Part shown: in pieces, positions 1-64,000 of the stretch
Layout of the letters: the number at the start of each line of letters is the position of its first letter
How positions within the stretch are numbered: position 1 is the first letter of the stretch
NCBI GenBank assembly: GCA_032229665.1
Contig: JAVTWR010000059.1
Coordinates: forward strand, 113,191-177,190
Source of the DNA: Polyangiaceae bacterium
GTDB lineage: Bacteria; Myxococcota_A; Polyangia; Polyangiales; Polyangiaceae
Length of the DNA stretch: 64,000 nt
Direction: 5' to 3'
Notes under the pieces: generated by a model
Seen by the model: only the letters and a program-made list of their open reading frames with translations
Databases searched by the model: none
What the model was told of the DNA's origin: nothing
Program-made: the position numbers and the translations under genes

Positions 1-591
1 GGCGCTACCGAGCCGGACCTTTTCGGCACCCCGCCCGCGCGCACCAACCAGAGCTCTTCCGGCAGCAGCGGCGCATCGTCCGGAAGCGGCAGCTCGTCCA
101 GTGGCAGCGTCGACGCCGGCCCCATCGTCGACGTGGTCGATCCGCCCCGCGACGTGAACGTGCCGCAACCCAGTGTCGACAAGGGCCGCGTGTTCTGCGG
201 CAAGGGCGAGAAGGGCGACGACGTCTACTGCCCCGCCGGCGGCGTTTGCTGCGCCGAGCGCGACCCCGGCAACGCGCGCTTCTCCAAGTACACCTGTCAG
301 GCCAACGCCGCGGCCTGCGCGGGGCAGTATCTGCTCCCCATCGTGTGCGACGACAGCCAGGATTGCCCGGGAAACCAGGTGTGCTGCGCATTCCGGCAGA
401 GCCCCCAGGGCTCGTTCGCCCGCTACGTGCGCACCCAGTGCGTTCCCAACGGCCAGTGCGCCGGCAACAGCGGCGGCGAGGAACGCATTCGTCTCTGCGA
501 CGAGGCCGCGTCACCGGACGAGTGCACCACCTCGGGCCTCAAGTGTGGGCCCAGCACCGCGTTGCTCGACTTCGCCGTGTGCGCGCCCTGA
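1..591 (+). CDS. secreted cysteine-rich protein, C-terminal part (5' end lies outside the window)
   Basis: Frame 1 is open from base 1 (GATEPDLFGT...SSSGSSGASSGSGSSSSGS linker) and runs into listed ORF 133..591. The last 150 aa carry 16 Cys with repeated C..CC spacing. GC3-rich codons. Confidence 0.6.
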   Translation, partial: GATEPDLFGTPPARTNQSSSGSSGASSGSGSSSSGSVDAGPIVDVVDPPRDVNVPQPSVDKGRVFCGKGEKGDDVYCPAGGVCCAERDPGNARFSKYTCQANAAACAGQYLLPIVCDDSQDCPGNQVCCAFRQSPQGSFARYVRTQCVPNGQCAGNSGGEERIRLCDEAASPDECTTSGLKCGPSTALLDFAVCAP

Positions 592-629
592 TACCGTAGC
601 TGTCACACTCCGGCGGGGGTCGTCGACGT

Positions 630-2111
630 ATGCGCATGAGAACGACGCTGGCCTTGGTGCTCTTCGCGTGCACGCCGCCCCTCACGCGGGGCGCCCCCGA
701 GCCCCCGCCGGAAGCCGCACCGCCGCGCGCTGCGAGCACCGCCGCGAGCGACGCGGGCCCGTTCGCGTCGGGCCCTGCCAACGCGGCGACCGATGCTGCG
801 GCACCGGCGCCGGTGGGGGAAGCCGACGGGAACGACGATGGGGAGACGCCGGGCGAGGGAACGGTGGGACGTGGCGGCGCGTTCGTTCGGGTGGGGCAAG
901 CGCCCATGGCCTTGCAGCGCATCTGCGACCTGACGGTGCACAAAGACGCGCTCTATGCGGCCCACGCCCGGCAGCCGCTGGGCATCGACGGCGCCACCAT
1001 CACGCGGTACCAGCCGGAGCAGCCCAAGCCGTTCGCGGTGGCCTTCGACTGGAATCGCCCGGGTGAGCCCACCAAGGGCGGCGGCGCGGGGCAGGGATTC
1101 TTGCGCGTGCACTCCATCGACGGTCGGCTCTACGTGCCCGATGCAGATCCGCCCTACAACGGTCTGGGGCTCGCCGAGTACGGCACCGAAGGCTACGTGT
1201 TCGTCTCCGCGGAAGACGGACGCTTCGCGCCCCCGCGTTATCCGCACTTCCGTCCGCCGGCGCCGCCCGATCTCGTGAGCAAGGGGCACGACGTGAGAGT
1301 GCCGGGAAAGCCCCCCGGCGGCGTGATGCCTGCCTGGGGCGGCGCTTCGGTGTTGCCGCGCGCATACCACGTCATCGATGCCATTCGGTATCGCGGGCAT
1401 CTCTACGCGTCCACCGGCTCGGTGCCGCCCAAGGAACGCGCCTGGAGTGGGCCTTCGCCCGGCGCCTTGCACATGGCGACGCCGGATCTCGCGCGCTGGA
1501 ACTACGTGCTGGGATATCCCACGCCCTACCAGAACGGTGTGTGGCGGCTCACGTATCTCACGCGCTTCAAGGGGCGCTTGTATGCCGGCATCCAGGACTA
1601 CGACGGCCGCGACCCCAACTCGTACGTGATGTTCACGCCCCCCGAAGGGCGCGAGGTCGTCGAGCAAGCGGACACCCATCCGGTGGCGGTGCCGGGCGTC
1701 GGCGGCGCCATGACCGTGCGCTGGTATGCCGATCGCGGCAAGCTGTACTGGCTCGCCTTCGGCCTCGCCGGTCGCGATATGAAGCTGCGCGTCACCGAGG
1801 ACGGCGATCACTGGAAGGAGATCGCCATGCCCGACGGCGCCGGCAGGCCCACCGACATCGTTCGCTACAAGGACGCGCTGGTGGTGCTCACCGAGCGCTC
1901 GCTGGTGCGGGTGGACGGTGCGGAGCCGCTGGTGCTCGCGGAGATCAACGACAAGAAGTCGCCCTTCGTCCTCGACGACTACTTCTGCAGCGCGCCCCTC
2001 TCGGTGTACCGCAACGAGCTCTATGCCGGCGGCCAACGCGACGGCGCCCTCTTCAAGTGGGTTCCGGAAGCGCCCGCAGCCGCACAGGCGTCCGACGCGG
2101 GCGCGCCTTGA
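630..2111 (+). CDS. secreted hypothetical protein, beta-propeller-like
   Basis: N-terminal signal/lipobox-like MRMRTTLALVLFAC. Recurring blade-like motifs GRLYVPD, GHLYAST, GRLYAGI, GKLYWLA, NELYAGG. Protein-like composition, unlike the antisense ORF 603..2546. Confidence 0.7.
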   Translation: MRMRTTLALVLFACTPPLTRGAPEPPPEAAPPRAASTAASDAGPFASGPANAATDAAAPAPVGEADGNDDGETPGEGTVGRGGAFVRVGQAPMALQRICDLTVHKDALYAAHARQPLGIDGATITRYQPEQPKPFAVAFDWNRPGEPTKGGGAGQGFLRVHSIDGRLYVPDADPPYNGLGLAEYGTEGYVFVSAEDGRFAPPRYPHFRPPAPPDLVSKGHDVRVPGKPPGGVMPAWGGASVLPRAYHVIDAIRYRGHLYASTGSVPPKERAWSGPSPGALHMATPDLARWNYVLGYPTPYQNGVWRLTYLTRFKGRLYAGIQDYDGRDPNSYVMFTPPEGREVVEQADTHPVAVPGVGGAMTVRWYADRGKLYWLAFGLAGRDMKLRVTEDGDHWKEIAMPDGAGRPTDIVRYKDALVVLTERSLVRVDGAEPLVLAEINDKKSPFVLDDYFCSAPLSVYRNELYAGGQRDGALFKWVPEAPAAAQASDAGAP

Positions 2112-2115
2112 TTCG

Positions 2116-2397
2116 CTAGCCGAGGGCGCGGACCGCCAGCTCGGAGCGCGAACGCACGCCGAGCTTGGCGAAGATACTGGCCACCTGGTTTGCGATGGTT
2201 CGCACCGCGGTGCCCCGCAGCCGCGCGATGCTCGCGTTGTCGCGGCCCTGGAGCAACAGCGCGACGACCTCTCGCTCGGCTGGCGAAAGGCGAGCGTCGT
2301 CGAGCGTCGCCGCGAAAGGATGCGCGAACAGCACCTTGCCCGGTGCCAGCTCGTAGGCCACGAGGCCTTCCGGCGGTTCTTTACCGAGTCGCGGCAT
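2116..2397 (-). CDS. LuxR/GerE-family HTH transcriptional regulator (93 aa, stand-alone)
   Basis: C-terminal LSPAEREVVALLLQGRDNASIARLRGTAVRTIANQVASIFAKLGV matches the GerE-type helix-turn-helix. Confidence 0.8.
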   Translation of the reverse strand: MPRLGKEPPEGLVAYELAPGKVLFAHPFAATLDDARLSPAEREVVALLLQGRDNASIARLRGTAVRTIANQVASIFAKLGVRSRSELAVRALG

Positions 2398-2514
2398 GCG
2401 AATCCAGCGTGGCGCGCCGGGCGTCGGGCGTCAAGTCCGGGCGGCGCGCCATAGTCATTCGGATGACAAGGTGCGGCGATTGACTTTGCGGATGCATTCC
2501 GAAGAATCAAGCTC

Positions 2515-3501
2515 ATGGCGACGGACCTGGACGTGATCGGATCCATCGAAGCTGCCTACGCGACCGAGGGCACCGACGATGAATGGCTCGGACGCGTGGC
2601 GGCAGCGGTAGCTCCTGCGTTTGGCGCAGAAATCGCGCCGGTTACCGCGTTCTCGTTCGACGTGCGCGCCAGGGTCTACCTTGGCGACTTCGCGAGCGTG
2701 GGCGCCTCTCCGTTCACGCGACGGCAGTTCGAGCTTCAGCAGAGCGCGGCGACCCCGGCCCAGCTCCGAAGCGCCTTCGAGTGCGACATGCTCACCCTGC
2801 TCTCTCGCGTCGTCGGTCGACAAGAGGCTCGAAAGGGGCTGCGCAAGGGCGACATGGGCGAAACCGTCGACTCGCTCGGCCTTCGAGCCAACGCCACGCC
2901 CGACAGCGGTGTGGTGATCACCACCGTGGTGCCGGGCGGTTTTCGTATTCGTCACCGCCCTCTTTGGGTGCGGGTCGCTGCGCACATCGGCGCGGGGCTC
3001 CGGTTGCGCCGAGCGCGTCGCGTGCCGCCCGAAGGCGCCGTCGCGGTGCTCACGCCGAGCGGTCGACTCGAGCACGCCACGCCGGCGACCGAGGCTGCTC
3101 GCGCGGAGCTGGCGGACGCTGCGCAGGCGATGGACCGGGCTCGCGGGAAGCTCCGCCGGCTCGATCCCGACGAGGCCAGCTCCATCTGGCGTGCCATGGT
3201 GTGCGGCGAGTGGTCCATCGCGGAGTGGTTCGACCACGACGGCAAGCGCTTCCTCATCGCCCACGAGAACCGCGTCGCTCCCGATGCGCCACCCGAGCTC
3301 ACCTCGCGGGAGTGGCAGGCGGTGGCCTGCGCCGCCATGGGCCACTCGAACAAGCTCATTGCCTACGATCTGGGGCTGTCGACGGGAACGGTCAGCGTGC
3401 TCCTCCGGCGCGCCGCAGAGAAGATGGGGGCGTCCTCGCGTACCGCGCTCATCGGCGCGTTTCGCGAGCAACGGCCGTCGCGCGAAGCACCCGTGAGCTG
3501 A
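2515..3501 (+). CDS. LuxR-family regulator with a large uncharacterised N-terminal domain
   Basis: C-terminal LTSREWQAVACAAMGHSNKLIAYDLGLSTGTVSVLLRRAAEKMG is a GerE HTH. About 250 aa N-terminal domain starting MATDLDVIGSIEAAYATEGTDDEWL. ATG at 2515. Confidence 0.8.
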   Translation: MATDLDVIGSIEAAYATEGTDDEWLGRVAAAVAPAFGAEIAPVTAFSFDVRARVYLGDFASVGASPFTRRQFELQQSAATPAQLRSAFECDMLTLLSRVVGRQEARKGLRKGDMGETVDSLGLRANATPDSGVVITTVVPGGFRIRHRPLWVRVAAHIGAGLRLRRARRVPPEGAVAVLTPSGRLEHATPATEAARAELADAAQAMDRARGKLRRLDPDEASSIWRAMVCGEWSIAEWFDHDGKRFLIAHENRVAPDAPPELTSREWQAVACAAMGHSNKLIAYDLGLSTGTVSVLLRRAAEKMGASSRTALIGAFREQRPSREAPVS

Positions 3502-3512
3502 GACGAGGAACC

Positions 3513-4589
3513 TTGACCCACGTGTCTTCCACCCAGGAGCGCGCCACGGCGTTGGCCGCCGCGGGCCGATACTCCGAATCGGTGCACGAGGCTTCGCGCG
3601 CGCTTCGCCGCCTCGGGCGCGACCCGACGCCGGCCGCGGTGCTGGCGCGCGCCCGGCTCTGCTGCCTTCTCGGCCGGAGCCTCGAAACGCTCTGCCAACA
3701 TCGAGAAGCGGCCCGCGCCTATGCCCGAGCCCTGCGCGAGGTGCGCGCGCTCCCAGCTTCCACCGCCGAGGTTCGACGATGCTTGGCCGAGGCCCTCGCG
3801 GACGCGGGCCGCCTCGCGCGGCTGCAGGACGACTTCGAGACCGCCGAGTCGCTCCTCGGGCAGGCAGACGACGTGGCCAAGACGCTACCCGCACCCGACC
3901 GAGTCCGCGCCACGACGCTCAACGAAATAGGGGTACTCTGCAAGTACACCGAGCGCTTCTCCGAGGCGGATGCCGCATATCGCGAGGCGCTTTCGATACT
4001 CGTCTCGGTGCACGGTGAAGACAGCCCCGCGCTGGCGAGCCTCTACCACAACCTCGGCGGACTCGAGCACGCGCGCGGTCGCCCGAGTGAAGGCGAGGCG
4101 TTCGCACGAAAGTCGGTGGCCCTGCGATCGGGCGCGCTGGGCGAAGAGCACCCGGTGGTCGCGCAAGACCAAGCGGCGCTGGCGGCCATTCTCGACGAGT
4201 GCGGTCAGCGCCAGGAGGCAGAGGCGCTGTACCGCGCTGCACTCCGCACGTTCGAGAATGCCTTCGGGCCGGTCCACTACGAGATCGCGGTCAATCTCGG
4301 CAATCTGGCGACCTTGCTCGCGGAGCGAGGCGCGTGGAACGAAGCGGAGGAGGCCTATAGGGGCGCCATTCACATCGAAGAATCGATTCTGGGGCCGCAC
4401 GCGACCGGCGTGGCGCTCTCCGCGAACAACCTGGCCGCTCTCCTGGCGCGCACCGGCAAGGCGCACGAGGCAGAGATCTGGTACGCGCGTGCCCTCTCCA
4501 CGTTCGAGAGCGCGCTGGGGCCCACGCACTCGCACACGATAGGCTGTCGAGAAGACCTCGCCACGTTGCGCGCCCGCCTGACTGGTTGA
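3513..4589 (+). CDS. TPR-repeat protein (TPR_10/12, kinesin-light-chain-like repeats)
   Basis: Repeated A..Y..AL.I.....G..HP..A....NLA motifs, e.g. EADAAYREALSILVSVHGEDSPALASLYHNLG and EAEALYRAALRTFENAFGPVHYEIAVNLGNLA. The listed ORF starts at 2583, but that upstream part overlaps the LuxR gene in another frame. An in-frame TTG at 3513 or GTG at 3522 follows a GAGGAA RBS-like motif. Confidence 0.75.
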   Translation: MTHVSSTQERATALAAAGRYSESVHEASRALRRLGRDPTPAAVLARARLCCLLGRSLETLCQHREAARAYARALREVRALPASTAEVRRCLAEALADAGRLARLQDDFETAESLLGQADDVAKTLPAPDRVRATTLNEIGVLCKYTERFSEADAAYREALSILVSVHGEDSPALASLYHNLGGLEHARGRPSEGEAFARKSVALRSGALGEEHPVVAQDQAALAAILDECGQRQEAEALYRAALRTFENAFGPVHYEIAVNLGNLATLLAERGAWNEAEEAYRGAIHIEESILGPHATGVALSANNLAALLARTGKAHEAEIWYARALSTFESALGPTHSHTIGCREDLATLRARLTG

Positions 4590-4606
4590 TACCCAGGAGC
4601 GAAGCA

Positions 4607-4747
4607 ATGCCCACCGAGCTCGACATCATCGGAGCCATCGAAGCGGCCTATACGACCGAGGGGACCGACCAGGAGTGGCTCGAGCGTCTCGCCCATTGCG
4701 TAAGTCCGGCATTCGGCGCGGGCGGTCTTCACTCGCGATGGGCGTGA
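4607..4747 (+). pseudogene. truncated paralog of the N-terminus of the 2515..3501 LuxR-type regulator (46 codons, then stop)
   Basis: ATG at 4607 translates to MPTELDIIGAIEAAYTTEGTDQEWLERLAHCVSPAFGAGGLHSRWA*. Compare MATDLDVIGSIEAAYATEGTDDEWLGRVAAAVAPAFGAE of the upstream gene. Similarity ends near codon 40 and no HTH follows. Confidence 0.55.
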
Positions 4748-4991
4748 TGGTCTTGCAGATCTCCAGCTTCGCCTTGGCCTCGTCGATGCGGCCACTGTTG
4801 CTCACCGACTCACGGAGCCCCGTGGCCGGCGGTCGACAGAACGAGACTCGTTGATGGCCGCCGGCGCGACTGCTCTACGAGAGCTATCGATGCGCATGGT
4901 CAATTGAACGACGCGTGCGCGTGGACCGCCTTGCGGGTCCGGGGATGCGTGGGGGGCGCAGCGCCATGGGCGGCGTGGGCCGTTCGTACGC

Positions 4992-6338
4992 TCAGGGCGC
5001 CGGGCACGTGCGCTTGGGGAGTGGGAAGGGGGCGCGCGGGGTTTGGTCGAAGTCGAACGAGGCCATCATGCTGCCCACCACGCCGTCGCGGGCGTGCGGA
5101 TCGCGCTTGCTCATGAACTCCATGCCCCAGAGCTCTTCCACCAGGCGCGGCACGCTGGCTTGCTCGAGCGGCGTCTTGAGCACGAAGCCTTTCTTGGCGT
5201 AGGGCGAGATGACCATCGCCGGGAGTCGGAAGCCGGCCTGGAACACCTGACCGTTGGCGCACTTTCGCGCGGGCGGGGCCACGTGATCGTACCAGCCGCC
5301 CCAGTCGTCCCAGGTGACGATGATGGCCATCTCCTTCCACTGCGGGAGCTTCATGGCGGCGTTGATGATGTCGACGGTGAAGTTCTCGCCCACGCACGGG
5401 TAGGCCTCCGGGTGCTCCGATGCGTCGCCGCTCCACAGGTGGCCCACCGTGAGGTTGGCGATCTTGCCGGCGGCGAGGTCGGCCACCAAGTCGCCCTGCT
5501 TGCGGAAGTGCGAGGTGTAGCCGGGGGCGCTGGTGACGGACTTGAACATCTCGGGGATGGACCCACCGTAGTTCGACCAGGTGAAGCCCTTGGGCAAGTG
5601 GTCGGTGAGGGTCGGCACGTCGAAGCACGGCTTCACGGTGGCGGTGGTGCACTTGTCGGGATCGTACGAGGTGACGCGGACGTCGGGACCGGCCGCGCAA
5701 CCGCGCCCTTTGCACTCGCCGCCGTCCTTGGTGCACTTGGCGTTGTCGAGCACCAGTGATTGCCCGGTCCAGAACACCGTGTGGCCCGGGGTGCTGGGGC
5801 CGAGGGTGGTGGAGAAGAAGTGGTCGGCGAGCACGAAGTTGCGTGCATACTGCCAGTAATTGGGAATCTGCTGCTCGCTGTAGAAGTAGAACGGCCGCAC
5901 CGCGTCGCGGGTGTCGAAGCCATCCATCTTGCCGCCGTGGTAGGCGTTCTGCCCGCAGGTGTTGGAGTGGCAGATGTCCTTCATGAGCTGCGTGGGCGCA
6001 GCCTGCCGGGTGATGGTCTTGCCATTCGAGAGCTTGGCGGTCTTGGAGCTCTCGGCCCCGGGAAAGCCGGTGAAGTAGTTGTCGAAGGTGTGGTTCTCTT
6101 TGACCAGCACCATCACGTAGCGAATCTTCGAAGGGATGGGCGTGGTGTCGTCGCCGGGCGTGGGCGGGACGCCGGGGTCGTCGACGCCATCGACGCCGTC
6201 CTCGTCCTCACCGTCGTCGCCGTTGTCGACCACCGTGGGCGCCGCCGCGGGGCTCTCCGAGCGGCAGCCGTACGAGAGAAGCGTGCCGGCAGTGACGAGA
6301 CCGAGGGCGAGCGCAGAGACGACGCGAATCGAGGACAT
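4992..6338 (-). CDS. phosphoesterase-family lipoprotein (phospholipase C / AcpA acid phosphatase family)
   Basis: IRYVMVLVKENHTFDNYFTGFPG matches the PF04185 N-terminal signature, and a TWDDWGGWYDHV motif is present. Lipoprotein signal MSSIRVVSALALGLVTAGTLLSYGC. Start chosen at 6338 (alternative ATG at 6362); the listed ORF extends to 6494. Confidence 0.8.
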   Translation of the reverse strand: MSSIRVVSALALGLVTAGTLLSYGCRSESPAAAPTVVDNGDDGEDEDGVDGVDDPGVPPTPGDDTTPIPSKIRYVMVLVKENHTFDNYFTGFPGAESSKTAKLSNGKTITRQAAPTQLMKDICHSNTCGQNAYHGGKMDGFDTRDAVRPFYFYSEQQIPNYWQYARNFVLADHFFSTTLGPSTPGHTVFWTGQSLVLDNAKCTKDGGECKGRGCAAGPDVRVTSYDPDKCTTATVKPCFDVPTLTDHLPKGFTWSNYGGSIPEMFKSVTSAPGYTSHFRKQGDLVADLAAGKIANLTVGHLWSGDASEHPEAYPCVGENFTVDIINAAMKLPQWKEMAIIVTWDDWGGWYDHVAPPARKCANGQVFQAGFRLPAMVISPYAKKGFVLKTPLEQASVPRLVEELWGMEFMSKRDPHARDGVVGSMMASFDFDQTPRAPFPLPKRTCPAP

Positions 6339-6502
6339 GTCGGTGCGCAATGCAACCGTCATGCCCTCGCTCGATACCTTGGATTCCGCGGCAACCCGCC
6401 GTCGGGTGTGCCTCCGACGTCCCACTTCGCGTGCCCTCGCGACATCGGCCTCGTGAGACGTCGCGCCTCCGGAGCGCAGTGAGGGCGATCGCACTCAGTC
6501 CG

Positions 6503-6802
6503 TCACTTGGGCGCGCGCGGCGGAACGCCGTAGCAGTACGGGTAAACGGTCTGGCACATGCCGGGATACGCCGTCGTCTTGCACGCGGACGCGCACGCGG
6601 CGAAGGTCGTGTACGAGACCTTGGTGGCGAAGCACTGGTACACCGGCGGCGGGCACGAGATGGCGTACGCCGGGTCGACCTGGTCGCTGCCGATGGGCGC
6701 GGGAGCTTCGGTCGACGCCGGATCTTCCGGCGAGGTATCGGCGGCGCAGCCGGCGAGCGTGAAGAGAGATACAGCCAGCGCGAGCGAGAGAGCTTTGAAC
6801 AT
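6503..6802 (-). CDS. small cysteine-rich lipoprotein (99 aa)
   Basis: MFKALSLALAVSLFTLAGC lipobox at an internal ATG (6802) of listed ORF 6503..6946. The mature part has 7 Cys and is Tyr/Pro rich. Confidence 0.6.
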   Translation of the reverse strand: MFKALSLALAVSLFTLAGCAADTSPEDPASTEAPAPIGSDQVDPAYAISCPPPVYQCFATKVSYTTFAACASACKTTAYPGMCQTVYPYCYGVPPRAPK

Positions 6803-6996
6803 GTGGAGCCATTGCCGGATCGCCCCGCCGAGTATCAGCGCTGGCGCGCCCGAGCACGGCTTTGTCGTGGCCTGATCCAGTTGTCGCGGCGTCTCGGCGT
6901 CGCGGCGCGAGAATTGCGGCATTCGCCGGTACATCCGGGGTGGCACGGGCCCTGCTACCCTGGCGATGTCGGCGAAACGACGAGAGGAGAGACGCG

Positions 6997-7296
6997 ATGT
7001 CGGTGACCAAGACGTGGGGGGTGGTGCTCGCAGCGCTCGGTTTGATGGCGACGGTGGCGTGCAGCGCCGGGCGCAGCGATGGCGGTACGAAGATCGGCGA
7101 GCCCGAGTATCCCGGCGCGCCGTCCTGTCAGGACCTGAGCGCGCAATACGCCGCGTGCCCCAACGCCACCGACAAGCAGAAGCAGGAGTTCTTGACGGCG
7201 TGTCAGCAGCCGCGGATCACCGAAGCGTGCCGCCGATGCATCGACGGCAAGCTGTGCGGAGACACGGACACCTGCGACTCGTCCTGCGGCAAGTAG
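6997..7296 (+). CDS. small cysteine-rich lipoprotein (99 aa)
   Basis: ATG at 6997 preceded by GAGGAGA. Signal MSVTKTWGVVLAALGLMATVAC. 9 Cys in the mature part (CRRCIDGKLCGDTDTCDSSCGK). Confidence 0.65.
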   Translation: MSVTKTWGVVLAALGLMATVACSAGRSDGGTKIGEPEYPGAPSCQDLSAQYAACPNATDKQKQEFLTACQQPRITEACRRCIDGKLCGDTDTCDSSCGK

Positions 7297-7300
7297 CGCC

Positions 7301-8386
7301 TTACATCACCGAGCTGGTGCTGGGGGGGACCGGCACCGAGGGGAGCGACTCGTCGGTGAAGCCGGCGAGCTCCTCGCTCACGCGGCGGAGGTACTGCTGC
7401 TTCACGTGGAAGGGGAGGAAGGCGCTCTTGAAGCCGCTGAGGATGACGGCCTTGAGGTCCTCGAGGCTGAAGTCCATCTCCCGGTGGCAGAGCCAGAGCT
7501 CCTTGGAGACGGTGGTGTCGGTGACCAGACGGTTGTCGGTGTTGACGGTGACCCGCAGGCCGAGGTTCTTGTAGAGCTTGATCGGGTGCGCCTTCATGTC
7601 GCGGATGGCGCCGGTCTGCACGTTCGACGACGGGCAGCACTCGAGGGCGATGCGGTGGTCGTTGAGGTAGTGGAGCAGATCGCCGTTCTCGCGGAGCCGG
7701 CAGCCGTGCCCGATGCGGTGGGCGCCGCACACGTGAATCGCCTGGGCGATGGACTCCGGTCCGTAGGCCTCGCCGGCGTGGATGGTCACGTTGATGTTGT
7801 TGTCGCGCACCAGCTGGAAGGCGGCTCGATGGTGCTTGGCCGGGTGGTCGTACTCGGCGCCGGCGAGATCGAAGCCCACCACGCCGCGGCCCTTGTAGGC
7901 CACCGCCAGCTCGGCCATCTCCAGGGAGCTCTCGGCCGAGACGTTGCGGATGCCGCAGATGATGACCGCCGACTCGATGCCGAACTTGTCTTGCGCTGCC
8001 CGCAGGCCCTCGAGCACCGCCTCCACCACCGCCGTCAGCTTCAGACCCTTGCGGGTGTGGAGCATCGGCGCGTAGCGGACTTCCATGTATCGTACATTCT
8101 CTTTCGACGCGTCCTCCGCCAGCTCGTAAGCGATGCGGGTGAGGGCGTCGGCGGTCTGCATGACCTTCAGGGTCACGTCGAAGGCCTTGAGGTACTCCAC
8201 CAAGGAGCCGCAGTTCTGCCCCAGATTCATGGCGGCGCGCAGGCCCTCTTCGTCGCTGGCGGGCAGCGCCACTTTTTGCTTCTGGCCTAGCTCCAGGATG
8301 GTGGAGAGGCGGAGCGAGCCGTCGAGGTGAACGTGGAGATCGGTCTTCGGGAGCCGCTGGATGAGCTCGAGCGGGATGGCTTTCAT
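7301..8386 (-). CDS. add: adenosine deaminase
   Basis: LPKTDLHVHLDGSLR metal-binding motif, VVGFDLAGAE, NVTIHAGE, HRIGHG and TVNTDN(R) motifs typical of Add. Start taken at MKAIPLE (8386); a GTG alternative lies at 8401. Confidence 0.9.
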   Translation of the reverse strand: MKAIPLELIQRLPKTDLHVHLDGSLRLSTILELGQKQKVALPASDEEGLRAAMNLGQNCGSLVEYLKAFDVTLKVMQTADALTRIAYELAEDASKENVRYMEVRYAPMLHTRKGLKLTAVVEAVLEGLRAAQDKFGIESAVIICGIRNVSAESSLEMAELAVAYKGRGVVGFDLAGAEYDHPAKHHRAAFQLVRDNNINVTIHAGEAYGPESIAQAIHVCGAHRIGHGCRLRENGDLLHYLNDHRIALECCPSSNVQTGAIRDMKAHPIKLYKNLGLRVTVNTDNRLVTDTTVSKELWLCHREMDFSLEDLKAVILSGFKSAFLPFHVKQQYLRRVSEELAGFTDESLPSVPVPPSTSSVM

Positions 8387-8448
8387 GGCCCCTTGTAGCA
8401 CGCGCGTTCGGAAACGGAATACCGTGCGCGCGACCGTTCAGTGTCTGT

Positions 8449-11286
8449 TCAGGGGCCGGGCTTGTTGCCCTCTCCCGCCGCTCCGGCGGCGGCGGCGCGA
8501 GCTGCTTCTTCGTGGCGCTTGGCCTCGGCGGTGTTCTTCCGGGCGCCGTAGATCTTGGCCATGCGCAAGTGGGCAGCTTCGGCTTCCTTCGGCTTGGGGG
8601 TCGAGGCCAGAGCGCTCTCGGCCTCGAAGAGCGCGGCGTCGCCCAGGCCCAGCTCGTCGTACGTTGCGGCGCACAGGTTGTGGATCTCGGCGTTCTCCAC
8701 GTCGACGTACAGCGTCGACTCGCACACCCGCCGCGCCTCTTCCCACTGCTTCTTCGCCACGAGGCGCACCATGAGCCCGCGCCAAACGCGACGGTTGTGC
8801 TGGTCGAGCGGGGCCAGCTTGCGCAGGATGTCCAGCTGGTCGTCCTCGCGCTTCTCTTCCACCGCGATGTCGAAGAGCCCCTGGAGCGGCTCCGACTGGC
8901 TCGGGTCCCAGCGGTGGGCAGACTCGAGCGAGAAGCGGAAGGCCTTGTCGTTCTTCTGGGCCTCGTACACGTCGGCCAGCGCGGTCTGCACGAAGTAGCC
9001 GTCGCCGCCGGCGCTGCGGATGGTCTGCAGGTGCTTCTCGGCCTCCGCCGGGTTCTTCTCGGCCATGGAGATCTTGGCGGCCATGTAGTGCGCGCTCATG
9101 AGCTTGGGGTCGAGGCCCAGGGCCACCTCGATCTCCTTCTTGGCTTCTTCGATCTTGTGGGCGCGGGCCAGCGAGAGCGCGTACTCGGCGTGGGCCTTCG
9201 CGTCGTTCGGTGCACCCTGCACGCGAAGCTTGGCGTCCTCCGGCGCTCGCGCGCGGTCGGAGAAGATGAACTGCCCCTTGTAGCGACGCAGTCGGTTGAG
9301 CTCCCAGGCGCGGAACTCGCTGTCGTAGGTGGCGGGCGGCACGCCGAAGGCCTTCTCGATGACCTCCGGGGTGCGCTTGCCCTCGCCCCACAGCTGCAGG
9401 GCCTTGACCACCCGCTGCATGCCGAAGCGCTCCACCGTGAAGACCATCATCTGACTGGAGGCGTAGTAAGCCACCGTGACGTCGAGGCCGTCGTTGGCGT
9501 GGGTGAACGCGCGGTTCATGTCCACCGCCGAGGGCAGCGTGTTCTGGGTGAGCGCCATGTAGAGCTGCGGATCCAGCTCGCGGTTCCACTCCGGGCGCCG
9601 GGCGATGGTCTCGTACTCCGAGAGCCCTTCGGTGAACCAGCGCGGCACGTGGTTCTTCGAGAGCTGGATGGCGAACACGTGACCGAGCTCGTGCCACAGC
9701 ACGTTGCCCCAGTTGAAGGGCTCGCTCTTGGGGCTCATGGCCGCCACCACCCGACCGAAGCACACGCCCTGGATGCCGATGTTGGGTAGGCCGCTGGTGC
9801 GCACGCTGAAGTTCTCGCGGGTCTCGTACAGCTCCACTTGAGTGGGGAGCTTGGGCACGAAGCCGTAGCGGGCCTTCATGCTGGCCAGAGCCTCGCCGGC
9901 CAGGCGCGGCACGTAGCGATCGAGCACCTTCTTCTCGCTCTTGGGGTAGCGAATCTTGAAGGTGCCCACCTCCACCGTCTCGTAGTTGGTGGGTATCACC
10001 TTCTCGTAGAGGTTGAGTGTATTGTACACCATGACGTTGTAGCGGTCCTTGGACCACGCGGTGTTCAGTGCCTTGAGGCCGTCGTCCTCTTGGCCGTTGC
10101 GCATGGAGGTGAGGCCCAGCTGGGCCCAGGCCCGGCCGTCGTCGGGGTCGACCTTGGTGGCCTCTTTCATCATGCTCACGATGTCGTCGTAGCGGTGCTC
10201 CCATTCGGCGAACTCGCCCACGATGGAGTAGAAGCGCGCGTACTCCGGGTTGCGGGTGAAGACGTCTTTCTTGGCCGCCTCGAAGCCCGGCTTGTCGTCG
10301 GAGAGAAAGCGCGTGGCGGCGCGCATCGAGAGGAGCTCGAGATCGTTCGGGTTGATGGCCAGGCCGGTCTCGATGGCCTTGTCGGATGCGGCGAGATCCA
10401 TGTCGCGCAGGGCGATGCCGGCGCGCACTGCGTACACCGCGGCCAGCTTGGGGTTGATGGCCAAGGCCTCTTTGAGGAGCGCTTCGGCGGCGTCGAAGTC
10501 GAGCGCCTGATCGAGCTTGATGCGCGCCATGGTGAGGAGGGCGTCGGCGCGCTTGGGGGCGATCTTCAAGGCGTCGCGGGTGACGTCTTCGGCGTGCCCC
10601 GGATCGAACTTCTCGAGGAAGAGCTCGGACCGGTACATCAGGGTTTGCGTGCGGGTCTTGTCGATGGCCTCGCTCTCGCTGAAAGCTTGGTTGGCGTCCT
10701 TCGCGCTTCGGAGCAGGTGGGCGGCGCGGCCCACTTCTGCCAGGCCATCGGCGTCCTGGCCCACCTCGGAGTAGTCGTCGATGACCTTGTGCAAAGGGTC
10801 GTCGGCGTCGGCGCGCTTGCCGGCGTAGATGAGGTACTCGCCGAGGAGCGTCCGGGCGCGGCGGGCCTCGCCGCCCTTGGTGGCCTTCACTCCTTCGAGG
10901 GTCTTGATGGCCTCGGCCACCTTGCCGCGGGCGAAGAGCGAACGGGCACGCACGGTGGCGGCCAGCGCACGCACCGCTTCACCTCCGGCGGTCACCTGGG
11001 CCAAGGTCTTGTCGGCCTCGTCGTAGCGCCCGCGCTCCAGGTAGCTCCGGGCCAGGAGCACCTGGGCCTCGGGCTGGTCGGAGCCGCGGATGGCCTTCAG
11101 CGCGGCTTCGGCGCCGTCGTAGTCGGTGATCTCCAGCTTTCCGCGCGCCTCGGCCAGGGCCGAGGAGACCTCGCGCTTGCCGGTGGGGGCCGCGTTGCGC
11201 GGCTGCGCAAGGGCCGGACCCTCGGGCGCGGTGGGGGCCGCGATTCCGGCAAGAATGGTAAGGGCGAGAAGAAGAGGCCGACGCAT
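8449..11286 (-). CDS. secreted TPR-repeat protein with an embedded gluzincin (HExxH...E) metallopeptidase domain
   Basis: Signal peptide MRRPLLLALTILAGIAAP. WHELGHVFAIQLSKNHVPRWFTEGLSEYE gives HExxH plus a downstream Glu. TPR-like helical repeats on both sides. Confidence 0.8.
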   Translation of the reverse strand: MRRPLLLALTILAGIAAPTAPEGPALAQPRNAAPTGKREVSSALAEARGKLEITDYDGAEAALKAIRGSDQPEAQVLLARSYLERGRYDEADKTLAQVTAGGEAVRALAATVRARSLFARGKVAEAIKTLEGVKATKGGEARRARTLLGEYLIYAGKRADADDPLHKVIDDYSEVGQDADGLAEVGRAAHLLRSAKDANQAFSESEAIDKTRTQTLMYRSELFLEKFDPGHAEDVTRDALKIAPKRADALLTMARIKLDQALDFDAAEALLKEALAINPKLAAVYAVRAGIALRDMDLAASDKAIETGLAINPNDLELLSMRAATRFLSDDKPGFEAAKKDVFTRNPEYARFYSIVGEFAEWEHRYDDIVSMMKEATKVDPDDGRAWAQLGLTSMRNGQEDDGLKALNTAWSKDRYNVMVYNTLNLYEKVIPTNYETVEVGTFKIRYPKSEKKVLDRYVPRLAGEALASMKARYGFVPKLPTQVELYETRENFSVRTSGLPNIGIQGVCFGRVVAAMSPKSEPFNWGNVLWHELGHVFAIQLSKNHVPRWFTEGLSEYETIARRPEWNRELDPQLYMALTQNTLPSAVDMNRAFTHANDGLDVTVAYYASSQMMVFTVERFGMQRVVKALQLWGEGKRTPEVIEKAFGVPPATYDSEFRAWELNRLRRYKGQFIFSDRARAPEDAKLRVQGAPNDAKAHAEYALSLARAHKIEEAKKEIEVALGLDPKLMSAHYMAAKISMAEKNPAEAEKHLQTIRSAGGDGYFVQTALADVYEAQKNDKAFRFSLESAHRWDPSQSEPLQGLFDIAVEEKREDDQLDILRKLAPLDQHNRRVWRGLMVRLVAKKQWEEARRVCESTLYVDVENAEIHNLCAATYDELGLGDAALFEAESALASTPKPKEAEAAHLRMAKIYGARKNTAEAKRHEEAARAAAAGAAGEGNKPGP

Positions 11287-11432
11287 GCCACGAGGCTATC
11301 ACGCGGTCCGTGAACCCTTGAGCCCGCGCGCGGGCCGCCATGGCTGGCGCGCAAGGTCCGAAAGTTCCAGTCGCGGACGAAATTTCCAGGATCACCTTGC
11401 CCGACCCCGACCCCTGACGTAGGACACCCGCC

Positions 11433-12005
11433 ATGAAGCGTTTCGCCCTCCTCCTCGCGCTCGCGGCCCTCACCGGTGCGTGCACCGCCGACGTTCAGGA
11501 GGCCGGCGACGACGCGGAGGCGACGGTCCAGGAAGACCCCATCGTCCTGGCGACCGACACCAAGATCAAGAACGCCATCGTGAAGGCCTCGACCGGCGTC
11601 TACTACCTCTCGGAGAGCGATCACCCGCTGGTGTGGATTCGCTCCACCCAGGTCGCCACCGCGCCGGCCAACGCGGCGTTCATTCACCGCGCCTTCAATG
11701 CCGTCACCAACAACGACGCCATGGCCGACAAGCCGCTCTCGCAGATGAAGTCCGAGACGGTGGCATTCGAGACCTTCGCCTCGCGGCACGCCCCGGTGGC
11801 CGGCGAGGACGCCGACAACTTCGCCTACCACCAGCAGATCACCAAGGTGCTCGACCTGGTTCGCACCAACCTCAAGAACCCCATCGTCATCCGCTTGGGT
11901 CGCCCGCAGGGCAACTACCTGGTGGGCGCCATCTCGGTGTACATCGTCGGCACCTTGCCCAGCGGCAAGATCGGCGGCATCTTCACCGTCGCCGTCGAGA
12001 CCTGA
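11433..12005 (+). CDS. NuiA-like nuclease-inhibitor-family lipoprotein
   Basis: Lipobox MKRFALLLALAALTGAC. YYLSESDHPLVW and the C-terminal VLDLVRTNLKNPIVIRLG...VYIVGTLPSGKIGGIFTVAVET resemble my recollection of Anabaena NuiA (..FMSESEYPFEVF.. and ..LKSNLKNPQVYRLGEVELDVYVIGETPAGNLAGISTKVVET). This is recalled similarity, not a search result. Confidence 0.6.
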   Translation: MKRFALLLALAALTGACTADVQEAGDDAEATVQEDPIVLATDTKIKNAIVKASTGVYYLSESDHPLVWIRSTQVATAPANAAFIHRAFNAVTNNDAMADKPLSQMKSETVAFETFASRHAPVAGEDADNFAYHQQITKVLDLVRTNLKNPIVIRLGRPQGNYLVGAISVYIVGTLPSGKIGGIFTVAVET

Positions 12006-12018
12006 GCATCGCTACGGA

Positions 12019-12825
12019 TCACGGCGCGAAGGTTCGCGTGCGGTAGGCGGCCCGGGCGTCGAGACCGAAGCGCTCGAGGCCCGGCGCCACCGCGTGCTCC
12101 ATGGTGTTGCGGTAGATCTCGCCCATCTCTCCCGGGTCGACGTAGCCCAGCGCGTCGTCGTCGTCGGTGCGCGCTGCAGGCGCCTTCGGGGAATGCGCGA
12201 GCTCGCGCTCGGCCACGGCGAACGCGAAGCGCAGGTAGCGCGTGAGCGAGGCGCGCACTTCCGGCCGTGCGCGCAGCCATGCGTCCCAGCCCTCGAGGTA
12301 GAGAAAGCCGAAGCGCCCGTGGAGGGTCTCGTCGGCGAGGAGTGCCCGGATGGCGCTTCGCAGGTAGCGATCGCGGGCGCGCTCCAGGCTGAGCGTGAGG
12401 TAAGCCACCGCCGCCATCTCGGTGATGCAGGTGGTGTAGACCACGTTGCGCAGCGCGCACTCCTCCCGGGATACCTTGGCATGCGTAGCGATGCCGCTGG
12501 GCCCGCCCGCACCGGGAAGCTCGGGCCGCGACGCACCCAGCGCCACCGAGACGTCGGCGCAGCGCTCGGCGTGCACCAGCTCGTCTTGGGCCATGCGCAG
12601 CGTGACCGCCGAGGCCTCCAGCGAGGCGCCGGCGGCGAGCACCTGCGAGGCCAGCGCCGAGAACACGAAGGTGGAGCGATACTCGTTCTGCGTTCGCGTC
12701 GTCCACACGGCGCGCGCCCGGCCAACGGCGGCGGGATCGTAGGCCTCCGCCGCGAACGCGGCCCCGTCGTCCTCCACCCGCTGGAGGCTCGCGCGGAGCG
12801 CGCGGTACTCCGAGGCGAGCTGCAT
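12019..12825 (-). CDS. ferritin-like diiron-carboxylate protein
   Basis: Start MQLASEYRAL at 12825. Two E...ExxH pairs (NEYRS / DELVHAE and TEMAA / ADETLHG). No signal peptide. The ATG overlaps the upstream stop (TGATG). Paralog of the partial gene at 63539. Confidence 0.7.
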   Translation of the reverse strand: MQLASEYRALRASLQRVEDDGAAFAAEAYDPAAVGRARAVWTTRTQNEYRSTFVFSALASQVLAAGASLEASAVTLRMAQDELVHAERCADVSVALGASRPELPGAGGPSGIATHAKVSREECALRNVVYTTCITEMAAVAYLTLSLERARDRYLRSAIRALLADETLHGRFGFLYLEGWDAWLRARPEVRASLTRYLRFAFAVAERELAHSPKAPAARTDDDDALGYVDPGEMGEIYRNTMEHAVAPGLERFGLDARAAYRTRTFAP

Positions 12826-13148
12826 CAGACCGGCATTTCCGGCGGGGGAAGAGGACCCGCCACGCCGCCGCCGCTGTCTTCCGTGGCGGCATCCGATGTC
12901 GATGCATCTTGCACGGAACCGGCGTCGCGCTCGGTGCTTCCGTCGGCCACCGCCGCGTCGAGTGTCGATGCGTCGCCGGCCTTTCCGGCGTCTTTCTCGC
13001 CCGCGCTGGCGTCTTGGGTGGGCGCGCCGGAGCTGGAGGCCGGGGCCTCGGAGGAGCAAGCCGGAAGGGCCAACGTGGAGGCCAGCGCCAGGGCGCGGGC
13101 GAAGCGGACGTACTTGGGGTGAAGGTCGCGGGAGGAGGTCGATGCCAT
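12825..13148 (-). CDS. acidic low-complexity lipoprotein (107 aa), translationally coupled to the ferritin-like gene
   Basis: MASTSSRDLHPKYVRFARALALASTLALPAC lipobox. Asp/Ala/Ser/Gly-rich body. Ends GPLPPPEMPV. It is the tail of listed ORF 12825..13778. Confidence 0.55.
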   Translation of the reverse strand: MASTSSRDLHPKYVRFARALALASTLALPACSSEAPASSSGAPTQDASAGEKDAGKAGDASTLDAAVADGSTERDAGSVQDASTSDAATEDSGGGVAGPLPPPEMPV

Positions 13149-13191
13149 GCTCACACTTGGGAGTGCGCAGGCGCCTTCGTCACGAAATCGA

Positions 13192-13827
13192 TCAGAAGGG
13201 CGGCGGTACCAGATCGTCCGGGCCGACCGTGCGAAGCGGAATGCTGTCGGCCGGGTCGACCGCCTCGAGGCGTAGCCAGTTTTCCGGGCACCGCGCCGAC
13301 GCCAGCGTGTAGCGCGTGGTGTGGTCGCGATCGTAGTGGAGGTCGATGGCCGCAGGGCCTTCGTCGGGGATGTCGATGTCGAAGCTCGCTTGATACGCAG
13401 CCTCGGTGCCGCGCACCAGCCTCCCGTCGTTGTCGCGTCGGAGAAAGTAGATGCGGCAGCCGGCGGTGAACTCCATGCCCACCACGTCGCTGGGCGTGCT
13501 GGTGGGCCGCGCGCCGCACAACATCCAGCGATTGGCGGTGACGGCCACCACGTCCTTGGCGGTGGCGATGGCGTAGCGCGATCCACCGGCCTCGGCAGTG
13601 GCGGGACACAACGGGTAGCTGCACCCGTTGCCGCGCAGCGACGCGATCTCCTGGTCGAGCCAGTCGACGCAGCCGTAGAGTCGCGCGCCAGCCTCTTTCG
13701 CCGGGGTGCTCTGGATGGGCGTGGGCGCGCCTGCGTCGTTGGCGCCCAGGTCGACGGCGCGGGTGGCACACGCCACACCCAGCGCGCTTGCGAGAGCGCA
13801 GGTCAGACCGCGGCGTACCAAGCTCAT
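13192..13827 (-). CDS. hypothetical lipoprotein (output gene of ECF cassette A)
   Basis: MSLVRRGLTCALASALGVAC signal at an internal ATG (13827; alternative 13836) of listed ORF 13192..14391. 8 Cys. Globular composition. Confidence 0.65.
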   Translation of the reverse strand: MSLVRRGLTCALASALGVACATRAVDLGANDAGAPTPIQSTPAKEAGARLYGCVDWLDQEIASLRGNGCSYPLCPATAEAGGSRYAIATAKDVVAVTANRWMLCGARPTSTPSDVVGMEFTAGCRIYFLRRDNDGRLVRGTEAAYQASFDIDIPDEGPAAIDLHYDRDHTTRYTLASARCPENWLRLEAVDPADSIPLRTVGPDDLVPPPF

Positions 13828-13868
13828 GGGCGGCATCTTGGCCCGGATTGCCCGGGGTGCAAGGCCGT

Positions 13869-14600
13869 TCACAGGTCGCGCTCCCGAGAATCGGGGCCGC
13901 TGCCGACCACGGCGTCCACCGCCGGTAGGAGCATGCTCCGAGGAAAGCGCTTGCGGAAGCGGTCGGCTCTCGCCTGCGCATCGCCGCGCCGGCCCTGCGT
14001 GGCCAGCGCCTGGATCGCCAGCGCCTCGCGCTCCTCCACCAGCGCGCCCTGGGGGAACTTGCGCTCGTGCTCGCCCGTGGCCACCAGGGTGTTGGCGGCA
14101 TCTCCGCGGCCGAGTGCGCTTCGTGCCACGTCGAGCACCGCGCGCTCCTTGGCCAGGTCTTCGCCGTGCGCGGCGTTGGTGGCGCCGGGGGGCGCCGTGG
14201 GGGCGCGCGGCAGGTCCTCCAGCCGAAGTCCCGACGGCGAAGGCGCCGGCGGGGCCGTGAGCTGGGCCACGGTGACCGGGGTCGGCGGGGTCGGTCGATC
14301 GATGTAAACTACACGCTCGCGCGGGGGCAAGAGGAGCGAGCCCCCGAGGCCCAGACCGGCGCCGACCGCCAGCGCTGCCGCCAGAGCCCACGCGGGAAAG
14401 CCCGCGGCCAACGGAGCCGCAGGCGGCGAGGGAGCCGTGTTGCCGCCACTGCCGCCACTGCCGCCACTGCCGCCACTGGGGGGCGGGGGCAGCGCCGCCG
14501 CGAGCCGCGTGAGCACCCGCGCCTTGGCCTCGTCCGGCGCCGCGATGGTCTTGGCATCCTGGAGGAGCGTAGCGAGATCGTCGTCGATCGGGCCTTTCAC
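13869..14600 (-). CDS. membrane-anchored anti-sigma factor (cassette A)
   Basis: ATGA overlap with the ECF sigma gene. Short N-terminal helix, (SGG)4/Pro-rich spacer, one TM (FPAWALAAALAVGAGLGLGGSLLL). C-terminal motif HERKFPQGALVEEREALAIQAL...RFRKRFPRS is shared with the genes at 17260 and 48187. Confidence 0.65.
   Translation of the reverse strand: MKGPIDDDLATLLQDAKTIAAPDEAKARVLTRLAAALPPPPSGGSGGSGGSGGNTAPSPPAAPLAAGFPAWALAAALAVGAGLGLGGSLLLPPRERVVYIDRPTPPTPVTVAQLTAPPAPSPSGLRLEDLPRAPTAPPGATNAAHGEDLAKERAVLDVARSALGRGDAANTLVATGEHERKFPQGALVEEREALAIQALATQGRRGDAQARADRFRKRFPRSMLLPAVDAVVGSGPDSRERDL
14442..14477. repeat. perfect 4 x 9-bp tandem repeat (gccgccact), in frame, encoding (SGG)4
   Basis: Read directly: gccgccact gccgccact gccgccact gccgccact, inside the anti-sigma spacer region. 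Confidence 0.9.
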
Positions 14601-15136
14601 GGGCGGGCCTCCTTTCGGCTCTCGCGCTTGACGGCTTCGCGGAACTCCTCGCGTGCGAGCCGCAGCCGCGAGTAGGCGGTGTTCACGGGGATCTCCAGGG
14701 CGGCGGCGATCTCGGCCATGGGGGTCTCGTCGAGCTCGTGCAGGATGAAGACGGCCTGGCGATCGGGGTCGATCTTCCCGATGGCGCGCTCGACGAGGTG
14801 CTGGTTCTGTTTCATCTGGAGGAGCCGGTCGGCAGAGGGCAGGGGATCGCTCTCTTCGGCCTCGGTGCCCATTACCTCCCGGCGATGACGGGCCAGGCGG
14901 CGGTAGTCGGAGGCGAAGCGAAAAGCGAAAGCGAAGAGCCAGGGGCGGATCGGCCGCGCCGGATCGTAGGTGCCGATGCGCCGGTACACCTCAAGGAACA
15001 CGTCGTGGGTGAGGTCCTCGAGATCGCGCTCCTGGACGCCCAGGCGCCGGAGCGAAGTCCACACGTAGGCGAACTCCGCCTCGAAGATTGCATCGAAGCG
15101 GGCCCGTTCGGACATGTCGACGAGCGCCGCGGCCAT
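14597..15136 (-). CDS. ECF (sigma-70 family group 4) RNA polymerase sigma factor, cassette A
   Basis: Region 2 (DLEDLTHDVFLEVYRRIGTYDPARPIRPWLFAFAFR) and region 4 HTH (ETPMAEIAAALEIPVNTAYSRLRLAREEF). Confidence 0.9.
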   Translation of the reverse strand: MAAALVDMSERARFDAIFEAEFAYVWTSLRRLGVQERDLEDLTHDVFLEVYRRIGTYDPARPIRPWLFAFAFRFASDYRRLARHRREVMGTEAEESDPLPSADRLLQMKQNQHLVERAIGKIDPDRQAVFILHELDETPMAEIAAALEIPVNTAYSRLRLAREEFREAVKRESRKEARP

Positions 15137-15195
15137 TGGGTTCGCAAGGTACTTGGGTCCAGCGCCGGGCGATCGTCAAAGAATCGGCGGGATCC

Positions 15196-16185
15196 TCAGA
15201 AAACCACCGACGGGCCCACGCCGAAGGCCGCCGATACCGGGGAGAGCGCGTAGATGCTGCGGCCGTTGAGGCGGAACTCGTAGGGCAAGAGGGGCACCGC
15301 CAGCTCCGCAAAGGGGCGAATGGTGAGATTCTTGAAGACGGGGATGCTGGCGGCGACTCGGGCGCCTACCGCCAGATAGAGCACCGCGTCCGAGCCGGGC
15401 CGCGTGACCTCCCGGGTCTCCGCCACCAGCGAGCCGAGAGTGCCGTGGGCGCAGAGCGCGAGGATCGACAGGCGAAAGCAGGGGGCGACGCCCACTTCGA
15501 GGAGCGAAGTGGCTACCACGCCGCCTTCGCTCGTGGAACGCGAGGCTTGGGCATCGAAGCGTCCGGTGAGCTCCGCCTGGAACGCGCCGTAGCGGAAAGC
15601 GCCGAAGATATCCGGGCCGAAGGCCACCGCGGGGGCCGCGCCGATGGACATGTGGAGCGCGAGGCCGGCCTCGAAGCCGCTATGCGTCGTGGGCCGCGGC
15701 GGAGGCGGAGGCTGGTCGCGAGGTGGGGCCGGGGCCTGTGAGGACGGGGGCGCGGGCGGGGGATCTGCGGGCGGCGCGGGCGGATCGGGCGGTGGGGCCG
15801 GCGGATCCGGGGGTGGCCGCGTGAGGCTCAGGGGATCGAGGGCGATGCTGATGGTGAGCGCCAGGGTGGAGGTGAGATCGCCGCAGTCGTCGCTCTTCGA
15901 CTGCAGCTCGCGATCGCCCCGCTCCTTGCTGTCGGCGTCGATGAGCTTCACGTGGGCCACGAAGCGGGAGCCGACCCGCCGGACGTCCACCGAGACCGCG
16001 TTCTCCGCCACCGGTCGGAAGGGATCGTAGCCGAGGCGCGCAGCTACCGCCTGCCGCAGCGAGGCCTCGTCGGCGCACGCGGCGGCGCCCTCTCCGCGCA
16101 CGTAGGTGAGCTTGGCGGTGGGCGTTGCCGAGGCCGTCCGCGCGAAGAGCAAGAAAGGGAGAAGGACGAGCGCCGTGCGTCGCAT
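15196..16185 (-). CDS. secreted protein: two-Cys N-domain, Pro-rich linker, predicted small C-terminal beta-barrel (cassette A)
   Basis: Signal MRRTALVLLPFLLFARTASA (start 16185). PPPDPPAPPPDPPAPPADPPPAPP linker. The last ~150 aa show alternating hydrophobic/small residues and end ...GVGPSVVF (terminal Phe). Paralogs at 19251 and 49532. Confidence 0.6.
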   Translation of the reverse strand: MRRTALVLLPFLLFARTASATPTAKLTYVRGEGAAACADEASLRQAVAARLGYDPFRPVAENAVSVDVRRVGSRFVAHVKLIDADSKERGDRELQSKSDDCGDLTSTLALTISIALDPLSLTRPPPDPPAPPPDPPAPPADPPPAPPSSQAPAPPRDQPPPPPRPTTHSGFEAGLALHMSIGAAPAVAFGPDIFGAFRYGAFQAELTGRFDAQASRSTSEGGVVATSLLEVGVAPCFRLSILALCAHGTLGSLVAETREVTRPGSDAVLYLAVGARVAASIPVFKNLTIRPFAELAVPLLPYEFRLNGRSIYALSPVSAAFGVGPSVVF

Positions 16186-16231
16186 CGCGATGCGCGAGTG
16201 TGCACGTGCCCGCGAAGGACGCAAGCGTTGA

Positions 16232-17263
16232 CTACAAGATGGTCTTCGCGCAGCGGAATCCGGTGGTGGAACGAGGTGACCGTACCGGCTGGATCTCGGA
16301 CCAGGTGGTCTGCACCTGCTCGAGGTAACCCCAGTAGCCCGCGCCGCGCACGAGCTTCTCCGAGGTCCTTAGCGATGCCTCGCGGTCGGTGCCGGGGAAG
16401 TCGTCGGGCAGGGGATCGGTTCCGAAGGATCCGAAAGGGGCCGAGCTCCACACCCACTCGATGAGGCTTCCCGCCATGTCGTAGACGCCATCGCGGGAGA
16501 TGTCGCCGGGCGTGGCGAGCACCGGCTTGGGGAACCCGCAGCCGTTCTGGCCCTGACGAAAGTCGCCGCCGAGGCCGAAGAGCGCGTGCGCGCAGTCGGG
16601 CTCCGGCGTGTCACCCCACACGTACTTGCGACTCTGGCCGCGGCCGCTGGCGATGTACAGCCACTCCACGTCGGTGAGCAAGCGCATGCCGCGGAAGTAG
16701 CAGACGGCGACTGCCTGCGGATAGTTCACGCAGTTCACCGGCAGCTCGTCGATACCCTGCGTGTATGTTGCACCAATGCCGGTGCTGAGATCGCTGCAGG
16801 TGCGGTACCCATCCTCGGCCACGTAGGTGCTGTCGAGGGCGTACCAGCGCATGGTCTCCTGGTAGGGGCCACCGGGCTCGAGGGAGCACGTGCCGCTCGG
16901 GCAGGGCTCCGGCTTGCCCGCCTCGACCCAGGCGCGAAACTGCTTCACCGTCACCTCGTGGGTGTCGACGTAGAAGTCGTGGGTCAGTCGCACCGGGGCC
17001 AGGTCGGAGCCGCCGGACCGGTAACGGAACTTGTAGGCGAAGGAGCCGGCGGGAATGCGCACCGTCTCGGGGATGACGCCGCTGCTGCCGCTGGAACCGC
17101 TGCTGCCGCTGCTCCCACTCGATCCGCTGCTCCCACTCGATCCGCTGCTGGCTCCGGCCTCGGTGCCGCCGTCCACGGTGCGGCGATCGCCGAGGTCCTG
17201 AAGACCAATGCAGGATGCAACGACCGCGGTGGCGCCCAACAGGAGGAGGCGCGCGCGCGTCAC
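16232..17263 (-). CDS. FGE-sulfatase (SUMF1/EgtB/PvdO) domain lipoprotein (output gene of cassette B)
   Basis: Lipobox LLLLGATAVVASC and an (SSG)8 linker. THEVTVKQFRAWV, NCVNYPQAVAVCYF, GVYDMAGSLIEWVW and a ...FRCAK end are typical of the FGE-sulfatase fold. ATGA overlap with the upstream anti-sigma. Confidence 0.8.
   Translation of the reverse strand: MTRARLLLLGATAVVASCIGLQDLGDRRTVDGGTEAGASSGSSGSSGSSGSSGSSGSSGSSGVIPETVRIPAGSFAYKFRYRSGGSDLAPVRLTHDFYVDTHEVTVKQFRAWVEAGKPEPCPSGTCSLEPGGPYQETMRWYALDSTYVAEDGYRTCSDLSTGIGATYTQGIDELPVNCVNYPQAVAVCYFRGMRLLTDVEWLYIASGRGQSRKYVWGDTPEPDCAHALFGLGGDFRQGQNGCGFPKPVLATPGDISRDGVYDMAGSLIEWVWSSAPFGSFGTDPLPDDFPGTDREASLRTSEKLVRGAGYWGYLEQVQTTWSEIQPVRSPRSTTGFRCAKTIL
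17081..17155. repeat. Ser-Gly trinucleotide-type repeat tract, including a perfect 2 x 18-bp unit (gctgctcccactcgatcc at 17108-17143)
   Basis: Read directly. Encodes SSGSSGSSGSSGSSGSSGSSGSSG on the minus strand. Confidence 0.85.
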
Positions 17264-18027
17264 GGGGCCCCCAGGGCGGCGTCGATCTGTGGCAGGAGCA
17301 CGCTCTGAGGATAGCTCTTTCGGAAGCGCGCGGCGAAGGTCCGGGCCTCGGCGGTGCGCCCCTGGGCTGCGAGCGCCAGAATGCGCAGACCCTCGCGCTC
17401 TTCCCGGAGCTGCCCCTGGGGAAACTCCCGCTCGTGGCGGCTCACGGCGCTCAGGGCGGCGTCCGCGTGGCCGCGGGCGACGCCGGCACGCGCTGCATCG
17501 ATGAGCTCTCGTTCCCGGGCGAGATCGCTCTTGGCGTCGCTGGTCACCGAGGCGGTGGCGGTGGTGGGGGGGGCAGTGGTGGGCGCGGCGCTGGTGGAAG
17601 CCGAGGCGGAGGCGCTGGCGATGCCAACGGGGATCATCGTGGTGCTCGGAGCCGGAGCCGCGGGCAGGTACACCGTGATCGTCGGCGCCGGGACGGCCAT
17701 GGTGCGATCGACGGCGACACCTGCGCCCGTGCCCACCGCGAACGTGGTGGCGATGACCGCGGCGAGCTTGGCGCCGCCGAGCGCTGCACCTGCACCCGCA
17801 CCCGCGCCGGCACCCGCAGGCGGCGCTGCGCCACCGGGACCGGAGCCGCCGTCACCTCCATTGTGGCCTCCGCCGGTGCCGTCGGCACCGAAGCCCAGCG
17901 TCGGGCCGAGCGCGGCCTCGAGCTTGGCCATCACACGGCCGGACAGCTCGGGCTGGGCGCCGATGGCGCTGCGCTCCTCGTCGAGGAGCTCCCGCGCGAG
18001 ATCCGAGAGCGGTTCCAGGTCGCTCAT
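17260..18027 (-). CDS. membrane-anchored anti-sigma factor (cassette B)
   Basis: ATGA overlap with the sigma gene at 18024-18027. Gly/Ala-rich spacer, TM (KLAAVIATTFAVGTGAGVAV). Conserved C-terminal HEREFPQGQLREEREGLRILAL...RFRKSYPQS. Confidence 0.65.
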   Translation of the reverse strand: MSDLEPLSDLARELLDEERSAIGAQPELSGRVMAKLEAALGPTLGFGADGTGGGHNGGDGGSGPGGAAPPAGAGAGAGAGAALGGAKLAAVIATTFAVGTGAGVAVDRTMAVPAPTITVYLPAAPAPSTTMIPVGIASASASASTSAAPTTAPPTTATASVTSDAKSDLARERELIDAARAGVARGHADAALSAVSRHEREFPQGQLREEREGLRILALAAQGRTAEARTFAARFRKSYPQSVLLPQIDAALGAP

Positions 18028-18551
18028 GCTCTCCTCCGTCGTTGGCCGAGTCGTGCGGCGTGCTCTTCGAACTCGGCGCGCGCGGTGCGCAGGCGCGAGT
18101 ACACGGTGTTGAGGGGGATGCCGAGCATCTCGGCCATCTCCGGCGCGTCGAAGCCTTCGAGATCGTGCATGACGAAGACATCGCGGCGATCGTCATCCAT
18201 CTTGTCGAGGGCAGCGAGCGCGAGCGTACGCGCCTGCCCGGTGACGGCGGCATCTTCCGGTGAGGCTTCGCGGGCGACCACGTCCTCGCCCTGCTCGCTG
18301 GCGGCTTCGCGCCGCTTGCGCCGGTAGTTCGCGGCCATCCGGAAGGCAAAGCCGAAGAGCCACGGGCGTATCGGGCGCGCCGGGTCGAAGTCGCTCCACT
18401 TGCCGTGCACCGCCAGGAACGTCTCCTGCGCGGCGTCCTCGAGATCGCCTTCACGAACCCCGAGCCGGCGCAGCGTGCGACACACGTAGCCGAGCTCCGC
18501 GGCGAACATCGCCCGGAACGCCGCGAGCGCGTTGGGCGTCGACGGAGGCAT
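18024..18551 (-). CDS. ECF sigma factor, cassette B
   Basis: DLEDAAQETFLAVHGKWSDFDPARPIRPWLFGFAFR (region 2) and EMAEMLGIPLNTVYSRLRTARAEF (region 4). Confidence 0.9.
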   Translation of the reverse strand: MPPSTPNALAAFRAMFAAELGYVCRTLRRLGVREGDLEDAAQETFLAVHGKWSDFDPARPIRPWLFGFAFRMAANYRRKRREAASEQGEDVVAREASPEDAAVTGQARTLALAALDKMDDDRRDVFVMHDLEGFDAPEMAEMLGIPLNTVYSRLRTARAEFEEHAARLGQRRRRA

Positions 18552-18659
18552 CGGGCCGATGGTAGTCCGGAAATCAGCATCGCTTCTCGCGGTTTGTGCC
18601 GCGGCGGCGAATCCGTCGGAAATTCGGCCCTCGGACCAGCCCGAGGTGCGATGGTGTCG

Positions 18660-19229
18660 CTATCGCGCGACGGCCACGAACACCGGCTCGGTGGCGTTGC
18701 CATTGCCGGTGGCGCGCCGGAACCCCGCATCGCGCACCAGGTTGCGCTCGGCGAGCACACCGAGCACGTTGGCGCCGCTGGCAAAGCCCAGGGAAACGAG
18801 GTGCGCGTCGAGCTGGCGTGCGATGACGCCCTTGCTGCCTCGGCTCACCGCGAACGCGATGGCCTGCTCCAACTGCACCGCGCTCACCACCGGTGCGGCC
18901 GGGGTCGCTTTCGGCAGCTTGTTCGTGCGCGCGGCCTTGGGAGCTTTGGGGGCGACTGCCTTGGGGGCGACGGCCGTTCGGGCCTTGGGGGCCGCGGCTC
19001 GCGGCGTCGCCTTCGGAAGCGCCACGGGTGCGGGGGCCTTCGCGGCCTTGCGGGCCTTCGGGCTTCGTTCGGTGGACCGCGCCTTGCCGACGACCGCGCT
19101 CAGCTCCGTGAGGGTGATGGCCTCGATGGTCGAAAGAACATCGCGGTTGAGCTGGTTCACGAGACGGTCGAGCGCTTCCCGGAAGCTTTCCATGAGGTCG
19201 ACATACTCCGTAACCCCGGGCCCGCGCAA
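18660..19229 (-). CDS. histone-H1-like Lys/Ala/Pro-repeat protein with a globular C-terminal domain
   Basis: Central KARKAAKAPAPVALPKATPRAAAPKARTAVAPKAVAPKAPKAARTNKLPKA tract. Start could be MESFREAL at 19193 instead. Lies between the barrel-like gene and the sigma gene of cassette B. Confidence 0.6.
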   Translation of the reverse strand: MRGPGVTEYVDLMESFREALDRLVNQLNRDVLSTIEAITLTELSAVVGKARSTERSPKARKAAKAPAPVALPKATPRAAAPKARTAVAPKAVAPKAPKAARTNKLPKATPAAPVVSAVQLEQAIAFAVSRGSKGVIARQLDAHLVSLGFASGANVLGVLAERNLVRDAGFRRATGNGNATEPVFVAVAR

Positions 19230-19250
19230 CGCGTGCGGTGCGGCCGTCGA

Positions 19251-20291
19251 TCAGGGCGTGAGCGCCAAGCTCAACCCGAGGGTGCCGCTCACCGGCGACT
19301 GCGTCCAAACGGTCTCCTGGCTCACCTGAAAGCGCGTCCGTACCAGGGCCACGTCGAGCCCCAGGAACGGCTCGAGCTCGAAGAGGGCGCCGAGCGGTAC
19401 GGGTACGCCGATGCGTGCGCCCACGAAGCCTGCCAGCGTGCGGCGCACCGTGGGGCTGACGACGTCGGGTCCTTCACCCTGGGCGAAGCCGCCGTGGAGT
19501 GGCACGCACGCATTCAGATAGCGGCGGCGATAGCAGGCGACGACGCCACCGAGCACGAACGAGGCGCTCGCGCGATCGACGGTCTCGAGCTCGGTCGCGC
19601 CGAGGGTGCTCTCGAAGGCAATCTCGAGCCCGAGGCCGAAGGCGCCATATCGACCTTCGCCGCCCAGGCGCGCGCCGAGGGTCGGTGCCGGTCCGCGACC
19701 GACGCCAGCATACGTCGAGGCGCGCACCGCGAAGCGAAGGCGCGGACCTTCGGGGACGGGCGCGGGGGAAGTGCGCGGGGGCGTGGGAGCCGGCGGTGGG
19801 GGCCCGGCGCTCGCGCTCGGGGGCGTCGTCGCGCTGGGCTCGACGGTCGGCGGTGGGGGCGTTGATGGCAGCGCGGTGGCGCCTGCGCTGGCCGCGGCCT
19901 TCACCTTGCCGAGGGGATCGAGGAGCAGGCTCACCACCGACGCCATCGACTCCACCAGCTCCGAGCACTCGCCGCGCGGAGCCGTGAGCTCCCGACGGCC
20001 GATGACGCCGCCATCGGCGCCCCGGAGCACCACCTCGCCCCGGAGCTTTTGCTTGTCGTCGCGCAGCGTCGCGACCACCGTGCGGGCCGCACCGGCCTCG
20101 AAGGGATCGAGCCCCAGCCGCGCCGCCACGCGGTCGCGGAACGTGCGCTCGCCGGGGCACGAAGCGAGCGACGAGACGTTGGCGAACTCCAGCCGCGCGG
20201 TGGGCTTGTCGTCTTCGGCCCGGGCCAGCGTCGACACCAGCGCCCCGGCGAAACCGAGGAGCACGAGCGAGGGGGCCACACGACGGAGCAC
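19251..20291 (-). CDS. secreted two-Cys domain / Pro-rich / predicted beta-barrel protein (cassette B paralog)
   Basis: No in-frame ATG. A GTG at 20291 gives (M)LRRVAPSLVLLGFAGALVSTLARA as signal. The N-domain CPGERTFRDRVAARLGLDPF...CSELVESM aligns with CADEASLRQAVAARLGYDPF...CGDLTSTL of 15196..16185. PPPPTVEP...PPPPAPTPP linker. Confidence 0.6.
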   Translation of the reverse strand: MLRRVAPSLVLLGFAGALVSTLARAEDDKPTARLEFANVSSLASCPGERTFRDRVAARLGLDPFEAGAARTVVATLRDDKQKLRGEVVLRGADGGVIGRRELTAPRGECSELVESMASVVSLLLDPLGKVKAAASAGATALPSTPPPPTVEPSATTPPSASAGPPPPAPTPPRTSPAPVPEGPRLRFAVRASTYAGVGRGPAPTLGARLGGEGRYGAFGLGLEIAFESTLGATELETVDRASASFVLGGVVACYRRRYLNACVPLHGGFAQGEGPDVVSPTVRRTLAGFVGARIGVPVPLGALFELEPFLGLDVALVRTRFQVSQETVWTQSPVSGTLGLSLALTP

Positions 20292-20386
20292 GCTGCATTG
20301 CGTACCCTTTTCGGGACCCGTTTGCGAAATGATTCGCGGCCGCACTTTTCTTCGACGGAACGCCGCGGCGCCGACAATCCCCGGGC

Positions 20387-22060
20387 ATGAAGCCGACCTT
20401 GCTTTGCCTCTTCGCGGCGACCCTCGCCGGTTGTTCTCTCTTGCCCATGATCCAGACCGGAGGCGCCGCCGCCGGCGGCTACGATGGCGACGAGTGCAAC
20501 GAGGTGCGGCAGACCGAGGCCCAGGCCCAGGAGGCGCACGGAAGTGGCTCGGTGGAGGTCGCCAAGACGCCGCGAGAGCGCGCCCTCGTGGCCCTGTGCC
20601 CGGAGCTGCCGTTCGACGCTCACGACGCCGCCGGGCGCGGCTACGCCGGCACACGCTACCAGCGGCGATCGCTTCCCCGGCCCGAGGACATTCACGCGGA
20701 CTTCGATCTCCGGCATCCGACCATGCTCGACGTCACGTCGCTCATGTTCGCCGTGGTGCAGCCGGGGCGAGATCGCCGGCATTTGCACGGCCACACCGGT
20801 CCGCTCAAGATCGAGAAGCCCTTCGGCAACGAGCGCGCGGAGCGCGAGGAAACGGCGGTGGGCATGGCCGCGGTGTACGCCAGCTTCCTCGACGACGGCG
20901 CCCTCGATCGCGAGCTCGCGGCCACGCAGCTCCCCGCCGAGGCGCGGCAGCACTACAAGGCGCAGGTGCAGGCCGCGAAGCAGAACGTGGACGCGCTGCT
21001 CGGCGCCATGACGCCCACCGTGCGCAAGGTCGTCTACGAGATTCCGCTGCACATCGCGCAGGACCTTCGCAAGGAGTACGAGGCCAAGAAGAACTTCGGC
21101 GCGCGCCTCGACGTGCTGAGCGCCCAGGCCGACGAAGCCCGCAAGGGCGGCGGCAACCCCTCGAAGGTCGCGCAGGAGCTGACGCAGCTCCGGAGCGACG
21201 TGGTCACCGTGTGCGGGGCCACCGAGGAGTGCACGTACCACCCGCTCTACGCCGAGATCACCCACGAGCTCGCCACCCTCTACGTGGCCACCAAGCAGGT
21301 GGACCTGGCGCGCGCCGAGAGCGCTCTCCTGACGCGCAAGGACTCCATGAAGCGCACGTTCCAGCCCGCCGTCTACGCCGCGCAGTACGAGGCCGGTGAG
21401 CGGTCCACCAAGGCGCTCCAGGCGAAGAAGTCGGCGAGCAAGCTCGACCCCAAGCTGGCCAAGGCCATGGACGCCGACGATCCGGTGAGCTTCTCGTTCG
21501 CCGATTTCTTCCGGGCTGGCTCGAGCATGCCCTTCATCGCTTCGGCCTTGGGGGGCGACGGCAGCCCCACGCCCGTCTCCGGATACGTGCAGGCGGTGTC
21601 GCGCAAAGGCGACAAGAGCCTCGTGGAGTTCAAGACCGAGTACCAGAGCGTCGACGTGCCGACCAACTGCTACACCACCGGCCGCATCGCGCGCATCCAG
21701 TCGGACGGGCGCATCGAGTACGAGGAGAGTTGCCAGTACCGCACCGAGCGTCAGGCGCTCCCCAAGCCGGAGCCCATCCTGATACCGAGCCGCGAGGCCG
21801 CGGGCATCAAGGCCGGCGAGCTCGTCCGCATCTGGGGCGCCAAGGACGGGGTGGTGGAGCAGGTGCACGAGACCAAGAACGGCGGCCTCGTGCTGGTGCA
21901 GCTCCGGGGCGATCGCGTGCGCGGCGAGAAGGCCGAGCGCCCGCAGAAGAGCTCGGCGGGCACCAGCGCAGCGCCGAAGGATCCGCGGCCGGCCGATGCC
22001 CCCGCGGCACCCGCTTCCACGGGGCCGATTGCGCGCGAAGCGGGTCGTCTCGCTCGGTGA
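20387..22060 (+). CDS. hypothetical lipoprotein (557 aa)
   Basis: MKPTLLCLFAATLAGC lipobox. Long helical/charged middle, Pro/Ala-rich tail. Good GC3. Confidence 0.7.
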   Translation: MKPTLLCLFAATLAGCSLLPMIQTGGAAAGGYDGDECNEVRQTEAQAQEAHGSGSVEVAKTPRERALVALCPELPFDAHDAAGRGYAGTRYQRRSLPRPEDIHADFDLRHPTMLDVTSLMFAVVQPGRDRRHLHGHTGPLKIEKPFGNERAEREETAVGMAAVYASFLDDGALDRELAATQLPAEARQHYKAQVQAAKQNVDALLGAMTPTVRKVVYEIPLHIAQDLRKEYEAKKNFGARLDVLSAQADEARKGGGNPSKVAQELTQLRSDVVTVCGATEECTYHPLYAEITHELATLYVATKQVDLARAESALLTRKDSMKRTFQPAVYAAQYEAGERSTKALQAKKSASKLDPKLAKAMDADDPVSFSFADFFRAGSSMPFIASALGGDGSPTPVSGYVQAVSRKGDKSLVEFKTEYQSVDVPTNCYTTGRIARIQSDGRIEYEESCQYRTERQALPKPEPILIPSREAAGIKAGELVRIWGAKDGVVEQVHETKNGGLVLVQLRGDRVRGEKAERPQKSSAGTSAAPKDPRPADAPAAPASTGPIAREAGRLAR

Positions 22061-22069
22061 CCGCGCGCC

Positions 22070-22573
22070 TCAGCGCTTCGTCGCGCTCACGAAGGGGATC
22101 GCCGCCGACTGTTTCATCCACGTGGTGAGCCGTCGGGCGTCGATCTCCGCCACCCGCGCCAGCTCCACGCCGCGCGTCGACTTGCCCATGCCGATGGGTG
22201 TGACCGGAGGCTCGGGCGAGAGCTCCGTACCTCGAATGAACATGACCTTGAGGTGGCCCACGAAGCCTCCCGACGAGAAGCACCACCCGCCCTCGACCCC
22301 GTAGTAGGCCATGCCCCACTTCACGGCGCGGACGACCCCGGGCAACGCCTTGGCCGCGAGCGCGTCCACGTGCCATGCGAGGGTGCGTTGCGGCTCGGGC
22401 AGGCTATCGATGTACGCGTGCACGGGGCCGTCGCCTTGGGCCGCCTTCGCCGGGCTGGCTTTGCCAGTCATGGCGACCAAGAGCGCAGGCTTCGTGTCGC
22501 GCGTCGTCTTGCGCGGAGCCGACGTCTTGGCTGCGGCCGCGCGCTTCGCGGGCTTCTTTCGAACGGCCATCAT
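22070..22573 (-). CDS. DUF1801 (YdhG-like) domain protein with a Lys/Ala-rich N-terminal tail
   Basis: VHAYIDSLPEPQRTLAWHVDALAAKALPGVVRAVKWGMAYYG...HLKVMF resembles the DUF1801 family core. Recalled similarity. Confidence 0.65.
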   Translation of the reverse strand: MMAVRKKPAKRAAAAKTSAPRKTTRDTKPALLVAMTGKASPAKAAQGDGPVHAYIDSLPEPQRTLAWHVDALAAKALPGVVRAVKWGMAYYGVEGGWCFSSGGFVGHLKVMFIRGTELSPEPPVTPIGMGKSTRGVELARVAEIDARRLTTWMKQSAAIPFVSATKR

Positions 22574-22590
22574 ACGCTGGTACCTTTAAA

Positions 22591-22608
22591 CTGAACCATT
22601 GGGTTCAG
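22591..22608. promoter_or_regulatory. 7-bp inverted repeat CTGAACC-ATTG-GGTTCAG in an AT-richer spacer (operator or weak terminator)
   Basis: Read directly. It sits 18 nt upstream of the DUF1801 start and 90 nt downstream of the 22698 gene end. On the minus strand it is followed by TTTAAAGG. Confidence 0.35.
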
Positions 22609-22697
22609 CTTAGGGCACTGGGACCTTTGGCGCAAGGCTCCAGCGTCACCGGGTCGGCCCGGCCGGAGCTGGTAGCACCGGCCGATGCCTGCGTTCC

Positions 22698-23366
22698 TCA
22701 GGTCTTGGTGGCGAGCCAGAGCACGTGAATGTAGTTTCCACCTACCCGGGCGGGGACGCGCTTCTTCCGGGCATGAAACCCGCCGCGGCGCAGGCGCTTG
22801 GTGAAGGTGCCGTCGTCGTAGGTGGACCACAGCGAGAGCACGCCCCTGGGCCGAAGCGCCTGGGCCACCGACTGGAGGCCGGCATCGGTGTAGAGTGCAT
22901 CGTTCGACTGGGCGGTGAACGCCAAAGGACCGTTGTCGACGTCGAGGAGAATGGCATCGTACGCGTCGTGGGCGCTCTCCAGCGTGCGGCGGACGTCCTC
23001 GGTGCGCACCCAGGTTCGTGGATCGTCGAGTGGGTGGCCGGCGAGGTGGCCGAGGGGACCGCGGTTCCACTCCACCACCTCGGGCAAGAGCTCCGCCACC
23101 TCCACCGTGGCGTCCTTGGGCAAGATGTCGAGCGCGGCGCGCAGGGTGTAGCCCATGCCCAGGCCGCCGACCAGCACGCGTGCCTTGGGATGCGTCTCGA
23201 GGTGGGCGCAGCCCAGCACCGCCAGCTGCTCCTCGGAGTAGTGGGCGCTGCTGTTCATGAGCACCACGTCGTTGACGCTCACCGAATACTCTTCGCTCTT
23301 TCGCCGTAGCGTGAGCTCTTCTCCCGTGGGGAGCGACACCAGACCCAGTTGCTCCCAGGGAATCAT
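22698..23366 (-). CDS. spermidine-synthase-like SAM-dependent methyltransferase-fold protein
   Basis: RVLVGGLGMGYTLRAAL (GxGxG SAM loop), YDAILLDVDNGP, and overall spermine/spermidine synthase-like layout. Confidence 0.7.
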   Translation of the reverse strand: MIPWEQLGLVSLPTGEELTLRRKSEEYSVSVNDVVLMNSSAHYSEEQLAVLGCAHLETHPKARVLVGGLGMGYTLRAALDILPKDATVEVAELLPEVVEWNRGPLGHLAGHPLDDPRTWVRTEDVRRTLESAHDAYDAILLDVDNGPLAFTAQSNDALYTDAGLQSVAQALRPRGVLSLWSTYDDGTFTKRLRRGGFHARKKRVPARVGGNYIHVLWLATKT

Positions 23367-23414
23367 GGGAAAGCTTCTACACCGGATCTTGCTGGAACCG
23401 GATGCAATCGCCGT

Positions 23415-24059
23415 TCACCCGTGGGCGCGCCGCAGGTAGCCTTCGATCATGGTCATGGTCTTGGCCTCGATCTGCGCGTCGAGCTCCGCCGAAGCCTTCT
23501 TGCCCAGGGCCCCGGCGAGCGGCTTCTTGCCCAGGGCCCACACCACGGTGATGCCCAGCGAAGCCACCAGGGCGAACTCCAGATCCTCGCGCGGCGCGCC
23601 GGAGCGCGCTTCGAGCGCGTCGGCCAAGAGGCGAAGGCCCTGCACGCGGTGGGAGAAGAAGTCTTGCTCGCCGGAGCGTCCGCTGAGCATGGCCCAGGTG
23701 GCGAGGCGGATGGTGAGCGGATCGGCCGCGGTGCTCGCCACCGTCTTGCGGTAGGCGGCCAGCATGGCGCTGGTGTCGGCGCTGGCGATGACGGAGACGA
23801 TCTCCGCCACCAGCGAGGCGCGCATCCGCTCGAAGCGCCGCTCCAGGGTCGCCTCCACCAGCTTGGCGTAGGTGCCGAAGTAGTGGGTGACGAGCGCGTG
23901 GCTCACGCCGGCCTCGCGAGCCACGTCCTTGAGACCCACCACGTCCGGCAGGTGCTCGGTGAACACGCGCTCCGCCGCGTCGAGGATCGTGGCGCGCGCC
24001 TCCTCCGGCGAGCGGCGGGTACGCTTCGGGGGCGGGGACGGGGCTCGGGGACGGACCAT
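23415..24059 (-). CDS. TetR-family transcriptional repressor
   Basis: Start MVRPRAPS at 24059. RATILDAAERVFTEHLPDVVGLKDVAREAGVSHALVTHYFGTYAKL is a TetR N-terminal HTH. The listed 603-aa ORF is real only in its last 214 aa. Confidence 0.85.
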   Translation of the reverse strand: MVRPRAPSPPPKRTRRSPEEARATILDAAERVFTEHLPDVVGLKDVAREAGVSHALVTHYFGTYAKLVEATLERRFERMRASLVAEIVSVIASADTSAMLAAYRKTVASTAADPLTIRLATWAMLSGRSGEQDFFSHRVQGLRLLADALEARSGAPREDLEFALVASLGITVVWALGKKPLAGALGKKASAELDAQIEAKTMTMIEGYLRRAHG

Positions 24060-24087
24060 GCACCGAGTGTAGAATTCATTGGCACGC

Positions 24088-24127
24088 TTGACAACAACTG
24101 CCTGGGCACTATTGTCAATGTTGACAA
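24088..24127 (+). promoter_or_regulatory. candidate sigma-70-type promoter (TTGACA, 16 nt, TATTGT) overlapped by a TetR-type operator TTGTCAA-TG-TTGACAA
   Basis: Read directly. TTGACA at 24088-24093, TATTGT at 24110-24115, perfect 7-bp inverted arms at 24112-24118 and 24121-24127, AAGGAG RBS at 24129-24134, ATG at 24141. A third TTGACAA half-site lies at 24088-24094. Confidence 0.5.
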
Positions 24128-24140
24128 CAAGGAGATCGCC

Positions 24141-24818
24141 ATGAGCACCTCGGCCGCACCGTTTTCCGTTTCCATCCCGCCGCTCACCACCCGCGCCCGC
24201 ACCGTCGTGCGGTCGCTCGCATCGCTCGCCCGCGATCCCGGGCGCCTCGATCAGGTGCTGGTGCTCCTCCAGGCCATGAACCTCGGGGCAGTGGCCCGCG
24301 CCGGCACGCGGCTGGCGCGTTCTCCGGAAGGGCAGGCGCTGCTCGACGAGCAGCCGCGCATCGACCGGGCAAGTATCGACTGGGAGGCGCTGGAGCGCTT
24401 GCCCGACGGCACCCTCGGTCGCGAGTATCTGCGTTTTCTCCGGAGCAACGACATCACGCCGGAGGCCTTCGAGAAGCTCCCCGACGTGGGCGATCCCCGG
24501 GCCGCCTACGTGATGCTGCGCATGCGGCAGACGCACGATCTGTGGCACGTGCTCACCGGCTATGCGCCCGACGTGCGCGGGGAGATCCTCCTGCAGGCCT
24601 TCACCTACGCGCAGACCGGTGCGCCCGGGTCGGCGATGATCGCCGTGTTCGGTAGCCTCCGCTGGGCGCTCCGGTACCCGGGCCAGCTCGCGGCCCTGCG
24701 CCGGGCGTTTCGCGGCGGCAAGGCCACCGCGTTCTTGCCCACGTTCCGTTGGGAAGACCACTGGGCCACCCAGGTAAGCGATCTCCGTGTCGCGCTCCGC
24801 TGTCCCGCGCTGGCGTGA
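24141..24818 (+). CDS. Coq4-family (ubiquinone biosynthesis protein COQ4-like) protein
   Basis: RQTHDLWHVLTGYAPDVRGEILLQAFTYAQTG carries the Coq4 HDxxH-x(11)-E zinc-ligand motif and resembles human COQ4 around HDLLHTLLGLPTNMLGE (recalled). Confidence 0.7.
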   Translation: MSTSAAPFSVSIPPLTTRARTVVRSLASLARDPGRLDQVLVLLQAMNLGAVARAGTRLARSPEGQALLDEQPRIDRASIDWEALERLPDGTLGREYLRFLRSNDITPEAFEKLPDVGDPRAAYVMLRMRQTHDLWHVLTGYAPDVRGEILLQAFTYAQTGAPGSAMIAVFGSLRWALRYPGQLAALRRAFRGGKATAFLPTFRWEDHWATQVSDLRVALRCPALA

Positions 24819-24906
24819 CCGCGCTCGTGAGAGCGCGGCGTGCGGCGCCAACAACGGCACCCAAAGCGCGGCCTCTCCCTGAATAGCGCCCCCGAGGCAT
24901 CGTCCA

Positions 24907-25545
24907 TTGCACATGTCTCTTCGTTCGCTTCTTTGCATTGCCCTCATCGCGTCGAGCATCGCGTGCTCCTCCACCAGCGAGCCGGCGCGCGGCACCGAAT
25001 CCACGACCGATGCGGGGGAGCCGGATGCGGCCCCGGCGGAGCAGATCGACGCCGCGGTCGACGCCGGGCCGACGCTCACGCCGCAGGCGGTCGCGGTTCC
25101 GCAGCTCCCTACCTCGTGCGACGCCTTCTGCAAGACGAAGGGCACGACCTGCTCGCCCTCGTGCCCCGCGACCGACGGGCCGTACGCAGGGAGCGTCACC
25201 TCTCGCGTCGACCTCTCGACTCCCAAGTACGAGACCCACTACGCCAAGACCTGCGCCGAGGTGCTGCGTCCGTCTGCCCAGAGCGTGGGCGACACCAGCG
25301 CCTACTGCTGCTGCATGGCGCCGCCGCTGCAGACCGTGGAGAAGAAGCTCACCGCGTCCACCTCGTGCGACGACGTTTGTCGCGCCCAGGGCCTCACCTG
25401 CGAAGGTCGGGGCAGCGTGGACTTCATGCGCCCCGACGGCACCACCTGCAGCACCACCTTGGCGTGCGACGAGCCGCGGGGCCCCACCAGCTCCTGCGGT
25501 CAGAAACCCAGTGTGAGCGCCAACCTCAAGTGCTACTGCCGATGA
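24907..25545 (+). CDS. cysteine-rich lipoprotein (212 aa)
   Basis: MHMSLRSLLCIALIASSIAC lipobox. 16 Cys including a CCC triplet and a terminal KCYCR. Confidence 0.65.
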   Translation: MHMSLRSLLCIALIASSIACSSTSEPARGTESTTDAGEPDAAPAEQIDAAVDAGPTLTPQAVAVPQLPTSCDAFCKTKGTTCSPSCPATDGPYAGSVTSRVDLSTPKYETHYAKTCAEVLRPSAQSVGDTSAYCCCMAPPLQTVEKKLTASTSCDDVCRAQGLTCEGRGSVDFMRPDGTTCSTTLACDEPRGPTSSCGQKPSVSANLKCYCR

Positions 25546-25546
25546 C

Positions 25547-25903
25547 GTGACCTACGAGCAGCTCGACGCTTTCTGCAAAGCCATGCGCGGGACCACCTAC
25601 GTGACGCAGTGGGGTGGCTCTCACGTGTGGAAGGTCGGCGGCAAGGTCTTCGTGGTGGGCGGATGGGAAGTCGACCAACCGGCGTTCACCTTCAAGGTGA
25701 GCGAGGTGGAGTTCTACCGGTTGCGCGATCTTCCCGGGCTTCGTCCTGCGCCGTATCTGGCCTCTCGCGGCATGAAGTGGATCCAGCACTTCGCCAAGCC
25801 GGGACTTCGCGATCCGGAGCTCCGCGCGTGCATCGAGCGCTCTTACGCGATTGTCGCCCGCGGGCTCGGCAAGGCCGCGCGGGCCAAGCTCGCCTTGGTG
25901 TGA
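25547..25903 (+). CDS. YjbR/MmcQ-family (CyaY-like fold) protein
   Basis: GTG start. LDAFCKAMRGTTYVTQWGGSHVWKVGGKVFVV...PAPYLASRGMKWIQ matches the YjbR family pattern (recalled). Confidence 0.65.
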   Translation: MTYEQLDAFCKAMRGTTYVTQWGGSHVWKVGGKVFVVGGWEVDQPAFTFKVSEVEFYRLRDLPGLRPAPYLASRGMKWIQHFAKPGLRDPELRACIERSYAIVARGLGKAARAKLALV

Positions 25904-25920
25904 GCTTCACCGCCCGGGGC

Positions 25921-27516
25921 TCACCGGCGGATCGCCGCGTCGCCTTCGGTCTGCACCGTCCGGGGCGCACAACTGGCCCCGCCCGCATCGCCGTAGCGAC
26001 ACCGGAGCCCGCCGCAGCAGGTCTGGCCGTGAGCGCAGTCTTCGTGCTCGCCCGCGCACACACGGCGCACGTCGTCCATGCGACGCTTGGCGTCGTCCAG
26101 GTGGAAGGCGCACGTCTGGTACACGACGCGCGTCGACGCCACGGGGGTATTGCAGATGGCGTAGTCCGCGAGAGAGCCGGCGCCGCATTGGCATGGCGTC
26201 CCGTTGCCTGCATCCTCGTCGTCGCACGCCACGCTCGCGCCGCCGTCGGGCCACGTGTAGAGGCGCCGGGCGTTGCGCGTCCGGATCTCCCGGTCGAGAG
26301 GCCCCCTGGCATACGCCAGCGCGAGGAGCGCGCGGACCGTGACCGGCGGCGGATACGGCGCCTCTCGGGGGAACCCGGCGTCCGGAGCGGCTGCCGGCTG
26401 CTTTGCCCACCGATGAAAGTCGTTCGCGAGCTCCGTTGGGCTGCAGAGCCCGCCATCGCAGTCGAGAGCGCTCGCACACGGTGGTCGCGCGAGCCATGGG
26501 AGGGCGGCGTCGCACCGGATGTCCGCATGCGCGATGAGCGCGGCGGCCACGCGACGCCCGGTGATCCGGTCCATTTCCGGAGAAGGGGGAATGGCGGCGG
26601 CAACGTCGCAGCTGGCCTGGCCTGCGGCAGCAGGAGCCTTGTCGGCGCCGATGACGGCGGCCCAGGCGAGCGCGCGCTGGTGTGACCAGTTCAGGGGATC
26701 CGGCTTTCCGGAGGCGCTGAGCCGCGCCGCGGGATCCTCCATGGGGCGGACCAGGAGCGCTCGCAGCTGGCGCGCCGCGCCCTCCCCGACGCCGGGCGCT
26801 TCCATGGGGCATTGCTCCGCGGCCCGCACGTAGCGCGGCATCGGGGCATCCTGCTCCACCAGCGCACCGCACAGGCCGCCGAGAACGCGATCGCGCACGG
26901 GGGGAGATGCGCCGGCCAGGGACATGGCCCAGGGGTCTTCGCGGGTGTTCCCGTGTGGCTCGTCCATCCGGTCGAGGTGAAGCTTCGACGCGGTGCCGTC
27001 GCCTTCGTCCTCCTCGAGCGACCGCGAGAGCTCGCGCCAGACGGACACCGTGGACTTCGTGAGCGAATCGTCGCACGCGAAGACTCGCTCGATGGATCGC
27101 GATAGAGGCTCGACCTTCGTCCAGTCGGGCTTCTTCTTGGTGCCCACGGGCGCTCCGCATTCCACGAGGTGGCGATCACCGCCCCGGAGGCGGATCAGGT
27201 TCCATGCGTCCTTGCCTTGGCAGCGGTACGCCACGAGCTTGCCCGCGTCGTCCTCGGCCATGTCGACGTGGTCGCAGTGCACGCGGTGGGTGATCGGCGG
27301 CGTGGTCTCGATGCGGAGCGCAAACTCGGCAACCATCGCGGGAAACTTGGTGCCGGCCCAGTCCACGTTGCGGACCAGTGAGACCTTCACCTTGCCGTCG
27401 AGGGTCTCGTAGGTCTTCTCCCCTCGCACGCAGGAGCACCCGCGGCCGCACGCCGAGGAGCCGAGCAGCAGCGCGAGCGGCGCGAGAAACGCAACGAGGC
27501 GCGGGGAACCCTTCAT
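25921..27516 (-). CDS. hypothetical cysteine-rich lipoprotein (531 aa)
   Basis: MKGSPRLVAFLAPLALLLGSSAC lipobox. More than 25 Cys, with a C-terminal CAGEHEDCAHGQTCCGGLRCRYGDAGGASC knot-like motif. Confidence 0.7.
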   Translation of the reverse strand: MKGSPRLVAFLAPLALLLGSSACGRGCSCVRGEKTYETLDGKVKVSLVRNVDWAGTKFPAMVAEFALRIETTPPITHRVHCDHVDMAEDDAGKLVAYRCQGKDAWNLIRLRGGDRHLVECGAPVGTKKKPDWTKVEPLSRSIERVFACDDSLTKSTVSVWRELSRSLEEDEGDGTASKLHLDRMDEPHGNTREDPWAMSLAGASPPVRDRVLGGLCGALVEQDAPMPRYVRAAEQCPMEAPGVGEGAARQLRALLVRPMEDPAARLSASGKPDPLNWSHQRALAWAAVIGADKAPAAAGQASCDVAAAIPPSPEMDRITGRRVAAALIAHADIRCDAALPWLARPPCASALDCDGGLCSPTELANDFHRWAKQPAAAPDAGFPREAPYPPPVTVRALLALAYARGPLDREIRTRNARRLYTWPDGGASVACDDEDAGNGTPCQCGAGSLADYAICNTPVASTRVVYQTCAFHLDDAKRRMDDVRRVCAGEHEDCAHGQTCCGGLRCRYGDAGGASCAPRTVQTEGDAAIRR

Positions 27517-27582
27517 CGCCTCAGGCTACCGCGGTCGCGGCGCCAGCGGCCCGAGAACCCGCACCAGGGTTTGGCCTGGGCT

Positions 27583-29870
<2,288 letters not shown>

Positions 29871-29874
<4 letters not shown>

Positions 29875-30074
29875 GCGGTCGACGCTGCGGCGTCGTATCC
29901 GGCGTCGTCCAGCGCCTCGATCACCTGGGTGGGGGTGACCTCGGGGTCGAGGCGCACCTTGGCGCTCCCCACCTCGACCGCGTCCACGTGCACCCCCTGG
30001 ATGCCCTCGAGGGTCTTCTTCACCCGCGTCACGCAGCCCTGGCAGCTCATGCCTTGAATCTTCAGCTCGAGCAT
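29871..30074 (-). CDS. copZ: heavy-metal-associated copper chaperone
   Basis: 67 aa, [28 protein letters not shown] (MxCxxC). ATGA overlap with copA. Confidence 0.85.
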
Positions 30075-30079
30075 GTGGT

Positions 30080-31093
30080 TCACGCTTTCTTCCGCCGCTT
30101 GTTGTGCTTGCCCACCAGCGAGACGTAGTCGGGGACCGGTGTGTCGAGGCGCGCGTCGAAGGTGCCGCGGGCCTCTTCCGAGAGCGCCGGCAAACGATCG
30201 AGCATCACCCGCAGCGCTTTGGCTTCGCTGGGCGTGGCCACCTGGGCCACCGCGTCTTCGCTCTCCTGGAGGTCCTTGATGCGCGTCCCGCGGAGGTGGC
30301 CGCGGCGCACCAGGTCGCGGTAGCTGCGCGCCAGCTGGTCGCCGTCGAAGCGATGCTGCGTCACCAGCTCGGCGCCCACCCGGAACACCGCCTCGGGCAG
30401 GATGCGACGATCCTCGAACACCACGAAGGCCGCCTGCAGGTAGTTGTAGAACGGGACAGCCCGTGCACCATACATGTGAAAATCGCCCGGGGGCGACTGC
30501 CCCTCGAGGTGGATGAGCACCCGCTCGATGGCGTCGCCGCGCACCAACTTCTTGGCCGAGTGCACCGCCGCCTCGATGACGTCCTCGTACACGTTGCCGC
30601 GCTCCAGCACCTCGACCAGCGTCTCTTCGCCGATGCGTCCGCTGACGAAGTCCGCGTACACCGAGTACACGAAGGCGTCGGCCTCGGCGTCGTCGCCGAA
30701 CAGGGTCTCGCGCGGAAGGGGCTCGCCCTCCGGCACCGAGATGCCGGCGCGCGCCGCGAGCAGCATCGGGAGCTTGTAGCCCAGCTGATCCTTGATGGCG
30801 CGAAAGCGGAGGCGCAGTGCGTTCTGGAGGTTGGGCTTGAGGGTGAAGCTCTTCCAGGTGATGCCGTCGAGGCGCAGCTTGTCTTCCAGGCGCCGCCGCA
30901 TCTGCTCCGGCGAGCCGGAGAGAATGTGAATCTCGCTGTCGTCGCGGGCCATCTCCCGCATCAAGGTCATGGCGCCCGGGTTGGTGCGCTTCTCGTCGGC
31001 CCGCTCCAACGCCGTGCGAACGAGATCCCGCAGCGTATCGAACTCGGTACGCAGATAGGTCTTGTCCAGATCCCAGCGAGCAATGTGGTGCAC
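30080..31093 (-). CDS. HAD-superfamily-like (DxDxT) hydrolase domain protein
   Basis: A GTG at 31093 gives (M)[13 protein letters not shown] with a DxDxT motif, then SGSPEQ and [10 protein letters not shown] (HAD motif III-like). Ends 5 nt upstream of copZ. Start uncertain. Confidence 0.55.
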
Positions 31094-31163
31094 GGTCTCG
31101 CGCAGGGTACCGTGGACGGCCCCACGGCACAACGCTGCAGCACGCCGAAGGCGGCGGAACTGC

Positions 31164-31898
31164 CTACGGAGCCTCGCGGTCCAGGCGTAGCAGCGAGGGC
31201 CGGTGCGGAAGCGTCCGGTGCCCGTGCCCTCGGGCCCAGAGCGCACGCGCCAGGTCCATGGCCCGCGATCCGTCGTCGACGCTTCGAACCCAGGTGCACT
31301 CGTCGGGGGTGATCGCGGTGAGCATGACCAGCCGCGCTTCCTCGCCGCTCGCCTGCCAGAGGAGGTGCTGCGCCTCGCGGCCGAAGGTGGTGGTCTGCGA
31401 AAGGGGCATTCCCGCCAGCGCGCCCACGCTGCCCTCGGTCATGAGCAAGTGCGCGAGCGCCGGCTCCGGTGGAAGGATCTGCGTCACCATACCGAAGTGG
31501 TCCACGAGCTCGAGGAGCCGGAACTCGTCCATGACGTAGCAGCTGCCGAGCCACAAGAGCGCGGGCACCACCCAGGCGCGGGCCTGCTTCGCCGGCGTGT
31601 CGCCGACCTCCTCGACCGGTAGCTCCATGCCGATCTCGAAGCCCAGCGGCGCGTGCCCCTCACCGTGCACCGACGGATCGAACGGATGCGAGAGCCCTTC
31701 GGTGGCGAACAGGACCGTGCCTTCGCGGCGCACCAGACGCACGCGGCCCAGCGCACGAAAGGGCCAAGGCACTATCGTATCGCCCACCCGCTGCGGCGTC
31801 GTGGTCCCCGCGATCTCCTTCGCGAGGTCGCCGAGCGTTCGCAGCGACCGTTCGCTCCGCGCCTCGAGGTCGCTCACCCGCGCTGCCAGGTCCGTCAT
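31164..31898 (-). CDS. SUFU-like (suppressor-of-fused domain) protein
   Basis: ATEGLSHPF...LGFEIGMELP...LVMLTAITPDECTWVRS resembles bacterial SUFU-domain proteins (recalled). Start at MTDLAARV (31898) or MTRTRH (31925). Confidence 0.5.
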   Translation of the reverse strand: MTDLAARVSDLEARSERSLRTLGDLAKEIAGTTTPQRVGDTIVPWPFRALGRVRLVRREGTVLFATEGLSHPFDPSVHGEGHAPLGFEIGMELPVEEVGDTPAKQARAWVVPALLWLGSCYVMDEFRLLELVDHFGMVTQILPPEPALAHLLMTEGSVGALAGMPLSQTTTFGREAQHLLWQASGEEARLVMLTAITPDECTWVRSVDDGSRAMDLARALWARGHGHRTLPHRPSLLRLDREAP

Positions 31899-32028
31899 GC
31901 CCGCAGTATGCCTGGTTCTCGTCATGGCGATGAAGGAACGGATGTGTTTCCTCGGGAAATCGCCGGAAGCTCGCCCTGCGCCGGGAATTGTTCGAGAATG
32001 AGCTTTCGTCTTGCCGGAGGAGGCTCTC

Positions 32029-34731
32029 TTGCGTCGTTTCGTCGTGCGCTGCCTGGTTGGTTCCGTCGTTCTCGGTGCTGCGCTCGCCGCGACCCGTGTG
32101 GCCGAGGCGCGGCCGCGGCACTTCGACAACTGGATCTTCGGTGACGGCTGCACCATGTCGTGGAGCCAAGCGCTCGTTCGCTCGGCGGGTGCTCGCAACA
32201 CGGTGCTGAGCACCGCCGAGGGGACCTCCACCTGGAGCGATCCGGCGACAGGTCAGCTGCAGATCTATACGGACGGCATTCGCGTGTGGGCGGCCAACGG
32301 CACCGAGGTGACGTCGCCGGCCACGCGGCTCGGCGGCAATCCCTCGGCCGCGCAGTCGGGCATCGTGCTGCCGGTCCCGGGCCAGCCGGGGCACTACTAC
32401 GTATTCGCGGTGCCGGCCATTCAAGGCACCGGCACCAACGGGTCGCTCACGGTCTCCAAGTTCAATCTCACGGGCGCGGTCCCTACCCAGGAGTCCGCGG
32501 TGTTCGCCCTGAACAACGGGCAGCTCGACGTGGGCGAGATGCTCACCGCCGTGGCCAAGCCCAACGGTCGCGATTACTGGGTCATCGTGGCGCGCGCCAC
32601 CACCGCCTCGAACGGGCAGGTGCTGGTCTACGACATCAACACGACGCCGCTGGGCAACGCCACCGTGCCCGCCAAGGTCGTCACCGCGGGCGGCGGGGGA
32701 ACCGCGCCCAACGTGTCGAGCTCGGGCAACCGGCCATTCTACCAGATGGCCTCCAACCCCGAGGGCACCAAGGTAGCGGCCGCTTCCTTCGGCGAGGTCG
32801 ATCTCTGGGACTTCAACCCCGCCACCGGTGATCTCACCAACGGCAAAAAGCTCCGGGAGAGCGCCGGCACGTTCCACTACGGCATCGCGTTCTCGGCCAA
32901 CGGTACCAAGCTGTATGCAAATGCCCTCTACGGCGTCGATCGCGGCAAGCTCTTTCAGTTCGATATGGCCAACGCCAACGCCGCCTTCGACTACGGCGCC
33001 TTGGCGGCCGGAGCCGTAGACGACGGCGCGGGAACCATGGCCCTCGGCCCCGACCGCAAGATCTACATCGCGGTGCAGGCGGTGGGCACCAAGCTTTCGG
33101 TGCTGAATACACCCAATGCGGTGGGCGCCGGGGCGGGCTACGCGGCGAGCGCGGTGGATACCTCCGCCGGGTGCACCAGCATTTACAGCCTTCCCAATGC
33201 GTTGAGCGCGTTCACCCGGCTCGACGCGGCCGATCCCGACAAGGACGGGGACTCCATCGCGACCACGGCCGATGCCGACGCCGATGGCGACGGCATTCCC
33301 AACCGCCTCGAGTCCGCGGGCGACGACGTGTCGAAGGACACCGATGGTGACGGCGTCCTCGACTACAAGGACAAGGACCAGGTGGGCGCCGGCTGCACCG
33401 ACGCCAACACCGACGGCATCTGCGACGCGATCCCGATCAAGTACGATACCGACCAGGACGGCATTCCCAACTTCCTCGACCTCGACTCCGACGGCGACGG
33501 CATCCCCGATCTCTGGGAGAACGGCGGGAAGGCCCTCGATGCGAACGGCGACGGGCGCGTCGACAACCAGACCGATACCGATGGCGACGGCCTGGCCGAC
33601 GTGGTCGACGCCGCGCCTGCCGACGGCAACAACGTCACCCCGAAGACGACGCCCATCGACAGCGACGGTGATGGGATCCTCGACGCCTACGAGCTCGACA
33701 GCGACGCCGACGGTCTGCTCGATATCGCCGAGACCGGCCAGGTCGACGCCAATCGCGATGGCAAGGTCGACGGCGCCATCGCCGACACCGACCACGACGG
33801 CATCGTGGACCAGCTCGACATCGACGACGGCGGCTCGATCAAGGCGACGCTCGGCGACACCGACGCCGATGGTAAGCCCGACTTCCAGGACGCCGACGAC
33901 GACAACGACACGATCCTCACCAAGGACGAGCTCGGCTCCGGCGGCGCGGCCAATCCCGTCGACACCGACGCCGACGGCAAGAAGGACTACCTCGACGCCG
34001 ACGACGACAACGACGGCATCCTGACCAAGGACGAGACCGCCGACTCGAAGCTGCCCAAGGTGGCCTCGAACGACGTGGATCGCGACGGCAAGCTCAACTG
34101 GCTCGACGACGACGCCGATGGGGACGGCAAGAAGGACGGCGTCGACGGCTCCACCCCGCGCGCCGACGACAATGGCAACGGCGTCCCCGAGTACCTCGAG
34201 GCGCCAGGCGCAGTCGTGCCCGGCGACACCGACGGCGACGGTCTCTCCGACGAGCGGGAGCGCCTGCTCGGCACCAACCCCGACAATCGCGACAGCGACG
34301 GCGACGGTCTCCCGGACGGTACCGAAGTGGGCACCGGCGCCACCGCCATCGATACCGATGGCGATGGAACCATCGACGCCCTCGACACCGACGACGACAA
34401 CGACGGCATCCTCACCAAGGACGAGGTCGCCGACGCCAAGGCCCGGGGCACCAGCGACGAAGATCGCGACGGGAAGCTGAACTGGCTCGACACCGACGCC
34501 GACGGGGACGGCGCGCTCGACGGCGCCGAGGGCCGCGGTGACGCCGACGGCGACGGCAAGCCCAACTACCTCGACGTCGACAACGGGGGCATCGCGACCG
34601 CCCCTGGCGCCCTCGAAGGCGGTGGCTTCGATTGCTCCCACGGTGGCACGAGCTCCGGCGGCGCAGGCTCCCTCGCCCTGGTGCTGGCCCTCCTCGCGTT
34701 GCGGCGCCGTCGCGGTGTCGCGCCGTCGTGA
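32029..34731 (+). CDS. secreted protein with a beta-propeller-like N-domain, about 25 thrombospondin type-3 (DxDxDGxxDxxD) calcium-binding repeats and a MYXO-CTERM sorting signal
   Basis: TTG at 32029 lies 5 nt after GGAGGAGG. Signal LRRFVVRCLVGSVVLGAALAATRVAEA. Repeats such as DTDGDGVLDYKD, DTDQDGIPNFLDLDSDGDGIPD, DADDDNDGILTKDE. The C-terminus GGGFDCSHGGTSSGGAGSLALVLALLALRRRRG is the MYXO-CTERM pattern. Confidence 0.8.
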   Translation: MRRFVVRCLVGSVVLGAALAATRVAEARPRHFDNWIFGDGCTMSWSQALVRSAGARNTVLSTAEGTSTWSDPATGQLQIYTDGIRVWAANGTEVTSPATRLGGNPSAAQSGIVLPVPGQPGHYYVFAVPAIQGTGTNGSLTVSKFNLTGAVPTQESAVFALNNGQLDVGEMLTAVAKPNGRDYWVIVARATTASNGQVLVYDINTTPLGNATVPAKVVTAGGGGTAPNVSSSGNRPFYQMASNPEGTKVAAASFGEVDLWDFNPATGDLTNGKKLRESAGTFHYGIAFSANGTKLYANALYGVDRGKLFQFDMANANAAFDYGALAAGAVDDGAGTMALGPDRKIYIAVQAVGTKLSVLNTPNAVGAGAGYAASAVDTSAGCTSIYSLPNALSAFTRLDAADPDKDGDSIATTADADADGDGIPNRLESAGDDVSKDTDGDGVLDYKDKDQVGAGCTDANTDGICDAIPIKYDTDQDGIPNFLDLDSDGDGIPDLWENGGKALDANGDGRVDNQTDTDGDGLADVVDAAPADGNNVTPKTTPIDSDGDGILDAYELDSDADGLLDIAETGQVDANRDGKVDGAIADTDHDGIVDQLDIDDGGSIKATLGDTDADGKPDFQDADDDNDTILTKDELGSGGAANPVDTDADGKKDYLDADDDNDGILTKDETADSKLPKVASNDVDRDGKLNWLDDDADGDGKKDGVDGSTPRADDNGNGVPEYLEAPGAVVPGDTDGDGLSDERERLLGTNPDNRDSDGDGLPDGTEVGTGATAIDTDGDGTIDALDTDDDNDGILTKDEVADAKARGTSDEDRDGKLNWLDTDADGDGALDGAEGRGDADGDGKPNYLDVDNGGIATAPGALEGGGFDCSHGGTSSGGAGSLALVLALLALRRRRGVAPS
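33222..34580 (+). repeat. coding tandem array of TSP3-like Asp-rich calcium-binding repeats
   Basis: Periodic gacaccgacggcgacgg / gacgccgacgacgacaacgac units at the DNA level, entirely within the 32029..34731 CDS. Confidence 0.85.
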
Positions 34732-34826
34732 CGAAGTACAAGTGCGTGTGACACGCACCTGATAGGCGGCAACCTGGGAGCCGGCCGCGCGTTGCTGCCC
34801 GGGACGTGATACTCCCTGGCGGTACC

Positions 34827-36134
34827 ATGCGTTTTCCCGGGCGCCGCAAGCACAAGCACTACTTTCCCGTGCACGAGCGCGATCCGCTCCTTCAGGCGGC
34901 CGGCCTCGAAGCCCCCAAGGCGCGCACGCACGTGGTGGGGGTCGACCAGACGCTCGTCGACATCGACGCGCGGGTACCGGAAGAGCTCATCGGCCGCTAC
35001 GGGCTCCCCAAGGGCGCCTCGACGGTCATCGACAACGATCGAGCCGCGAAGCTCTACGACGAGCTGTTGGCCGACCAGCGCATCCACTACGAGTTCGCCG
35101 GCGGTACCGTGGGCAACACGCTCCACAACTACTCGCTGCTCGCCGACGACGCTTCCATCCTGCTCGGCGTGATGAGCGAGGAGATTCGCATCGGGACCTC
35201 GGGCTATCGCTATCTCTCCAATACCTCGAGCCGCGTCAACCTCGACCACCTGCATCCGGTTCGCGGGCCCATCGGGCGCTGCTTCGCGCTGGTGACGCCG
35301 GACGGCGAGCGAACCTTTGCCATCAGCGAGGGCAAGATGAACGCGCTCCCGCCTTCGAGCGTGCCGCCCGCGGTCTTCGACGACGCCTCGGCGCTGGTGG
35401 TCTCTGCGTACCTCATGCGCTGCAAGCCCGGCGATCCCATGCCCGAGGCCACCATGCGCGCCATCGAGCTGGCGCGCGAACGCGGGATCCCGGTGGTGCT
35501 CTCGCTGGGCACGCGGTTCGTCATCGCCGAGCGACCGGAGTTCTGGCGCGACCTCATTCGCGAGCACGTGGACATCGTCGCCATGAACGAGGAAGAGGGC
35601 GAGGCGCTCACCGGCGAGGCCAATCCGCTCCTGGCCTGCGATCGCGCGCTGGAGCTGGCCGATATGGTCCTGTGCACCGCCGGCCCTACCGGGCTCTATC
35701 TTGCGGGGTACACCGACGACGCCGTCAAGCGCGAGACCCGCTACGCCCTCTTGCCGGGCGCCATCCCCGAGTTCAACCGCTACGAGTTCAGTCGCCCGAT
35801 GCGGCGTGCGCAGTGCGACAAGCCCGTGAAGGTGTTCGCGCACATCGCGCCGTATCACGGAGGGCCCGAGCGCATCTTGAGCACCAACGGCGCGGGCGAC
35901 GCCGCCCTCTCGGCGCTGCTCCACGACATGTCGGCCAATTGCTATCACCGCGCCACGGTGCCCGGCTCGGCCAAGCATGCCCGGAGCTTTCTCACCTACT
36001 CCTCCATGAGCCAGGTGTGTCGGTACGCCAACCGGGTGAGCTACGAGGTGCTGGTGCAATCGTCGCCGCGCCTCACGCGCGCGCTCCCGGAGCGCGAAGA
36101 GGGCCTCAACGAAGAGGCGTACTGGGCGCGCTGA
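34827..36134 (+). CDS. gsk: inosine-guanosine kinase (PfkB family)
   Basis: MRFPGRRKHKHYFPVHERDPLLQ..VVGVDQTLVDIDA..FAGGTVGNTLHNYSLLADD..GPIGRCF..CKPGDPMPEATM..NGAGDAALSALLHD..YANRVSYEVL..SPRLTRALPERE is collinear along its whole length with my recollection of E. coli Gsk. Confidence 0.9.
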   Translation: MRFPGRRKHKHYFPVHERDPLLQAAGLEAPKARTHVVGVDQTLVDIDARVPEELIGRYGLPKGASTVIDNDRAAKLYDELLADQRIHYEFAGGTVGNTLHNYSLLADDASILLGVMSEEIRIGTSGYRYLSNTSSRVNLDHLHPVRGPIGRCFALVTPDGERTFAISEGKMNALPPSSVPPAVFDDASALVVSAYLMRCKPGDPMPEATMRAIELARERGIPVVLSLGTRFVIAERPEFWRDLIREHVDIVAMNEEEGEALTGEANPLLACDRALELADMVLCTAGPTGLYLAGYTDDAVKRETRYALLPGAIPEFNRYEFSRPMRRAQCDKPVKVFAHIAPYHGGPERILSTNGAGDAALSALLHDMSANCYHRATVPGSAKHARSFLTYSSMSQVCRYANRVSYEVLVQSSPRLTRALPEREEGLNEEAYWAR

Positions 36135-37074
36135 AGAGCGCCTGCCAGCGCGGCAAGAGCGAAGGAAGCGGGCCGGCCGCCGCGCGCCCGACGTATCGCC
36201 CCCAAGCTGCCTCGGCGAGCTGGGGGTTCGATTCCCATCGCGTCAGCAGCGCGTCGAAGGCGGCTTCGGCGGCCTCTGCATCGCCCGCTTCCAGTCGGCA
36301 GTAGGCGCGGGCCTCAAGGACGACTTCGTAGCGCCATGCCCGCTCCTCGACGAAGAAGGCCGGGTCCAGCCCGTCGTAGCTCGCGGCGGCTTCGGACCAA
36401 CGCCCCAGGTCGTGGAGACAATGTGCGCGGAAGAGTCGAGACCAGCCGTGGCGCGGGTCCAGCGCGAGCGCGCGTTCGAACCAGGTAAGCGCGTCGGGAA
36501 TGGATCCGTCGGGGTCTTCGTACGAGAGGTTCCCGAGCCGGTAGGCGCTGCAAGGATCGTCGGGAAGGAGCTCCAAGACCATCGCCGCGGCACCCTGGGC
36601 AACGCCGAGCATCCGGCGCCCCGCCCGTGCGTCGGACCACGCGCCATCGAGGTCCTTGCAGCTCGCCGCGAACGTTTGTGCGGTGATACCTCGTGAGTCG
36701 TGCACGTCGGCGTTGCGCGGTTCGATGCGGAGCGCTGTGCGGTACACCCGGTCGACGGCGAGCCAGCTCCGCAAGACTTGCTCGCCCGTCCCGAGCTCCG
36801 ACTCGAGGTGGATCGCCAGCCGCCGCAGGACCTCCACCGGCGCGAGTCGCGTGACCTCGGCAGCGGTCGCGAGAAATGCACGCAGGTCGATGCGCTCGAC
36901 GTCCGCCGCGTCGGGACCGGACAGGTGCGTGTCGAGCCAGGCGTCGAAGGCCGCGCGGAGGTCTTGGAGAGCGTGCTCGCCGCTTCGCTCGGCGCGCCGT
37001 CGATCCAGCTTGCCGCGCTGCCGAGCGCGGTCGAGTTGCTTCGTAGCTCCGGTGAGAACGCGCGTGCGTGGCAT
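36106..37074 (-). CDS. hypothetical helical/TPR-like protein
   Basis: GC3-rich frame and TPR-like segments (ALTWFERALALDPRHGWSRLFRAHCLHDLGRWSEAAASYD). The 3' end overlaps the gsk 3' end by 29 nt (convergent). Confidence 0.6.
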   Translation of the reverse strand: MPRTRVLTGATKQLDRARQRGKLDRRRAERSGEHALQDLRAAFDAWLDTHLSGPDAADVERIDLRAFLATAAEVTRLAPVEVLRRLAIHLESELGTGEQVLRSWLAVDRVYRTALRIEPRNADVHDSRGITAQTFAASCKDLDGAWSDARAGRRMLGVAQGAAAMVLELLPDDPCSAYRLGNLSYEDPDGSIPDALTWFERALALDPRHGWSRLFRAHCLHDLGRWSEAAASYDGLDPAFFVEERAWRYEVVLEARAYCRLEAGDAEAAEAAFDALLTRWESNPQLAEAAWGRYVGRAAAGPLPSLLPRWQALFSAPSTPLR

Positions 37075-37209
37075 GAGTCCCCCTGGGTCGGCGCCCCCTC
37101 GCTCAGGGGCGCTGGGGCGATGCCGCCAGTATACGCGCGGTTCGAGATGGCGTAGCTGCGATATGGATCTTCCCGCCCGCCGGTCACTGCTCCCAACCGA
37201 CAGTCAGCC

Positions 37210-37971
37210 TCAGGGCTTCAGCGGTCGCGTTTCCCACGCAGAAAGCTGGGTCGACGCCTCGCGCGAGATGTCGCCGACGGGGCCGACCGCAGCGGACAGG
37301 ATTTCCATCGAGCGCGCGTCGATCCACCCGTTCCACGGGAGCAGGGCCTGGTTGAAGAATACGCCCAGCGCCGATGCGCCGGGGTCGAGAACCATGGGCG
37401 CCTTCAGAGGGTGAGCCGTGGCGAACGCGTCGAGGTCGGCCATGGTCGACGCCACGCCAGCCGACGTACCCTCGACGAGCACCGTGATCCACACCACGCC
37501 GTCGGCGCGAAGCGAATCGATGAGGGGCGTTGCCTGGGTCGCTGCACTGTTGCTGTACGTGTCCCAGCGACTGGCCGCCGTGAGATGAATGAGCTTCACC
37601 GGAGGTGAGAGCTTTTGCTGGGGATCGAAATAGTCGACCATCGATACGTTCGTGATCGCCCCTCGAGCTGCGCCATCTCTGTAGCCTGCAAAGGAGAAGT
37701 TCCTGATCCGCTGGCCGGCGGTGTTGCCCCGGCGCGCGGTGGTGCCGATATCCCCGGTGGGATAGGCAACGCCATAGGGGTTCACGTTGGGCAATGCGCC
37801 GCCATCACCCCCATCGGCCTCCGATTCGCTCGCGTCCACGTCGGCATCTGCGCCGGTGCCGGCATCCATAGGTGTGGCCGGGCCTGCAGTCGAGGTGGTG
37901 GTGCCACCTGCCGAGCACGCAGCGACGGTTGCGAGAACGAGGGCCGCACATGCGCGGTGAAGAGTGCCCAT
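37210..37971 (-). CDS. hypothetical lipoprotein (possibly thioredoxin-fold-like, no CxxC)
   Basis: MGTLHRACAALVLATVAAC lipobox, acidic linker, globular C-terminal domain. Confidence 0.6.
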   Translation of the reverse strand: MGTLHRACAALVLATVAACSAGGTTTSTAGPATPMDAGTGADADVDASESEADGGDGGALPNVNPYGVAYPTGDIGTTARRGNTAGQRIRNFSFAGYRDGAARGAITNVSMVDYFDPQQKLSPPVKLIHLTAASRWDTYSNSAATQATPLIDSLRADGVVWITVLVEGTSAGVASTMADLDAFATAHPLKAPMVLDPGASALGVFFNQALLPWNGWIDARSMEILSAAVGPVGDISREASTQLSAWETRPLKP

Positions 37972-38057
37972 GACGGCGGTGTAGCATCGACGCCTCGCCG
38001 TCGCGCTCCCCGGTTCGCGCCAGGAATAGACCGGGCGCCGTAGCCGTCGTTGTCGGC

Positions 38058-38384
38058 ATGAGCTTACGTGGTTGCCGTCTTCTTCCTCTCTCGTGTCGCG
38101 TCGAGCCCTTGCTCGCCGTGGTTTCGCTCGTCGCCGGATGCTGGCCGTATCAATGGGCGCGCGAGGTGCGGCGCATCCCCGGTGGTGGCGAGGTCGCGCT
38201 GCAGGACGAGACCAGCCCCGCGTCGCAGTCGGTGGCTCGCAGGCTCATGGCCGCGCGGTGCCCGAACGGGTACACCCTCGTGGAGGAGGGCGATGTGGTG
38301 GTCTCGACCCGTCGGAACGCAGAGTGGCACGTTCGCTATCTGTGCAACGACTCCGCGGCGCTGCGCTCGATGGCGGCGCCGTAG
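38058..38384 (+). CDS. small hypothetical lipoprotein (108 aa)
   Basis: LLAVVSLVAGC lipobox. GC3-rich codons throughout. Confidence 0.5.
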   Translation: MSLRGCRLLPLSCRVEPLLAVVSLVAGCWPYQWAREVRRIPGGGEVALQDETSPASQSVARRLMAARCPNGYTLVEEGDVVVSTRRNAEWHVRYLCNDSAALRSMAAP

Positions 38385-38550
38385 TGGCCCGGCGTCCGCG
38401 AGCGGATCGGCGGCGGACCAGGGATGCGTCACCGGTGCCGCGTCGCTTGGCGTTCACGTGAGATCGTGAACGCGGCTTGGCGTTGGCCCAGGAAAATCGG
38501 GGAATCGCTGTACTTCGCCCGCGGCGTCGGAGTTGCTCTTCGCTCCCGCC

Positions 38551-38997
38551 ATGAAGATCTCCACTCGTCTCGTTGCGTGCGCGCTTCCGGTCGCGCTCGG
38601 GTTGGTCGCTTGCTCCGCGGACTCCAGCGCAGCCAGCAGCGGCGGGCTCGGCTGCGTCGAGCCGGGCACCTTTCAAGAGACCTACACGCTGCGCCCCGGT
38701 AGCAATGCGCTGTGCGATCCGATCCAGGGAAAGAGCGCCAAGGAGTCGGCGAGCAACGCCGTCGCGCAGCCGGAGTGCAAGTCCAGTTGCACCTGCTCCG
38801 GTTCGCTCACCGGCTCCACCTGCGGCGGAACCTGGAAGGAGGTTTGCCCCAACGAAAAGGGCGAGCTCGTCTACACGGTGGACATCCAGCGCGCATCGTC
38901 GACGCACTTCACGGGCACGGTGTCGGTGACCAGCAAGGGCGGGCCCCTCGACTTCACCTGCAGCTACGACTGGACCTACGACCGCGTGGGGCCCTGA
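38551..38997 (+). CDS. cysteine-rich lipoprotein (148 aa)
   Basis: ATG at 38551. MKISTRLVACALPVALGLVAC lipobox. 8 further Cys. Confidence 0.6.
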   Translation: MKISTRLVACALPVALGLVACSADSSAASSGGLGCVEPGTFQETYTLRPGSNALCDPIQGKSAKESASNAVAQPECKSSCTCSGSLTGSTCGGTWKEVCPNEKGELVYTVDIQRASSTHFTGTVSVTSKGGPLDFTCSYDWTYDRVGP

Positions 38998-39018
38998 TGC
39001 AACGATGGACACCGTGGC

Positions 39019-40260
39019 TCACCGCAGCTTCATGAGCTCGCCGGCGGTGCACGCAGGATTCTGCGGCTGCGAATCGAACTGCCATGGGGCCCGGACGCCG
39101 TAGATCGTTCGGCCGCTCCCGACCACCATCGCTCCGGGGAAGAATGGCTCGAGTGGTCCACTCGGGTCGTTGGACATGTCCCAGGCGACCCCTCCGGTTC
39201 CGTTGTACGCGCGAAGAAGCCTGTCGCCGGAAACGTATACGGTGCTCCCTTTCGCAGCGAGGGCGTACGTTTTGCGAGGCGCGTTCGGCTCCGAGAACGT
39301 GCTCGGGATGGTGGCTTCGAACACGAGCGCGCCGCTCGCACTGCGGCGCTCCAGCGTCGCAACCGATCGATCCGGGCCAGCCTTTGCGGCGTGCACGAGC
39401 ACCAGACTGCCGTCGGCCAGGACGAGATTCTGCCCGTAGTAGGAGCGCGTGTTGTAGGTGTGCCCGCTGCGCCACTTCACCACGCCGCTGCCAGCGTCGA
39501 TGCCGACGAGCTCACCGACGTAGCTAGGTTCTGCGCCATAGTCCAAGGCGTAGAGGGTGCCCGTCGGCGAGCTGGCGCCCAGCGCCTGCATGCTCGTCGA
39601 GGTTCTCCAGAGCAAGGCTCCGGTCGCGTCGAGCTTGTCGAGGGAGTAGCCAGGTCCGCCCGAATGGCCCACGACGGCGTGCGCGCCGCCCGCGAGCTGG
39701 ACACCATCGACGCGCCCCGCGCGGCTCACGACCCGCGTGACGGGATCGAAGACGAAGCCGTCGCCCTCGCTCGGACCGAGCTCGATCCGCCCGTCGCTGC
39801 GGTCCCGCAGGACGGTAAAGGTGCCACTACTGTACGGGGCATAGGGGACAGGGCGCTCGAGATAGAGCACGCTCTTGAGCCCGGTGGTTCGGTCGAAGGC
39901 ATTCAGCGCACGATACGTGGGGCCGCCGGCAATCGCGTAGACCTCGGCTCCGCCAACCAGGATCGCGCCGATGGGGCCGTCGGCCTGCGTGCTCCATTTC
40001 AGGGTTCCACCGGGCGTGTAGGCGGTAAGCCATTCTCTTTGCCCGACGTAGACCGTCCCGTCTGCGCCGACTTTGAGCCGGCGTTCGGCGGCGCTCCAGT
40101 CGCATCTCTTGTCGGGCAAGGGCGCCTTCCAAGCGACGCTCGGCTTCTTCAGGTCGGATTCTACGCTTTCCTCCGTATTCTCGGCAGCCGCCCCGCAGCC
40201 GACCGCGCCGAAGCCCACGAGCAAGGCGCCGAGAACGTACCCACGAGCAACTGCGCGCAT
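39019..40260 (-). CDS. PQQ-like/BamB-like beta-propeller lipoprotein
   Basis: MRAVARGYVLGALLVGFGAVGC (start 40260; alternative 40320). Recurring GTLKWS, GALLWRT, GVVKWRS, GGVAWDM blade motifs. Confidence 0.7.
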   Translation of the reverse strand: MRAVARGYVLGALLVGFGAVGCGAAAENTEESVESDLKKPSVAWKAPLPDKRCDWSAAERRLKVGADGTVYVGQREWLTAYTPGGTLKWSTQADGPIGAILVGGAEVYAIAGGPTYRALNAFDRTTGLKSVLYLERPVPYAPYSSGTFTVLRDRSDGRIELGPSEGDGFVFDPVTRVVSRAGRVDGVQLAGGAHAVVGHSGGPGYSLDKLDATGALLWRTSTSMQALGASSPTGTLYALDYGAEPSYVGELVGIDAGSGVVKWRSGHTYNTRSYYGQNLVLADGSLVLVHAAKAGPDRSVATLERRSASGALVFEATIPSTFSEPNAPRKTYALAAKGSTVYVSGDRLLRAYNGTGGVAWDMSNDPSGPLEPFFPGAMVVGSGRTIYGVRAPWQFDSQPQNPACTAGELMKLR

Positions 40261-40662
40261 CGGTTTCGTCTCCAAAAGTCGTCGAAAGAGAGTTGTTGCA
40301 CGGTGAACGTGGAGCGGCATGAAAGGTTCCTCTGTTGGAAGAGCTGAGACGGGCTCGCGCTCGGCGCATCTAGGGGGCGGTCGAGAACATCTCGGTTCGC
40401 CCGCCACGGATTGCAAGCCGCGTACCCGTTCGGTTCGGCGCTCGACGGCGGCTGTGGGGGCGGAAGGAGGCCCCAACGCGAAGCGAAGGAGCTCGAATCT
40501 CCTCAGTTCGTGCGCCACGCGCGAGGCGCATGACGACATGCGATCAGAAGGATCCGAGGCGCGCCCGCGGATCGAGCGCGGAAGAATGGCCAGGAGGCGA
40601 GGCGCCCCCGATTGCGTTGGTCCCGGTGGGCGGCCGTCCGGCGAAACGCGACATGTGCGCCG

Positions 40663-41433
40663 TCAGCGCGGCACCAGCTGATCGCCGCTGCAGCTCCAGG
40701 TGCCGTCGCCTCCCTGACCCTGGACACCGCGGCCGTGGCATTCGAACTGCTTGCGATAGTTGTCGTCGTACACGGAGCGGGCGCCCTTGTCGGCCACCAC
40801 CGAGAAGCGCACCGAGAAGGGGGCGTTCACCGCCGTGCGAATGGGCGCGAGAATCCGCCAATGGGGCTCGCCGCGGTTCGTCTCGGCGTACTGCGTCGAG
40901 GTATTCCCGTTTTGCGTGTACACCGCGCGCACATTCCCCACACCCGACCGGGCCACCACGTCGATATCCAACGCGTCGCCGCGACCCAGGTACTCCACCA
41001 CGGTCACGCCGGCGACTACTAAGTCCACGCCCGGCCCGACGTCACTCGGTCCATAGTTGCGGCGATCGTTGTTGTCCCAGAACGTTCGGTCGCCCTCGGT
41101 GTAGCGAATGGCAAGCTCGTCGGTTCGCAGACCTGCGACGGACCACAGCTCGTGGCCGTTCTTCACGGAGAGCACCTTGGCTGCAGCGTCTGCCCAACGG
41201 TTGTCGACGCCTTTGTAGTGCACCACCACCTCGCGGCGCACCGGCGCTGCTGGCGTCTTCACATCGATGACGGCGGTGGTGCCTCCCTCCGCCCGCTGGG
41301 TGTAGCGGAGCGCGACCGGCTTGGCGCTGGTGAGCGCGTCCTCTCCAACCTCTTCCGATGCGGCGTCGGTGGGTGCAGTGCACGCTGCCGAGAGGAAAAG
41401 AGCAGCGAGAAGGGGAGAGAGGAACGGTTTCAT
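40663..41433 (-). CDS. lipoprotein with two CBM21-like (starch/glycogen-binding module) domains
   Basis: MKPFLSPLLAALFLSAAC lipobox. ELAIRYTEGDRTFWDNNDRRNYG and FSVRFSVVADKGARSVYDDNYRKQFE resemble the CBM21 signature ..Y...g..yWDNN.g.NY (recalled). Confidence 0.55.
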   Translation of the reverse strand: MKPFLSPLLAALFLSAACTAPTDAASEEVGEDALTSAKPVALRYTQRAEGGTTAVIDVKTPAAPVRREVVVHYKGVDNRWADAAAKVLSVKNGHELWSVAGLRTDELAIRYTEGDRTFWDNNDRRNYGPSDVGPGVDLVVAGVTVVEYLGRGDALDIDVVARSGVGNVRAVYTQNGNTSTQYAETNRGEPHWRILAPIRTAVNAPFSVRFSVVADKGARSVYDDNYRKQFECHGRGVQGQGGDGTWSCSGDQLVPR

Positions 41434-41542
41434 ATGTGAGCTCCGAAACAAGGTGTTGACGTAAAGGGGGGGGCAGGGCCCGCGCGGGCCGGTGACTGCG
41501 GATTCGTTCTTCTTCGATGTTCATCCAAGAGCCAGGCGCCGG

Positions 41543-43432
41543 CTACTCGTCGCAATGCGCCTTGCTGCGGTCTTCGTGGTGCTCGATGCAGACCGCGCAG
41601 GTGTCCTGACTGCGAATCTTGCCGCCGGCGCACTGGTACGAGGTGGCTTTCCGGCTCGCGGTGTCGGGCGCGCAGTAGAAGCCGTCGGTCTTGCCCTCGC
41701 ACGAGACCGCGCCGTCGCAGCTCACGTCGTAGCGCTTCTTCGCGTCTTCCAGACTCACCACTTTCACGGCGGTCCACGCGCAGGCCACTGGTTGGAAGGG
41801 GATCTTCAGCGCTTTCGCCTGCTCGATCTGGCACTGCGCGAGGCTCTTGAAGCTGACGCCGGCGCGGTAGCACTTCTTCACGGTCGCGAAGTAGAGGTCT
41901 TCGGCTTGTTTCGTGGAGATGGGGTCGGTGATGGCGACCTTGGGCGACGTGTGCTCGCCGCCATAGGTGTACAGATAGAACGCGTGCCCGACGATGGCGC
42001 CGGGGATATGCGGGTCGGTGGACTTGGCCGCGGCATCGTCCACGTCCATGGGGCAGGGGCCGTTGAACGCCTTGTCGCAGAGCGTCGGGTCCTTCAGGTT
42101 GCGCGCCCCGCCGACGATGGCGGCCTCGCCGATAGTCGAGGGATCGCCACCCCCGTTGGCTGCCTCGAAGAGCGAGCCGAAGACGTCGGCCAATCCCTCT
42201 TCGATGGCCTTCGACTCGGCGTCGGTTTGCGGTTTCTTGCCGAGGATTCCCATCTGGATCAGGTGGGCGAATTCGTGCCCCACGACGTCCGGCGCGGTGG
42301 CCAGAGTCTTGTACGACTTTGTCGGCACGCCGTCGGTGAAGAGCATGATGGCCCGGCCATCGCCGAGATATCCGCCCAATGCGTTGTACTCGGCGCCGGG
42401 CCCGTGCACGATGACGTCGAAAGCGCCGCCTGCGTCGTCGTAGGAGCGCTGTTGAAAACGGGTCGACCAGTAGCTCATGGCGGCGATGGCGTAGCCGTAC
42501 GCGTCGACCGCCTGCCCCTTGCGTTCGGGCGCCGCGGAGGAGAGCCACTCGCTCGGGCTGGTGCTCGACACCACCGGCGCCGTGTCGAGCTTGCCGCCAC
42601 TCAGGTCGAGGGTGCGCAGCTTGCCCGGATACGTGCCCTCGGGGGACTGCAGCTCGTAGGTCGAGCCCTTCTGGGTCACCGCGAAGGAATGCTCGTGCCC
42701 CGAAGCGCCGGTGCCGGAACCGTCTACCGCGGCGAGTGACGCCTCGACCCGAAGGACCTCGAGGGTGGCGGCGTCGACGAAGTAGGTTTTGGCGGCAATG
42801 CCGCTCCCCACCATCACGCGAAAGACCAGACGAGCTTCTTTTGCCGCGCGCGCCGGGTGCGGCAAGAAGACCAACTGCGCCGGTGTGGTGGGCACCGCCT
42901 GACCAGCGGCGGTCGCTGCGGCAGCCCGGGCCTCCGCCTCCGTGTGGGCCGGGGTCGTCGCGCCGGCGGCTCGGTACCCGTGGCCTTCGATGAACGCCAC
43001 GGTGCCGCTCGGGCCCAGGTGCACCGCGAGCGAGCTCCCTTGCACCTCGGTATCCGCAATGCGCTGGAGCATGCTCACCAGCTTGCTTCCATTGGCGTCG
43101 CGTTCGTCGCGCGCCACCACCAGCTCGCCCGGCTCGACGCCGAAGACTTGCGGATACTTGCCGACGAAGGTCATGGACTCCGCGCCCGACGTTCCCACCG
43201 TCAACGACTTCAGCGGCTTCGCGAAGAGCGCGAGGCCCGTGGCCGCGTCGACGTCCACCGCCCAGGGGACCCCGGTTGCCTCCTGCAGTGCCTGCTCGAG
43301 CGCGTTGGGCTCGGCGGGCGGAGCCTCGGCCGATTCACCTCCCGCGACGAAGGGCGCGGGATCGGCGCCCCCCCCGCACGCGCCGAGAAGGACCGACCCG
43401 ATCAGAACGCCCACGCTGCAAGCTCGTCGCAT
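41543..43432 (-). CDS. M4 (thermolysin-like) zinc metalloprotease lipoprotein with a Cys-rich C-terminal extension
   Basis: Lipobox VLIGSVLLGAC. VVGHEFAHLIQ (HExxH), EGLADVFG (third Zn ligand), HIPGAIVGHAFY. C-terminal CDGAVSCEGKTDGFYCAPD...CAVC. Confidence 0.85.
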   Translation of the reverse strand: MRRACSVGVLIGSVLLGACGGGADPAPFVAGGESAEAPPAEPNALEQALQEATGVPWAVDVDAATGLALFAKPLKSLTVGTSGAESMTFVGKYPQVFGVEPGELVVARDERDANGSKLVSMLQRIADTEVQGSSLAVHLGPSGTVAFIEGHGYRAAGATTPAHTEAEARAAAATAAGQAVPTTPAQLVFLPHPARAAKEARLVFRVMVGSGIAAKTYFVDAATLEVLRVEASLAAVDGSGTGASGHEHSFAVTQKGSTYELQSPEGTYPGKLRTLDLSGGKLDTAPVVSSTSPSEWLSSAAPERKGQAVDAYGYAIAAMSYWSTRFQQRSYDDAGGAFDVIVHGPGAEYNALGGYLGDGRAIMLFTDGVPTKSYKTLATAPDVVGHEFAHLIQMGILGKKPQTDAESKAIEEGLADVFGSLFEAANGGGDPSTIGEAAIVGGARNLKDPTLCDKAFNGPCPMDVDDAAAKSTDPHIPGAIVGHAFYLYTYGGEHTSPKVAITDPISTKQAEDLYFATVKKCYRAGVSFKSLAQCQIEQAKALKIPFQPVACAWTAVKVVSLEDAKKRYDVSCDGAVSCEGKTDGFYCAPDTASRKATSYQCAGGKIRSQDTCAVCIEHHEDRSKAHCDE

Positions 43433-43763
43433 GCGAGTCGTACGAGCACGAAGCGTTCCAGCGATCTCGCGTAGGAGGCCACCGTGCGCGACGACACGCC
43501 CCAGCGGAATCGGTCGTGGTTCGTGGTGCGATCACGGCGATCGCGGGGCGAAGCTCCGTGCAAATCATGGTCCGACGCTTCCCCCCTGGCACTCCGATGG
43601 CCCCGCCGACCTGCCCCAGTGCACGTGAGCGATCCCAGGTCGCGCCAGAGCCAGCGCCGATGCGGAGCGTGACGTGCGCTCCGTAGTCGTGGGTGGCGGC
43701 TCGATAGCGTCCGCCGCCGTCGAAGAGTTAGTAAACCTCCGAACCCCGAACCACAGGCCCAAC

Positions 43764-44741
43764 ATGCGCGACCCCATCCAGAAGCTTCTCGACCTCGGCC
43801 GCTGCCTCGGTCTCCTCGTTTCTCTCGGAGCGGCGCCCCTCTTCGGTTGCGCGAGCGCATCCGAAGACGTGGAAGACGAAGCGCAGGACCTCACCCGGCA
43901 ACAGTGCTCCGCGCTCCGCCTGCCCAACGGTTCGGTCTCGGCGTCGGCGCTCGGTCGCCCCTTCGACGGCAGCGAGGACTTCGCGCTCGATGGCCGCGGC
44001 AACATGATTGGCAAACGGGGCAACGATATCGTCGCTGCGAACGCCGCCGGGCAGCTGAAGCCCGGCACCGTCGCATCGTTGGCCGGTGCGACCTTCGGAT
44101 TGCGATTTCATCCGAACGGCTCTCTGATCGGCGCCATGGTGAACGAGGGAAAGATCGTGTCCGTGGCTCCGAATCGCTCGGTCACCGTCTTGCGCTCGGG
44201 GCTCAACGGGCCGAACGGCGTCTACGTCGACCGCTCCGGGAACGTATGGTTCACCGAGGGGGGAGCCAACCGCGTATCGCGTCTTGCGCCCAACGGCGAC
44301 CTCCGGGTCTACGCATCCGGTGGCAATGCCCAGGGGGCAAACGGCATCGTCGTCGACGAGGTCGCAAAGCGCTTGTACTACACCGAGTACGACAAGGGCC
44401 GTATCATGCGGGTCGATCTCACCGCGCCCAATCCGGTCCCGGTCGAGGTGTGGATCATTCGCGGCGCGAAGCTCGATGGGCTCGCGCTCGACGGTTGCGG
44501 CAATCTCTATGTTATCGACTTGCCCAACCAGAAGCTCTTCCGCCTCCGCACCAACGCGAAGGGCGAAGGCCTCGACCTGAAGCAGCTCGCGACCTTCCCC
44601 ACCCAGGTCTCGAACATCCAGTTCGGCGCGGGTGCGGGCTTCGACCCCAAGTCCATCTACGTCGTGGGCTACGGCGGCTCGGTCTTCCCGGTGCCGGTGG
44701 GCATATCCGGTGCCCGCGTTCCCACGCCCCCGGCGCCCTGA
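43764..44741 (+). CDS. SMP-30/gluconolactonase/LRE-like six-bladed beta-propeller lipoprotein
   Basis: ATG at 43764. LGAAPLFGC lipobox. GPNGVYVDRSGNVWFTE, ANGIVVDEVAKRLYYTE, DGLALDGCGNLYVID repeats. Confidence 0.75.
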   Translation: MRDPIQKLLDLGRCLGLLVSLGAAPLFGCASASEDVEDEAQDLTRQQCSALRLPNGSVSASALGRPFDGSEDFALDGRGNMIGKRGNDIVAANAAGQLKPGTVASLAGATFGLRFHPNGSLIGAMVNEGKIVSVAPNRSVTVLRSGLNGPNGVYVDRSGNVWFTEGGANRVSRLAPNGDLRVYASGGNAQGANGIVVDEVAKRLYYTEYDKGRIMRVDLTAPNPVPVEVWIIRGAKLDGLALDGCGNLYVIDLPNQKLFRLRTNAKGEGLDLKQLATFPTQVSNIQFGAGAGFDPKSIYVVGYGGSVFPVPVGISGARVPTPPAP

Positions 44742-44752
44742 ACCGCTTGGTG

Positions 44753-44787
44753 CGCCGTCCGCGTCCTTCCCCGAGGCGCGGACGGCG
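44753..44787. terminator. 11-bp GC-rich hairpin between convergent genes (bidirectional terminator candidate)
   Basis: cgccgtccgcg (44753-44763) pairs with cgcggacggcg (44777-44787), 13-nt loop. Located between stops at 44741 (+) and 44800 (-). No clear U tract. Confidence 0.5.
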
Positions 44788-44799
44788 TGCGCGCGAATC

Positions 44800-45153
44800 T
44801 CAGTAGCAGTAGCAGGTCGCGGTTGGTGGCCTTCCTGGATTGTACGCGTTGAGGGTGAGCTCGCCGACGGAACGATTGCAGGTAGTGGTGCACCACGTCG
44901 TGCACTGTTGAGCGGTGGGGGGTGCTTTGCCGAACTTTCTGGTGCCGTAATACCAATACATGAATCCGTCGCCGCGCGATTCGCAGTCCGCGTATTGCAC
45001 GACCGCGGTCGGCTGCATCTCCGAGGTTCCGTCCGACGCCAGCCCATCGATCGGTGCGGTTGCCTCTTCCTCGGAGGAGCTGGATGAGGCGCACGCGCTC
45101 GAGAGTAGTACGACGATACCTGCCAACAAAATAGAGCTCTTTGTCCGAATCAT
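44800..45153 (-). CDS. small 6-Cys lipoprotein, family shared with 52344..52703
   Basis: MIRTKSSILLAGIVVLLSSAC lipobox. The mature C-terminal ~70 aa, AVVQYADCESRGDGFMYWYYG...CTTWCTTTC...AYNPGRPPTATCYCY, aligns with the 52344 gene. Confidence 0.65.
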   Translation of the reverse strand: MIRTKSSILLAGIVVLLSSACASSSSSEEEATAPIDGLASDGTSEMQPTAVVQYADCESRGDGFMYWYYGTRKFGKAPPTAQQCTTWCTTTCNRSVGELTLNAYNPGRPPTATCYCY

Positions 45154-45198
45154 TTTACTTGTCTATGTGGGGATGTTGCTGTGCGGTTCTCGAGGTGC

Positions 45199-46530
45199 TC
45201 AGAAGGAGGCTGTGGCGGGCCACACGCACTTGCCGGCATTGCAGGTGCCACCCTTGAAGAGGCTCGAGCACTCGGCGTTCGTGGTGCAACCCGGGTTGCA
45301 CGAAAGCGGGACCTCGGGGTATCCGTCGCGGAAGATGGGCGGTTGTGCGCAGAAGAGGCCGACCGTCGCGCAGTCGTTCTTGAACAGCTTCGGGGAGCCC
45401 TCGTTCGAGTCACCGCACCGGACGATGGTCTCGCCGACGCAATCGCCTCGCGAGGAGACCAGACCGCACGCCGCGCGTGAGGCAATGAAGTGCCGGGCGT
45501 CGACACCGATGGCAGCCGCCGAGAGGGGCATGAGGAACGGGTTGAACGGTTTCGGGCGGGGGCCAAGATACCGCCACTTCGCGGCCACCGCGAGCACCGT
45601 CAGCTTCCCGTTCACCCGTCCGAGAATCGGCGCGCCCGTGTCAGCGCCCGTCGCGCTGGCATCGCACGGTTTGCCGCCGAGAACGGCGTCGGCGTCGGTC
45701 AGCGGCTTGTTCCACTCCGCGAGCTGCTCCGCCTTGTAGGCCGGATCCTTGGCCAGGTTCGGGTCGCCATCGTACTTGGCGGCGTCGGCCAGGTAGGCCT
45801 CGAACGTCGGGTACTGCACCGCCCAGTAGTGGCCTCCCTCCCGCGCCTGGAGCGTCATCGAGCCGATTCGTCGCTCGCCGGCCTTCGCGGGCGGCAGAAC
45901 GGACGCGTCCTGCGTCGGGTCGAGCATGGGGCGGTCGGACTGGTCACCGAAGCCGACCAGGGCGAAGGTCTTGTTCAGGTCGGACGCCTTGAACTGGCCA
46001 ATCGGTAGCGGCGTGACGTTGGTGACAGGCTTGCTCAGAATGCCGATCGCCAGCGCGCCTCCGCTGTCCGACGCCGCGAGAGGCTGCCCCTCCAGCGCAT
46101 ACATGTTCGTCCAGCCGCTGATCTCGATGCTCGCGGTAGGCGCCATGCTGTTCGCTCCAAGACGGAACGTGTGCTTCTTGCCCTTGACGGAGCTGGGGCC
46201 GTCGATGCCCAGGAAGCAGTTGGGGTTCGTGAGGATCCGGTCTGGGGCGATGAGTGTCGCCGTGCAGAAGAGCTTGGGCGCGCCGGTCTTCGCATCCGGT
46301 CCGTAGATCGTTCCGATCGCGTCGAAGATGTGCGCGTTCGCGGGGGCGCCGCCAATCAACGCGTCGAGCGACGTGTCGCTGCTCTCCTCCTCGACCGGAG
46401 TCGTGCCGCACGCAGTCGCGCCCAGCATCGTAACGAGCGTCGCAACCGAGAGCCGCGAGAGGGGGGATAGCTTGCGGAGTGTGCCACCCATGGTGGTGGC
46501 GATAGTCATCTTCGAGTAAATCGTGTTCAT
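45199..46530 (-). CDS. trypsin-fold (S1-like) lipoprotein with a substituted catalytic triad and a Cys-rich C-terminal domain
   Basis: LIGGAPAN...LFCTATLIAPDRILTNPNCF (TAAHC becomes TNPNC), GGALAIGILSKPV (no Asp102 equivalent), CDASATGADTGAPILG (GDSGGP becomes ADTGAP). Signal ...LVTMLGATAC. Start at 46530 (alternatives 46509, 46491). Confidence 0.7.
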   Translation of the reverse strand: MNTIYSKMTIATTMGGTLRKLSPLSRLSVATLVTMLGATACGTTPVEEESSDTSLDALIGGAPANAHIFDAIGTIYGPDAKTGAPKLFCTATLIAPDRILTNPNCFLGIDGPSSVKGKKHTFRLGANSMAPTASIEISGWTNMYALEGQPLAASDSGGALAIGILSKPVTNVTPLPIGQFKASDLNKTFALVGFGDQSDRPMLDPTQDASVLPPAKAGERRIGSMTLQAREGGHYWAVQYPTFEAYLADAAKYDGDPNLAKDPAYKAEQLAEWNKPLTDADAVLGGKPCDASATGADTGAPILGRVNGKLTVLAVAAKWRYLGPRPKPFNPFLMPLSAAAIGVDARHFIASRAACGLVSSRGDCVGETIVRCGDSNEGSPKLFKNDCATVGLFCAQPPIFRDGYPEVPLSCNPGCTTNAECSSLFKGGTCNAGKCVWPATASF

Positions 46531-46808
46531 GGTCTGTAAGTTCCTACTTGTTGTTGCCGCAAACAGAACGATGCGTGTGGAGCGCATCTATGTCTGCGGT
46601 GCTTGCTGCCGAGTGTGATCTGCACTAACTGTGCCCAAACGTGGTTGCGAGTGCGAAAGCAATTTGTCGCGGTGTCTTGGGACGTTGACTGGGCGCGATC
46701 GGTCCGATCGCTACCCTGGCAGCGCGGAGCGCTCACACGTTGCCATCATGGATTCGAGGGCGGGAGACTTCACCCGCCAGGGAGTGAGGCGCTTCGACAA
46801 GCTTCAAA

Positions 46809-48089
46809 TCAAAGCTGGCTTTTGGAGACCAGCTCACTCGGCGTTGCCTTGCCGACCGCCAACTGTCCGTAGAAGTTGTAGCCCCAGCAATATGTATTCC
46901 CGCTGGCGGCGAGCACGCACGTGTGGCTAGCCGAGCTGCTGGCGGCCATCCGCGTCACCGATTCTCCGGCCGGCAGAGCGATACGCGTCGGCGGTCGCAC
47001 CAGCGCGCGATCTGCCGTGTCGCCGACCGGAAGCCCGAGCTCGCCCTCCACGTTGCGCCCCCAACAGTAGATCTCACCCGCGGTCGAGCGCGCACACGCG
47101 TGGACTGCCGCGCGCGCGATGTCGTCGACGACGACGCCCGCGGGCATTGCCACGAGTGCGGGGGCGGTGACGTCTTCGGCGGGGGCGGAGCGCGCAGCGC
47201 TGGAGCGCCAGCAGTACACGCTCCGGGTGGCCACCGTGAGCGCGCAGGTGTCGGCGACGCCGGATGATACGGCCAACACTGCCTCGTCGCCGGGAAGGGT
47301 GACGCGGGTGGGCGTTGCGGGGGCGAGCGACAGGACCGTACCGCCGGCGTCGCGCCGCACGCCGCCCCAGCAGAAGAGCGCGCCCGAGGTGTCGACGGCG
47401 CAAGTGCCATCGGAGCCCGCGGAGACGTGCGCGATAGCGCTCGCTCCCGCGATGGTGATCTTGGTAGGCGTCGGGCTGGCCGCGAGGCTGGCATCCGCGA
47501 GCTGGCCGCGCTCGTTCTTGCCCCAACAGAACAGCTCACCGCGCGCGACCGCACAGGTGTGCACCTCGCCCAACGAGACCTCCGAGACGGCGCCAGATCC
47601 CGGAAGTGTAACGATCGTTGGCACGCGGGGTGCCGGGACGGCAGGACCGCCCCAGCAATAGAGCTGGCCACTTCCGTTGATGGCGCAGGTCTGGATGCCG
47701 CCCACGAACAGCTTGGCGACCGGCGCACCGGGGACGAGCACAGGCGCGGGTACGGTGTAGTTGGTGGGGGAGATCGGCGTGCCGGTGCCGATCTGGCCAT
47801 AGAAGTTCCGGCCCGCACAAAGGACTTGCCCGGCGCGGAGCGAGCAACTGTGGGTAGACCCCACGCCGATGTCGTCACCGAGGTACGCGTGCCCGCCGTC
47901 ACCCGTTGCGCTCGAATCGAAGGGCCCCGCATCCCCGTTGCGAGGCGGCACGGAAGGAGCAGCGGCATCGGCATTGGCATCGGGCGCTTCGGTCCCTAAA
48001 GCGATATCGATGTTGCCGTTGCAGGCTACGGAGGTGGCAGCAGAGCCGAGCGCGCACAGCGCGATAGAGGCGAAGGACCTGGGGTTCAT
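46809..48089 (-). CDS. secreted RCC1-repeat (seven-bladed propeller-type) protein (output gene of cassette C)
   Basis: ATG at 48089 after AAGGAG. Signal MNPRSFASIALCALGSAATSVAC. Repeats LCAGRNFYGQIGTG, LYCWGG, LFCWGKNERGQLAD, LFCWGG, VYCW, IYCWGRNVEGELGL, TYCWGYNFYGQLAVG. Confidence 0.8.
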   Translation of the reverse strand: MNPRSFASIALCALGSAATSVACNGNIDIALGTEAPDANADAAAPSVPPRNGDAGPFDSSATGDGGHAYLGDDIGVGSTHSCSLRAGQVLCAGRNFYGQIGTGTPISPTNYTVPAPVLVPGAPVAKLFVGGIQTCAINGSGQLYCWGGPAVPAPRVPTIVTLPGSGAVSEVSLGEVHTCAVARGELFCWGKNERGQLADASLAASPTPTKITIAGASAIAHVSAGSDGTCAVDTSGALFCWGGVRRDAGGTVLSLAPATPTRVTLPGDEAVLAVSSGVADTCALTVATRSVYCWRSSAARSAPAEDVTAPALVAMPAGVVVDDIARAAVHACARSTAGEIYCWGRNVEGELGLPVGDTADRALVRPPTRIALPAGESVTRMAASSSASHTCVLAASGNTYCWGYNFYGQLAVGKATPSELVSKSQL

Positions 48090-48186
48090 GAGAGGAGCTC
48101 CTTGGAAGTCGTCGGCGCGAGGATGAAGGGAGGTGCGCGACTCGGTGGGTGAGTGCGCGACGGACTCGACTCTCGTCAAAGAATCG

Positions 48187-48918
48187 TCACGGCATCGCGC
48201 ATGCGTCTCGAATGCTCGGTCCGAGCGCCGAGCGCGGATAGGTGGTGATGAAAGCGTCCGCCAGCTTGTGGGCTTCACCCCCTTTGCCTGCCTGGCACAG
48301 CGTGAGCGCGCGCTCCGCGTCGCGTTCCTCTGCCAGCACCCCATGGGGGAAGCGACGCGCATGCTCGGCGATCAAAGAAAGCGCTCTCGACGTTGCTCCC
48401 TCGCGGCGAGCCGCGCGCGCTTCGCGCACGAGCCTGGTCTCTACGGTGAGCGAGCCTTCCACTGACGCCGGGGGGTCGACGTTGGGGCCGCCGCATCCGT
48501 TGCACATGCGTGCCGTTGAGTCCGGTGGACGTGCTTCCGAGATCGCCGCCGTCGCCCGACGAAGTGTGGGTACTTCCCCGAACGTGGGGCGGTTGAGGGG
48601 CCCGGCCGCGCCGGAGCTCGGTGCGGCGGCGAGCGAAGGGTCGTAGGGGTGAGACGGCTCCAAGGCGACCCCGAGGGTGAGGAGGGCAGCCACGAGCTTG
48701 GCCAGGACTGGGGCGATTCCGCCTCCCCCGGCGGCCGCGCCCCCAACGGGTGTACCTCTTGCGAATGTGGGGCCGGTGGGCTCCGTAACAGCGCCCGCCA
48801 ACGAGCTTCCGCACTGCGCGGCGAGGGCACGCCGCACGCGCCGCCGATCTTCGTCGCTGGGCGAGAGAGCCGCCCGCGCTGCTGCGAGCAACGCCTCGTC
48901 GTCCGGTGTGAGGCTCAT
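48187..48918 (-). CDS. membrane-anchored anti-sigma factor (cassette C)
   Basis: ATGA overlap with the sigma gene. TM (IAPVLAKLVAALLTLGVAL). C-terminal HARRFPHGVLAEERDAERALTLC...AFITTYPRS matches the motif of the other two anti-sigmas. Confidence 0.65.
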   Translation of the reverse strand: MSLTPDDEALLAAARAALSPSDEDRRRVRRALAAQCGSSLAGAVTEPTGPTFARGTPVGGAAAGGGGIAPVLAKLVAALLTLGVALEPSHPYDPSLAAAPSSGAAGPLNRPTFGEVPTLRRATAAISEARPPDSTARMCNGCGGPNVDPPASVEGSLTVETRLVREARAARREGATSRALSLIAEHARRFPHGVLAEERDAERALTLCQAGKGGEAHKLADAFITTYPRSALGPSIRDACAMP

Positions 48919-49523
48919 CCCGCCCTCCAGGTGTCGCGCAGCCTATGCCGCTGCGTCGCGAGTGCGAACGCGCTGCGTGCCAGTCGCAAGCGCGAGTACA
49001 CGGTGTTCACGTTTTCTTGGAGCATCTCCGCGATCTGCTTGACGGGAATCTGCTCGAGCTCGGCAAGTACGAACACCTCTCGTTGTTCATCGTCGAGCGC
49101 GTCGAGGATGCGAGTCACCTGGCGCACAGCCTGCGCCGCAGCGGCCGCATCTTCGGGGCTGGGCTCGTTCGCGTCTCCCAGTGTGTCGGGGTCGACCTCG
49201 CCGTCGGCGTCGTTCGAGTGCAGGTGCCGTCGCTCGCTTCGCCGGTAGTTGCGCACCACGTTGCGTACGATTCCGTAGAGCCACGTTCGAAAGGTCGCGC
49301 GTCCCTCGAACGTTGCCAATCGTTGGTGCACCACGACGAATATCTCCTGGGTCGCGTCGTCGAGCGCGGCCTGGGGCACGCCCAGACTGCGCACGCTCCG
49401 CCAAACGAAGCCGAAGTGGGCCTGGTAAATCTCGTCGAAGTAGGGCGCCGGACTGGCCACGGATGCTTCGACCGGCGAAGCGGCCAACGGAATCATCTGC
49501 GTCTGTGGGTGTCGGGCGAGCAT
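48915..49523 (-). CDS. ECF sigma factor, cassette C
   Basis: ALDDATQEIFVVVHQRLATFEGRATFRTWLYGIVRN (region 2) and VKQIAEMLQENVNTVYSRLRLARSAF (region 4). Start at 49523 or 49496; the listed ORF to 50450 is an over-extension. Confidence 0.85.
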   Translation of the reverse strand: MLARHPQTQMIPLAASPVEASVASPAPYFDEIYQAHFGFVWRSVRSLGVPQAALDDATQEIFVVVHQRLATFEGRATFRTWLYGIVRNVVRNYRRSERRHLHSNDADGEVDPDTLGDANEPSPEDAAAAAQAVRQVTRILDALDDEQREVFVLAELEQIPVKQIAEMLQENVNTVYSRLRLARSAFALATQRHRLRDTWRAG

Positions 49524-49531
49524 GCCTTCCG

Positions 49532-50581
49532 TCAAAGAATCTTCAGTTCCAGGCCCAGCGCGGCGACGAATGCGAACGGGGAGGGGCGCGTGATGGGGAG
49601 GCTGCCCTCGGGCGTTGCCACCACGAAGCGCGGCGTCTCGAGAGCCCCTGTGGCCCGGGCGCCGATGCGCAGGCGTAGGCGCCCGGACAAGGGCACGAGG
49701 GCAATGAGCTCTCCGCCCAAGCCGGCCCACGTTGCACCTTCGTTCCGGGGCCGCGCGGTGCCGAAGCCAACGCCGTACGCGTTCACCAGCTCCGCTGCGA
49801 AGCAAGGGCCCATCCGCAGCTCCCGATAGCCGAACAACGCGCATGCGCGTCCGCCCGCCGTCGACATGCGAAACTCGCCGCCCTTCCAAGGCGCACCGTC
49901 GACACCCACCCCGCGCGAAAAGAACTTCGCGAGCTCTATCTCCACCCGAAGCGCGGCGAGCTCGGCCCAAAGACCGAACGCCGCTCCCCCCGCGGGGGAA
50001 GGGACGCTTCCGATGCGGAATAGGGTCGTCGCGGCGGCACCGAACGTCGGTGCCGGGCGCTTTTGCCGTCTCCCCGCGGCAGGCGCCGTTTGGGGCAGGT
50101 CGGCGTGGGCCGTCGTCGTTGCCGTGGCTGCGGTCGTGGCCGATGCGGCTGGCCCGGGAGGTGGACTGGCTAGCGGAGCCGGGGCCGAGAAGGCCGGCGT
50201 GTTCGGGGGCTTGGCGTTGCCGTCCACCGTGAGGGCGATAATCAGGGCTGCTGCCGCCGAGACCTCTCGACAGGTCGTTCCCGAGAACGATCGCGTCGAA
50301 CGACTGCTCCCCGACTGGAGCTCGAGCGCGACACGAAACAGTCCACGGCCGCGCTGCGCCACCACGCCGCGCACAGCGACCTCCTTGCGGGGCCCTTCGG
50401 GGCCGAGAATGCGCCGAATCTCCTCGCGCATGTCCGATTCGGAGGGGCAACCCTCTTCGAGCGCCGGCGTCCAGCGCAGGCTCACCGGATCGCTCGATTG
50501 GGCGTGCGCACTACCAACCGCGAGGATGAGCGCGGTTGCCGTGAGGGCAACGATACGGAGAAGGTCCCTTCCAAGGTGCAT
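49532..50581 (-). CDS. secreted two-Cys domain / Pro-Ala-rich linker / predicted beta-barrel protein (cassette C paralog)
   Basis: Start MHLGRDLLRIVALTATALILAVGSAHA at 50581. N-domain CPSESDMREEIRRILGPEG...CREVSAAAALIIAL parallels the other two. The C-terminal ~150 aa show an alternating pattern. Confidence 0.6.
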   Translation of the reverse strand: MHLGRDLLRIVALTATALILAVGSAHAQSSDPVSLRWTPALEEGCPSESDMREEIRRILGPEGPRKEVAVRGVVAQRGRGLFRVALELQSGSSRSTRSFSGTTCREVSAAAALIIALTVDGNAKPPNTPAFSAPAPLASPPPGPAASATTAATATTTAHADLPQTAPAAGRRQKRPAPTFGAAATTLFRIGSVPSPAGGAAFGLWAELAALRVEIELAKFFSRGVGVDGAPWKGGEFRMSTAGGRACALFGYRELRMGPCFAAELVNAYGVGFGTARPRNEGATWAGLGGELIALVPLSGRLRLRIGARATGALETPRFVVATPEGSLPITRPSPFAFVAALGLELKIL

Positions 50582-50707
50582 CGTACGGAGGTTCGTTGGG
50601 GGGCGCAGAGCAAGTGAGGTTCGCTGCGGAAGCGATTCGTTCATGCGCTTCGCAGCCCCTGCGTGCTTTGGCGCACGATGGGCGCGCCGGCCTGGCGGAA
50701 CCGGCGC

Positions 50708-51577
50708 TCAAGGAAGCGTCACGACGAAGTCCGCTGCAAGGTTGGCCACGAAGCTCCCACTCGTCCGAACGTGGAGGGAGCGACCGTCCGCGCTGACGCT
50801 CACGACCTCCATGGTGCGCGGCGAGAGCGGAAACGTACCGGCCCCGCCGGAGACGGTGAGGAACCCCAGCTTCGGGTCTGCGGGGTCGACGACGCCCGCG
50901 GTTCGGGGAATGCGCAGCTCCCACCGGTGCGCCGGGTAGTCGTTGGAGTAGGGCATCCCGAAGACCAGGCGAAGGCTCTCCGGGGTGATCTCGTCGATGA
51001 GCGCGTAGCTTCCGGAGCCTTCGTCGACCGGCACCCGAGGGAACCATTGCTTGCGTGAGACGTTGTTCCAGCTCCAGGAAAGGACATCGAGGCTGCTGGG
51101 CAGCGCCTGGGTGCAGTCGGCACTGCAGCTGTCTCGCGACGAGGTGTTTCCGTCGTCGCATGCCTCGCCCATCTGCACGACTCCGTCGCCGCAAACCGCC
51201 GGCTGCTTCGTGCAAACTCTCTTGTCGCCGTCCGCTGGGGTACAGTCCCATCCGGTGGGGCACATTGCCGCGGTGCAGTCGGCCGAGCAGTACGTCTCGT
51301 AGGAGGTTTGCTTCGTCGTCGGGTTCGTGACCGGATGGGTGCCGTCGTACACGCACGTTCCGAGCGTACACTTCGCGTTCGCGACGGCCGACACGTGCCC
51401 TGGTGACCCCGCGAGCTCGCAGTAGCCACCGAGATCCCCGGCGGCAAGGGTGGGTGGCGTCGCGCCTCCGTCGCCAGTGGGGCTGGTAAGCTGGCTTCCG
51501 GGGCCCGAGGCGGAGGAAGCGCACGCCACGAGTGGTGAAGTGATGCCCAGAGCGAGGATACAAAGGAACTTCTTCAT
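50708..51577 (-). CDS. lipoprotein with a Myxococcus cysteine-rich repeat (CGDG...CDDGN)
   Basis: MKKFLCILALGITSPLVAC lipobox (start 51577). VCGDGVVQMGEACDDGNTSSRDSCSADC matches the TIGR02232-type repeat (recalled). C-terminal ~130 aa beta-rich domain. Confidence 0.7.
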   Translation of the reverse strand: MKKFLCILALGITSPLVACASSASGPGSQLTSPTGDGGATPPTLAAGDLGGYCELAGSPGHVSAVANAKCTLGTCVYDGTHPVTNPTTKQTSYETYCSADCTAAMCPTGWDCTPADGDKRVCTKQPAVCGDGVVQMGEACDDGNTSSRDSCSADCTQALPSSLDVLSWSWNNVSRKQWFPRVPVDEGSGSYALIDEITPESLRLVFGMPYSNDYPAHRWELRIPRTAGVVDPADPKLGFLTVSGGAGTFPLSPRTMEVVSVSADGRSLHVRTSGSFVANLAADFVVTLP

Positions 51578-51850
51578 GCCTCTTCGAACGTGCATGCAGG
51601 CGGAGTATTCAACGAAATATGTGGTTGTGGACCGGAATCCGATCTTGCGCGCCTGGGTGGATCGCCGGGCACTCGGTTCGATGATGGTTGCCTGCGCGCG
51701 CTGCGCACCTCCGCGGGCGCGATCTGTCTCATCGCACCCCCCTCGACCGTGGGAAAGTACCGCCAAGTATGGCGTGAGCGTCGCGGAGTTTGCGGTGGCA
51801 TGAATGGTGCTCGGTCTAGCGTGGACCAGGAACACCCCAAAGAAAGTTCG

Positions 51851-52289
51851 ATGCGCAAGCTTTCCAAGTACATCGTCGTCTCTGCCCTCGTTCTGCCCAC
51901 TATCTTCGCTTGTGCCGTTGCGCAGGAGGGCAGCCGAAGCGACTGCGATTGCCGTGGTGGGATCCATCGAGGAGCGCTCGGTCTGGGCCGAACGTATCGC
52001 GGTTGCGACCAGCGTCTCGCAGTGGCGAGAAACTCTTGCGGAGCACCTGGCTTCTCTTCGGACTGGGCTTCTACAGGCGGTCTTCGTACCGACGGACGAA
52101 TGCGCCGTGCGAGGGCTATGCCTGCTCAGTCAAGCCGTGCCCGTCGTGGTGGCGACCGCCCACCTCTGGGATATTCTCTGTGCGGAGCGGTATGACAGCT
52201 CAGCCTTCGTGGATGCCCACGATGACTTTGCCGTCGCTCTCGCAGTCGCATTTCAGCGCCACGGCGCCGTCCGCGCGGTGCAAAGCTAA
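51851..52289 (+). pseudogene. possible frameshifted small lipoprotein gene (signal peptide in one frame, GC3-rich body in another)
   Basis: ATG at 51851 gives MRKLSKYIVVSALVLPTIFACAVAQEGS. GC3 bias in that frame decays after about 51950, while the frame of ORF 51804..52289 becomes protein-like (VVGSIEERSVWAERIAVATSVSQWRETLAEHL...FQRHGAVRAVQS*). Alternatively the body is an independent 125-aa gene starting at GTG 51912. Confidence 0.3.
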
Positions 52290-52343
52290 CTGGTTGCCCT
52301 GTCAATTGGGCAAAACGTACCGTCGAACTTCAAAAGGAGTCCC

Positions 52344-52703
52344 ATGAAAGTGAAGTATATCGTAGCGGGTTCGTGTCGGATGATGGCTGCTGCGTGCGGT
52401 GTGGTGTTGTTCGTCGGTTGCGCGTCGTCCGCCGCCTCCGAGGAGAACGCGCCGGCGGAAGGTCTCGCATCGTTCGCGCCCTCCGAGGTGCAGCCCAATG
52501 CGGTTGTGCAGTACCAGAACTGCGCCACGCGCGGCTACGGATTCAAGTATTGGTACTATGGCGGCAGCTACGGCGCGGCTCCTTCCGCTGCGGAGTGCAC
52601 GAGCTGGTGCACGGGCACCTGCAGACGTTCGGGAGGGCGGTTCAATCCTGCCGCCTACAATCCCGGCTACCCGGCCACGGCAACCTGTTACTGCACGCCG
52701 TAG
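52344..52703 (+). CDS. small 6-Cys lipoprotein, paralog of 44800..45153
   Basis: AAGGAG RBS and ATG at 52344. Signal ...AAACGVVLFVGC. AVVQYQNCATRGYGFKYWYYG...CTSWCTGTC...AYNPGYPATATCYC. Confidence 0.7.
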   Translation: MKVKYIVAGSCRMMAAACGVVLFVGCASSAASEENAPAEGLASFAPSEVQPNAVVQYQNCATRGYGFKYWYYGGSYGAAPSAAECTSWCTGTCRRSGGRFNPAAYNPGYPATATCYCTP

Positions 52704-52781
52704 TCGCTCCTCGCAGGCGCGGTGGTTGCGCCCCAGTACTCTGCCTACGTATGCTCACTTCCGTAAGCGCTGCGCGTTGGG

Positions 52782-53702
52782 TCAGGGCGTCGGATACGCA
52801 AGTTCCACGCGGTTGATCAGCGCTCTGCGCTCCCGGAGATAGTTCTTGGCGAGGCTGCGAACCCATCCTCCCACCGCGGACGGTGCTGCTGGAGCAACCA
52901 CCGCTTCGAGCGCCGCGGAGAGATCTTGGCTCGAGAGGAGCGGCTCATGGGCGGCGTAGACCGCACGTTTCACCACCTTTTCGAGAAGGTCGGCGCCGTG
53001 GTCGAGGGGCGACGAGCCGGTCGACATGCCGGGCCGCAGCCGCCCCAGTAGGTGCGAGGCTGTCGCGTCATCGAGCTGCGCGCCCGTGAAGAGCTCCCAC
53101 ATCGCGACTACCAGACTCCAGGTGGCCACGCTGCCGCCGAACGGGGTCCCTGAGAGGCTGAGCACGCCCGGAAGCCCACCTTCTGCCAATGGGCCGCCGT
53201 TCTCCCCGAGGCCTCCGAGACGAGCGAGGCCGTCGGTGCCGACGAGAATGTGGTGAGGACGGACGGTGCGCGCGCCGATCGACGGGCCCGCCGCCTCGTG
53301 CAGCGCCGTGAAACCGGTCAGCGCGTCCAGGGCGATCGATGACGCGATCGACGGCGGTACTTCCCGCTCGCGGTCCCGTGACAGCTGCAGCAGCACCGAT
53401 AGCGGAGCTCCGTGAACGTATTCCATGATCACCAGCGTGCCCGGGCCGTCTACGACGATGTCGATGGGGGAGAGCACGGTGGCGTGGTGAACCCGGGCCA
53501 TCGTTTGCGCGTCGACCAAGAGCGCCGCGACGGCGTCGGTTCTGCCGGCCAAGTGAGGATGGAGTTGCTTCACCACGACCAGCTTCGCGAAGCCACCCTC
53601 TCCAATGGCTCGCGACAGGAAGAACCGCCCGAGCGCGCCCGCTCCGATCTGCTCGTGGACCACGTACCGGCCCGATTGCGCTACCTCTTTCAAACTGGCC
53701 AT
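52782..53702 (-). CDS. Ser/Thr-kinase-like pseudokinase (306 aa)
   Basis: Start MASLKEV at 53702. The N-lobe GEGGFAKLVVVKQLHPHLAG parallels GGFTKTVAIKRLHPHVAK of the kinase at 57655. HRD is replaced by VRPHHILVG, DFG by ARLGGLG, and no APE motif is present. Confidence 0.75.
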   Translation of the reverse strand: MASLKEVAQSGRYVVHEQIGAGALGRFFLSRAIGEGGFAKLVVVKQLHPHLAGRTDAVAALLVDAQTMARVHHATVLSPIDIVVDGPGTLVIMEYVHGAPLSVLLQLSRDREREVPPSIASSIALDALTGFTALHEAAGPSIGARTVRPHHILVGTDGLARLGGLGENGGPLAEGGLPGVLSLSGTPFGGSVATWSLVVAMWELFTGAQLDDATASHLLGRLRPGMSTGSSPLDHGADLLEKVVKRAVYAAHEPLLSSQDLSAALEAVVAPAAPSAVGGWVRSLAKNYLRERRALINRVELAYPTP

Positions 53703-53719
53703 CTCGTGCGGTCGCTCAT

Positions 53720-54508
53720 CTAGAACGCAAACGCGCCAGTCCCGCTCGCGTGCTGCGTCTTGCCAGCGCCCACGAGATACAGCACCGCCGCCGTTACCAA
53801 CGCACCGGCCGCGACGGCGAGGGATACGTCCGCCACCAGGAACTGGGTCTTCACGTAGCTCGCGTCGTCGGAACTGCACCCGGTGTCGCAGGCAGCGCTC
53901 GACCGACGGGCCAGGCCCAGCCCCGCGAAGGTGCCGAAAACACCAAGCCCGACGACCCCGACGCCCGCGAACACCAGCGGCAGGGCCACGGAGCGCGAAC
54001 CCGAGGGCGTCGTCGCCGCTTCTGGCGCCTTCTTCTCGATACGAAACGTTACCCGGAGGCCCTTCTCGTGCTCCTTCACGAGAATCTTCCGCGTCAGCCT
54101 CGTCGCGCCCACCTCGACCCGAACCTCGTGGGAGCCGGGGTCGACGGTGACCCCACGCGTGACGCCGAGCGCTTTCGGTATCGGCTTGCCGTCGATGAAG
54201 GTCGCTGGTCCGGTGACTTCTTCGCCCGCCTCGTTCAAGACCTCGACCAAGACGGTCGGGGTCGCTTCTTCGACGCGCCGGGCGAAGGCAGCACACACCG
54301 ACGATACCTCCGAAGGGCACTCGAGCTTGGCGCACTCGATGAAGTCGGAGCGAGCGTCGAGGAGCCGTCCTGCCTTTTCGCGCTCCTGGCCGCGAACAGC
54401 CGCGCCGAAGCAGGCCTCATCGGAGGTCTTCGCTTCTGCGGTGCCGGCAGCGAACGAGCTCAGAAGCCCCGCGAGAAGGGTGCAGATGGCCACGCGCGGT
54501 CTCGCCAT
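53720..54508 (-). CDS. secreted Cys-rich / PEGA-like domain protein with C-terminal membrane segments
   Basis: Signal MARPRVAICTLLAGLLSSFAAGTAEA (start 54508). CFGAA...CAKLECPSEVSSVC. FIDGKPI...VTVDPGSHEVRVEV is a PEGA-like beta-sandwich. TM ALPLVFAGVGVVGLGVFGTFAGLGL and a second hydrophobic segment. Confidence 0.65.
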   Translation of the reverse strand: MARPRVAICTLLAGLLSSFAAGTAEAKTSDEACFGAAVRGQEREKAGRLLDARSDFIECAKLECPSEVSSVCAAFARRVEEATPTVLVEVLNEAGEEVTGPATFIDGKPIPKALGVTRGVTVDPGSHEVRVEVGATRLTRKILVKEHEKGLRVTFRIEKKAPEAATTPSGSRSVALPLVFAGVGVVGLGVFGTFAGLGLARRSSAACDTGCSSDDASYVKTQFLVADVSLAVAAGALVTAAVLYLVGAGKTQHASGTGAFAF

Positions 54509-54594
54509 GGGTCCATCGAGAGTACCGAGGCGGCGCCGGCGGCGCCTAGCGCGAAACGACCGTACGAAGCCCCCACAGTGTGCGATTCGCGCTG

Positions 54595-55923
54595 TCACGG
54601 GATCCGATGCCGGCTGCGGAGCTCCTGGAAGTAGCGTCGCGCCAGACCCGACACGGCTGCAGCTCGCGTGACGTTGTGCCCCTCGGCCGCCAGCACGCGC
54701 TCCACGTATCGTCGCTCGAACTCCTCCATCACCAGGGCCCGGGCCTGGGGCAGCGCCAGCTTCATCTCCAGCACGCGATCGATCATGCCGGAGGTGGATT
54801 CCTGACGCGTAGCGCGCCGAGAATCGAGTTGCTCCATGTCTTCGGTATCGCCCAGCACCGCGCGCCGCTCGACGGCGTTGAGGAGCTCGCGCACGTTTCC
54901 CGGCCACTCATAGGCCTCCCAGCGAGCAAGCGTGCGCGAGGGAACCGCCTGCGCGTCGAGGCCGAGGCGCTTCCAGAAATAGGCGGCGAGGAGCGAGACG
55001 TCGCCTTCTCGCTGCCGGAGCGGCGGAAGCGCCACGCGGCCCCCCGTGAGCCGATGAAACAAGTCTTCTCGAAGGCGACCGTCATGGACCTCTCGGTCGA
55101 GATTCACTCGGCTCGACGCGATCGTGCGAACGTCGGCGGTGTGCCAGGTAGTCCCTCCCATCCGCACGAGCTCACCGCGCTCCAGCGTTCGGCAAACCTT
55201 TGCCTGAAGGTCCATATCGAGCTCTGCGATCTCGTCGATGAGGAGCGTGCCCCCATGCGCTTGCTCGAACAGGCCCGGACGCACGCCCTCGGGTCCCTCT
55301 TCGCCGAAGAGAGTGGACTCCGCCCGGTCGCCCAGGGCAGCACAATCGAAGATGACGAACGGCGCATAGGCTCTCGGGCCCAGCTCGTGAAGCGTCTCTG
55401 CCACCAGCTCCTTCCCGGTGCCCGTTTCGCCCTCGATGCAAACGACGAGATCCGAGCTCGCGAGGTCGGTCAAGAGGTCGTACATCCGACGCATCGGCAA
55501 CGACGCGCCTACCACGCGACCCAGGTTCGTCGCTCGGCTCAGCCGAGCCAGTGGCGGGCCTGCTGCAGCCTCGACCAAGAGCGTCGAACCTCCCACGACG
55601 ATTGCTTCACCGCCGGCGAGTGCCACGGCCTGAACACGCAGTCCGTGGATGAACGTCCCGTTCTTGGATCCCGTATCCACCAGCGTCAGCAAGCTCGACG
55701 AAGCATCGAGCGACAGGTGGCGACGCGAGACCAACGGGTCCTGAAGCCGCAAGTCCGAGGAGGTGCTCGTTCCGACGAGCTTGGGTGCGCTCGTTCGGTC
55801 GAGCACCAGCTGCTTTCCCTTGTCCGGTCCGTCGATCACTCGAATACGGAACGTCACCTGAGCACCCACGCTCGCAGCCTGATGGCTCAGCAACGTGGAG
55901 CGTTCGTCAACGTCTCGGTCCAT
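54595..55923 (-). CDS. FHA-domain / AAA+ (sigma-54 enhancer-binding-protein-type) / Fis-HTH regulator lacking the GAFTGA loop
   Basis: FHA: LVGTSTSSDLRLQDPLVSRRHLSLD...VDTGSKNGTFIHG. Walker A GETGTGKE, Walker B LLIDEI, WPGNVREL. HTH HNVTRAAAVSGLARRYF. Between ESTLFG and FEQA the sequence is EEGPEGVRPGL instead of HEKGAFTGA-x7. Confidence 0.85.
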   Translation of the reverse strand: MDRDVDERSTLLSHQAASVGAQVTFRIRVIDGPDKGKQLVLDRTSAPKLVGTSTSSDLRLQDPLVSRRHLSLDASSSLLTLVDTGSKNGTFIHGLRVQAVALAGGEAIVVGGSTLLVEAAAGPPLARLSRATNLGRVVGASLPMRRMYDLLTDLASSDLVVCIEGETGTGKELVAETLHELGPRAYAPFVIFDCAALGDRAESTLFGEEGPEGVRPGLFEQAHGGTLLIDEIAELDMDLQAKVCRTLERGELVRMGGTTWHTADVRTIASSRVNLDREVHDGRLREDLFHRLTGGRVALPPLRQREGDVSLLAAYFWKRLGLDAQAVPSRTLARWEAYEWPGNVRELLNAVERRAVLGDTEDMEQLDSRRATRQESTSGMIDRVLEMKLALPQARALVMEEFERRYVERVLAAEGHNVTRAAAVSGLARRYFQELRSRHRIP

Positions 55924-56288
55924 AGCACTTCACTATACTCGGAGCCGCCTCGGCTTCATCGTCGTTTCGCCCTCCGTCGCAACGATGTACGCATCCCCAT
56001 GCTCAACCGTTTGTCGCACGCGTGAGCGACCCGAGCTTCGCGCAGGAGCAGGCCGCCCCCCCTCAACTGGATGATGGCAGTAGGTGAGCGTCACCAGTCG
56101 TCGGAGGCGCGATCTCGTCGATCGCACCTCGACCAACAGGTGGATCTTACAGGCTTCGTCGGCTGGACCCGTGCGCGGACCCCGACGGTACGAAAGATGC
56201 TGCGCACCCCTTGCGTCCGCTTGCCGGCGCAACGCCGGTACCGCGCGCTCGCGCCGGTGCAGTCCACGTTTGTTCCGGGAGATGACGA

Positions 56289-57578
56289 ATGGTTCGATCC
56301 GAGACGGCACGTAGATCTTCGCTGCGAAGTGGGTCGCGCTTGGCCGTTGCGACTCTGGTCGTGTCGACGTGGGTGGGGGGGCTCGGCGGCTGCGGTGCCG
56401 ATTCTCCATCTGCGGAGGGCGACTCCGCCATGGGTGAGAGCTCGAGCAGCGGCGGCCAAGTGGCTGCCGACGCCTCCACTTCGAGCTCCAGCTCGAGCTC
56501 GAGCGGCGCGCCTTCTCCCGTGACGCCGACGACGGACGCGTGTCGACGCTTTCATCCGGGTCACTACTTTCGGGAAACGGATTCGCGATCTGGTAACCAG
56601 GATGGCCTGGCTCACATCACCGCCGACTTCGGTCCTGGTGGCCTCGATCTTACGGACTTCGCGGGCCTCCTCTACCAGATCGACTGGGCCATGCTCGAGC
56701 CGTCCCCGGGCGTCTACGACTTCTCGCGCCTAGATGCCGTCATGGCCATCGTGAAGAAGGCGGGAAAGTTCCTGCGCGTCAAGATCATGGAGCGCTCGTT
56801 CTGGGCCGGTTGCAACCCGCCGGTACCCATCGTGCCCAGCTACGTTACGAACTTTCCGGCCGCGTCCGGGGTTGGTTGCTTTGCCGACGTGTGGACCCAG
56901 GCCACCATGGATAGGCTCATCGCGCTCCACGTCGCGATCGTCAAGCACTTCCAAGCGGACTCGTCGTTCGTCGGCTTCAACACCGAGGAGACCGCGACGA
57001 ACGTGGCCGTCCTTCAATCGAATCCGTCGCTCGTCACGGCGGGGCTCTATCCGCAGCGCGTGCGCCTCGCCCAGGCCGTGCTCGCTGCAGCCAGCGACGT
57101 ACTCTTCATCAGTGAGTTCAACTGGCCCATCAACAACGACCTGTCGCACTTCTCCACGATGATCGACAGCACGCTCCAAGCAAGTCCACCGCCGCACAAC
57201 GGCATGGGTGTGAGTTGGCCAGATTCGTTTCTCAATCCTGGTTCATACACCGCGGCAGAGCAGTCGCAGACGGTGCCCAAGCTCCAGTGCACCGCGAGCT
57301 CGACGGCGTCGGGGAAGACGCCGTGCACTTGGTACAACCTGGCTCGCACCTACAACACGAAAGTCGTCGTCGCTCCGAACATCCAGGGCGGAACTCTGAC
57401 GGGCACGCTCGCGGAGGCGGACGCGCATTACGCGATGCTCGACACGGATCTCGGCGCTCACATGATCACATGGGAGACCTGGTCCGCGCCCAACGCCAAC
57501 TACCTCAGGCAGATTGCGATCCCGACCGTCCGCAAGCACCAGGGAAAGCTTCGCAACACTGCGTGCCCCTTCAAGTAG
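56289..57578 (+). CDS. lipoprotein with a TIM-barrel glycoside-hydrolase-like domain
   Basis: Lipobox WVGGLGGC, poly-Ser linker. IDWAMLEPSPGVYDFSRLDAVMAIVKKAGKFLRVKI resembles the GH5/GH42-type N-terminal strand-helix pattern. Weak assignment. Confidence 0.55.
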   Translation: MVRSETARRSSLRSGSRLAVATLVVSTWVGGLGGCGADSPSAEGDSAMGESSSSGGQVAADASTSSSSSSSSGAPSPVTPTTDACRRFHPGHYFRETDSRSGNQDGLAHITADFGPGGLDLTDFAGLLYQIDWAMLEPSPGVYDFSRLDAVMAIVKKAGKFLRVKIMERSFWAGCNPPVPIVPSYVTNFPAASGVGCFADVWTQATMDRLIALHVAIVKHFQADSSFVGFNTEETATNVAVLQSNPSLVTAGLYPQRVRLAQAVLAAASDVLFISEFNWPINNDLSHFSTMIDSTLQASPPPHNGMGVSWPDSFLNPGSYTAAEQSQTVPKLQCTASSTASGKTPCTWYNLARTYNTKVVVAPNIQGGTLTGTLAEADAHYAMLDTDLGAHMITWETWSAPNANYLRQIAIPTVRKHQGKLRNTACPFK

Positions 57579-57654
57579 GGCGGAGCACTCACACCCGCGG
57601 CCTCTCTGCACGGAGGCCTTGCGCCCTTCTACTCTCGGAGGCCTACTGAGCGCA

Positions 57655-59037
57655 GTGTCCGCCGGGCAAGCATACCGCCGTCTGGGACGATACCTCCTGT
57701 GCGACGAGATCGCATCGGGAGGGATGGCCACGGTGCACTTAGGCAGACTGGTGGCCGAAGGCGGCTTCACCAAGACCGTCGCCATCAAGCGCTTGCATCC
57801 ACACGTGGCGAAGGACCCAGATCTTGCCGCGCTGTTCCTCGACGAGGCGCGCCTCGTCGCTCGCATCGACCACCCCAACATTGCCAAGACGCTCGACGTC
57901 GCGCGCAGCGACGCCGAGCTCTTCATCGTGATGGAGTACTTGGTGGGCGCCCCCCTCTCGGCGCTCATGCGGGAGCACCGCGCGAGGGACCAGCGAGTCC
58001 CCGTCGACGTCGCGGTCGCCATCGTGCTCGATGCGCTCCGAGGGCTCGAGGCCGCCCACGAGACGACCGATGTCCAAGGCATCCCTCTCCGCGTGGTGCA
58101 CCGCGACGTGTCGCCCGCGAACCTGCTGGTCGGTACAGACGGCATGACCCGGGTGCTCGACTTCGGGATCGCGAAATCGTCCGGACGTGCCGCAACGACG
58201 AAGGACGGACAGGTCAAGGGCAAGCTCTCCTACATGGCCCCGGAGCAGCTCACTGGTCGCGAGGTGGACCGACGCGTCGACGTCTTCGCCACGGGAATCG
58301 TGCTCTGGGAGCTTCTCACCGGCGAGCGCTTGTTCGGCGGCGGCGACGAGGGCGCCACCTTGACCAGCCTGCTCCATGGCGCCCCGGTCCCCCCGAGCGA
58401 GGTGACCCCCGGGTTGCCTGCCGCGCTGGACGCCATCGTCGTTCGTGCGATGCAACGCAACCGCGATGCGCGATTCGCCACCGCACGGGATATGGCGGCA
58501 GCGCTGGAGGCTGCGGCACCGGCGGCCCATGCGCGGCGGGTCGCGAGCTGGCTCAGGGGCGCCAACAGTGAAGCGCTCGCCACGCGAGCGGCCGCGCTCG
58601 CTCGGTTGGAGTCGGCCGTTCCGGATGAGCTGACGCACGGTTCGCGCCCGCCATCACCGTCGATCACCGGGACGGCCACGGTGGAGAGCGACCCGGAGCC
58701 AGCGCGCAGCAGGTCGGGTCTTCGGCGCGCCTTCTTGGTCCTCGCTTTCGTCGCGGCGCTCGGGCTGGCGCTGGCGCTGGCGTGGGCCACTGGAGCGCCT
58801 GCTGGGCCGGCGCAACCCGGGGAGCCCGCGACCAAGTCCTCCACGACGATGCTGTCCGCATCTCCTCGGCCGAAGACGCGTGCTTCGGACAACCCATCCG
58901 CGCCCGCACATCGCCGCGACCCGCGCCCTCCGACGTCACCTGCTTCGCCGTCGGCTCCGCCGTCGTCGGCCACGTGTCCGGTGCGCTCGTACTTGGACGC
59001 GCGAGGGATCCTCCGGTTCACGCGCCAGTGCCCGTGA
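57655..59037 (+). CDS. Ser/Thr protein kinase, single-pass membrane, with a Cys-x-Cys C-terminal motif
   Basis: No in-frame ATG before the G-loop; GTG at 57655 follows GGAGG. GGMATVHLG, VAIKRL, HRDVSPANLL, DFGIAK, SYMAPEQ all intact. TM AFLVLAFVAALGLALALAWA. C-terminal CPVRSYLDARGILRFTRQC. Confidence 0.85.
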   Translation: MSAGQAYRRLGRYLLCDEIASGGMATVHLGRLVAEGGFTKTVAIKRLHPHVAKDPDLAALFLDEARLVARIDHPNIAKTLDVARSDAELFIVMEYLVGAPLSALMREHRARDQRVPVDVAVAIVLDALRGLEAAHETTDVQGIPLRVVHRDVSPANLLVGTDGMTRVLDFGIAKSSGRAATTKDGQVKGKLSYMAPEQLTGREVDRRVDVFATGIVLWELLTGERLFGGGDEGATLTSLLHGAPVPPSEVTPGLPAALDAIVVRAMQRNRDARFATARDMAAALEAAAPAAHARRVASWLRGANSEALATRAAALARLESAVPDELTHGSRPPSPSITGTATVESDPEPARSRSGLRRAFLVLAFVAALGLALALAWATGAPAGPAQPGEPATKSSTTMLSASPRPKTRASDNPSAPAHRRDPRPPTSPASPSAPPSSATCPVRSYLDARGILRFTRQCP

Positions 59038-59088
59038 GCCCGACGCTGCCCGATCCTTGCGCCCTCGCCGCTCGCCGCATATCCTGAA

Positions 59089-59925
59089 ATGGTGAAGAAG
59101 AAGGCCGCCGCGCTCACCGCCACGGCGCTCGCATCACTTGCAGGATGCACCTTCGCATTCCCGGTAACGGTGCGCGAAGGGCCGGAGGACGGTGGTGCGG
59201 GCGACGTACGTGTGGCAGAGGCAGGTAGCTTCGAAGCAGCGGCGGACGCCTGGGTGGCCGACGCCGATGCCGCACCTGGATTCTTCTGCGCCAGCGTCGA
59301 CCCGGGCGATAGCAGCTTCTTCCGTTGCTTCGACTACGACTCCCCGGATGCCGCACTCGCCGCACCGGCTGCCATGCCTCGATCCAGTGTCGGGATCGCC
59401 ACCGACGCTGCCTTCTCTGCACCCAATTCGCTCTTCGCCCAGACCCCGATCCTTGCCGACGGGGCGCTCGGCGGCGCGGTGGACAACGTCGTCGTTTTTC
59501 CCGCGAATGCCCAGACCAAGTCCCTCGACTTTCGCTTCGATATGCGGGTCGAGCCCACGACCGGTGGCTTCCCTGCCTTGGTGGTTGCGAACAACGGGCC
59601 CTGGCGCTTCTACGTGAATATCGAGCCCGGAGCCAACCCCGCGGTGCGCATCCTGGAGGCCAACAACGTAGGCCCGCCGCAGACGCACAACGGGGCTTTC
59701 GTCATCAAGTTCGGGACATGGCATCGCTACGAGGGAAGCATATCGGTGGTGACCAGCACCTTCTCCCTGTCCGTGGACGGTACGCCCTTCTACAAGAACG
59801 AGGCGCTTCAGTTCAAGCCGGCCCCGACGGGTTTCCGGACGGCACTCGGTGTGGAGTACGTACAGGGGCCCTATCCGGCGATCGCCGTCAACTTCGACAA
59901 CGTCGTGCTGCGAGCAGCCTTTTGA
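59089..59925 (+). CDS. hypothetical lipoprotein (LamG/concanavalin-like beta-sandwich suspected)
   Basis: MVKKKAAALTATALASLAGC lipobox. Beta-rich C-terminal 200 aa (FRFDMRVEP...WRFYVNIEP...FSLSVDG). Confidence 0.6.
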   Translation: MVKKKAAALTATALASLAGCTFAFPVTVREGPEDGGAGDVRVAEAGSFEAAADAWVADADAAPGFFCASVDPGDSSFFRCFDYDSPDAALAAPAAMPRSSVGIATDAAFSAPNSLFAQTPILADGALGGAVDNVVVFPANAQTKSLDFRFDMRVEPTTGGFPALVVANNGPWRFYVNIEPGANPAVRILEANNVGPPQTHNGAFVIKFGTWHRYEGSISVVTSTFSLSVDGTPFYKNEALQFKPAPTGFRTALGVEYVQGPYPAIAVNFDNVVLRAAF

Positions 59926-59946
59926 GAGCCTACTGGTTGCGAGAGC

Positions 59947-60329
59947 TCACATCTTCGCGGCGCCGCGCGAGATGGTGCAGTGGGTGGCAATGCCGTCCCA
60001 CGGGACCCGCGCGAGGATGGTGCCGAGCTCGGGGTCCTGCTCCTTGGCGACGGCGGGGTCGTCGCGATCCGCGTTCGACACTGGCACCTTCAGGCCCGAG
60101 CCGGTGGGTCGTTTGATGTTGCGACAGCGCACCGTCCAATCGGGGTGCACCGTGGGGATGGCCCCCAGCTGGGCGACCAGATCGTCGCGTCCTCCATCGT
60201 AGCCCCCACGCTTCGATTCGTAGGATCGATGGTCCTTCCCCCGACGAAGCCCGGCGGGAGAATGCAGTGCCACGCCTTGTCTTCGCCGCCCACATTCGCC
60301 CGGCACACGTGCTCCTGCGATACGCTCAT
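59947..60329 (-). pseudogene. probable frameshifted gene (or assembly indel) of unknown function
   Basis: ATG at 60329 opens MSVSQEHVCRANVGGEDKAWHCILPPGFVGG... (frame of ORF 60090..60344). The protein-like, GC3-rich C-terminal part GGYDGGRDDLVAQLGAIPTVHPDWTVRCRNIKRPTGSGLKVPVSNADRDDPAVAKEQDPELGTILARVPWDGIATHCTISRGAAKM* is in the frame of ORF 59947..60411. The switch lies near G/C homopolymer runs at about 60200-60245. Confidence 0.35.
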
Positions 60330-60604
60330 CAGGTCCGGTGCCAAGCGCCGACACGCTCCTTTGCCGGGAAAGAAAGCGGCCTATCACGGCTCTGACCGGT
60401 GCGACGTACACCGCAGGGGGGCGCGCCGGACCATGAGATCCGCGCAGCGACTCCCCGCGACCACGGCGATCGCGGCGCTGCCCGGAGGGCTTGCGTCGCC
60501 CCCTGGGCGCGCCAGCCTTCGACCGAGAAACGGGTCTCGTGCAGCTGCGAGCCTGTCATCGGATGGGGGCTTGCGGCGACGCTCCGGACCCGTACGGTGC
60601 GCGC

Positions 60605-62833
60605 ATGCCGTCACCCAACATCGGTTCAACGTATGGTCTGCGCGGCTCCGCAGTCGCGCTTTCAAGGGTCTGTCTGGTCGCCACCCTCCTCGCATGCGGT
60701 AGCGCGTCGGAGGGCGGGCCCGATGGCGTCATAGATGCCAAAGACGGCGGCGACGCCGCACTGCCCATCTCCAGAGACGGCGGTGCATCGATACCGGATG
60801 CTGGTAGCGACTTCGGCGCCGAGCTGTTCGTGGCGACCGACGGAGCGGACACCAACCCCGGAACCCTCGCACGCCCGTTCGCCACCCTCGAACGCGCGCG
60901 GACGGAGCTGGCGAGCATCAAGAAGGGAGGGGGGGGGCCGGTGGGCGGCGTCGCCATCACCTTGCGCGGCGGCGTGTACCCTCGGAACGCGCCCTTTACG
61001 CTCGGCGCAGACGATAGCGGGACGGCGGATCGCCCGGTCGTCTGGCGGTCCCATGCGAACGAGCGAGCCCGTTTGGTAGGTGGCCGGCTCCTCGACGCCA
61101 CGAAGTTCTCGGTCGTCAGTGCCACGAGTCCCGTCTGGCCACGTCTCGACGCTGCAGCCCGCGGTCACGTGATGTCGATCGATCTCGAGGCGCAAGGCAT
61201 CACCGATTTCGGAACCCTTCAGCCTCGCGGGATGGGGCCGTCGGCGCCGGCCGCCCTCGAGCTGTACTTCGACCGTCGACCGATGCAACTGGCGCGCTGG
61301 CCAGACCCGGGCGAGAGCCTGGCTGGGGGGCCCGCGCCGATCAAAGACGGGTTCGCGGCGGTTGGCGAGCGTCTGTCGGACACTGCGTTTCGATACGCCG
61401 GCGACCGGCCGACGCGCTGGGGCTCTGCGCCGGAAGTTTGGTTGCACGGATACTGGAAGTTCCCCTGGGCCGACCTCCATGTGCGTCCCTCCACCATCGC
61501 CACGTCGACGCGCACCATCACGTTCGGCGCCGTTCCCGGCTACGGAATTGCCTCTGGCCAGCCGTACTATGCGGAGAACTTGCTCGAGGAGATCACCCAG
61601 CCCGGGGAGTGGTACCTGGAGCGGAGCACCGGCATCCTGTACTTTTGGCCCCCCACCGCCCTACCCGGTCACGAAGCCATCGTATCGACGCTCGACGCCC
61701 CACTGGTCCGTCTCACCGGCGCGTCGTTCGTGCGATTCTCGGGTGTCGATCTGGAGGTCGGGCGGCGCGAGCTCGTCGACATCCAGGGGGGCGAGAGCGT
61801 CACGTTCACTGGATGCCGCCTCCTGGGGGCGGGCACCAGCGCCGTGAACGTCGTGGGCAAGAACCACGTCGTCGACCATTGCGAGATCGCCTACCCGGGA
61901 GACGGCGGCGTGCACGTCGCCGGTGGGGTGCGCGCGAGCCTCGCGGCCGGGAGCAACATCGTTCGCAACAACGACATCCACCACTTCGGGCGCTTTCGCT
62001 GGACGTATCAAGCGGCGGTCGACGTCATGGGTGCGGGGAACGTCGTTGCACACAACCACGTGCACGATGCCCCGCACGTGGCGATCTTGTACTCGGGCAA
62101 CAATCACGTCATCGAGCTGAACCACATCCACGATGTGCTGCGCTACTCGTCCGATGCGGGCGCCATCTACAGCGGCAGAGACTGGGGCTATCGAGGGAAC
62201 GAGATTCGTCACAACTTCATCCACGACCTGGCGACGACGTTCTCGGGCTTCGGCGTGCACGGCATCTATCTGGACGACACGCTCGCGGGGATTCACGTTC
62301 ATGGCAACGTGCTGTATCGGATCACCGGCAACGGCGTTCTCGCTGGAGGCGGGCGCGACAACGTGATCGAGAACAATCTCATCGTGAAATGCGGGGTCGG
62401 CCTCTATGCCGACGCCCGCGGCCTCACGAGCGGCAATGCGATCCCGAACGACAGCGGGAACTTCCTGCAGCGGCTGACGCGGGATGGGATCCGCTATCAG
62501 GCGCCACCGTGGTCCACCGCGTACCCTGCGCTGGCGGCGATCCCGAACGACTGGAGCATCATCGGGGCGCCCAACGTTCACTGGCGCTACCCGGAGGGGA
62601 GCGTTTTCTCCCGCAATTTGGGGTGGGCGAACGGGCGTTGGATCCAGGAGAGCAACTACGGAGGTGACGGCGTTCTCAATCACTACGCCGCGACGGCCGA
62701 CAACGTGATGAACCAAGACCCCAAGTTCGTCGACGAATCGAAGCTCGATCTGCGACTCGCCCCAGGGTCTCCCGCGCTCTCGATCCCCGGATTCCAACCG
62801 ATCCCATTCCGGAGTATTGGCCCGGAGCCCTGA
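60605..62833 (+). CDS. right-handed parallel beta-helix (pectate-lyase fold, PbH1 repeats) lipoprotein
   Basis: ATG at 60605. Signal ...RVCLVATLLAC. Repeated N..I.HN.IHD / G..V..N.. coils (NNDIHHFG, VAHNHVHDAP, IELNHIHDVL, IRHNFIHDLA, VHGNVLYRIT, IENNLIVKCG). Confidence 0.75.
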   Translation: MPSPNIGSTYGLRGSAVALSRVCLVATLLACGSASEGGPDGVIDAKDGGDAALPISRDGGASIPDAGSDFGAELFVATDGADTNPGTLARPFATLERARTELASIKKGGGGPVGGVAITLRGGVYPRNAPFTLGADDSGTADRPVVWRSHANERARLVGGRLLDATKFSVVSATSPVWPRLDAAARGHVMSIDLEAQGITDFGTLQPRGMGPSAPAALELYFDRRPMQLARWPDPGESLAGGPAPIKDGFAAVGERLSDTAFRYAGDRPTRWGSAPEVWLHGYWKFPWADLHVRPSTIATSTRTITFGAVPGYGIASGQPYYAENLLEEITQPGEWYLERSTGILYFWPPTALPGHEAIVSTLDAPLVRLTGASFVRFSGVDLEVGRRELVDIQGGESVTFTGCRLLGAGTSAVNVVGKNHVVDHCEIAYPGDGGVHVAGGVRASLAAGSNIVRNNDIHHFGRFRWTYQAAVDVMGAGNVVAHNHVHDAPHVAILYSGNNHVIELNHIHDVLRYSSDAGAIYSGRDWGYRGNEIRHNFIHDLATTFSGFGVHGIYLDDTLAGIHVHGNVLYRITGNGVLAGGGRDNVIENNLIVKCGVGLYADARGLTSGNAIPNDSGNFLQRLTRDGIRYQAPPWSTAYPALAAIPNDWSIIGAPNVHWRYPEGSVFSRNLGWANGRWIQESNYGGDGVLNHYAATADNVMNQDPKFVDESKLDLRLAPGSPALSIPGFQPIPFRSIGPEP

Positions 62834-62898
62834 GCGCAACGGGCGCTTCTCCCTCCGACGGCTCGCCGCGACATCGCCGTCCCCTCCGCTCGCCAACG

Positions 62899-62929
62899 CA
62901 CTGCCCGCACACGCGGGCAGTGTTCTTTT
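62899..62929 (+). terminator. rho-independent terminator
   Basis: cactgcccgc (62899-62908), acac loop, gcgggcagtg (62913-62922), followed by ttctttt. Lies 66 nt after the stop at 62833. Confidence 0.75.
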
Positions 62930-62984
62930 GTGGGTCGCCGGAGTCGCGAACGATTGTGCGGTCCAACGCATACTATCATGTTTA

Positions 62985-62990
62985 TATAAT
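62985..62990 (+). promoter_or_regulatory. perfect TATAAT -10 box in a locally AT-rich patch upstream of the 63081 operon
   Basis: catactatcatgtttatataatgcgg read directly. No convincing -35 (TCCAAC at 17-nt spacing). 90 nt upstream of ATG 63081. Confidence 0.35.
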
Positions 62991-63080
62991 GCGGACGGTG
63001 CATGCAGCGGTTCGGCGCTACATACGGGCGTAGGGCGCAGCCGAGGTGGCGTGCCGACAAACGAGAAAGGTGTGTGACGC

Positions 63081-63542
63081 ATGGAATCCGATGTTCATTC
63101 CAAGGCCCTGGCGGCCGCAGCTCGTGTGGCCTTCTCCGTCGCCTTCTTCGCGGGGTGCAGCGCGCAAGACCCCGGCTCCGCGGAGCAGGGGGGCGCCGAG
63201 GCCGACCTGCGCTCGGGGTGCAACAATGCGCCCAGGCATCCTCCTAGGAAGGACGCTGCGGCGCCGCCGGCACTCACGTGCGAGCAAGAAGTTGCCGCTG
63301 CCTTCCCGGGTGACGACGAGTATCCGGGGGTGAAGCAGGCTGTGTCCGCGCGGGTCAAGGCCTGTTGCGCCGAGCTTCTCGAGGCAAAGGGCAGCCCCAT
63401 CGAGCACCGTTGGGCCTGCTGCGCGAATCTCGAGGGCGACGCGGGGTTTCTGGTTTCCAACGCGTGTACGCCGTGGGGGCCGCCCGTTCCCCCTGCGATG
63501 CGCCCGCATGCCCGCCGGCCGATCGGGGAGGTGCTCGCATGA
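63081..63542 (+). CDS. cysteine-rich lipoprotein, translationally coupled to a ferritin-like gene
   Basis: ARVAFSVAFFAGC lipobox, 8 Cys (CC pairs). The C-terminal part contains TPWGPPVPPAMRP, compare GPLPPPEMPV at the end of 12825..13148. ATGA overlap with the next gene. Confidence 0.6.
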   Translation: MESDVHSKALAAAARVAFSVAFFAGCSAQDPGSAEQGGAEADLRSGCNNAPRHPPRKDAAAPPALTCEQEVAAAFPGDDEYPGVKQAVSARVKACCAELLEAKGSPIEHRWACCANLEGDAGFLVSNACTPWGPPVPPAMRPHARRPIGEVLA

Positions 63543-64000
63543 CCGTGCTCGATCTCCGGGAAGCAGCGATTGCACATCGCATTCCGGTGCCGGCCATTCC
63601 GAACCTCAACGCCGCGGCCATTGCCACCTGGCGCGGCCGCATGATCAACGAGCACGCGTCGGCGCGCGTGTTCGAAGGTCTCGCGCTGCAGTTTCAGGAC
63701 GCTGGGCTCGGCCAAGCGGTCGTGCAGGAGCTGCGCGGCTTCGCCGACGAAGAGCGCCAGCACGGAGTCCTGTGTGGTGCCGTCGTCGAGTCACTGGGCG
63801 GCCGGGCTTATGCAGAACTTCCCGATGGAGAGGCCTATCCCGCGCACGCGGACGCCGGTTCGCCGCTGGAGGCTGCCCTGCGCAACATGCTCAGCATTTG
63901 CTGTCTCAGCGAGACGGTTGCCGTGTCGCTCATCGGCGCCGAGCGACTCGAGATGCCGCCGGGAGAGCTGCGCGAGCTCCTGACGCGCATCTACTCGGAC
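63539..64000 (+). CDS. ferritin-like diiron protein, N-terminal 154 codons (3' end outside the window)
   Basis: My own translation from ATG 63539: MTVLDLREAAIAHRIPVPAIPNLNAAAIATWRGRMINEHASARVFEGLALQF...ADEERQHGVLCGAVVESLGG...LSETVAVSLIG. Parallels W..RTQNEYRSTFVFSALASQ...AQDELVHAERCADVSVALG of 12019..12825. Open to the window end. Confidence 0.7.
   Translation, partial: MTVLDLREAAIAHRIPVPAIPNLNAAAIATWRGRMINEHASARVFEGLALQFQDAGLGQAVVQELRGFADEERQHGVLCGAVVESLGGRAYAELPDGEAYPAHADAGSPLEAALRNMLSICCLSETVAVSLIGAERLEMPPGELRELLTRIYSD

Follow-up and report, generated by a model that had tools for sequence, protein, structure and literature searches.

The window, the whole 64,000-nucleotide stretch of Polyangiaceae DNA that was analysed, contains three cassettes that are paralogues of one another. 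Each lies on the minus strand and is composed of a barrel-like protein, here called Bar, an ECF sigma factor, a single-pass anti-sigma factor and a lipoprotein. All of the open reading frames of the original prediction were confirmed on the minus strand at the coordinates it gave. It had also named a third barrel-like copy at 49532–50581; this is indeed a paralogue, but it too lies on the minus strand, and it heads a complete third cassette. The features are as follows.

19251–20291, minus: Bar B; signal peptide, then an α/β N-domain of ~100 aa, a tether rich in Pro and, at the C-terminus, a small β-barrel; profile match 2.5e-165
18660–19193, minus: Lys/Ala/Pro-rich ORF separating Bar B from the sigma B promoter, outside the conserved cassette
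18592–18622, minus: promoter-like element of sigma B, TTTCCGACGGA-N13-CACAAAC; PWM score 18.7
18024–18551, minus: ECF sigma B; Pfam Sigma70_r2 1e-9, Sigma70_r4_2 2e-13; TIGR02937 3e-20
17260–18027, minus: anti-sigma B; overlaps sigma B by ATGA; cytoplasmic helices (~40 aa), a Gly-rich spacer, a single TM and the periplasmic TPR pair
16232–17263, minus: tagged lipoprotein B; tag CIGLQDLGD; FGE-sulfatase PF03781 1e-26; GTGA overlap with anti-sigma B
15196–16185, minus: Bar A; N-domain 24–121, Pro-rich tether 122–168, β-barrel 169–329 ending in Phe
15151–15182, minus: promoter-like element of sigma A, TCTTTGACGAT-N14-CCCAAGT; PWM score 22.8
14597–15136, minus: ECF sigma A; Pfam and NCBIfam matches; nearest solved sigma CnrH, E 2e-10
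13869–14600, minus: anti-sigma A; GTGA overlap with sigma A
13192–13872, minus: tagged lipoprotein A; tag CATRAVDLGAND; without known domain
13155–13186, minus: second promoter-like element of cassette A, TTCGTGACGAA-N14-CCCAAGT; PWM score 24.4, the best in the window
12825–13148, minus: small acidic untagged lipoprotein, 107 aa; starts 6 nt after the -10 of the preceding element
12019–12825, minus: 268-aa ORF; TGATG overlap with the small lipoprotein; two E-x-x-H motifs; without family match
49532–50581, minus: Bar C, third paralogue; alignment with the other Bars, profile search
49505–49538, minus: promoter-like element of sigma C, TCTTTGACGGA-N16-CACCCAC; its internal TGA is the Bar C stop codon
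48915–49496, minus: ECF sigma C; Pfam, profile match
48187–48918, minus: anti-sigma C; ATGA overlap with sigma C; alignment, profile match
48149–48182, minus: promoter-like element of lipoprotein C, TCTTTGACGAG-N16-CACTCAC; shares its variant -10 and spacing with the sigma C site
46809–48089, minus: tagged lipoprotein C; tag CNGNIDIALG; RCC1-repeat β-propeller, PF25390 2e-45

The four-part gene set is real and its pattern is far beyond chance, since over 100 independent loci carry the same genes. Bar adjoins the sigma/anti-sigma pair on one strand in nearly all of 37 genome loci, and an independent set of metagenome loci gave the same association in 66 of the 71 that were assessable. The order Bar–sigma–anti-sigma accounts for 49 of the 71; a second common order, sigma–anti-sigma–Bar followed by one to three tagged lipoproteins, was found in 17, and in five Bar was without a sigma gene in view. 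Outside this genome the synteny of Bar with the pair holds across Polyangia, down to 28% Bar identity. Each cassette is best explained as an ECF sigma module that spans the envelope and is complete in itself, characteristic of the class Polyangia, whose soil myxobacteria have many copies. The earlier description of cassettes A and B as a tandem duplication overstates how recent they are. Identity between the two is 33% for Bar, 46% for the sigma factors and 42% for the anti-sigma factors, whereas relatives of Bar A in other genomes reach 50–90%. From this divergence in sequence, A and B are anciently diverged paralogues lying in tandem rather than recent duplicates.

The proposed ATGA overlaps are present at sigma B/anti-sigma B and sigma C/anti-sigma C, but sigma A/anti-sigma A and anti-sigma B/FGE overlap by GTGA instead. 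A GTGA start is also possible for lipoprotein A (13872, overlapping anti-sigma A), with 13836 and 13827 as further candidate starts. A 4-nt overlap with the stop codon of the anti-sigma gene is common among fourth genes.

The three Bar proteins could be aligned from end to end (identity to Bar A of 33% for Bar B and 24% for Bar C), with the Cys pair and the RLG.DPF motif present throughout. Where two conserved Cys had been described, four were found: C37 and C101 in the N-domain, and C236 and C245 in the barrel. AlphaFold2 modeled Bar A with high confidence (pLDDT = 90.5), and the expectation of a membrane-type barrel held in that the C-terminal region was predicted to be a small closed β-barrel. 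DSSP lists nine strand segments; at 161 aa the barrel has the size of 8-stranded proteins. Its best structural neighbors identified by Foldseek are OmpX (E 5e-7, TM 0.67 normalised to target), OmpA-TM, Ail, NspA and OmpW, with E-values from 5e-7 to 1e-3. Compared to OmpA, the domain order is reversed, with the Bar periplasmic domain being N-terminal and tethered. Bar further differs from the small 8-stranded proteins in having no sequence-family match and a conserved Cys pair within one hairpin. The surface loops of the model are very short, which would make Bar itself a poor ligand sensor.

The Bar A N-domain (residues 24–121) has a β-α-β-β-β-α order and most resembles the TolB N-terminal domain (TM 0.61 normalised to query), LptE, LpoB, PqiC and PelC. 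With these best matches, a FecA/STN-type signaling domain was rejected. The N-domain and tether are the best-conserved part of Bar, and the tether is Pro-rich and from 45 to about 230 residues long. A terminal Phe or Phe-Pro is present in Bar A and many homologs; the last residue of Bar B and of Bar C is not Phe. At E ≤ 1e-10, Bar has matches in about 17,000 clusters (50% identity). From the models, Bar is a predicted outer-membrane protein with an OmpX/OmpA-like barrel and a disulfide-type α/β periplasmic domain on a tether.

Sigma A and sigma B both match Sigma70_r2 and Sigma70_r4_2; the sigma is of the ordinary ECF type with two domains. The anti-sigma factors could be aligned at 42% and 29% identity and share the C-terminal HE..FP.G.L.EERE motif that had been noticed. 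Each has a cytoplasmic helical segment of ~40 residues, a single TM and a periplasmic TPR pair of the BamD/CpoB type. A profile search of the PDB matched the periplasmic domain to BamD residues 30–100 (E 1.6e-4) and weakly to CpoB; Pfam YfiO matches 16 of 22 members, and JGI names fragments of the domain as "BamD/ComL family" or "TolA-binding protein". Neither Pfam nor profile searches gave a FecR-family match, and the N-terminus matches no solved anti-sigma domain. The anti-sigma role is putative, assigned solely from membrane topology and the place of the gene in the cassette.

Each sigma gene is preceded by a bipartite promoter-like element, TGACGGA-N14-CCCAA, and further copies stand ahead of lipoprotein genes or other targets in the same locus. 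It was found without prior assumption: TGACG..CCCA occurs in 14 of 33 intergenic regions compared to at most 5 in shuffles, and of 28 loci 22 have the N14 spacing. The element also directly precedes fourth or fifth genes or divergent neighbors in more than 15 loci, and these recurrences lie outside the PWM training sites. Two sites of one locus share their -10 and spacer (6.4 of 7 bases, as against 4.6 of 7 between loci), a likeness reached in 0 of 20,000 permutations. The second cassette A element has a -10 identical to that of the sigma A site, and its ortholog in locus L003 also scores 24.4. Of the 49 replicate loci with the Bar-first order, only 34 reached the PWM threshold. Since Bar has no promoter element upstream in this order and lies inside the sigma operon in the other, its regulatory position is not uniform.

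One to three downstream genes per cassette encode lipoproteins. They share a short membrane-proximal tag, C-x(1-4)-x-V-D-L-G/D, placed immediately behind the lipid-anchor Cys and ahead of a low-complexity linker. Of 71 lipoprotein-like ORFs that lie downstream of cassette genes, 46 have the tag, compared to 15 of 103 others (p = 8.7e-12; p = 2.6e-8 in an earlier, stricter test); about a third of the downstream lipoproteins are without it. The C-terminal domains of tagged lipoproteins are mutually unrelated. In the window, the predicted FGE-sulfatase domain of lipoprotein B was recovered, and lipoprotein A is homologous to the fourth gene of loci L007 and L015. With translational coupling or a second copy of the sigma-gene promoter element, the proposed control of downstream lipoprotein genes by the sigma is plausible, as predicted from sequence. 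Taken with the second gene order, the shared tag suggests that Bar may work with lipoproteins rather than simply sense a signal.

The original prediction did not recognize this architecture as a described system, and searches of the literature, Pfam and NCBIfam agree: no describing paper and no family for Bar were found. The cassette resembles a gene switch of a new kind, one that spans the envelope, of which the promoter-like element, the shared lipoprotein tag and the BamD/CpoB-like TPR pair as an anti-sigma sensor domain are new. Similar in layout are FecI/FecR/FecA and the SusC-type transducers with ECF sigma/anti-sigma pairs of Bacteroides polysaccharide utilisation loci. These also encode together an ECF sigma, an anti-sigma that crosses the membrane once and has a periplasmic domain, and an outer-membrane barrel with an N-terminal periplasmic extension, and in the cassette, too, the sigma is predicted to drive adjacent envelope-protein genes. 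In contrast, the Bar barrel has roughly eight strands without a plug or TonB box, its N-domain is not STN, the TPR pair replaces FecR domains and the targets are tagged lipoproteins. The Fec-like assignment therefore stands in principle but not in its parts, and nothing points to TonB dependence.

In Cupriavidus metallidurans, CnrH/CnrY/CnrX offers the nearest solved sigma. The very short cytoplasmic sigma-binding segment of CnrY represents the class II anti-sigma domain type (PMC8103513). Single-pass CnrY has a cytoplasmic segment similar in size to the anti-sigma N-terminus here, though without a sequence match; the cassette has no CnrX-like sensor, and Cnr no outer-membrane partner or tagged lipoproteins. 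In the Rcs system, the lipoprotein RcsF, whose N-terminal linker is flexible, forms a complex with an outer-membrane barrel (OmpA/C/F, BamA), and the periplasmic domain of inner-membrane IgaA probably reads whether this complex forms. The likeness lies in linker-bearing lipoproteins with a barrel and an inner-membrane periplasmic reader; Rcs differs in being a phosphorelay, in having a single conserved lipoprotein where the cassettes have many variable ones, and in lacking a dedicated barrel gene or shared tag. The anti-sigma periplasmic domain resembles BamD (YfiO) and CpoB (YbgF), but has two TPR units (~90 aa) fused to a TM anti-sigma where BamD is a five-TPR lipoprotein of the BAM complex. 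Like the Bacteroidota lipoprotein export signal, the tag is a short motif right after the lipidated Cys that marks a subset of lipoproteins; it reads x-V-D-L-G/D as opposed to the acidic K/S-D-D type, and an export role is putative. Slam, too, matches a TPR domain plus an outer-membrane barrel to neighboring lipoprotein substrates, but the Bar barrel is far smaller, and TPR and barrel are on separate proteins.

The reading that we favor, with a probability of about one half, is an envelope-spanning module in which Bar, the anti-sigma TPR and the tagged lipoprotein jointly gate the ECF sigma. At rest, the anti-sigma would hold the sigma at the inner membrane while the tethered Bar N-domain would span the periplasm to the TPR domain and the lipoprotein tag would engage the Bar/TPR pair. 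The N-terminal TPRs of BamD, which include the matched residues 30–100, bind extended peptide signals according to the BAM literature. A change at the outer membrane, possibly ligand binding by the variable lipoprotein domain or failed assembly of a Bar–lipoprotein complex, would alter the contact; the anti-sigma would then be inactivated, probably by regulated proteolysis, and the freed sigma would transcribe its own operon and the tagged-lipoprotein genes with positive feedback. The long low-complexity tethers of both Bar and the anti-sigma argue for reach across the periplasm. The short Bar loops, the varying regulatory position of Bar, the loci below the PWM threshold, the untagged lipoproteins and the loci without a sigma in view weigh against this joint gating. 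So does the fact that the tag, RLGYDPF, TPR motif and promoter are common to paralogous cassettes of one genome, which makes it hard to see how three or more cassettes would avoid cross-talk.

Such sharing is what a common sorting signal predicts, and a possible but tentative alternative is lipoprotein handling with quality control. Bar would be a dedicated outer-membrane receptor, anchor or export partner and the tag a new sorting or docking signal, with the BamD-like TPR monitoring undocked tag or unassembled Bar and tuning production; LptD–LptE, RcsF threaded through OmpA/C/F and Slam with its substrates would be analogous. The 17 loci in which tagged lipoproteins follow Bar, the position of the tag between lipidated Cys and flexible linker, a Bar N-domain fold class (LptE, LpoB, PelC, PqiC, TolB-N) of periplasmic or lipoprotein-associated modules and the likeness of the TPR to the peptide-binding half of BamD are all consistent with it. 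However, about eight strands make too narrow a barrel for a translocon on its own, a tether of 45 to 230 residues is superfluous for binding the tag at the outer membrane, and a generic sorting factor would not require its own Bar in each cassette.

The strictly FecA-like model of the original prediction, where Bar alone senses, its N-domain relays to the anti-sigma and the lipoproteins are pure outputs with a tag unrelated to signaling, is unlikely. It would account for the one-to-one conservation of Bar with the pair, tethers able to span the periplasm and the sigma-type promoter element at lipoprotein genes, but Bar is without plug, TonB box or STN fold, the anti-sigma is without a FecR domain, the predicted loops are minimal and the cassette-specific tag is left unexplained. 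Sensing of assembly stress in the manner of sigma-E is still more doubtful. The BamD-like TPR would bind the C-terminal β-signal of unassembled Bar, a dedicated reporter of outer-membrane protein assembly; the match to the BamD N-terminal region and the terminal Phe or Phe-Pro of many Bars fit, while Bar B and Bar C have no such Phe and neither the conserved N-domain and tether nor the many paralogous cassettes per genome and tagged lipoproteins are explained. Least credible is a mini-autotransporter that exports the Bar N-domain through its own barrel to act at the cell surface, with the sigma/anti-sigma pair a mere neighboring regulator. The order of N-terminal domain, linker and C-terminal barrel is that of type Va autotransporters and there are weak Foldseek matches to the NalP and AaaA translocators, yet the best matches are OmpX, OmpA and Ail, the size is not that of a 12-stranded barrel and the N-domain has a conserved Cys pair.

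The insert in cassette B had been called histone-like. It is a Lys/Ala/Pro-rich ORF that has no family match in Pfam or NCBIfam and is not homologous to the extra gene in locus L029; its likely start is the ATG at 19193.

The module is a widespread, undescribed ECF cassette in which the gene for a Bar protein (a signal peptide, a ~100-aa alpha/beta N-domain, a Pro-rich tether and a small C-terminal beta-barrel) accompanies genes for an ECF sigma factor, a single-pass anti-sigma and a lipoprotein. Three new sequence-level features make it directly testable. The window, with a G+C content of about 70%, contains three such cassettes. Every ORF position reported for cassettes A and B in the original prediction was recovered exactly on the minus strand, and a third barrel gene that had been singled out (49532-50581) also lies on the minus strand, where it heads a complete third cassette, C.

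20291-19251, minus strand: Bar B
19193-18660, minus strand: Lys/Ala/Pro-rich ORF of 177 aa with globular ends, between Bar B and the sigma B promoter element
18551-18024, minus strand: sigma B
18027-17260, minus strand: anti-sigma B
17263-16232, minus strand: FGE-sulfatase lipoprotein of cassette B, the FGE domain being confirmed by Pfam/NCBIfam
16185-15196, minus strand: Bar A
15136-14597, minus strand: sigma A
14600-13869, minus strand: anti-sigma A
ending at 13192, minus strand: lipoprotein A
49532-50581, minus strand: Bar C
49496-48915, minus strand: sigma C
48918-48187, minus strand: anti-sigma C
48089-46809, minus strand: RCC1-repeat lipoprotein of cassette C

Cassettes A and B had been read as a tandem duplication. 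A recent event is rejected by the identities among the paralogues (Bar 33% and 24%, sigma A/B 46%, anti-sigma 42% and 29%). Since the A/B values of 33%, 46% and 42% compare with 50-90% identity between Bar A and its relatives in other genomes, the two cassettes are better described as old paralogues in tandem. Proteins from a Polyangiaceae metagenome-assembled genome and from a metagenome contig match Bar A at 97-99% identity. The Lys/Ala/Pro-rich ORF at 18660-19193, previously called a histone-like insert, has no family match and was rejected as a recurring part of the cassette; it is missing from the other loci examined, and an extra gene at one of them (L029) is not homologous.

Synteny was assessed by profile searches of all ORFs of the fetched loci, each profile combining the three copies of a protein in the window. 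Among 35 genome loci and those of Minicystis and Polyangium aurulentum, Bar, sigma and anti-sigma share one strand in this order almost without exception where the contig allows. In an independent metagenome set of 79 loci, the order was Bar-sigma-anti-sigma in 49 and sigma-anti-sigma-Bar in 17, the latter having Bar directly next to the anti-sigma, with lipoprotein genes beyond it. A sigma was not visible at five loci, and a further eight could not be assessed, their sequence being too short or missing on one side; thus, the association holds for 66 of the 71 assessable metagenome loci, and the expectation that the barrel gene would accompany sigma/anti-sigma pairs outside this genome was borne out. 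A sigma and a ~240-aa gene also adjoin each of three remote homologues of Bar (about 28-44% identity over the aligned part), with a divergent orientation in one of the three.

The Bar family is very large and lacks annotation. Searching with Bar A returned 106 relatives of about 310-370 aa, all unnamed and all without Pfam domains, with Minicystis, P. aurulentum, Polyangiales and Myxococcales as the named sources. Against 1.84 billion cluster representatives (clusters at 50% identity), a Bar profile matched 22,857 at E ≤ 1e-3, 17,201 at E ≤ 1e-10 and 4,144 at E ≤ 1e-30. Bar A, B and C had zero matches at E ≤ 0.1 in Pfam and NCBIfam, and hence none to OMP_b-brl, OmpA_membrane or Ail_Lom.

An AlphaFold2 model of Bar A, built on a 70-sequence alignment, had a mean pLDDT of 90.5. 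It is composed of an N-terminal signal peptide, a beta-alpha-beta-beta-beta-alpha domain (residues 24-121), a Pro-rich linker of low confidence (residues 122-168) and a 161-aa beta-barrel (residues 169-329, pLDDT 95-98). The C-terminal region had been proposed to be a barrel, and the model agrees, presenting a small OmpX-like fold at that confidence. A Foldseek search of the barrel against the PDB identified OmpX (E 5e-7, TM 0.67 normalised to target), the OmpA transmembrane domain, Ail, NspA and OmpW, with a probability of 1.00 for OmpX, OmpA, Ail and NspA. From the predicted structure, Bar fits the OmpX/OmpA-TM class, being a closed antiparallel barrel with a signal peptide. Since DSSP assigned nine strand segments, it is described here as a small barrel of roughly eight strands. 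A type V autotransporter, with a 12-strand translocator barrel and a helical linker, was considered and rejected, as the Bar barrel is too small; autotransporter matches were weak (E > 1e-3, TM 0.25).

The N-domain modelled alone had a pLDDT of 92.5. Its top match was the TolB N-terminal domain (TM 0.61 normalised to query, E 2e-3), with weaker matches to HPF/YfiA, LpoB, LptE, PqiC and PelC; neither FecA nor an STN signalling domain was among its structural matches. The N-domain is the best-conserved part of Bar, with the motif AVAARLGYDPF. Conserved cysteines occur within it (C37 and C101) and across one barrel hairpin (C236 and C245). The linker varies from about 45 to about 230 residues, and the Bar and anti-sigma genes are both high in Ala, Pro and Gly. 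Two longer homologues were considered as Rosetta-stone fusions and dismissed: P0100 has an unchanged architecture with a longer linker, and P0159 has an N-terminal extension before the signal peptide.

Sigmas A, B and C each contain Sigma70_r2 and Sigma70_r4_2, score above the TIGR02937 cut-off and, with only sigma-2 and sigma-4 domains in about 170-200 aa, belong to the ECF (group IV) sigmas. The nearest solved sigma is CnrH. In an alignment, 23 anti-sigmas share one layout: two short helices within the first ~40 residues, then a spacer rich in Gly, a single hydrophobic stretch, a linker that varies and a well-conserved C-terminal domain of ~90 residues. A profile of this last domain matched BamD (9pxg_D, residues 30-100, E 1.6e-4) over two repeats and, weakly, CpoB/YbgF. 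The Pfam family YfiO (PF13525) was matched by 16 of 22 members (best 3.7e-6) and TPR_14 by 20 of 22, and JGI names for fragments of the domain include 'BamD/ComL family' and 'TolA-binding protein'; the latter come from a search of a 5.8-billion-protein database that returned mostly short fragments, useful for source names only. The window anti-sigmas gave nothing significant against Pfam/NCBIfam. BamD itself is a full-length five-TPR lipoprotein of the BAM complex, whereas the anti-sigma domain is ~90 aa and C-terminal in a transmembrane protein encoded after a sigma gene.

The role of the anti-sigma is inferred from its position, the 4-nt overlap with the sigma gene and its topology. The absence of a zinc (ZAS) motif, noted earlier, is upheld, as the ~40-aa cytoplasmic segment has no conserved Cys or His in the 23 sequences and there were no zf-HC2 or RsdA matches in Pfam or NCBIfam. 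A ZAS or class I anti-sigma, defined by H-x3-C-x2-C and a four-helix domain of ~80-90 aa, was rejected for a segment of only ~40 aa with no PDB anti-sigma match. A class II (CnrY-like) anti-sigma, whose sigma-binding cytoplasmic part is short and two-helical, would fit with respect to size, as the cytoplasmic segment of CnrY is also very short, and to the nearest sigma, CnrH; no sequence similarity to CnrY was detected, and the matches of the N-terminus in the PDB were at chance level, with neither CnrY nor any other anti-sigma domain among them.

The cassette had been likened to FecI/FecR/FecA, with a mini-barrel in place of the transducer. The analogy to cell-surface signalling (FecIRA, SusC-type transducers) holds in principle, but not for the defining features of that family. 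FecIRA requires a TonB-dependent transducer with a 22-strand barrel, a plug and an N-terminal STN domain, whereas the Bar barrel is 161 aa and OmpX-like. The FecIRA anti-sigma belongs to the FecR family, whereas the Pfam/NCBIfam searches of the cassette anti-sigmas yielded only TPR and YfiO and no FecR, DUF4880 or DUF4974. The pairing of a barrel with lipoproteins recalls RcsF with outer-membrane proteins, LptDE and Slam. Consistent with the view that this is not a described system, full-text literature searches did not find the partner set, and no group matching it is named in the main text or Table 2 of the ECF classification 2.0 paper (PMC7826278). The gene neighbourhood may nevertheless already be recorded in an ECF Hub group, with no mechanism attached.

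Most genes downstream of the anti-sigma (in the second order, downstream of Bar) code for lipoproteins. These are unrelated in their C-terminal parts, with few alignable pairs and Pfam matches that are all singletons (FGE-sulfatase, RCC1, Beta_helix, DUF1554, DUF5050, Vgb_lyase, Endostatin and DUF2169). What most of them have in common is a short motif that sits immediately behind the lipobox Cys and leads into a low-complexity linker. This tag takes forms such as CATRAVDLGAND, CIGLQDLGD, CNGNIDIALG, CGQTLDLGSN, CASRPVDVGSN and CSAIAVDLDAT, with the consensus C-x(1-4)-[KRG]-[AT]-V-D-L-[G/D]. Over all loci, with near-duplicates of the window removed, the tag was present in 46 of 71 lipoprotein-like ORFs downstream of cassette genes and in 15 of 103 others (Fisher p = 8.7e-12, and p = 2.6e-8 in a stricter test run earlier). 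Several of the tagged others are in fact divergent cassette neighbours or lie downstream of a promoter element, and at some loci two or three tagged lipoproteins occur in a row.

When bipartite k-mers were counted without bias in the intergenic regions between Bar and sigma, TGACG/GACGG/ACGGA occurred with CCCA/CCAA in up to 14 of 33 loci (shuffles ≤ 5). Iterating a PWM over 28 non-redundant loci gave the consensus T-rich-TGACGGA-N14-CCCAA(G/T), with a spacing of exactly 14 in 22 of the 28. Upstream of Bar, no such element was found by the k-mer count, nor by the PWM in the window. Within the -35-like TGACGGA, the TGA frequently doubles as the stop codon of the preceding gene, either Bar (...F-P-stop) or the anti-sigma (...P-stop), as at 49505-49538 on the minus strand of the window and at many loci; coding and promoter signals are therefore superimposed. 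A PWM scan of the window returned five matches of at least 15 (shuffles 0-4), which are listed here with nearby genes.

before sigma A, minus strand: element, PWM score 22.8
before sigma B, minus strand: element, PWM score 18.7
13186-13155, minus strand: element just after the lipoprotein A stop, PWM score 24.4, the best in the window
20349-20379, plus strand: element TCTTCGACGGA-N13-GACAATC, PWM score 18.4, 8 nt before the divergent lipoprotein gene at 20387
31528: element, PWM score 17.7, likely chance
13148-12825, minus strand: small acidic lipoprotein of 107 aa, untagged, 6 nt after the element at 13186-13155
12825-12019, minus strand: 268-aa ORF with two E-x-x-H motifs and no family match, coupled to the 107-aa lipoprotein gene through a TGATG overlap
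20387-22060, plus strand: divergent 557-aa lipoprotein gene next to Bar B

The score of 18.4 is near chance level for a 64-kb window. The 107-aa lipoprotein and the 268-aa ORF look like an extra regulon member of cassette A, conserved in another locus (L003), and an ATG only 6 nt from the -10 suggests a leaderless mRNA. At other loci, sites outside the training set follow the anti-sigma stop or precede the fourth or fifth gene (L001, L003, L005, L006, L011, L021, L027, L031, L032, L033 and L035). The element also precedes divergent neighbours (L013, L030, L032 and L037, with strong elements in the last three) and is present in L029. Sites within a locus resemble each other: the -10 heptamers agree at 6.4 of 7 positions within a locus vs 4.6 of 7 between loci, the spacer is the same in 83% vs 36%, and none of 20,000 permutations reached the observed likeness. 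This covariation is as expected if the sigma of each locus reads both of its sites. The sites of cassette C have their own variant, TTTGACGGA-N16-CACCCAC and TTTGACGAG-N16-CACTCAC, in a register chosen by eye.

Given these parts, predicted folds and topology, a near-obligate linkage and a shared promoter element and tag, a set of contacts may be proposed. The anti-sigma would hold the sigma. In the periplasm, the tethered N-domain of Bar, the lipoprotein tag or both would contact the TPR domain of the anti-sigma, and an altered contact would release the sigma, which would then drive more transcription from its own operon and from the genes for tagged lipoproteins. The long tether suits Bar to reaching an inner-membrane partner, while the tag, the second gene order and the minimal loops of Bar argue that it acts with the lipoproteins and not as a lone sensor; a model that combines the two is favoured. 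Besides being outputs, the lipoproteins could act as ligand-binding inputs through their variable domains (propellers, lectin-like folds, beta-helix). Specificity poses the chief problem, as the tag, the Bar and TPR motifs and the promoter are alike between paralogous cassettes of one genome. A bolder reading, which we hold to be rather unlikely, is that Bar and the V-D-L-G/D tag form an unrecognised pathway for lipoprotein handling or display. Proteins of the Bar family would then read the tag as a new signal for sorting or docking, the BamD-like TPR would monitor occupancy, and Polyangia would use dozens of cassettes to deploy, or sense through, a variable repertoire of outer-membrane lipoproteins.

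By review count, 102 ECF groups are unstudied, and most have never been studied (PMC8103513). Polyangia have ECF repertoires among the largest known, such as 70-82 in Sorangium (PMC7826278). The cassette provides a concrete wiring diagram, open to test, that may apply to a large share of the Polyangia ECF sigmas, and Bar a new outer-membrane partner family of about 17,000 clusters at 50% identity (E ≤ 1e-10) with no Pfam/NCBIfam entry. The defined promoter motif makes the regulon predictable from sequence alone, and the new short tag ties dozens of unrelated secreted proteins to one regulatory logic. Should the contacts of the favoured combined model be true, sigma signalling from the outer to the inner membrane would have a second form, one without a TonB box, a plug or a FecA-type signalling domain. 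Should the tag be a sorting signal, it would add to the knowledge of how lipoproteins are placed in diderm envelopes.

In the window, a NuiA-like (nuclease A inhibitor) lipoprotein (11433-12005, plus strand; Pfam PF07924, 1e-12) is convergent with the end of cassette A, and intrinsic terminators and sigma-70 promoters between 11900 and 20800 were no more frequent than chance. In a Polyangiaceae metagenome-assembled genome whose Bar A is 98% identical (L004:1451-4213), the gap from the FGE-lipoprotein gene to Bar A is ~2.7 kb vs 47 nt in the window, indicating an insertion or deletion between close relatives. Alternative layouts (L016, L038, L071 and 17 loci in L073-L120) are of two kinds: sigma, anti-sigma and Bar, then as many as three lipoproteins of ~250-400 aa whose tag is the variant V-D-L-D or V-E-L-D, or Bar divergent from the sigma operon. 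In P. aurulentum (CP079217, L002:7023-10888), the gene following Bar is annotated as one product of 415 aa that has sigma region 4 and, at its end, a weak match to the anti-sigma C-domain; a sigma/anti-sigma fusion or an error in gene calling could account for this. The gene beyond it encodes a DUF2169 protein and no lipoprotein, and the promoter element is below threshold. Finally, a second locus contains two Bar genes within 4 kb (L100:908-1936 and 4294-5286), suggesting that arrays of neighbouring cassettes like A and B may be common.

Follow-up and report, generated by a model that had tools for sequence, protein, structure and literature searches.

Four genes on the minus strand of this contig, encoding a barrel-like protein, an ECF sigma factor, an anti-sigma factor and an RCC1-repeat lipoprotein (Table 1), raise the question of whether they constitute a portable regulatory unit, and of what such a unit would do in the cell envelope. 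A preliminary description, made from the letters of the window (the whole stretch of 64,000 nucleotides), had proposed that the first three genes travel together and are attached to a different fourth gene in each of three copies, here named A, B and C. In this study, we observed that the window bears this proposal out, as do dozens of loci from other Polyangia and Nannocystis genomes. Copy C is one of many four-gene envelope-signalling units, made up of a barrel, a sigma factor, an anti-sigma factor and a variable lipoprotein, and this module is widespread in soil myxobacteria, yet undescribed.

Table 1. Coordinates of the features of modules C, A and B in the window, with the predicted parts of the barrel C protein given by residue
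Feature	Position	Strand	Details
Barrel gene C (module C gene 1)	49532-50581	minus	349 aa; no Pfam or NCBIfam match; HMM 193 bits
Barrel C N-terminal domain	residues ~33-119		beta-alpha-beta-beta-beta-alpha; C45/C104; predicted periplasmic
Barrel C linker	residues 120-178		disordered, Pro/Ala-rich
Barrel C C-terminal beta-barrel	residues 179-347		predicted; 8-10 strands; C247/C260
Predicted sigma-C promoter	49505-49540	minus	-35 block ATTCTTTGACGGAA (TGA is the barrel stop), -10 block ACACCCAC
ECF sigma C	48915-49523	minus	202 aa; PF04542, PF08281, TIGR02937
Anti-sigma C	48187-48918	minus	243 aa; ATGA overlap with sigma C; HMM 146 bits
Predicted second sigma-C-type promoter	48149-48184	minus	-35 block ATTCTTTGACGAGA, -10 block GCACTCAC; PWM 16.7 bits
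RCC1-repeat lipoprotein (module C gene 4)	46809-48089	minus	426 aa; PF25390, PF00415, PF13540
Promoter-like site facing away from barrel A	20347-20381	plus	PWM 18.0 bits
Barrel A	19251-20291	minus	GTG start as in ortholog L006; HMM 261 bits
Extra module A gene between barrel A and sigma A	18660-19229	minus	189 aa; Lys/Ala/Pro-rich middle
Weak candidate sigma-A promoter (AATTTCCGACGGATTC…CACAAACC)	18591-18624	minus	below PWM threshold, 7-10.6 bits
Sigma A	18024-18551	minus	Pfam, alignments
Anti-sigma A	17260-18027	minus	alignments; HMM 118 bits
FGE-sulfatase-domain lipoprotein (module A gene 4)	16232-17263	minus	GTGA overlap; tag CIGLQDLGD; Pfam
Barrel B	15196-16185	minus	HMM 329 bits
Predicted sigma-B promoter	15149-15184	minus	PWM 13.4 bits
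Sigma B	14597-15136	minus	part of module B (13192-16185)
Anti-sigma B	13869-14600	minus	HMM 96 bits
Module B lipoprotein	13192-13836	minus	tag CATRAVDLGAND
Second B-type promoter-like site (…CCCAAGTGT, cf. sigma-B CCCAAGTAC)	13153-13188	minus	PWM 17.0 bits

Results

Organization, distribution and relationships of the module

The four genes of copy C were confirmed by open reading frames and by independent gene callers, which reproduced all four protein lengths on three metagenome contigs with a near-identical locus. Both the ATGA formed by the sigma C stop and the anti-sigma C start and the AAGGAG lying 8 nt upstream of the RCC1 ATG are present as first reported, and the two further copies were located where implied (A at 16232-20291, B at 13192-16185). 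The triad order is kept in every copy, except that module A has an extra gene between barrel and sigma, without a Pfam match, which is kept as a 183-aa gene in the related locus L006; barrel A has an ortholog (P0024) in GCA_048222645.1. Copy C is indeed the most diverged of the three, and its barrel is barely or not significantly similar to those of A and B in pairwise BLASTP (E=0.023; not significant), so that the window by itself does not establish their homology. HMMs from which all window sequences were left out matched the barrels and anti-sigma factors of all three copies strongly (scores in Table 1).

The same order of barrel, sigma and anti-sigma is found again in genomes throughout Polyangia and Nannocystis. 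Among loci found through the anti-sigma alone, the barrel lies directly upstream of sigma in about 23 of about 27 informative cases, and an ECF sigma gene adjoins the barrel in 8/8 loci found through the barrel, including those of Nannocystis punicea, Polyangium aurulentum, Sorangium So ce134 and Minicystis. A barrel was not detectable beside sigma and anti-sigma in three related loci (L005, L010 and L012). The trees of sigma, barrel and anti-sigma agree with one another, which argues for functional coupling of the barrel with the other two. The concatenated NJ tree groups A and B with copies of other genomes at 100% bootstrap and places C elsewhere; monophyly of the three window copies was recovered in 0/100 replicates. 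Their expected grouping thus failed, and this is one half of what the preliminary description had named as counting against itself. Judged by these trees, A, B and C are old paralogs of one family, with no recent triplication.

Barrel protein

Barrel C is predicted to consist of a signal peptide, an N-terminal periplasmic domain, a linker and a C-terminal barrel, with an AF2 mean pLDDT of 85.4 (91.6 for the N-domain alone). Foldseek matched it to the OmpA transmembrane domain, NspA, Ail, OmpX and OprF (TM-target 0.6-0.75, E 1e-7 to 1e-5), and the N-domain resembles TolB-N/HPF by weak fold matches (TM ~0.55-0.6, E ~1e-3). From these models, barrel C is predicted to be an outer-membrane protein with an OmpA/OmpX-like barrel. 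The two cysteines noticed earlier in the N-domain are kept, since C45 and C104, together with C247, C260 and R97, are invariant in 50 aligned family members. An HMM made from five barrel proteins matched 18,073 cluster representatives at E<=1e-3, none of them with a Pfam domain or a name beyond "hypothetical"; of these proteins, 1,359 representatives matched over their full length (320-370 aa) at E<=1e-30.

Sigma and anti-sigma factors

Sigma C contains sigma2 and sigma4 domains only (Sigma70_r2 7.5e-13, r4_2 2.8e-12), and the solved structures closest to it in sequence are E. coli RpoE (1.2e-14) and CnrH (2.1e-14). Its true start is possibly the second ATG at 49496 (M10) instead of 49523, because the predicted -10 block sits within codons 4-6 of the long form; the HMM envelope likewise begins at 49496. 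For anti-sigma C, no match was obtained in Pfam or NCBIfam. An alignment of 20 homologs displays a conserved, presumably cytoplasmic N-terminus of ~45 aa, a Gly/Ala-rich stretch and one TM helix, followed by a variable Pro-rich linker, predicted to be periplasmic, and a conserved TPR-like C-terminal domain of ~85 aa (HARRFPHGVLAEERDAERAL...), for which the profile gave marginal PDB matches to the TPR of BamD (E=1e-3) and to CpoB (E=1.9e-3). The CNGCGG segment to which attention had been drawn is real (residues 139-144); it lies inside the unalignable linker, has no counterpart in the other aligned anti-sigmas and, as far as the alignment goes, is without detectable significance.

Fourth genes

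The RCC1 protein matched PF25390 at 1.7e-45, as well as PF00415 and PF13540, and is an exported beta-propeller, probably anchored as a lipoprotein (…ATSVAC|NG), with a low-complexity linker and a degenerate form of the family tag (NIDIALG). Fourth-gene lipoproteins often have in common an N-terminal tag, C-x(1-9)-[DNS][LVI]G, placed after the lipid-modified Cys; a long disordered linker comes next, and then a globular domain that is exchanged freely. The element [DNS][LVI]G within ~12 residues of the lipobox Cys was detected in 7/11 fourth genes against 2/75 other predicted lipoproteins (p=2e-6). In other Polyangia and Nannocystis loci the fourth gene encodes GH30, pacifastin/VWC, PSCyt/PSD, PD40, a TonB-dependent receptor, MopE-like or conotoxin-like Cys repeats, or unknowns, and it is swapped even among close relatives, as the nearest relative of copy C (L019) has pacifastin/VWC in place of RCC1. 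Some modules are without a fourth gene; the gene after anti-sigma is a housekeeping gene (GltB, GAPDH) in several loci and another barrel gene in L020 and L024. A role as "exported cargo" is only one possibility for these lipoproteins, since the tagged proteins could equally be sensors.

Promoter-like motif

A two-part motif (approximately TTTCCGTGACGGAT, then a CACTCA-like block) is found upstream of most module sigma genes, where the TGA of its -35 part is usually the barrel stop codon, and it recurs downstream of the anti-sigma gene, with -10 variants common to the sites of one locus (permutation p=1.5e-4). A start codon follows the -10 block by 0-13 nt, with a median of 9. With a PWM trained on other loci only, the sigma-C site was the top match of the window (24.3 bits), and its -10 hexamer stands 9 nt before ATG 49496, in agreement with the geometry of the other loci. 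The second site begins 3 nt past the anti-sigma C stop and leaves a leader of ~58 nt, including the AAGGAG, to the RCC1 ATG. Both sites contain the identical 12-mer GATTCTTTGACG, which occurs exactly three times in the 64 kb, every time inside modules, and their -10 blocks agree at 6/8 positions. The motif before both genes supports sigma-driven RCC1 expression, and the earlier view that the module drives the propeller is in this way supported in silico, with the same predicted promoter type serving sigma-C and RCC1.

Seven window matches reached at least 13 bits where 2.2 were expected, 0/100 shuffles attained seven, and five of the seven lie at module junctions. One subgroup of related loci dominates the PWM, which misses the sigma-A site; this site has CGACGGA and ACAAwCC in common with the plus-strand site at 20347-20381. 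The latter ends 6 nt upstream of ATG 20387, where a 557-aa lipoprotein gene without a Pfam domain begins (20387-22060). The second B-type site likewise lies 5 nt upstream of ATG 13148, the start of a 107-aa lipoprotein gene (12825-13148) that is followed by a 268-aa gene (12019-12825). Elsewhere, the segment following the anti-sigma stop scored at least 12 bits in 8/36 other loci against 16/1615 controls (Fisher p=1.3e-8), and at least 10 bits in only 11/36. Independent confirmation came from the Minicystis locus L056, where two sites, each with CCCAAAT, scored 28.7 and 23.5 bits.

The motif is absent upstream of the barrel gene in all three window copies and present there in 5/23 cases. A shared promoter, for which the preliminary description advised a search before the barrel and output genes, is therefore not present before the window barrels; it lies between barrel and sigma and, in copy C, before RCC1. 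This position leaves the window barrel genes outside the predicted sigma-driven unit. Since the -35 block overlaps the last barrel codons and stop (offset 0 in most of 27 barrel-sigma junctions), part of its conservation could be coding constraint on the barrel C-terminus.

Discussion

We consider the module, with a probability of about 0.6, to be a self-activating, split trans-envelope ECF signalling system forming a large Polyangia/Nannocystineae (Myxococcota) family. A small outer-membrane beta-barrel would expose its N-terminal domain to the periplasm, and a single-pass inner-membrane anti-sigma would hold sigma by its short N-terminus and present its TPR-like C-domain on the periplasmic side. 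The two periplasmic domains may be partners, in which case both proteins would jointly span the envelope, an arrangement that would resemble FecA-FecR cell-surface signalling or the single-chain Dma anti-sigmas of Bacteroidota. Once released, sigma-C would transcribe its own sigma/anti-sigma pair, giving positive feedback from a nearly leaderless mRNA, as well as the RCC1 lipoprotein gene, and the barrel would be expressed separately. The tagged lipoprotein may be a variable input, docking at the barrel as a sensor, or else an output.

It is unlikely that the barrel instead serves export, in line with the cargo idea of the preliminary description, placing the tagged lipoprotein in the outer membrane or displaying it at the surface, much as in Slam/type-11 secretion or as RcsF is threaded through OmpA-type barrels, with sigma and anti-sigma only timing lipoprotein production. 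The common tag just past the lipidated Cys and the long linker after it would suit such a role, as would the tag's placement at the position of lipoprotein sorting signals, for example the Bacteroidota LES motif (PMC10927553), the globular domains typical of extracellular modules, and the motif before some barrel genes. However, a folded 7-bladed propeller cannot pass an 8-10-strand barrel, the barrel falls outside the predicted sigma-driven unit here as at most loci, and its tree matches those of sigma and anti-sigma, whereas the fourth gene swaps freely and is sometimes missing.

An RpoE-RseA-like response to envelope stress appears improbable. Here the BamD/CpoB-like TPR of anti-sigma would monitor how its own barrel, or outer-membrane proteins generally, are folded or assembled, failed assembly would release sigma, and the fourth gene would supply a repair or accessory factor. 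A general stress sensor would not be expected to diversify within a genome into a great number of paralogs that each bring a barrel and a promoter variant of their own and a fourth gene unrelated to the others, and RseA, RseB or DegS-type domains were absent from the Pfam and NCBIfam matches, even though RpoE is the closest solved relative of sigma-C, the anti-sigma C-domain is weakly similar to the TPR of BamD, a binder of outer-membrane-protein signals, and the barrel would be expressed apart from sigma. We give a comparably slight chance to the barrel being an incidental conserved neighbour, the "promoter" being sequence of its C-terminus, stop and ribosome site, and RCC1 being transcribed independently. 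The overlap of the -35 block with the barrel stop in most loci and the likeness of the motif to the Pro-stop end (CCGTGA) of many anti-sigma genes fit this account; against it, the full motif also occurs away from stops, 6-89 nt past the anti-sigma stop, 20 nt past that of barrel B and, at 20347, on the opposite strand, its -10 half is non-coding, keeps a fixed distance and covaries within each locus, and the congruent trees speak for coupling.

Among known systems, RcsF forms complexes with OmpA/C/F, and Slam is the type 11 secretion system with a DUF560 barrel. With these and with the Bacteroidota LES proteins, the module shares a lipoprotein that has a short motif and a disordered linker past its lipidated Cys and is genetically paired with a barrel. 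The module barrel is not DUF560, however, its tag x-[LV]-[DN]-[LV]-G is unlike the LES S-D/E3 (PMC10927553), and threading or surface exposure of its lipoprotein would be conjecture. RpoE-RseA-RseB is similar in that RpoE, along with CnrH, is closest in sequence to sigma-C among solved structures, whereas the module lacks RseA or RseB domains. In the SigX-OprF locus (ECF102; PMC7826278), an ECF sigma gene also adjoins an OmpA-type barrel gene; OprF, though, is downstream of sigX and has a C-terminal OmpA peptidoglycan-binding domain, in contrast to the module barrel, which is upstream, bears a Cys pair in its additional N-terminal domain and has diversified together with sigma.

Dma likewise links an ECF anti-sigma physically to the outer membrane, by means of a disordered linker in the periplasm and a beta-barrel, and its regulon includes uncharacterised lipoproteins (NigD); no homology between the module proteins and Dma was detected. 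Dma combines the anti-sigma N-domain and the barrel in a single fused chain and is reported only in Bacteroidota, with ECF21 sigmas, whereas the module barrel is separate, with its own signal peptide and N-terminal domain, and the module anti-sigma ends in a TPR-like domain. FecA/FecR/FecI and Pseudomonas CSS (PMC11637429, PMC5411451) resemble the module in their three tiers, an ECF sigma, an anti-sigma that crosses the membrane once and has its C-domain in the periplasm, and an outer-membrane barrel extended at its N-terminus by a periplasmic domain; in both, the genes are clustered, and a genome has many paralogous systems that differ in promoter specificity; Pfam, NCBIfam and Foldseek comparisons gave no sequence relationship to FecA/FecR/FecI. 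In contrast to CSS, the module has an OmpA/OmpX-like barrel of 8-10 strands, without plug, TonB box or STN domain, in place of a 22-strand TonB-dependent transducer, its anti-sigma is without a FecR domain, and the predicted target of its sigma is its own operon and the lipoprotein rather than the barrel gene.

Conservation and history of the module

In silico, the barrel, ECF sigma and anti-sigma genes of the three window copies (A, B and C) behave as a conserved, co-evolving triad followed by a variable fourth gene (Table). The four open reading frames of copy C were recovered where the preliminary description had placed them, and genes of the same four lengths are called on three metagenome contigs that carry a near-identical locus. 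The G+C content of the window is 65-72%, and its relatives all belong to Myxococcota of the Polyangia and Nannocystis type. Within the window the three sigma factors are 40-46% identical, the anti-sigma proteins align significantly only over their last ~90 residues (E=2e-14), and BLASTP between barrel C and barrels A and B was marginal or not significant (best E=0.023), so that profile methods were needed. A word-indexed search with barrel C as sole query returned only 3 proteins. Hidden Markov models built without the window sequences scored barrels C, A and B at 193, 261 and 329 bits, and the corresponding anti-sigma proteins at 146, 118 and 96 bits, respectively.

Neighbor-joining trees of the sigma, barrel and anti-sigma proteins had the same shape. 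In the concatenated tree of the triad (neighbor-joining, 729 columns, 100 bootstraps), A and B fell into one clade with copies from four other sources (100% support), B being closer to those copies than to A (68%), and C was placed in another part of the tree, near the locus L019. The earlier expectation that the three copies would group together failed, as monophyly of the window copies was observed in 0 of 100 bootstrap replicates. From these tree positions we consider the copies to be old paralogs of a co-evolving triad. A recent tandem triplication was rejected on the same trees.

The search of public genomes and metagenomes was conducted with the C-terminal domain of the anti-sigma protein only, independently of the barrel, and yielded 11 genome loci, all from Myxococcota metagenome-assembled genomes (MAGs), and 31 metagenome loci. 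A scan with three models found barrel, sigma and anti-sigma on one strand and in that order in ~23 of the ~27 loci with enough upstream DNA; the exceptions were L005, L010 and L012, three related loci in which no barrel was detectable, and a further one with a barrel nearby on the other strand. Conversely, an ECF sigma gene adjoins the barrel gene in 8/8 loci reached via barrel proteins; among them are one from a Minicystis MAG and those of three complete genomes, Nannocystis punicea (CP114040, module at ~10.332-10.336 Mb), Polyangium aurulentum and Sorangium sp. So ce134. With this recurrence and with downstream genes that differ widely, the proposal of a portable triad with a changing fourth gene was borne out. 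Upstream of sigma, the three barrel-less loci contain the sequence that elsewhere encodes the barrel C-terminus, with the stop codon and the -35 element kept (…GCTTCGCTTTGAGTGACGGAT…), which suggests that the barrel was lost and the putative promoter retained; L004, which is syntenic to them, still has its barrel. In L020 (612-1346), L024 (1320-2306) and L026, the gene directly after the anti-sigma gene is another barrel-family gene instead of a lipoprotein gene; such loci represent tandem modules that lack a fourth gene or, alternatively, a different gene order.

Features of the three module copies and their surroundings (window positions)
Feature	Position	Strand	Remark
Barrel C, 349 aa	49532-50581	minus	ORF
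ECF sigma C, 202 aa	48915-49523	minus	ORF and Pfam
Anti-sigma C, 243 aa	48187-48918	minus	ATG overlaps sigma stop as ATGA
RCC1-repeat protein (C), 426 aa	46809-48089	minus	AAGGAG ahead of start
Barrel A	19251-20291	minus	
Sigma A	18024-18551	minus	
Anti-sigma A	17260-18027	minus	
FGE-sulfatase (A)	16232-17263	minus	
Barrel B	15196-16185	minus	
Sigma B	14597-15136	minus	
Anti-sigma B	13869-14600	minus	
Lipoprotein (B)	13192-13836	minus	
Sigma-C promoter-like site	49505-49540	minus	PWM 24.3 bits
RCC1 promoter-like site	48149-48184	minus	PWM 16.7 bits
Sigma-B promoter-like site	15149-15184	minus	PWM 13.4 bits
Site after B lipoprotein	13153-13188	minus	PWM 17.0 bits, -10 CCCAAGTG
Site pointing away from barrel A	20347-20381	plus	PWM 18.0 bits
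Gene between barrel A and sigma A, 189 aa	18660-19229	minus	no Pfam or NCBIfam match
Acidic lipoprotein, 107 aa	12825-13148	minus	split in the ORF list
Domainless protein, 268 aa	12019-12825	minus	stop/start overlap with 107-aa gene
Lipoprotein, 557 aa	20387-22060	plus	no Pfam domain
DUF4215 Cys-rich repeat protein	50708-51967	minus	flanks module C upstream
Secreted trypsin-like protein	45199-46587	minus	weak PF00089; flanks module C downstream
Small Cys-rich lipoprotein, 117 aa	44800-45153	minus	
Small Cys-rich lipoprotein, 119 aa	52344-52703	plus	

Some neighbors of the modules are recorded here in their own right. The extra gene between barrel A and sigma A, absent from the preliminary description, encodes a Lys/Ala/Pro-rich, histone-H1-like middle region and has a conserved counterpart of 183 aa in L006, the syntenic locus of MAG GCA_048222645.1. 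Around module C, the two small Cys-rich lipoproteins are paralogous, lie inverted to each other and bracket a block of ~7 kb that comprises the trypsin-like gene, the module and the DUF4215 gene; they display the common pattern …VVQY..C..RG.GF.YWYYG…C..WC.T.C.R…AYNPG.P.TATCYC and a weak defensin-like Pfam match (E=0.08). A DUF4215 gene is also found near the module in N. punicea. Neither a match in the plasmid collection nor, between 44 and 53 kb, an RNA family in Rfam was detected.

Proteins of the triad

Sigma C is an ordinary ECF sigma factor, as it harbors PF04542 Sigma70_r2 (7.5e-13), PF08281 r4_2 (2.8e-12) and TIGR02937 (2.4e-25) and consists of sigma2 and sigma4 domains only, over 193-202 aa, as in ECF (group 4) proteins; its nearest solved relatives are RpoE and CnrH. 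The sigma/anti-sigma pair is kept in all informative loci, with the anti-sigma gene directly downstream.

Neither Pfam nor NCBIfam matched barrel C or anti-sigma C. In a library of 1.84 billion representatives clustered at 50% identity, a model of five barrel sequences matched 18,073 of the representatives with E<=1e-3 and 1,359 with E<=1e-30, and almost every match is full-length at 320-370 aa; the named members, from Minicystis, Polyangiales, Nannocystis, Polyangium and Sorangium, are all annotated as "hypothetical protein". Fifty family members have no Pfam domain, including Plug, TonB_dep_Rec, STN and DUF560, and share five invariant residues, three of them in the N-domain (C45, R97, C104) and two in the barrel (C247, C260), so the two N-domain cysteines previously noticed in copy C are indeed kept. 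AlphaFold2 modelling of barrel C with a 50-sequence alignment (mean pLDDT 85.4) predicted a signal peptide (AHA|Q), a beta-alpha-beta-beta-beta-alpha domain at residues 33-119, a disordered Pro/Ala-rich linker at 120-178 and a closed beta-barrel of 8-10 strands at 179-347, the latter mostly with pLDDT >90. In the PDB, Foldseek matched the model to OmpA (transmembrane domain), NspA, Ail, OmpX and OprF (barrel) with E-values of 1e-7 to 1e-5 and TM-target of 0.6-0.75; the values for OmpA are E=1.2e-7 and TM-target 0.75. The signal peptide, the closed antiparallel barrel with alternating hydrophobic residues and a hydrophobic C-terminus are those of a small OmpA/OmpX-type barrel, as a prediction; by sequence, Pfam and NCBIfam gave no membership in OmpA_membrane, OMP_b-brl, Ail/Lom or OmpW, and no PDB sequence matched. 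Modelled alone (pLDDT 91.6), the N-domain is weakly like the N-terminal domain of periplasmic TolB and the HPF/YfiA fold (TM ~0.55-0.6, E ~1e-3), sharing its topology with the latter, and we take this modelled likeness as one of fold class, not of function. The original term "barrel-like" is therefore upheld as a prediction, namely that of an outer-membrane protein whose N-terminal domain lies in the periplasm.

In the anti-sigma family, ~45 conserved N-terminal residues are followed by a Gly/Ala-rich stretch and one hydrophobic helix, beyond which an unalignable Pro-rich linker leads to a conserved C-terminal domain of ~85 residues (HAR-FPHGVLAEERDAERAL…). Profile comparison of this domain with the PDB gave marginal TPR similarity (BamD, E=1e-3; CpoB, E=1.9e-3). 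Pfam detected no known anti-sigma domain in anti-sigma C, and Pfam and NCBIfam detected no FecR/DUF4880/DUF4974, RseA or RseB; we infer the anti-sigma function of this gene product. The CNGCGG segment reported for copy C is present at residues 139-144, yet it lies in the variable linker without a counterpart elsewhere. As it is unique to anti-sigma C and sits in that linker, its candidacy as a metal or redox site was rejected.

Promoter-like motif

A shared promoter had been sought upstream of the barrel and output genes; ahead of the window barrel genes none was found, and the motif sits between barrel and sigma instead. An exhaustive count of 5-mer/4-mer pairs in 23 regions upstream of barrel genes gave nothing above dinucleotide shuffles, the weight matrix (PWM) of the motif described below scored no better than 0.6-3.0 bits ahead of the three barrel genes of the window, and the motif precedes 5/23 barrel genes, none of them from the window. 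Between 46.5 and 51 kb, a scan for sigma-70-type promoters found none, and terminator-like sites were at chance level.

Three exact copies of the 12-mer GATTCTTTGACG are present in the window, always on the minus strand and within modules: across the barrel-C stop codon, 8 nt ahead of the ATG annotated for sigma C; in the interval between barrel B and sigma B; and directly past the anti-sigma-C stop, upstream of the RCC1 gene. The aligned sigma-upstream regions of all loci display a two-part motif, approximately TTTCCGTGACGGAT followed, after 19 nt as measured from TGAC, by a hexamer (for example CACTCA, CACCAG or CAAGTA). In silico, this putative cognate motif is found at the sigma gene and, in copy C, also at the RCC1 gene. 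Training of the PWM was restricted to 16 sigma-upstream sites from other loci and to the two blocks, with sequence weighting and a spacer tolerance of +/-1. It yielded seven matches of at least 12 bits in the window, namely the five sites of the Table and two others that are probably due to chance. Shuffled windows gave a mean of 2.2 matches of at least 13 bits, and the observed seven were reached in 0/100 shuffles. At other loci, the 260 nt past the anti-sigma stop contained a match of at least 12 bits in 8/36 cases versus 16/1615 controls (Fisher p=1.3e-8). The Minicystis locus, which was found via its barrel and was not used for training, scored 28.7 and 23.5 bits at the same two positions, both with CCCAAAT.

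The sigma-upstream motif, a candidate autoregulatory promoter, has a fixed geometry with locus-specific -10 variants. The -10 blocks of two sites of one locus are more alike than those of different loci (permutation p=1.5e-4; p=1.9e-3 in a conservative subset), the pairs being ACACCCAC and GCACTCAC in C, CCAAGTAC and CCAAGTGT in B, and ACAAACC and ACAATCC in A. At most of 27 barrel-sigma junctions, the barrel stop codon supplies the TGA of the -35 block; among the window copies the -35 is clear of it in module A alone, where the 189-aa gene parts the barrel from the sigma promoter-like site. With a start codon 0-13 nt past the -10 hexamer (median distance 9), the mRNAs of the sigma genes would have little or no leader. 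As the predicted sigma-C -10 falls inside the annotated N-terminus, the ATG at 49496 (M10), where the family model envelope also begins, is the likelier start. With a predicted sigma-C-type motif ahead of the RCC1 gene, the claim that this gene is driven by the sigma factor gains in silico support and is probably right.

Further sites were noticed beside these. Past the B lipoprotein gene, the promoter-like site stops 5 nt short of the ATG of the 107-aa gene, and a 228/110/268-aa series after module B in L006 matches the series in the window. The plus-strand site ends 6 nt before the ATG of the 557-aa gene, and it may be a divergent sigma-A target because CGACGGA…ACAAwCC is common to it and the weak sigma-A site. 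In L048 (3940-4060, plus strand), three tandem units of ~33 nt upstream of sigma, each opening with a -35-like GGATTCCGTGATGCGCTCGTG…, represent a repeated version of the barrel-stop/promoter junction. In L031 (5524-7851) and L034, a second predicted site (21-23 bits), past the anti-sigma gene, stands ahead of a gene for a TonB-dependent receptor that contains a CarboxypepD_reg domain, which would mean that the sigma family can also drive a classical large outer-membrane receptor.

Fourth gene and lipoprotein tag

The fourth genes encode an FGE-sulfatase in A, an unknown lipoprotein in B and an RCC1-repeat protein in C, the last with six PF13540 and four PF00415 stretches and the profile of an RCC1 propeller (PF25390, 1.7e-45, 156 bits against a cut-off of 150). 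Elsewhere we found GH30, pacifastin/VWC/TIL repeats, PSCyt/PSD, PD40, a TonB-dependent receptor, MopE-like and conotoxin-like Cys repeats and several domainless proteins; L019, the nearest relative of C, has a pacifastin/VWC lipoprotein in place of RCC1. Housekeeping genes (GltB, GAPDH) occupy this position at a few loci and are probably mere neighbors. A 4-nt overlap couples the fourth gene translationally to the anti-sigma gene in A, in B and at several other loci; alternatively, the fourth gene has a second promoter-like site ahead of it, as in C.

Most true fourth genes encode lipoproteins whose mature N-terminus begins with a short common motif (the tag) and continues into a low-complexity linker, for example CIGLQDLGD (A), CATRAVDLGAND (B), CGARALDLGG, CGGKVLDVG, CGDGPVNLGD and CDFFQDLGG; that of the RCC1 protein is degenerate (CNGNIDIALG). 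The pattern [DNS][LVI]G within ~12 residues of the lipobox Cys was detected in 7/11 fourth genes versus 2/75 other predicted lipoproteins from the same DNA (p=2e-6). A tagged, variable lipoprotein emerges in silico as the predicted fourth member of the module.

Proposed mechanism and significance

In the proposed mechanism, the anti-sigma protein would hold sigma at the inner membrane, and released sigma would transcribe its own operon and the lipoprotein gene, which would constitute a positive feedback; the barrel would be made independently of the sigma-driven unit. The periplasmic N-domain of the barrel may be the outer-membrane partner of the TPR-like periplasmic domain of the anti-sigma protein, by analogy with FecA-FecR (PMC11637429) and with Dma, the single-chain anti-sigma factors of Bacteroidota (PMC10927553), the basis for this pairing being synteny, congruent trees and predicted topology. 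The lipoprotein may be the input, the output or, in line with the exported cargo first suggested, a client of the barrel. More tentatively, at a probability of roughly 0.3, Polyangia would possess a very large repertoire of split trans-envelope receptors. A dedicated small barrel with a disulfide-bonded periplasmic domain would have one anti-sigma protein and one tagged lipoprotein as its partners. Through its tag the lipoprotein would attach to the barrel, the nature of the signal would be set by its exchangeable domain (RCC1, FGE-sulfatase, PD40, Cys-knot repeats, GH30 and others), and a -10 variant particular to each system would insulate it.

The genomes of Sorangium-, Polyangium- and Nannocystis-type myxobacteria are among the largest in bacteria and encode 70-80 ECF sigma factors each (bioRxiv 10.1101/2019.12.11.873521). 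Inputs are known for almost none of these sigma factors. Our analysis connects one particular sigma/anti-sigma family with a very large orphan family (~18,000 clusters at 50% identity), predicts a cognate promoter with locus-specific variants and identifies a tag common to the associated lipoproteins, providing four testable parts, namely the barrel, the anti-sigma TPR domain, the tag and the promoter. The local regulon of many orphan ECF sigma factors could be read by sequence alone, and mutually insulated sigma/promoter pairs could serve as orthogonal switches. If the barrel is the signalling partner, a new Gram-negative route from the outer membrane to RNA polymerase would be at hand.

Comparison with known systems

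Two rival models assign the barrel or the sigma factor another role. In an export-device model, the lipoprotein would be a client of the barrel; Slam/type 11 secretion and the module have adjacency to a lipoprotein as their sole common feature, since Slam has a 14-strand DUF560 barrel with an N-terminal TPR, whereas the module barrel is smaller and without DUF560. In an assembly-stress model, the system would act in an RpoE-like manner; sigma C has RpoE among its nearest solved relatives, whereas the RseA N- and C-domains and RseB of the RpoE-RseA-RseB system are absent from the module by Pfam and NCBIfam.

In the searchable literature we found no description of the barrel family or of its link to ECF sigma factors, although the sigma group may be partly described already, and the main text of the ECF classification paper presents no Myxococcota group with an outer-membrane partner. 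We regard the module as ECF signalling with a putative new outer-membrane partner, a defined promoter-like motif and a lipoprotein tag. FecA/FecR/FecI-type cell-surface signalling employs a 22-strand TonB-dependent receptor with plug and STN and a FecR-type anti-sigma factor, whereas the module has a barrel of a predicted 8-10 strands and an anti-sigma protein without FecR and with a TPR-like C-domain. Dma unites anti-sigma factor and barrel in one polypeptide in Bacteroidota; the module, in Myxococcota, encodes them separately, with the barrel gene upstream of sigma and equipped with its own signal peptide. Should the reading as split receptors be true, the module would represent a third outer-membrane-to-sigma architecture beside TonB-dependent cell-surface signalling and Dma, and the first with modular lipoprotein inputs.

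Follow-up and report, generated by a model that had tools for sequence, protein, structure and literature searches.

A soluble, species-confined pseudokinase in a putatively duplicated and rearranged Hanks-kinase signalling module of a Polyangiaceae bacterium

The locus described here, part of a 64,000-nucleotide stretch of a Polyangiaceae contig (the window), is best explained as one copy of a signalling module, duplicated and rearranged, whose second kinase has turned into a functional, soluble, non-catalytic pseudokinase, a reading to which we give a probability of roughly 0.55. The module, with many copies in uncultured Polyangiaceae-like Myxococcota, would consist of a single-pass membrane Hanks kinase, an exported partner protein and an FHA-AAA+-HTH regulator, and in the window copy the second kinase would have become a soluble pseudokinase confined to one species. 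This pseudokinase is probably co-transcribed with the regulator and the partner protein, and may serve an active kinase of its own subfamily (STK or K2, see below) and/or the regulator as a docking or allosteric partner. The regulator itself would control targets at sigma-54-independent promoters, in the manner of atypical enhancer-binding proteins (EBPs).

Organization of the locus

Six open reading frames make up the locus, the minus-strand genes being separated by 86 and 17 nt, in agreement with an earlier interpretation made without database searches (the sequence-only reading). The features are as follows.

52782..53702, minus strand: pseudokinase of 306 aa, soluble and degenerate within its Myxococcota Hanks-kinase subfamily (Pfam N-lobe match, motif table)
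53720..54508, minus strand: PEGA-like protein, exported, with a Cys-rich 3-helix bundle, a transthyretin/PEGA-like beta-sandwich and a C-terminal two-helix membrane hairpin (family alignment, AlphaFold)
54595..55923, minus strand: FHA-AAA+-HTH regulator of the enhancer-binding-protein family, predicted atypical EBP without a GAFTGA loop (Pfam, NCBIfam)
55924..56288, no strand: divergent intergenic region (alignment of paralogous upstream regions)
56289..57578, plus strand: lipoprotein with a putative glycoside-hydrolase-like (clan GH-A TIM-barrel-like) domain (lipobox, family profile)
57655..59037, plus strand: intact single-pass membrane Ser/Thr kinase, STK (Pkinase 118 bits, catalytic motifs, membrane segment)
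59089..59925, plus strand: lipoprotein 3' of the STK kinase (lipobox LAGC)

The regulator, partner and pseudokinase genes are spaced tightly in an operon-like manner, and no terminator is predicted in either the 86-nt or the 17-nt gap. Their order, regulator then partner then kinase-like gene, is non-canonical in comparison with the other loci of this genome and with the sampled genomes. The window DNA has a G+C content of 68%, and long spurious ORFs are frequent in it.

A sister cluster lies ~10 kb downstream and carries most of the same gene families, with both of its kinases (STK2 and K2) intact; identities to the window counterparts are 51% for GHlipo2, 54% for STK2 and 55% for EBP2. It also encodes a two-helix, TPR/PEGA-like protein recognised by the partner-family HMM. 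The two clusters have entirely different gene orders and orientations, and each keeps a GH-like lipoprotein, two kinases (one of them STK-type) and an FHA-regulator, all within 8 kb of one another. When the two upstream regions are aligned, two intergenic blocks prove to be conserved, one at 56058-56088, with the element TGGCA-N..-GAGC (GG-N10-GC), and the other at 56111-56129. A scan of the whole window for the sigma-54 consensus returned matches at chance level.

A kinase fold without catalytic residues

The 306-aa protein is a real pseudokinase, as the sequence-only reading had proposed: it retains the kinase fold and has lost the catalytic residues. Read from an alignment with 14 intact relatives and from the family HMM, it keeps the GxGxxG glycine loop and the VAIK beta-3 Lys; HRD has become ART (Asp to Thr), the catalytic-loop Asn has become His, and deletions have removed DFG, the activation loop and APE. 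The reported absence of HRD, DFG and APE is thereby borne out, whereas the alpha-C Glu, also listed as lost, is replaced by Asp, a conservative change and no plain loss. Alignment to the Hanks-type profile does not reveal intact catalytic residues: four of the five key residues are gone, making this the most degenerate of the 198 kinase ORFs of the genome by the family HMM, 193 of which keep all five. Pseudokinases are defined by the absence of at least one of the VAIK Lys, HRD Asp and DFG Asp, and here the HRD Asp and the DFG Asp are both missing. The Pkinase and PK_Tyr_Ser-Thr Pfam models pass their cut-offs, and the Pfam match, at 35 bits, is confined to positions 1-136 of the 263 in the kinase profile, its N-terminal half. 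An AlphaFold model of the protein (pTM 0.80) has a disordered activation segment at residues 168-189, and its best fold matches are PknB kinase domains. Hydropathy analysis finds no membrane segment, consistent with the earlier description.

Relative to the active members, the pseudokinase carries seven deletions, all in frame, with no frameshift, and homology reaches the last conserved helix. Family-invariant positions are kept at 40 of 75 (47% changed), as against 86-96% in active members. The lost ones include HRD, the catalytic Asn, DFG, APE, the alpha-F Asp and the subdomain-XI Arg, and the motifs GRY, GGF, LH.H, AHE, LVGxDG and a C-terminal W...L..R...E are retained. Compared with all paralogs, the pseudokinase is truncated in the C-terminal third, which comprises the membrane segment and tail. 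Also absent are the family's activation-loop Thr residues, the usual docking sites of FHA domains. Because many substitutions and seven in-frame deletions have accumulated without a frameshift, and family-specific surface motifs and the C-terminal helix are kept whereas the loss targets the catalytic network, the pseudokinase is probably still translated and functional, and it may act as a scaffold or modulator.

Relatives and origin of the pseudokinase

The pseudokinase shares 35% identity with STK (E 1e-37). An N-lobe motif common to both had been taken as the mark of their paralogy; the signature, however, is subfamily-wide, occurring in 15 kinases of the genome and in all 10 kinases of relatives that cover the N-lobe, and it therefore provides no specific tie to the neighbouring STK. 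Among subfamily members, the Lys in GGFxK is common to the pseudokinase, STK and one other kinase. Approximately unbiased (AU) tests assign the pseudokinase no fixed tree position: the best-scoring tree joins it to K2, 8.1 log-likelihood units above the free tree, and the tests do not reject a grouping of the pseudokinase with the neighbouring STK and with STK2 (p-AU 0.47). Its terminal branch, 2.03 against a median of 0.64, is the longest in the family tree, and its closest relatives are canonical Myxococcota kinases.

No ortholog was found in 40 relatives (three same-genus genomes and 37 others), and a collection of 5.8 billion proteins yielded only strain copies at 99% identity. In metagenome strains of 99.8% identity that bear the whole cluster, the gene is intact; two non-synonymous differences and one synonymous difference separate the strain copies, a count that is uninformative and gives no sign of strong constraint. 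Co-conservation in related genomes, named earlier as a decisive check, fails for this gene set, because the pseudokinase lacks an ortholog and no counterpart of the GH-like gene turned up in five relatives; the type of module alone is conserved.

Alternatively, and in our judgement unlikely though to be taken seriously, the 306-aa gene is a functionless decaying remnant: a redundant second kinase that lost its anchor and catalysis after duplication and is heading for deletion, its frame still open as stops are rare at 68% G+C. Its restriction to one species with no ortholog, its branch of three times the median length, the change of nearly half of the invariant positions, the truncated C-terminal third and the abundance of long spurious ORFs in this DNA all accord with such a fate. 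So does the adjacent GH-like lipoprotein gene, which carries a nonsense mutation in sister strains; gene decay therefore does occur at this locus. However, seven in-frame deletions would be improbable under neutrality, at (1/3)^7, or ~1% with only four independent events. The losses, moreover, are concentrated on catalytic elements with family-specific non-catalytic motifs kept, the gene sits in tight operon-like spacing, and its fold is predicted with confidence.

The active kinase and the lipoproteins

The 57655-59037 protein is an intact membrane kinase, in agreement with its first description. Its protein kinase domain is full (Pkinase, 118 bits), the alignment and the HMM motif table locate the Gly-rich loop, VAIK Lys, alpha-C Glu, HRD Asp, catalytic Asn, DFG Asp and APE, and hydropathy places one membrane segment at residues 359-377. 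The outer tail is short and Pro/Ser-rich and terminates in a Cys-loop motif; the C-terminal motif is common only to STK and its paralog STK2.

Lipoboxes are present in both other plus-strand proteins, LGGC in the 56289 protein and LAGC in the 59089 protein. The label "GH-like" for the former is supported at the profile level: its family profile matches chains of GH35/GH42/GH10 barrels (best E 2.5e-8, spanning only ~65 N-terminal residues), 11 of 32 homologs weakly match Glyco_hydro_42, and two Glu residues, E137 and E234, are invariant in the family. Enzymes of clan GH-A combine a TIM barrel with one Glu as acid/base and another as nucleophile. The 59089 lipoprotein gave no Pfam or NCBIfam match and no informative PDB match.

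An exported partner family behind Hanks kinases

Hydropathy gives the PEGA-like protein a signal peptide and, at the C terminus, two hydrophobic helices. Its AlphaFold model (pLDDT 80) comprises a 3-helix Cys bundle and a transthyretin-like sandwich, for which Foldseek returns carboxypeptidase D/N regulatory domains (E 3e-4). The name PEGA-like is thus apt at the level of fold, which is transthyretin-like as in PEGA and CarboxypepD_reg domains, but no Pfam model matches the 53720-54508 protein: PEGA (PF08308) misses it even at E 1, and matches only 2 of 17 family members, weakly (E 0.005). Four Cys, D106 and a PGxH motif are invariant in the family alignment.

This partner family is unannotated, very common, exported and tied to Hanks kinase genes. 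Of 81 genomes of the order, 79 encode it, and the partner gene lies directly 3' of a kinase gene for 35 of the 55 family members in this genome and at all 20 loci sampled in 12 other genomes, an adjacency that supports the suggested partnership between kinase and PEGA-like protein. No fusion of kinase and sandwich was found in this genome or at the 20 sampled loci. The further proposal that the PEGA-like protein is the sensor for the pseudokinase has become less plausible as a direct coupling, because the gene order is reversed, the pseudokinase has no membrane segment and partners normally follow membrane-anchored kinases.

A regulator without the sigma-54 contact loop

The 54595-55923 protein has the FHA-AAA+-HTH architecture assigned to it, with Pfam matches to FHA, Sigma54_activat (E 1e-40), AAA_lid and HTH_8, and it keeps Walker A (GETGTGKE) and Walker B (LLIDE). 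The L1 loop with its GAFTGA motif, through which EBPs contact sigma-54, is deleted (LFGEE-----GPEGVRPGLFEQAHGG versus LFGHERGAFTGA... in paralogs). The closest EBPs of other genomes keep GAFTGA; six paralogs of the regulator also lack it, each with a subfamily kinase within 2.5 kb. Because this loop is lost, the regulator should be unable to work as a conventional sigma-54 activator, and its sequence assigns it to the atypical, predicted sigma-54-independent type; atypical EBPs without GAFTGA act with sigma-70 (PMC6158489).

In an alignment to GarA, the FHA domain has SRRH and NGT identical, and the Arg of the Gly-Arg pair is Thr (GR reads GT). This arginine contacts phosphate in FHA domains, and it is also missing from most FHA-EBP paralogs. 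The Pfam Yop-YscD_cpl model slightly outscores the FHA model on the regulator.

Linkage of kinases and regulators

A kinase domain is encoded within 2.5 kb of 19 of the 30 FHA-regulators of this genome, versus 4 of 40 non-FHA regulators, and this genome-wide adjacency backs the functional link that had been drawn between the kinase subfamily and the FHA-AAA+ regulator. The circuit originally built on it is more specific: the 57655 kinase would produce phospho-Thr read by the FHA domain of the regulator, the pseudokinase would be a dead paralog of this very kinase and serve as decoy or scaffold, and the PEGA-like protein would be the periplasmic sensor for the pseudokinase. We judge this circuit improbable as a whole. 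The genes are adjacent and divergent, both clusters combine an STK-type and a second kinase with an FHA-regulator, the linkage of kinases to FHA-regulators is genome-wide, and both the p-AU of 0.47 for the clade with STK and STK2 and the shared GGFxK Lys are compatible with it. However, the N-lobe motif is subfamily-wide, the top-scoring tree joins the pseudokinase to K2 and not to STK, the pseudokinase has no membrane segment for coupling to a membrane partner, and the PEGA-like family pairs with upstream membrane kinases; in addition, the FHA domain is short of one phosphate ligand and the sigma-54 route appears closed to the regulator. What stands of the circuit is the pseudokinase and the links of kinase to FHA-regulator and kinase to partner; the motif tie, the conservation of the gene set and the sensor coupling fall away.

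It is very improbable that the divergent operons are unrelated neighbours, an envelope-sensing unit of GH-like lipoprotein, kinase and lipoprotein juxtaposed with regulator, partner and pseudokinase by local duplication and rearrangement: order and orientation do differ wholly between the paralogous clusters, regulator-kinase or kinase-partner pairs occur without the lipoproteins in relatives, and sister strains manage without the GH-like gene, for which five relatives gave no match, but the four gene families are still within 8 kb in both rearranged clusters and the GH-like upstream region has conserved blocks in both copies.

Discussion

Our preferred reading, a duplicated and rearranged module with a functional pseudokinase, has a partial precedent in Mycobacterium tuberculosis, where the tail of the MviN (MurJ) pseudokinase is phosphorylated by PknB and then recruits the FHA domain of FhaA (PMC12599244). 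As in PknB/MviN/FhaA, a Hanks-fold pseudokinase, an active Hanks kinase and an FHA protein may act together here, and the activation loop is shortened in both pseudokinases. The MviN pseudokinase, though, is one part of a fusion with a lipid II flippase and a member of ActPs3, an actinobacterial family without the VAIK Lys, whereas the window pseudokinase is free, soluble, retains the Lys and is confined to one species, and its FHA protein is a DNA-binding AAA+ regulator. FHA-domain EBPs of Myxococcus xanthus were reportedly described by Jelsbak et al. in 2005; Ser/Thr kinase input has reportedly been proposed for them. Unlike those, the window EBP lacks GAFTGA and the Gly-Arg Arg, the kinase-like gene of its operon is dead, and its host is an uncultured Polyangiaceae-like organism.

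Myxobacteria have expanded Ser/Thr kinase and EBP families, with kinase genes in conserved local contexts (PMC8538405). VpsR, TyrR, HupR, M. xanthus HsfA, PhhR and NtrX combine a sigma-54-interaction-type AAA+ domain with an HTH, have no GAFTGA, and act at sigma-70 promoters or as repressors (PMC6158489). The window regulator shares this architecture and the missing GAFTGA; those atypical EBPs take receiver or ACT/PAS input, whereas the window regulator has an FHA input and lies beside Hanks kinases, and its Walker A and B are intact, unlike those of VpsR.

In the atlas of bacterial STKs, none of the seven pseudokinase families is reported to be Myxococcota-specific, and the Myxococcota families Myxo1 and Myxo2 are canonical (bioRxiv 10.1101/2025.01.12.632604). 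All seven (ActPs1-3, GLW, CP1, DYD and DLHK) have the VAIK Lys replaced, CP1 and DYD in some members only, and have family-specific taxa (Actinobacteria, Cyanobacteria/Proteobacteria) and accessory domains (bioRxiv 10.1101/2025.01.12.632604). Membership of the window pseudokinase in any of them was rejected against the family descriptions, since it keeps the Lys and its nearest kin are canonical Myxococcota kinases. The Myxococcota-specific Myxo2 kinases have either a C-terminal membrane segment only or a fused carboxypeptidase-regulatory-like (Peptidase_M14NE-CP-C) domain (bioRxiv 10.1101/2025.01.12.632604). That fused domain has the same fold as the sandwich of the PEGA-like partner, which here is a separate gene product. 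A similar logic, and likeness in logic only, is seen in type VI secretion, where PpkA, TagR/RtkS and Fha provide a membrane kinase, a separate periplasmic accessory and an FHA reader; the partner sandwich domain has a weak fold match to one chain of the RtkS-PpkA complex (9k1u, E 2.8e-3). Unlike in type VI threonine phosphorylation, the output here is a DNA-binding regulator, and the ORFs and families inspected in the cluster showed no evident type VI genes.

As a module, the locus is ordinary for soil myxobacteria, and is unusual only in that one kinase is species-specific, dead and soluble. A bolder extension, which we hold to be rather unlikely, is that this species-born soluble pseudokinase is a non-catalytic adaptor between a membrane Hanks kinase and a GAFTGA-less FHA regulator, and that the Cys-bundle/PEGA-like family is the general co-receptor of these kinases. 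If true, the locus would present a bacterial equivalent of the kinase/pseudokinase scaffolds of eukaryotes shortly after it arose, and the intact sister cluster would offer a natural control within one genome.

Bacterial pseudokinases are little studied; the described families are old and conserved, whereas the one in the window would be young and sporadic. Together with the intact paralogous cluster, the locus could show how a kinase is converted into a non-catalytic signalling part. The partner family behind Hanks kinases and the FHA-regulator subclade without the sigma-54 contact loop may outweigh this single locus; both bear on how the very large kinomes of myxobacteria are wired to gene expression.

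Gene content of the cluster

The genome holding the window (C59:113191-177190; genome 10.1 Mb, 68% G+C) has as its closest public relatives MAGs labelled Myxococcales, Deltaproteobacteria or Polyangiaceae. All six ORFs that a sequence-only reading had proposed for this divergent signalling cluster were found in place, with minus-strand gaps of 86 and 17 nt.

Genes of the cluster and their profile matches
52782-53702, minus strand: 306-aa kinase-like protein (pseudokinase); kinase profile matched by the N-terminal half only (35 bits, positions 1-136 of 263)
53720-54508, minus strand: partner protein; zero Pfam/NCBIfam matches
54595-55923, minus strand: regulator; FHA, Sigma54_activat (E 1e-40), AAA lid and HTH_8 (Pfam/NCBIfam)
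56289-57578, plus strand: GH-like lipoprotein; Glyco_hydro_42 match below threshold
57655-59037, plus strand: membrane Ser/Thr kinase (STK); full-length protein kinase domain, 118 bits (Pfam/NCBIfam)
59089-59925, plus strand: downstream lipoprotein; zero Pfam/NCBIfam matches

Hydropathy analysis assigns a single membrane segment to STK (residues 359-377), a signal peptide and two C-terminal hydrophobic helices to the 262-aa partner protein, and no membrane segment to the 306-aa pseudokinase. Both plus-strand proteins flanking STK carry lipoboxes, and the family profile of the GH-like protein aligns with GH35, GH42 and GH10 barrels over their N-terminal part (E 2.5e-8). In ENA metagenome contigs the STK start (window 57655-57733) is called at the glycine-loop Met, giving a 434-aa product with beta-1 cut off; the domain is better accommodated by a start at the GTG (57655) or further upstream.

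The kinase-like protein lacks catalytic elements and retains family features

The pseudokinase was aligned with 14 intact relatives, and a family HMM was run over the genome's full set of 198 kinase ORFs. Both analyses confirm that the pseudokinase call was real: HRD is replaced by ART and the catalytic Asn by His, and DFG and APE are deleted. The alpha-C Glu, also listed as lost, is indeed changed, but to Asp. The glycine loop and the beta-3 Lys (VVVK) are retained, and the activation loop, which bears a conserved Ser/Thr-Thr in the family, is shortened. All five key residues are kept in 193 of the 198 kinases, among which the pseudokinase is the most degenerate. Of 75 positions with at least 90% conservation among active members of the family, it keeps 40; the active members themselves keep 86-96%. 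Its losses include the catalytic and activation-segment network, with the alpha-F Asp and the subdomain-XI Arg; surviving are the family-specific motifs GRY, GGF, LH.H, AHE and LVGxDG and the C-terminal helix W...L..R...E. Seven deletions separate it from the active members, all in frame, and although its branch is very long, homology reaches as far as the final helix. AlphaFold, with paralogs from the genome as input, gives a model with a pTM of 0.80 in which the activation segment (residues 168-189) is disordered; the best structural matches of the model are the kinase domains of M. tuberculosis PknB.

A sister cluster and the kinship of the pseudokinase

A paralogous set of genes, the sister cluster, lies on the same contig (C59:178980-187029), ~2-10 kb past the window end and ~10 kb downstream of the locus.

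Members of the sister cluster
GHlipo2: 51% identical to the GH-like lipoprotein of the window
STK2: intact kinase, 54% identical to STK, with the C-terminal Cys-loop motif in common
K2: second kinase, intact
TPR/PEGA-like two-helix protein: matched by the partner-family HMM
Lipo2: lipoprotein, similarity to the 59089-59925 product undetectable
EBP2: 55% identical to the regulator, likewise without GAFTGA

K2 has a 95% identical ortholog in one same-genus genome, there without STK2 upstream. Following a Pro/Ser-rich outer tail, STK and STK2 end in a 20-residue Cys-bounded motif, CPVRSY(L/V)DA(R/E)GILRF(T/K)R(Q/V)CP (window 58975-59037 and C59:182161-182223, respectively); as a general motif it was ruled out, these two being the only ORFs of the genome that carry it. 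The statement that all six families are common to both clusters is true of five, as BLAST found no homology between the 59089 lipoprotein and Lipo2, and gene order and orientation are unlike. The gene matches indicate that both clusters descend from one ancestral set, whose second kinase has decayed in the window's copy.

The sequence-only reading had taken the pseudokinase and STK for paralogs sharing a distinctive N-lobe motif. A slightly generalised form of this motif occurs in 15 kinases of the genome and in the 10 best foreign hits covering the N-lobe. In a maximum-likelihood tree of 43 members of this Myxococcota Hanks-kinase subfamily, STK is sister to STK2 (support 100/97), and the terminal branch of the pseudokinase measures 2.03 against a median of 0.64. 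The free tree puts the pseudokinase beside an intact kinase of another genus (genome G024; support 99/72), a placement on which we do not rely because the K2-constrained tree scores better and long-branch effects are likely. A clade of pseudokinase and K2 lies 8.1 likelihood units above the free search (AU test, p 0.65), and one uniting it with STK and STK2 is not rejected (p 0.47). By the AU tests the position of the pseudokinase in the subfamily is ambiguous, and a special kinship with STK is not upheld.

An unannotated partner family follows Hanks-type kinases

The partner protein belongs to a large, unannotated family. The family layout comprises a signal peptide, a 4-Cys helical bundle, a transthyretin-like sandwich and a two-helix hairpin with two loop Cys; the alignment shows four invariant Cys N-terminally, an invariant D, PGxH, two more Cys between the hydrophobic helices and, at the C-terminus, usually an aromatic residue, usually Phe. 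The AlphaFold model of the window protein (pLDDT 80; >90 at residues 30-160) consists of a three-helix bundle, a beta-sandwich and a helical hairpin. The sandwich matches transthyretin-like regulatory domains (carboxypeptidases D and N; E 3e-4 to 7.5e-4) and, weakly, one chain of the RtkS-PpkA complex. Pfam PEGA leaves the window protein unmatched and weakly matches 2 of 17 relatives. According to the Atlas of bacterial kinases (bioRxiv 10.1101/2025.01.12.632604), some Myxo2 kinases have a bare membrane segment and others a fused carboxypeptidase-regulatory-like domain. If the present subfamily belongs to Myxo2, the separate partner gene in the window would be a split form of this known fusion.

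The family was surveyed by a genome search, after which regions around homologs were fetched. The family HMM finds 55 ORFs in this genome (e.g., C81:79975-80850, C36:247523-248344 and C68:48319-49209), of which 35 immediately follow a same-strand kinase; by our estimate, based on the genome's 215 kinase ORFs and its size of 10.1 Mb, ~3% would do so by chance. Another 13 are near a kinase but arranged differently, and no kinase is close to the remaining 7. Of the 81 genomes of the order that were sampled, 79 contain the family. At all 20 loci fetched, which come from 12 other genomes, the homolog sits behind a Hanks-type kinase gene in the same orientation, and 18 of these kinases fit the HRD pattern as well as the DFG pattern. 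An FHA-regulator adjoins the kinase/partner pair at 6 of the 20. Within this genome, a kinase domain lies within 2.5 kb of 19 of 30 FHA-regulators and of 4 of 40 non-FHA regulators, a descriptive comparison since paralogs are not independent. The window order of regulator, partner and kinase-like gene reverses the usual kinase-then-partner order.

An atypical enhancer-binding protein

The L1 loop bearing GAFTGA, which contacts sigma-54 in enhancer-binding proteins (EBPs), is deleted in the regulator, in EBP2 and in five further paralogs, and a subfamily kinase lies within 2.5 kb of each.

The seven FHA-AAA+ regulators of this genome without GAFTGA
window 54595-55923
C59:185683-187026
C40:47406-48905
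C56:21629-23125
C33:267751-269175
C48:105439-107898
C8:42875-46087

The window regulator has intact Walker A and B motifs; in some of the others these are degenerate, and several have a degenerate Walker B or further deletions. The best matches of the regulator elsewhere are 47-51% identical, with GAFTGA present. EBP-like proteins that lack GAFTGA and have been characterised work together with sigma-70 or function as repressors (PMC6158489). Judged by its sequence, the window regulator is an atypical EBP. Compared with GarA, its FHA domain keeps SRRH and NGT, and the arginine of Gly-Arg is replaced by Thr (residue 52), as it is by Ser, Thr or Lys in most FHA-regulators of the genome, which keep SR.H and NG. 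With the arginine missing and the other motifs kept, phospho-threonine binding is plausible but not assured.

Upstream of the GH-like gene, 250 bp of sequence are homologous in the two clusters and contain two strongly conserved blocks. The block at 56058-56088 reads CCCCCTCA.CT.GATGATGGCA and then a variable 6-mer and GAGC; it contains TGGCA, and the distance from there to GAGC gives a GG-N10-GC spacing. The other, at 56111-56129, reads GATCNCGTCGATCGCACCT, also written GATC.CGTCGATCGCACCT. The former has the spacing of a sigma-54 -24/-12 element whose -12 half is weak. It stays a lead only, because scanning the whole window with the sigma-54 consensus produced 25 matches where 22 are expected, and within the cluster none of them was convincing. 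Scans for sigma-70 promoters and for terminators did no better than chance.

Conservation and probable function

Among 3 same-genus genomes and 37 other relatives, the pseudokinase has no ortholog, its best match being 40% identical, to intact kinases; a 5.8-billion-protein collection yields nothing further beyond 99% identical copies, which come from metagenome contigs of one project that contain the complete cluster and are 99.7-99.8% identical to it in DNA sequence. A search of five relatives did not find the GH-like gene, and the co-conservation by which the sequence-only reading proposed to check itself is thus absent for this gene set. The module type is strongly conserved; the window's particular instance is not. 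In the metagenome strains the pseudokinase shows only 3 substitutions (2 non-synonymous, 1 synonymous), too few to measure strain-level selection, and dN/dS against paralogs is ruled out by saturation. Four of the contigs (PRJEB19935) carry a nonsense change, E233*, in the GH-like gene (window position 56985), which is called as two ORFs; the remaining five cluster genes are intact.

We consider it probable (roughly 0.7) that the pseudokinase has a maintained, non-catalytic function, as suggested by the in-frame deletions, losses selective for catalytic elements, operon-like spacing and a confident fold prediction. Restriction to one lineage, relaxed constraint and loss of the anchor and of the activation-loop threonines point instead to a relic, an explanation that we regard as unlikely given the features just listed. 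A maintained pseudokinase may act as a scaffold, decoy or allosteric partner of some kinase, by analogy with MviN/PknB/FhaA (PMC12599244) and with eukaryotic pseudokinases. The observation of a pseudokinase beside an active kinase and an FHA regulator is borne out, and its interpretation as a phospho-signalling circuit with a dead scaffold or decoy only partly so. In this cluster, kinds of system already known take a new form: kinase/FHA-regulator modules of myxobacteria, pseudokinases of bacteria, and EBPs of the atypical type.
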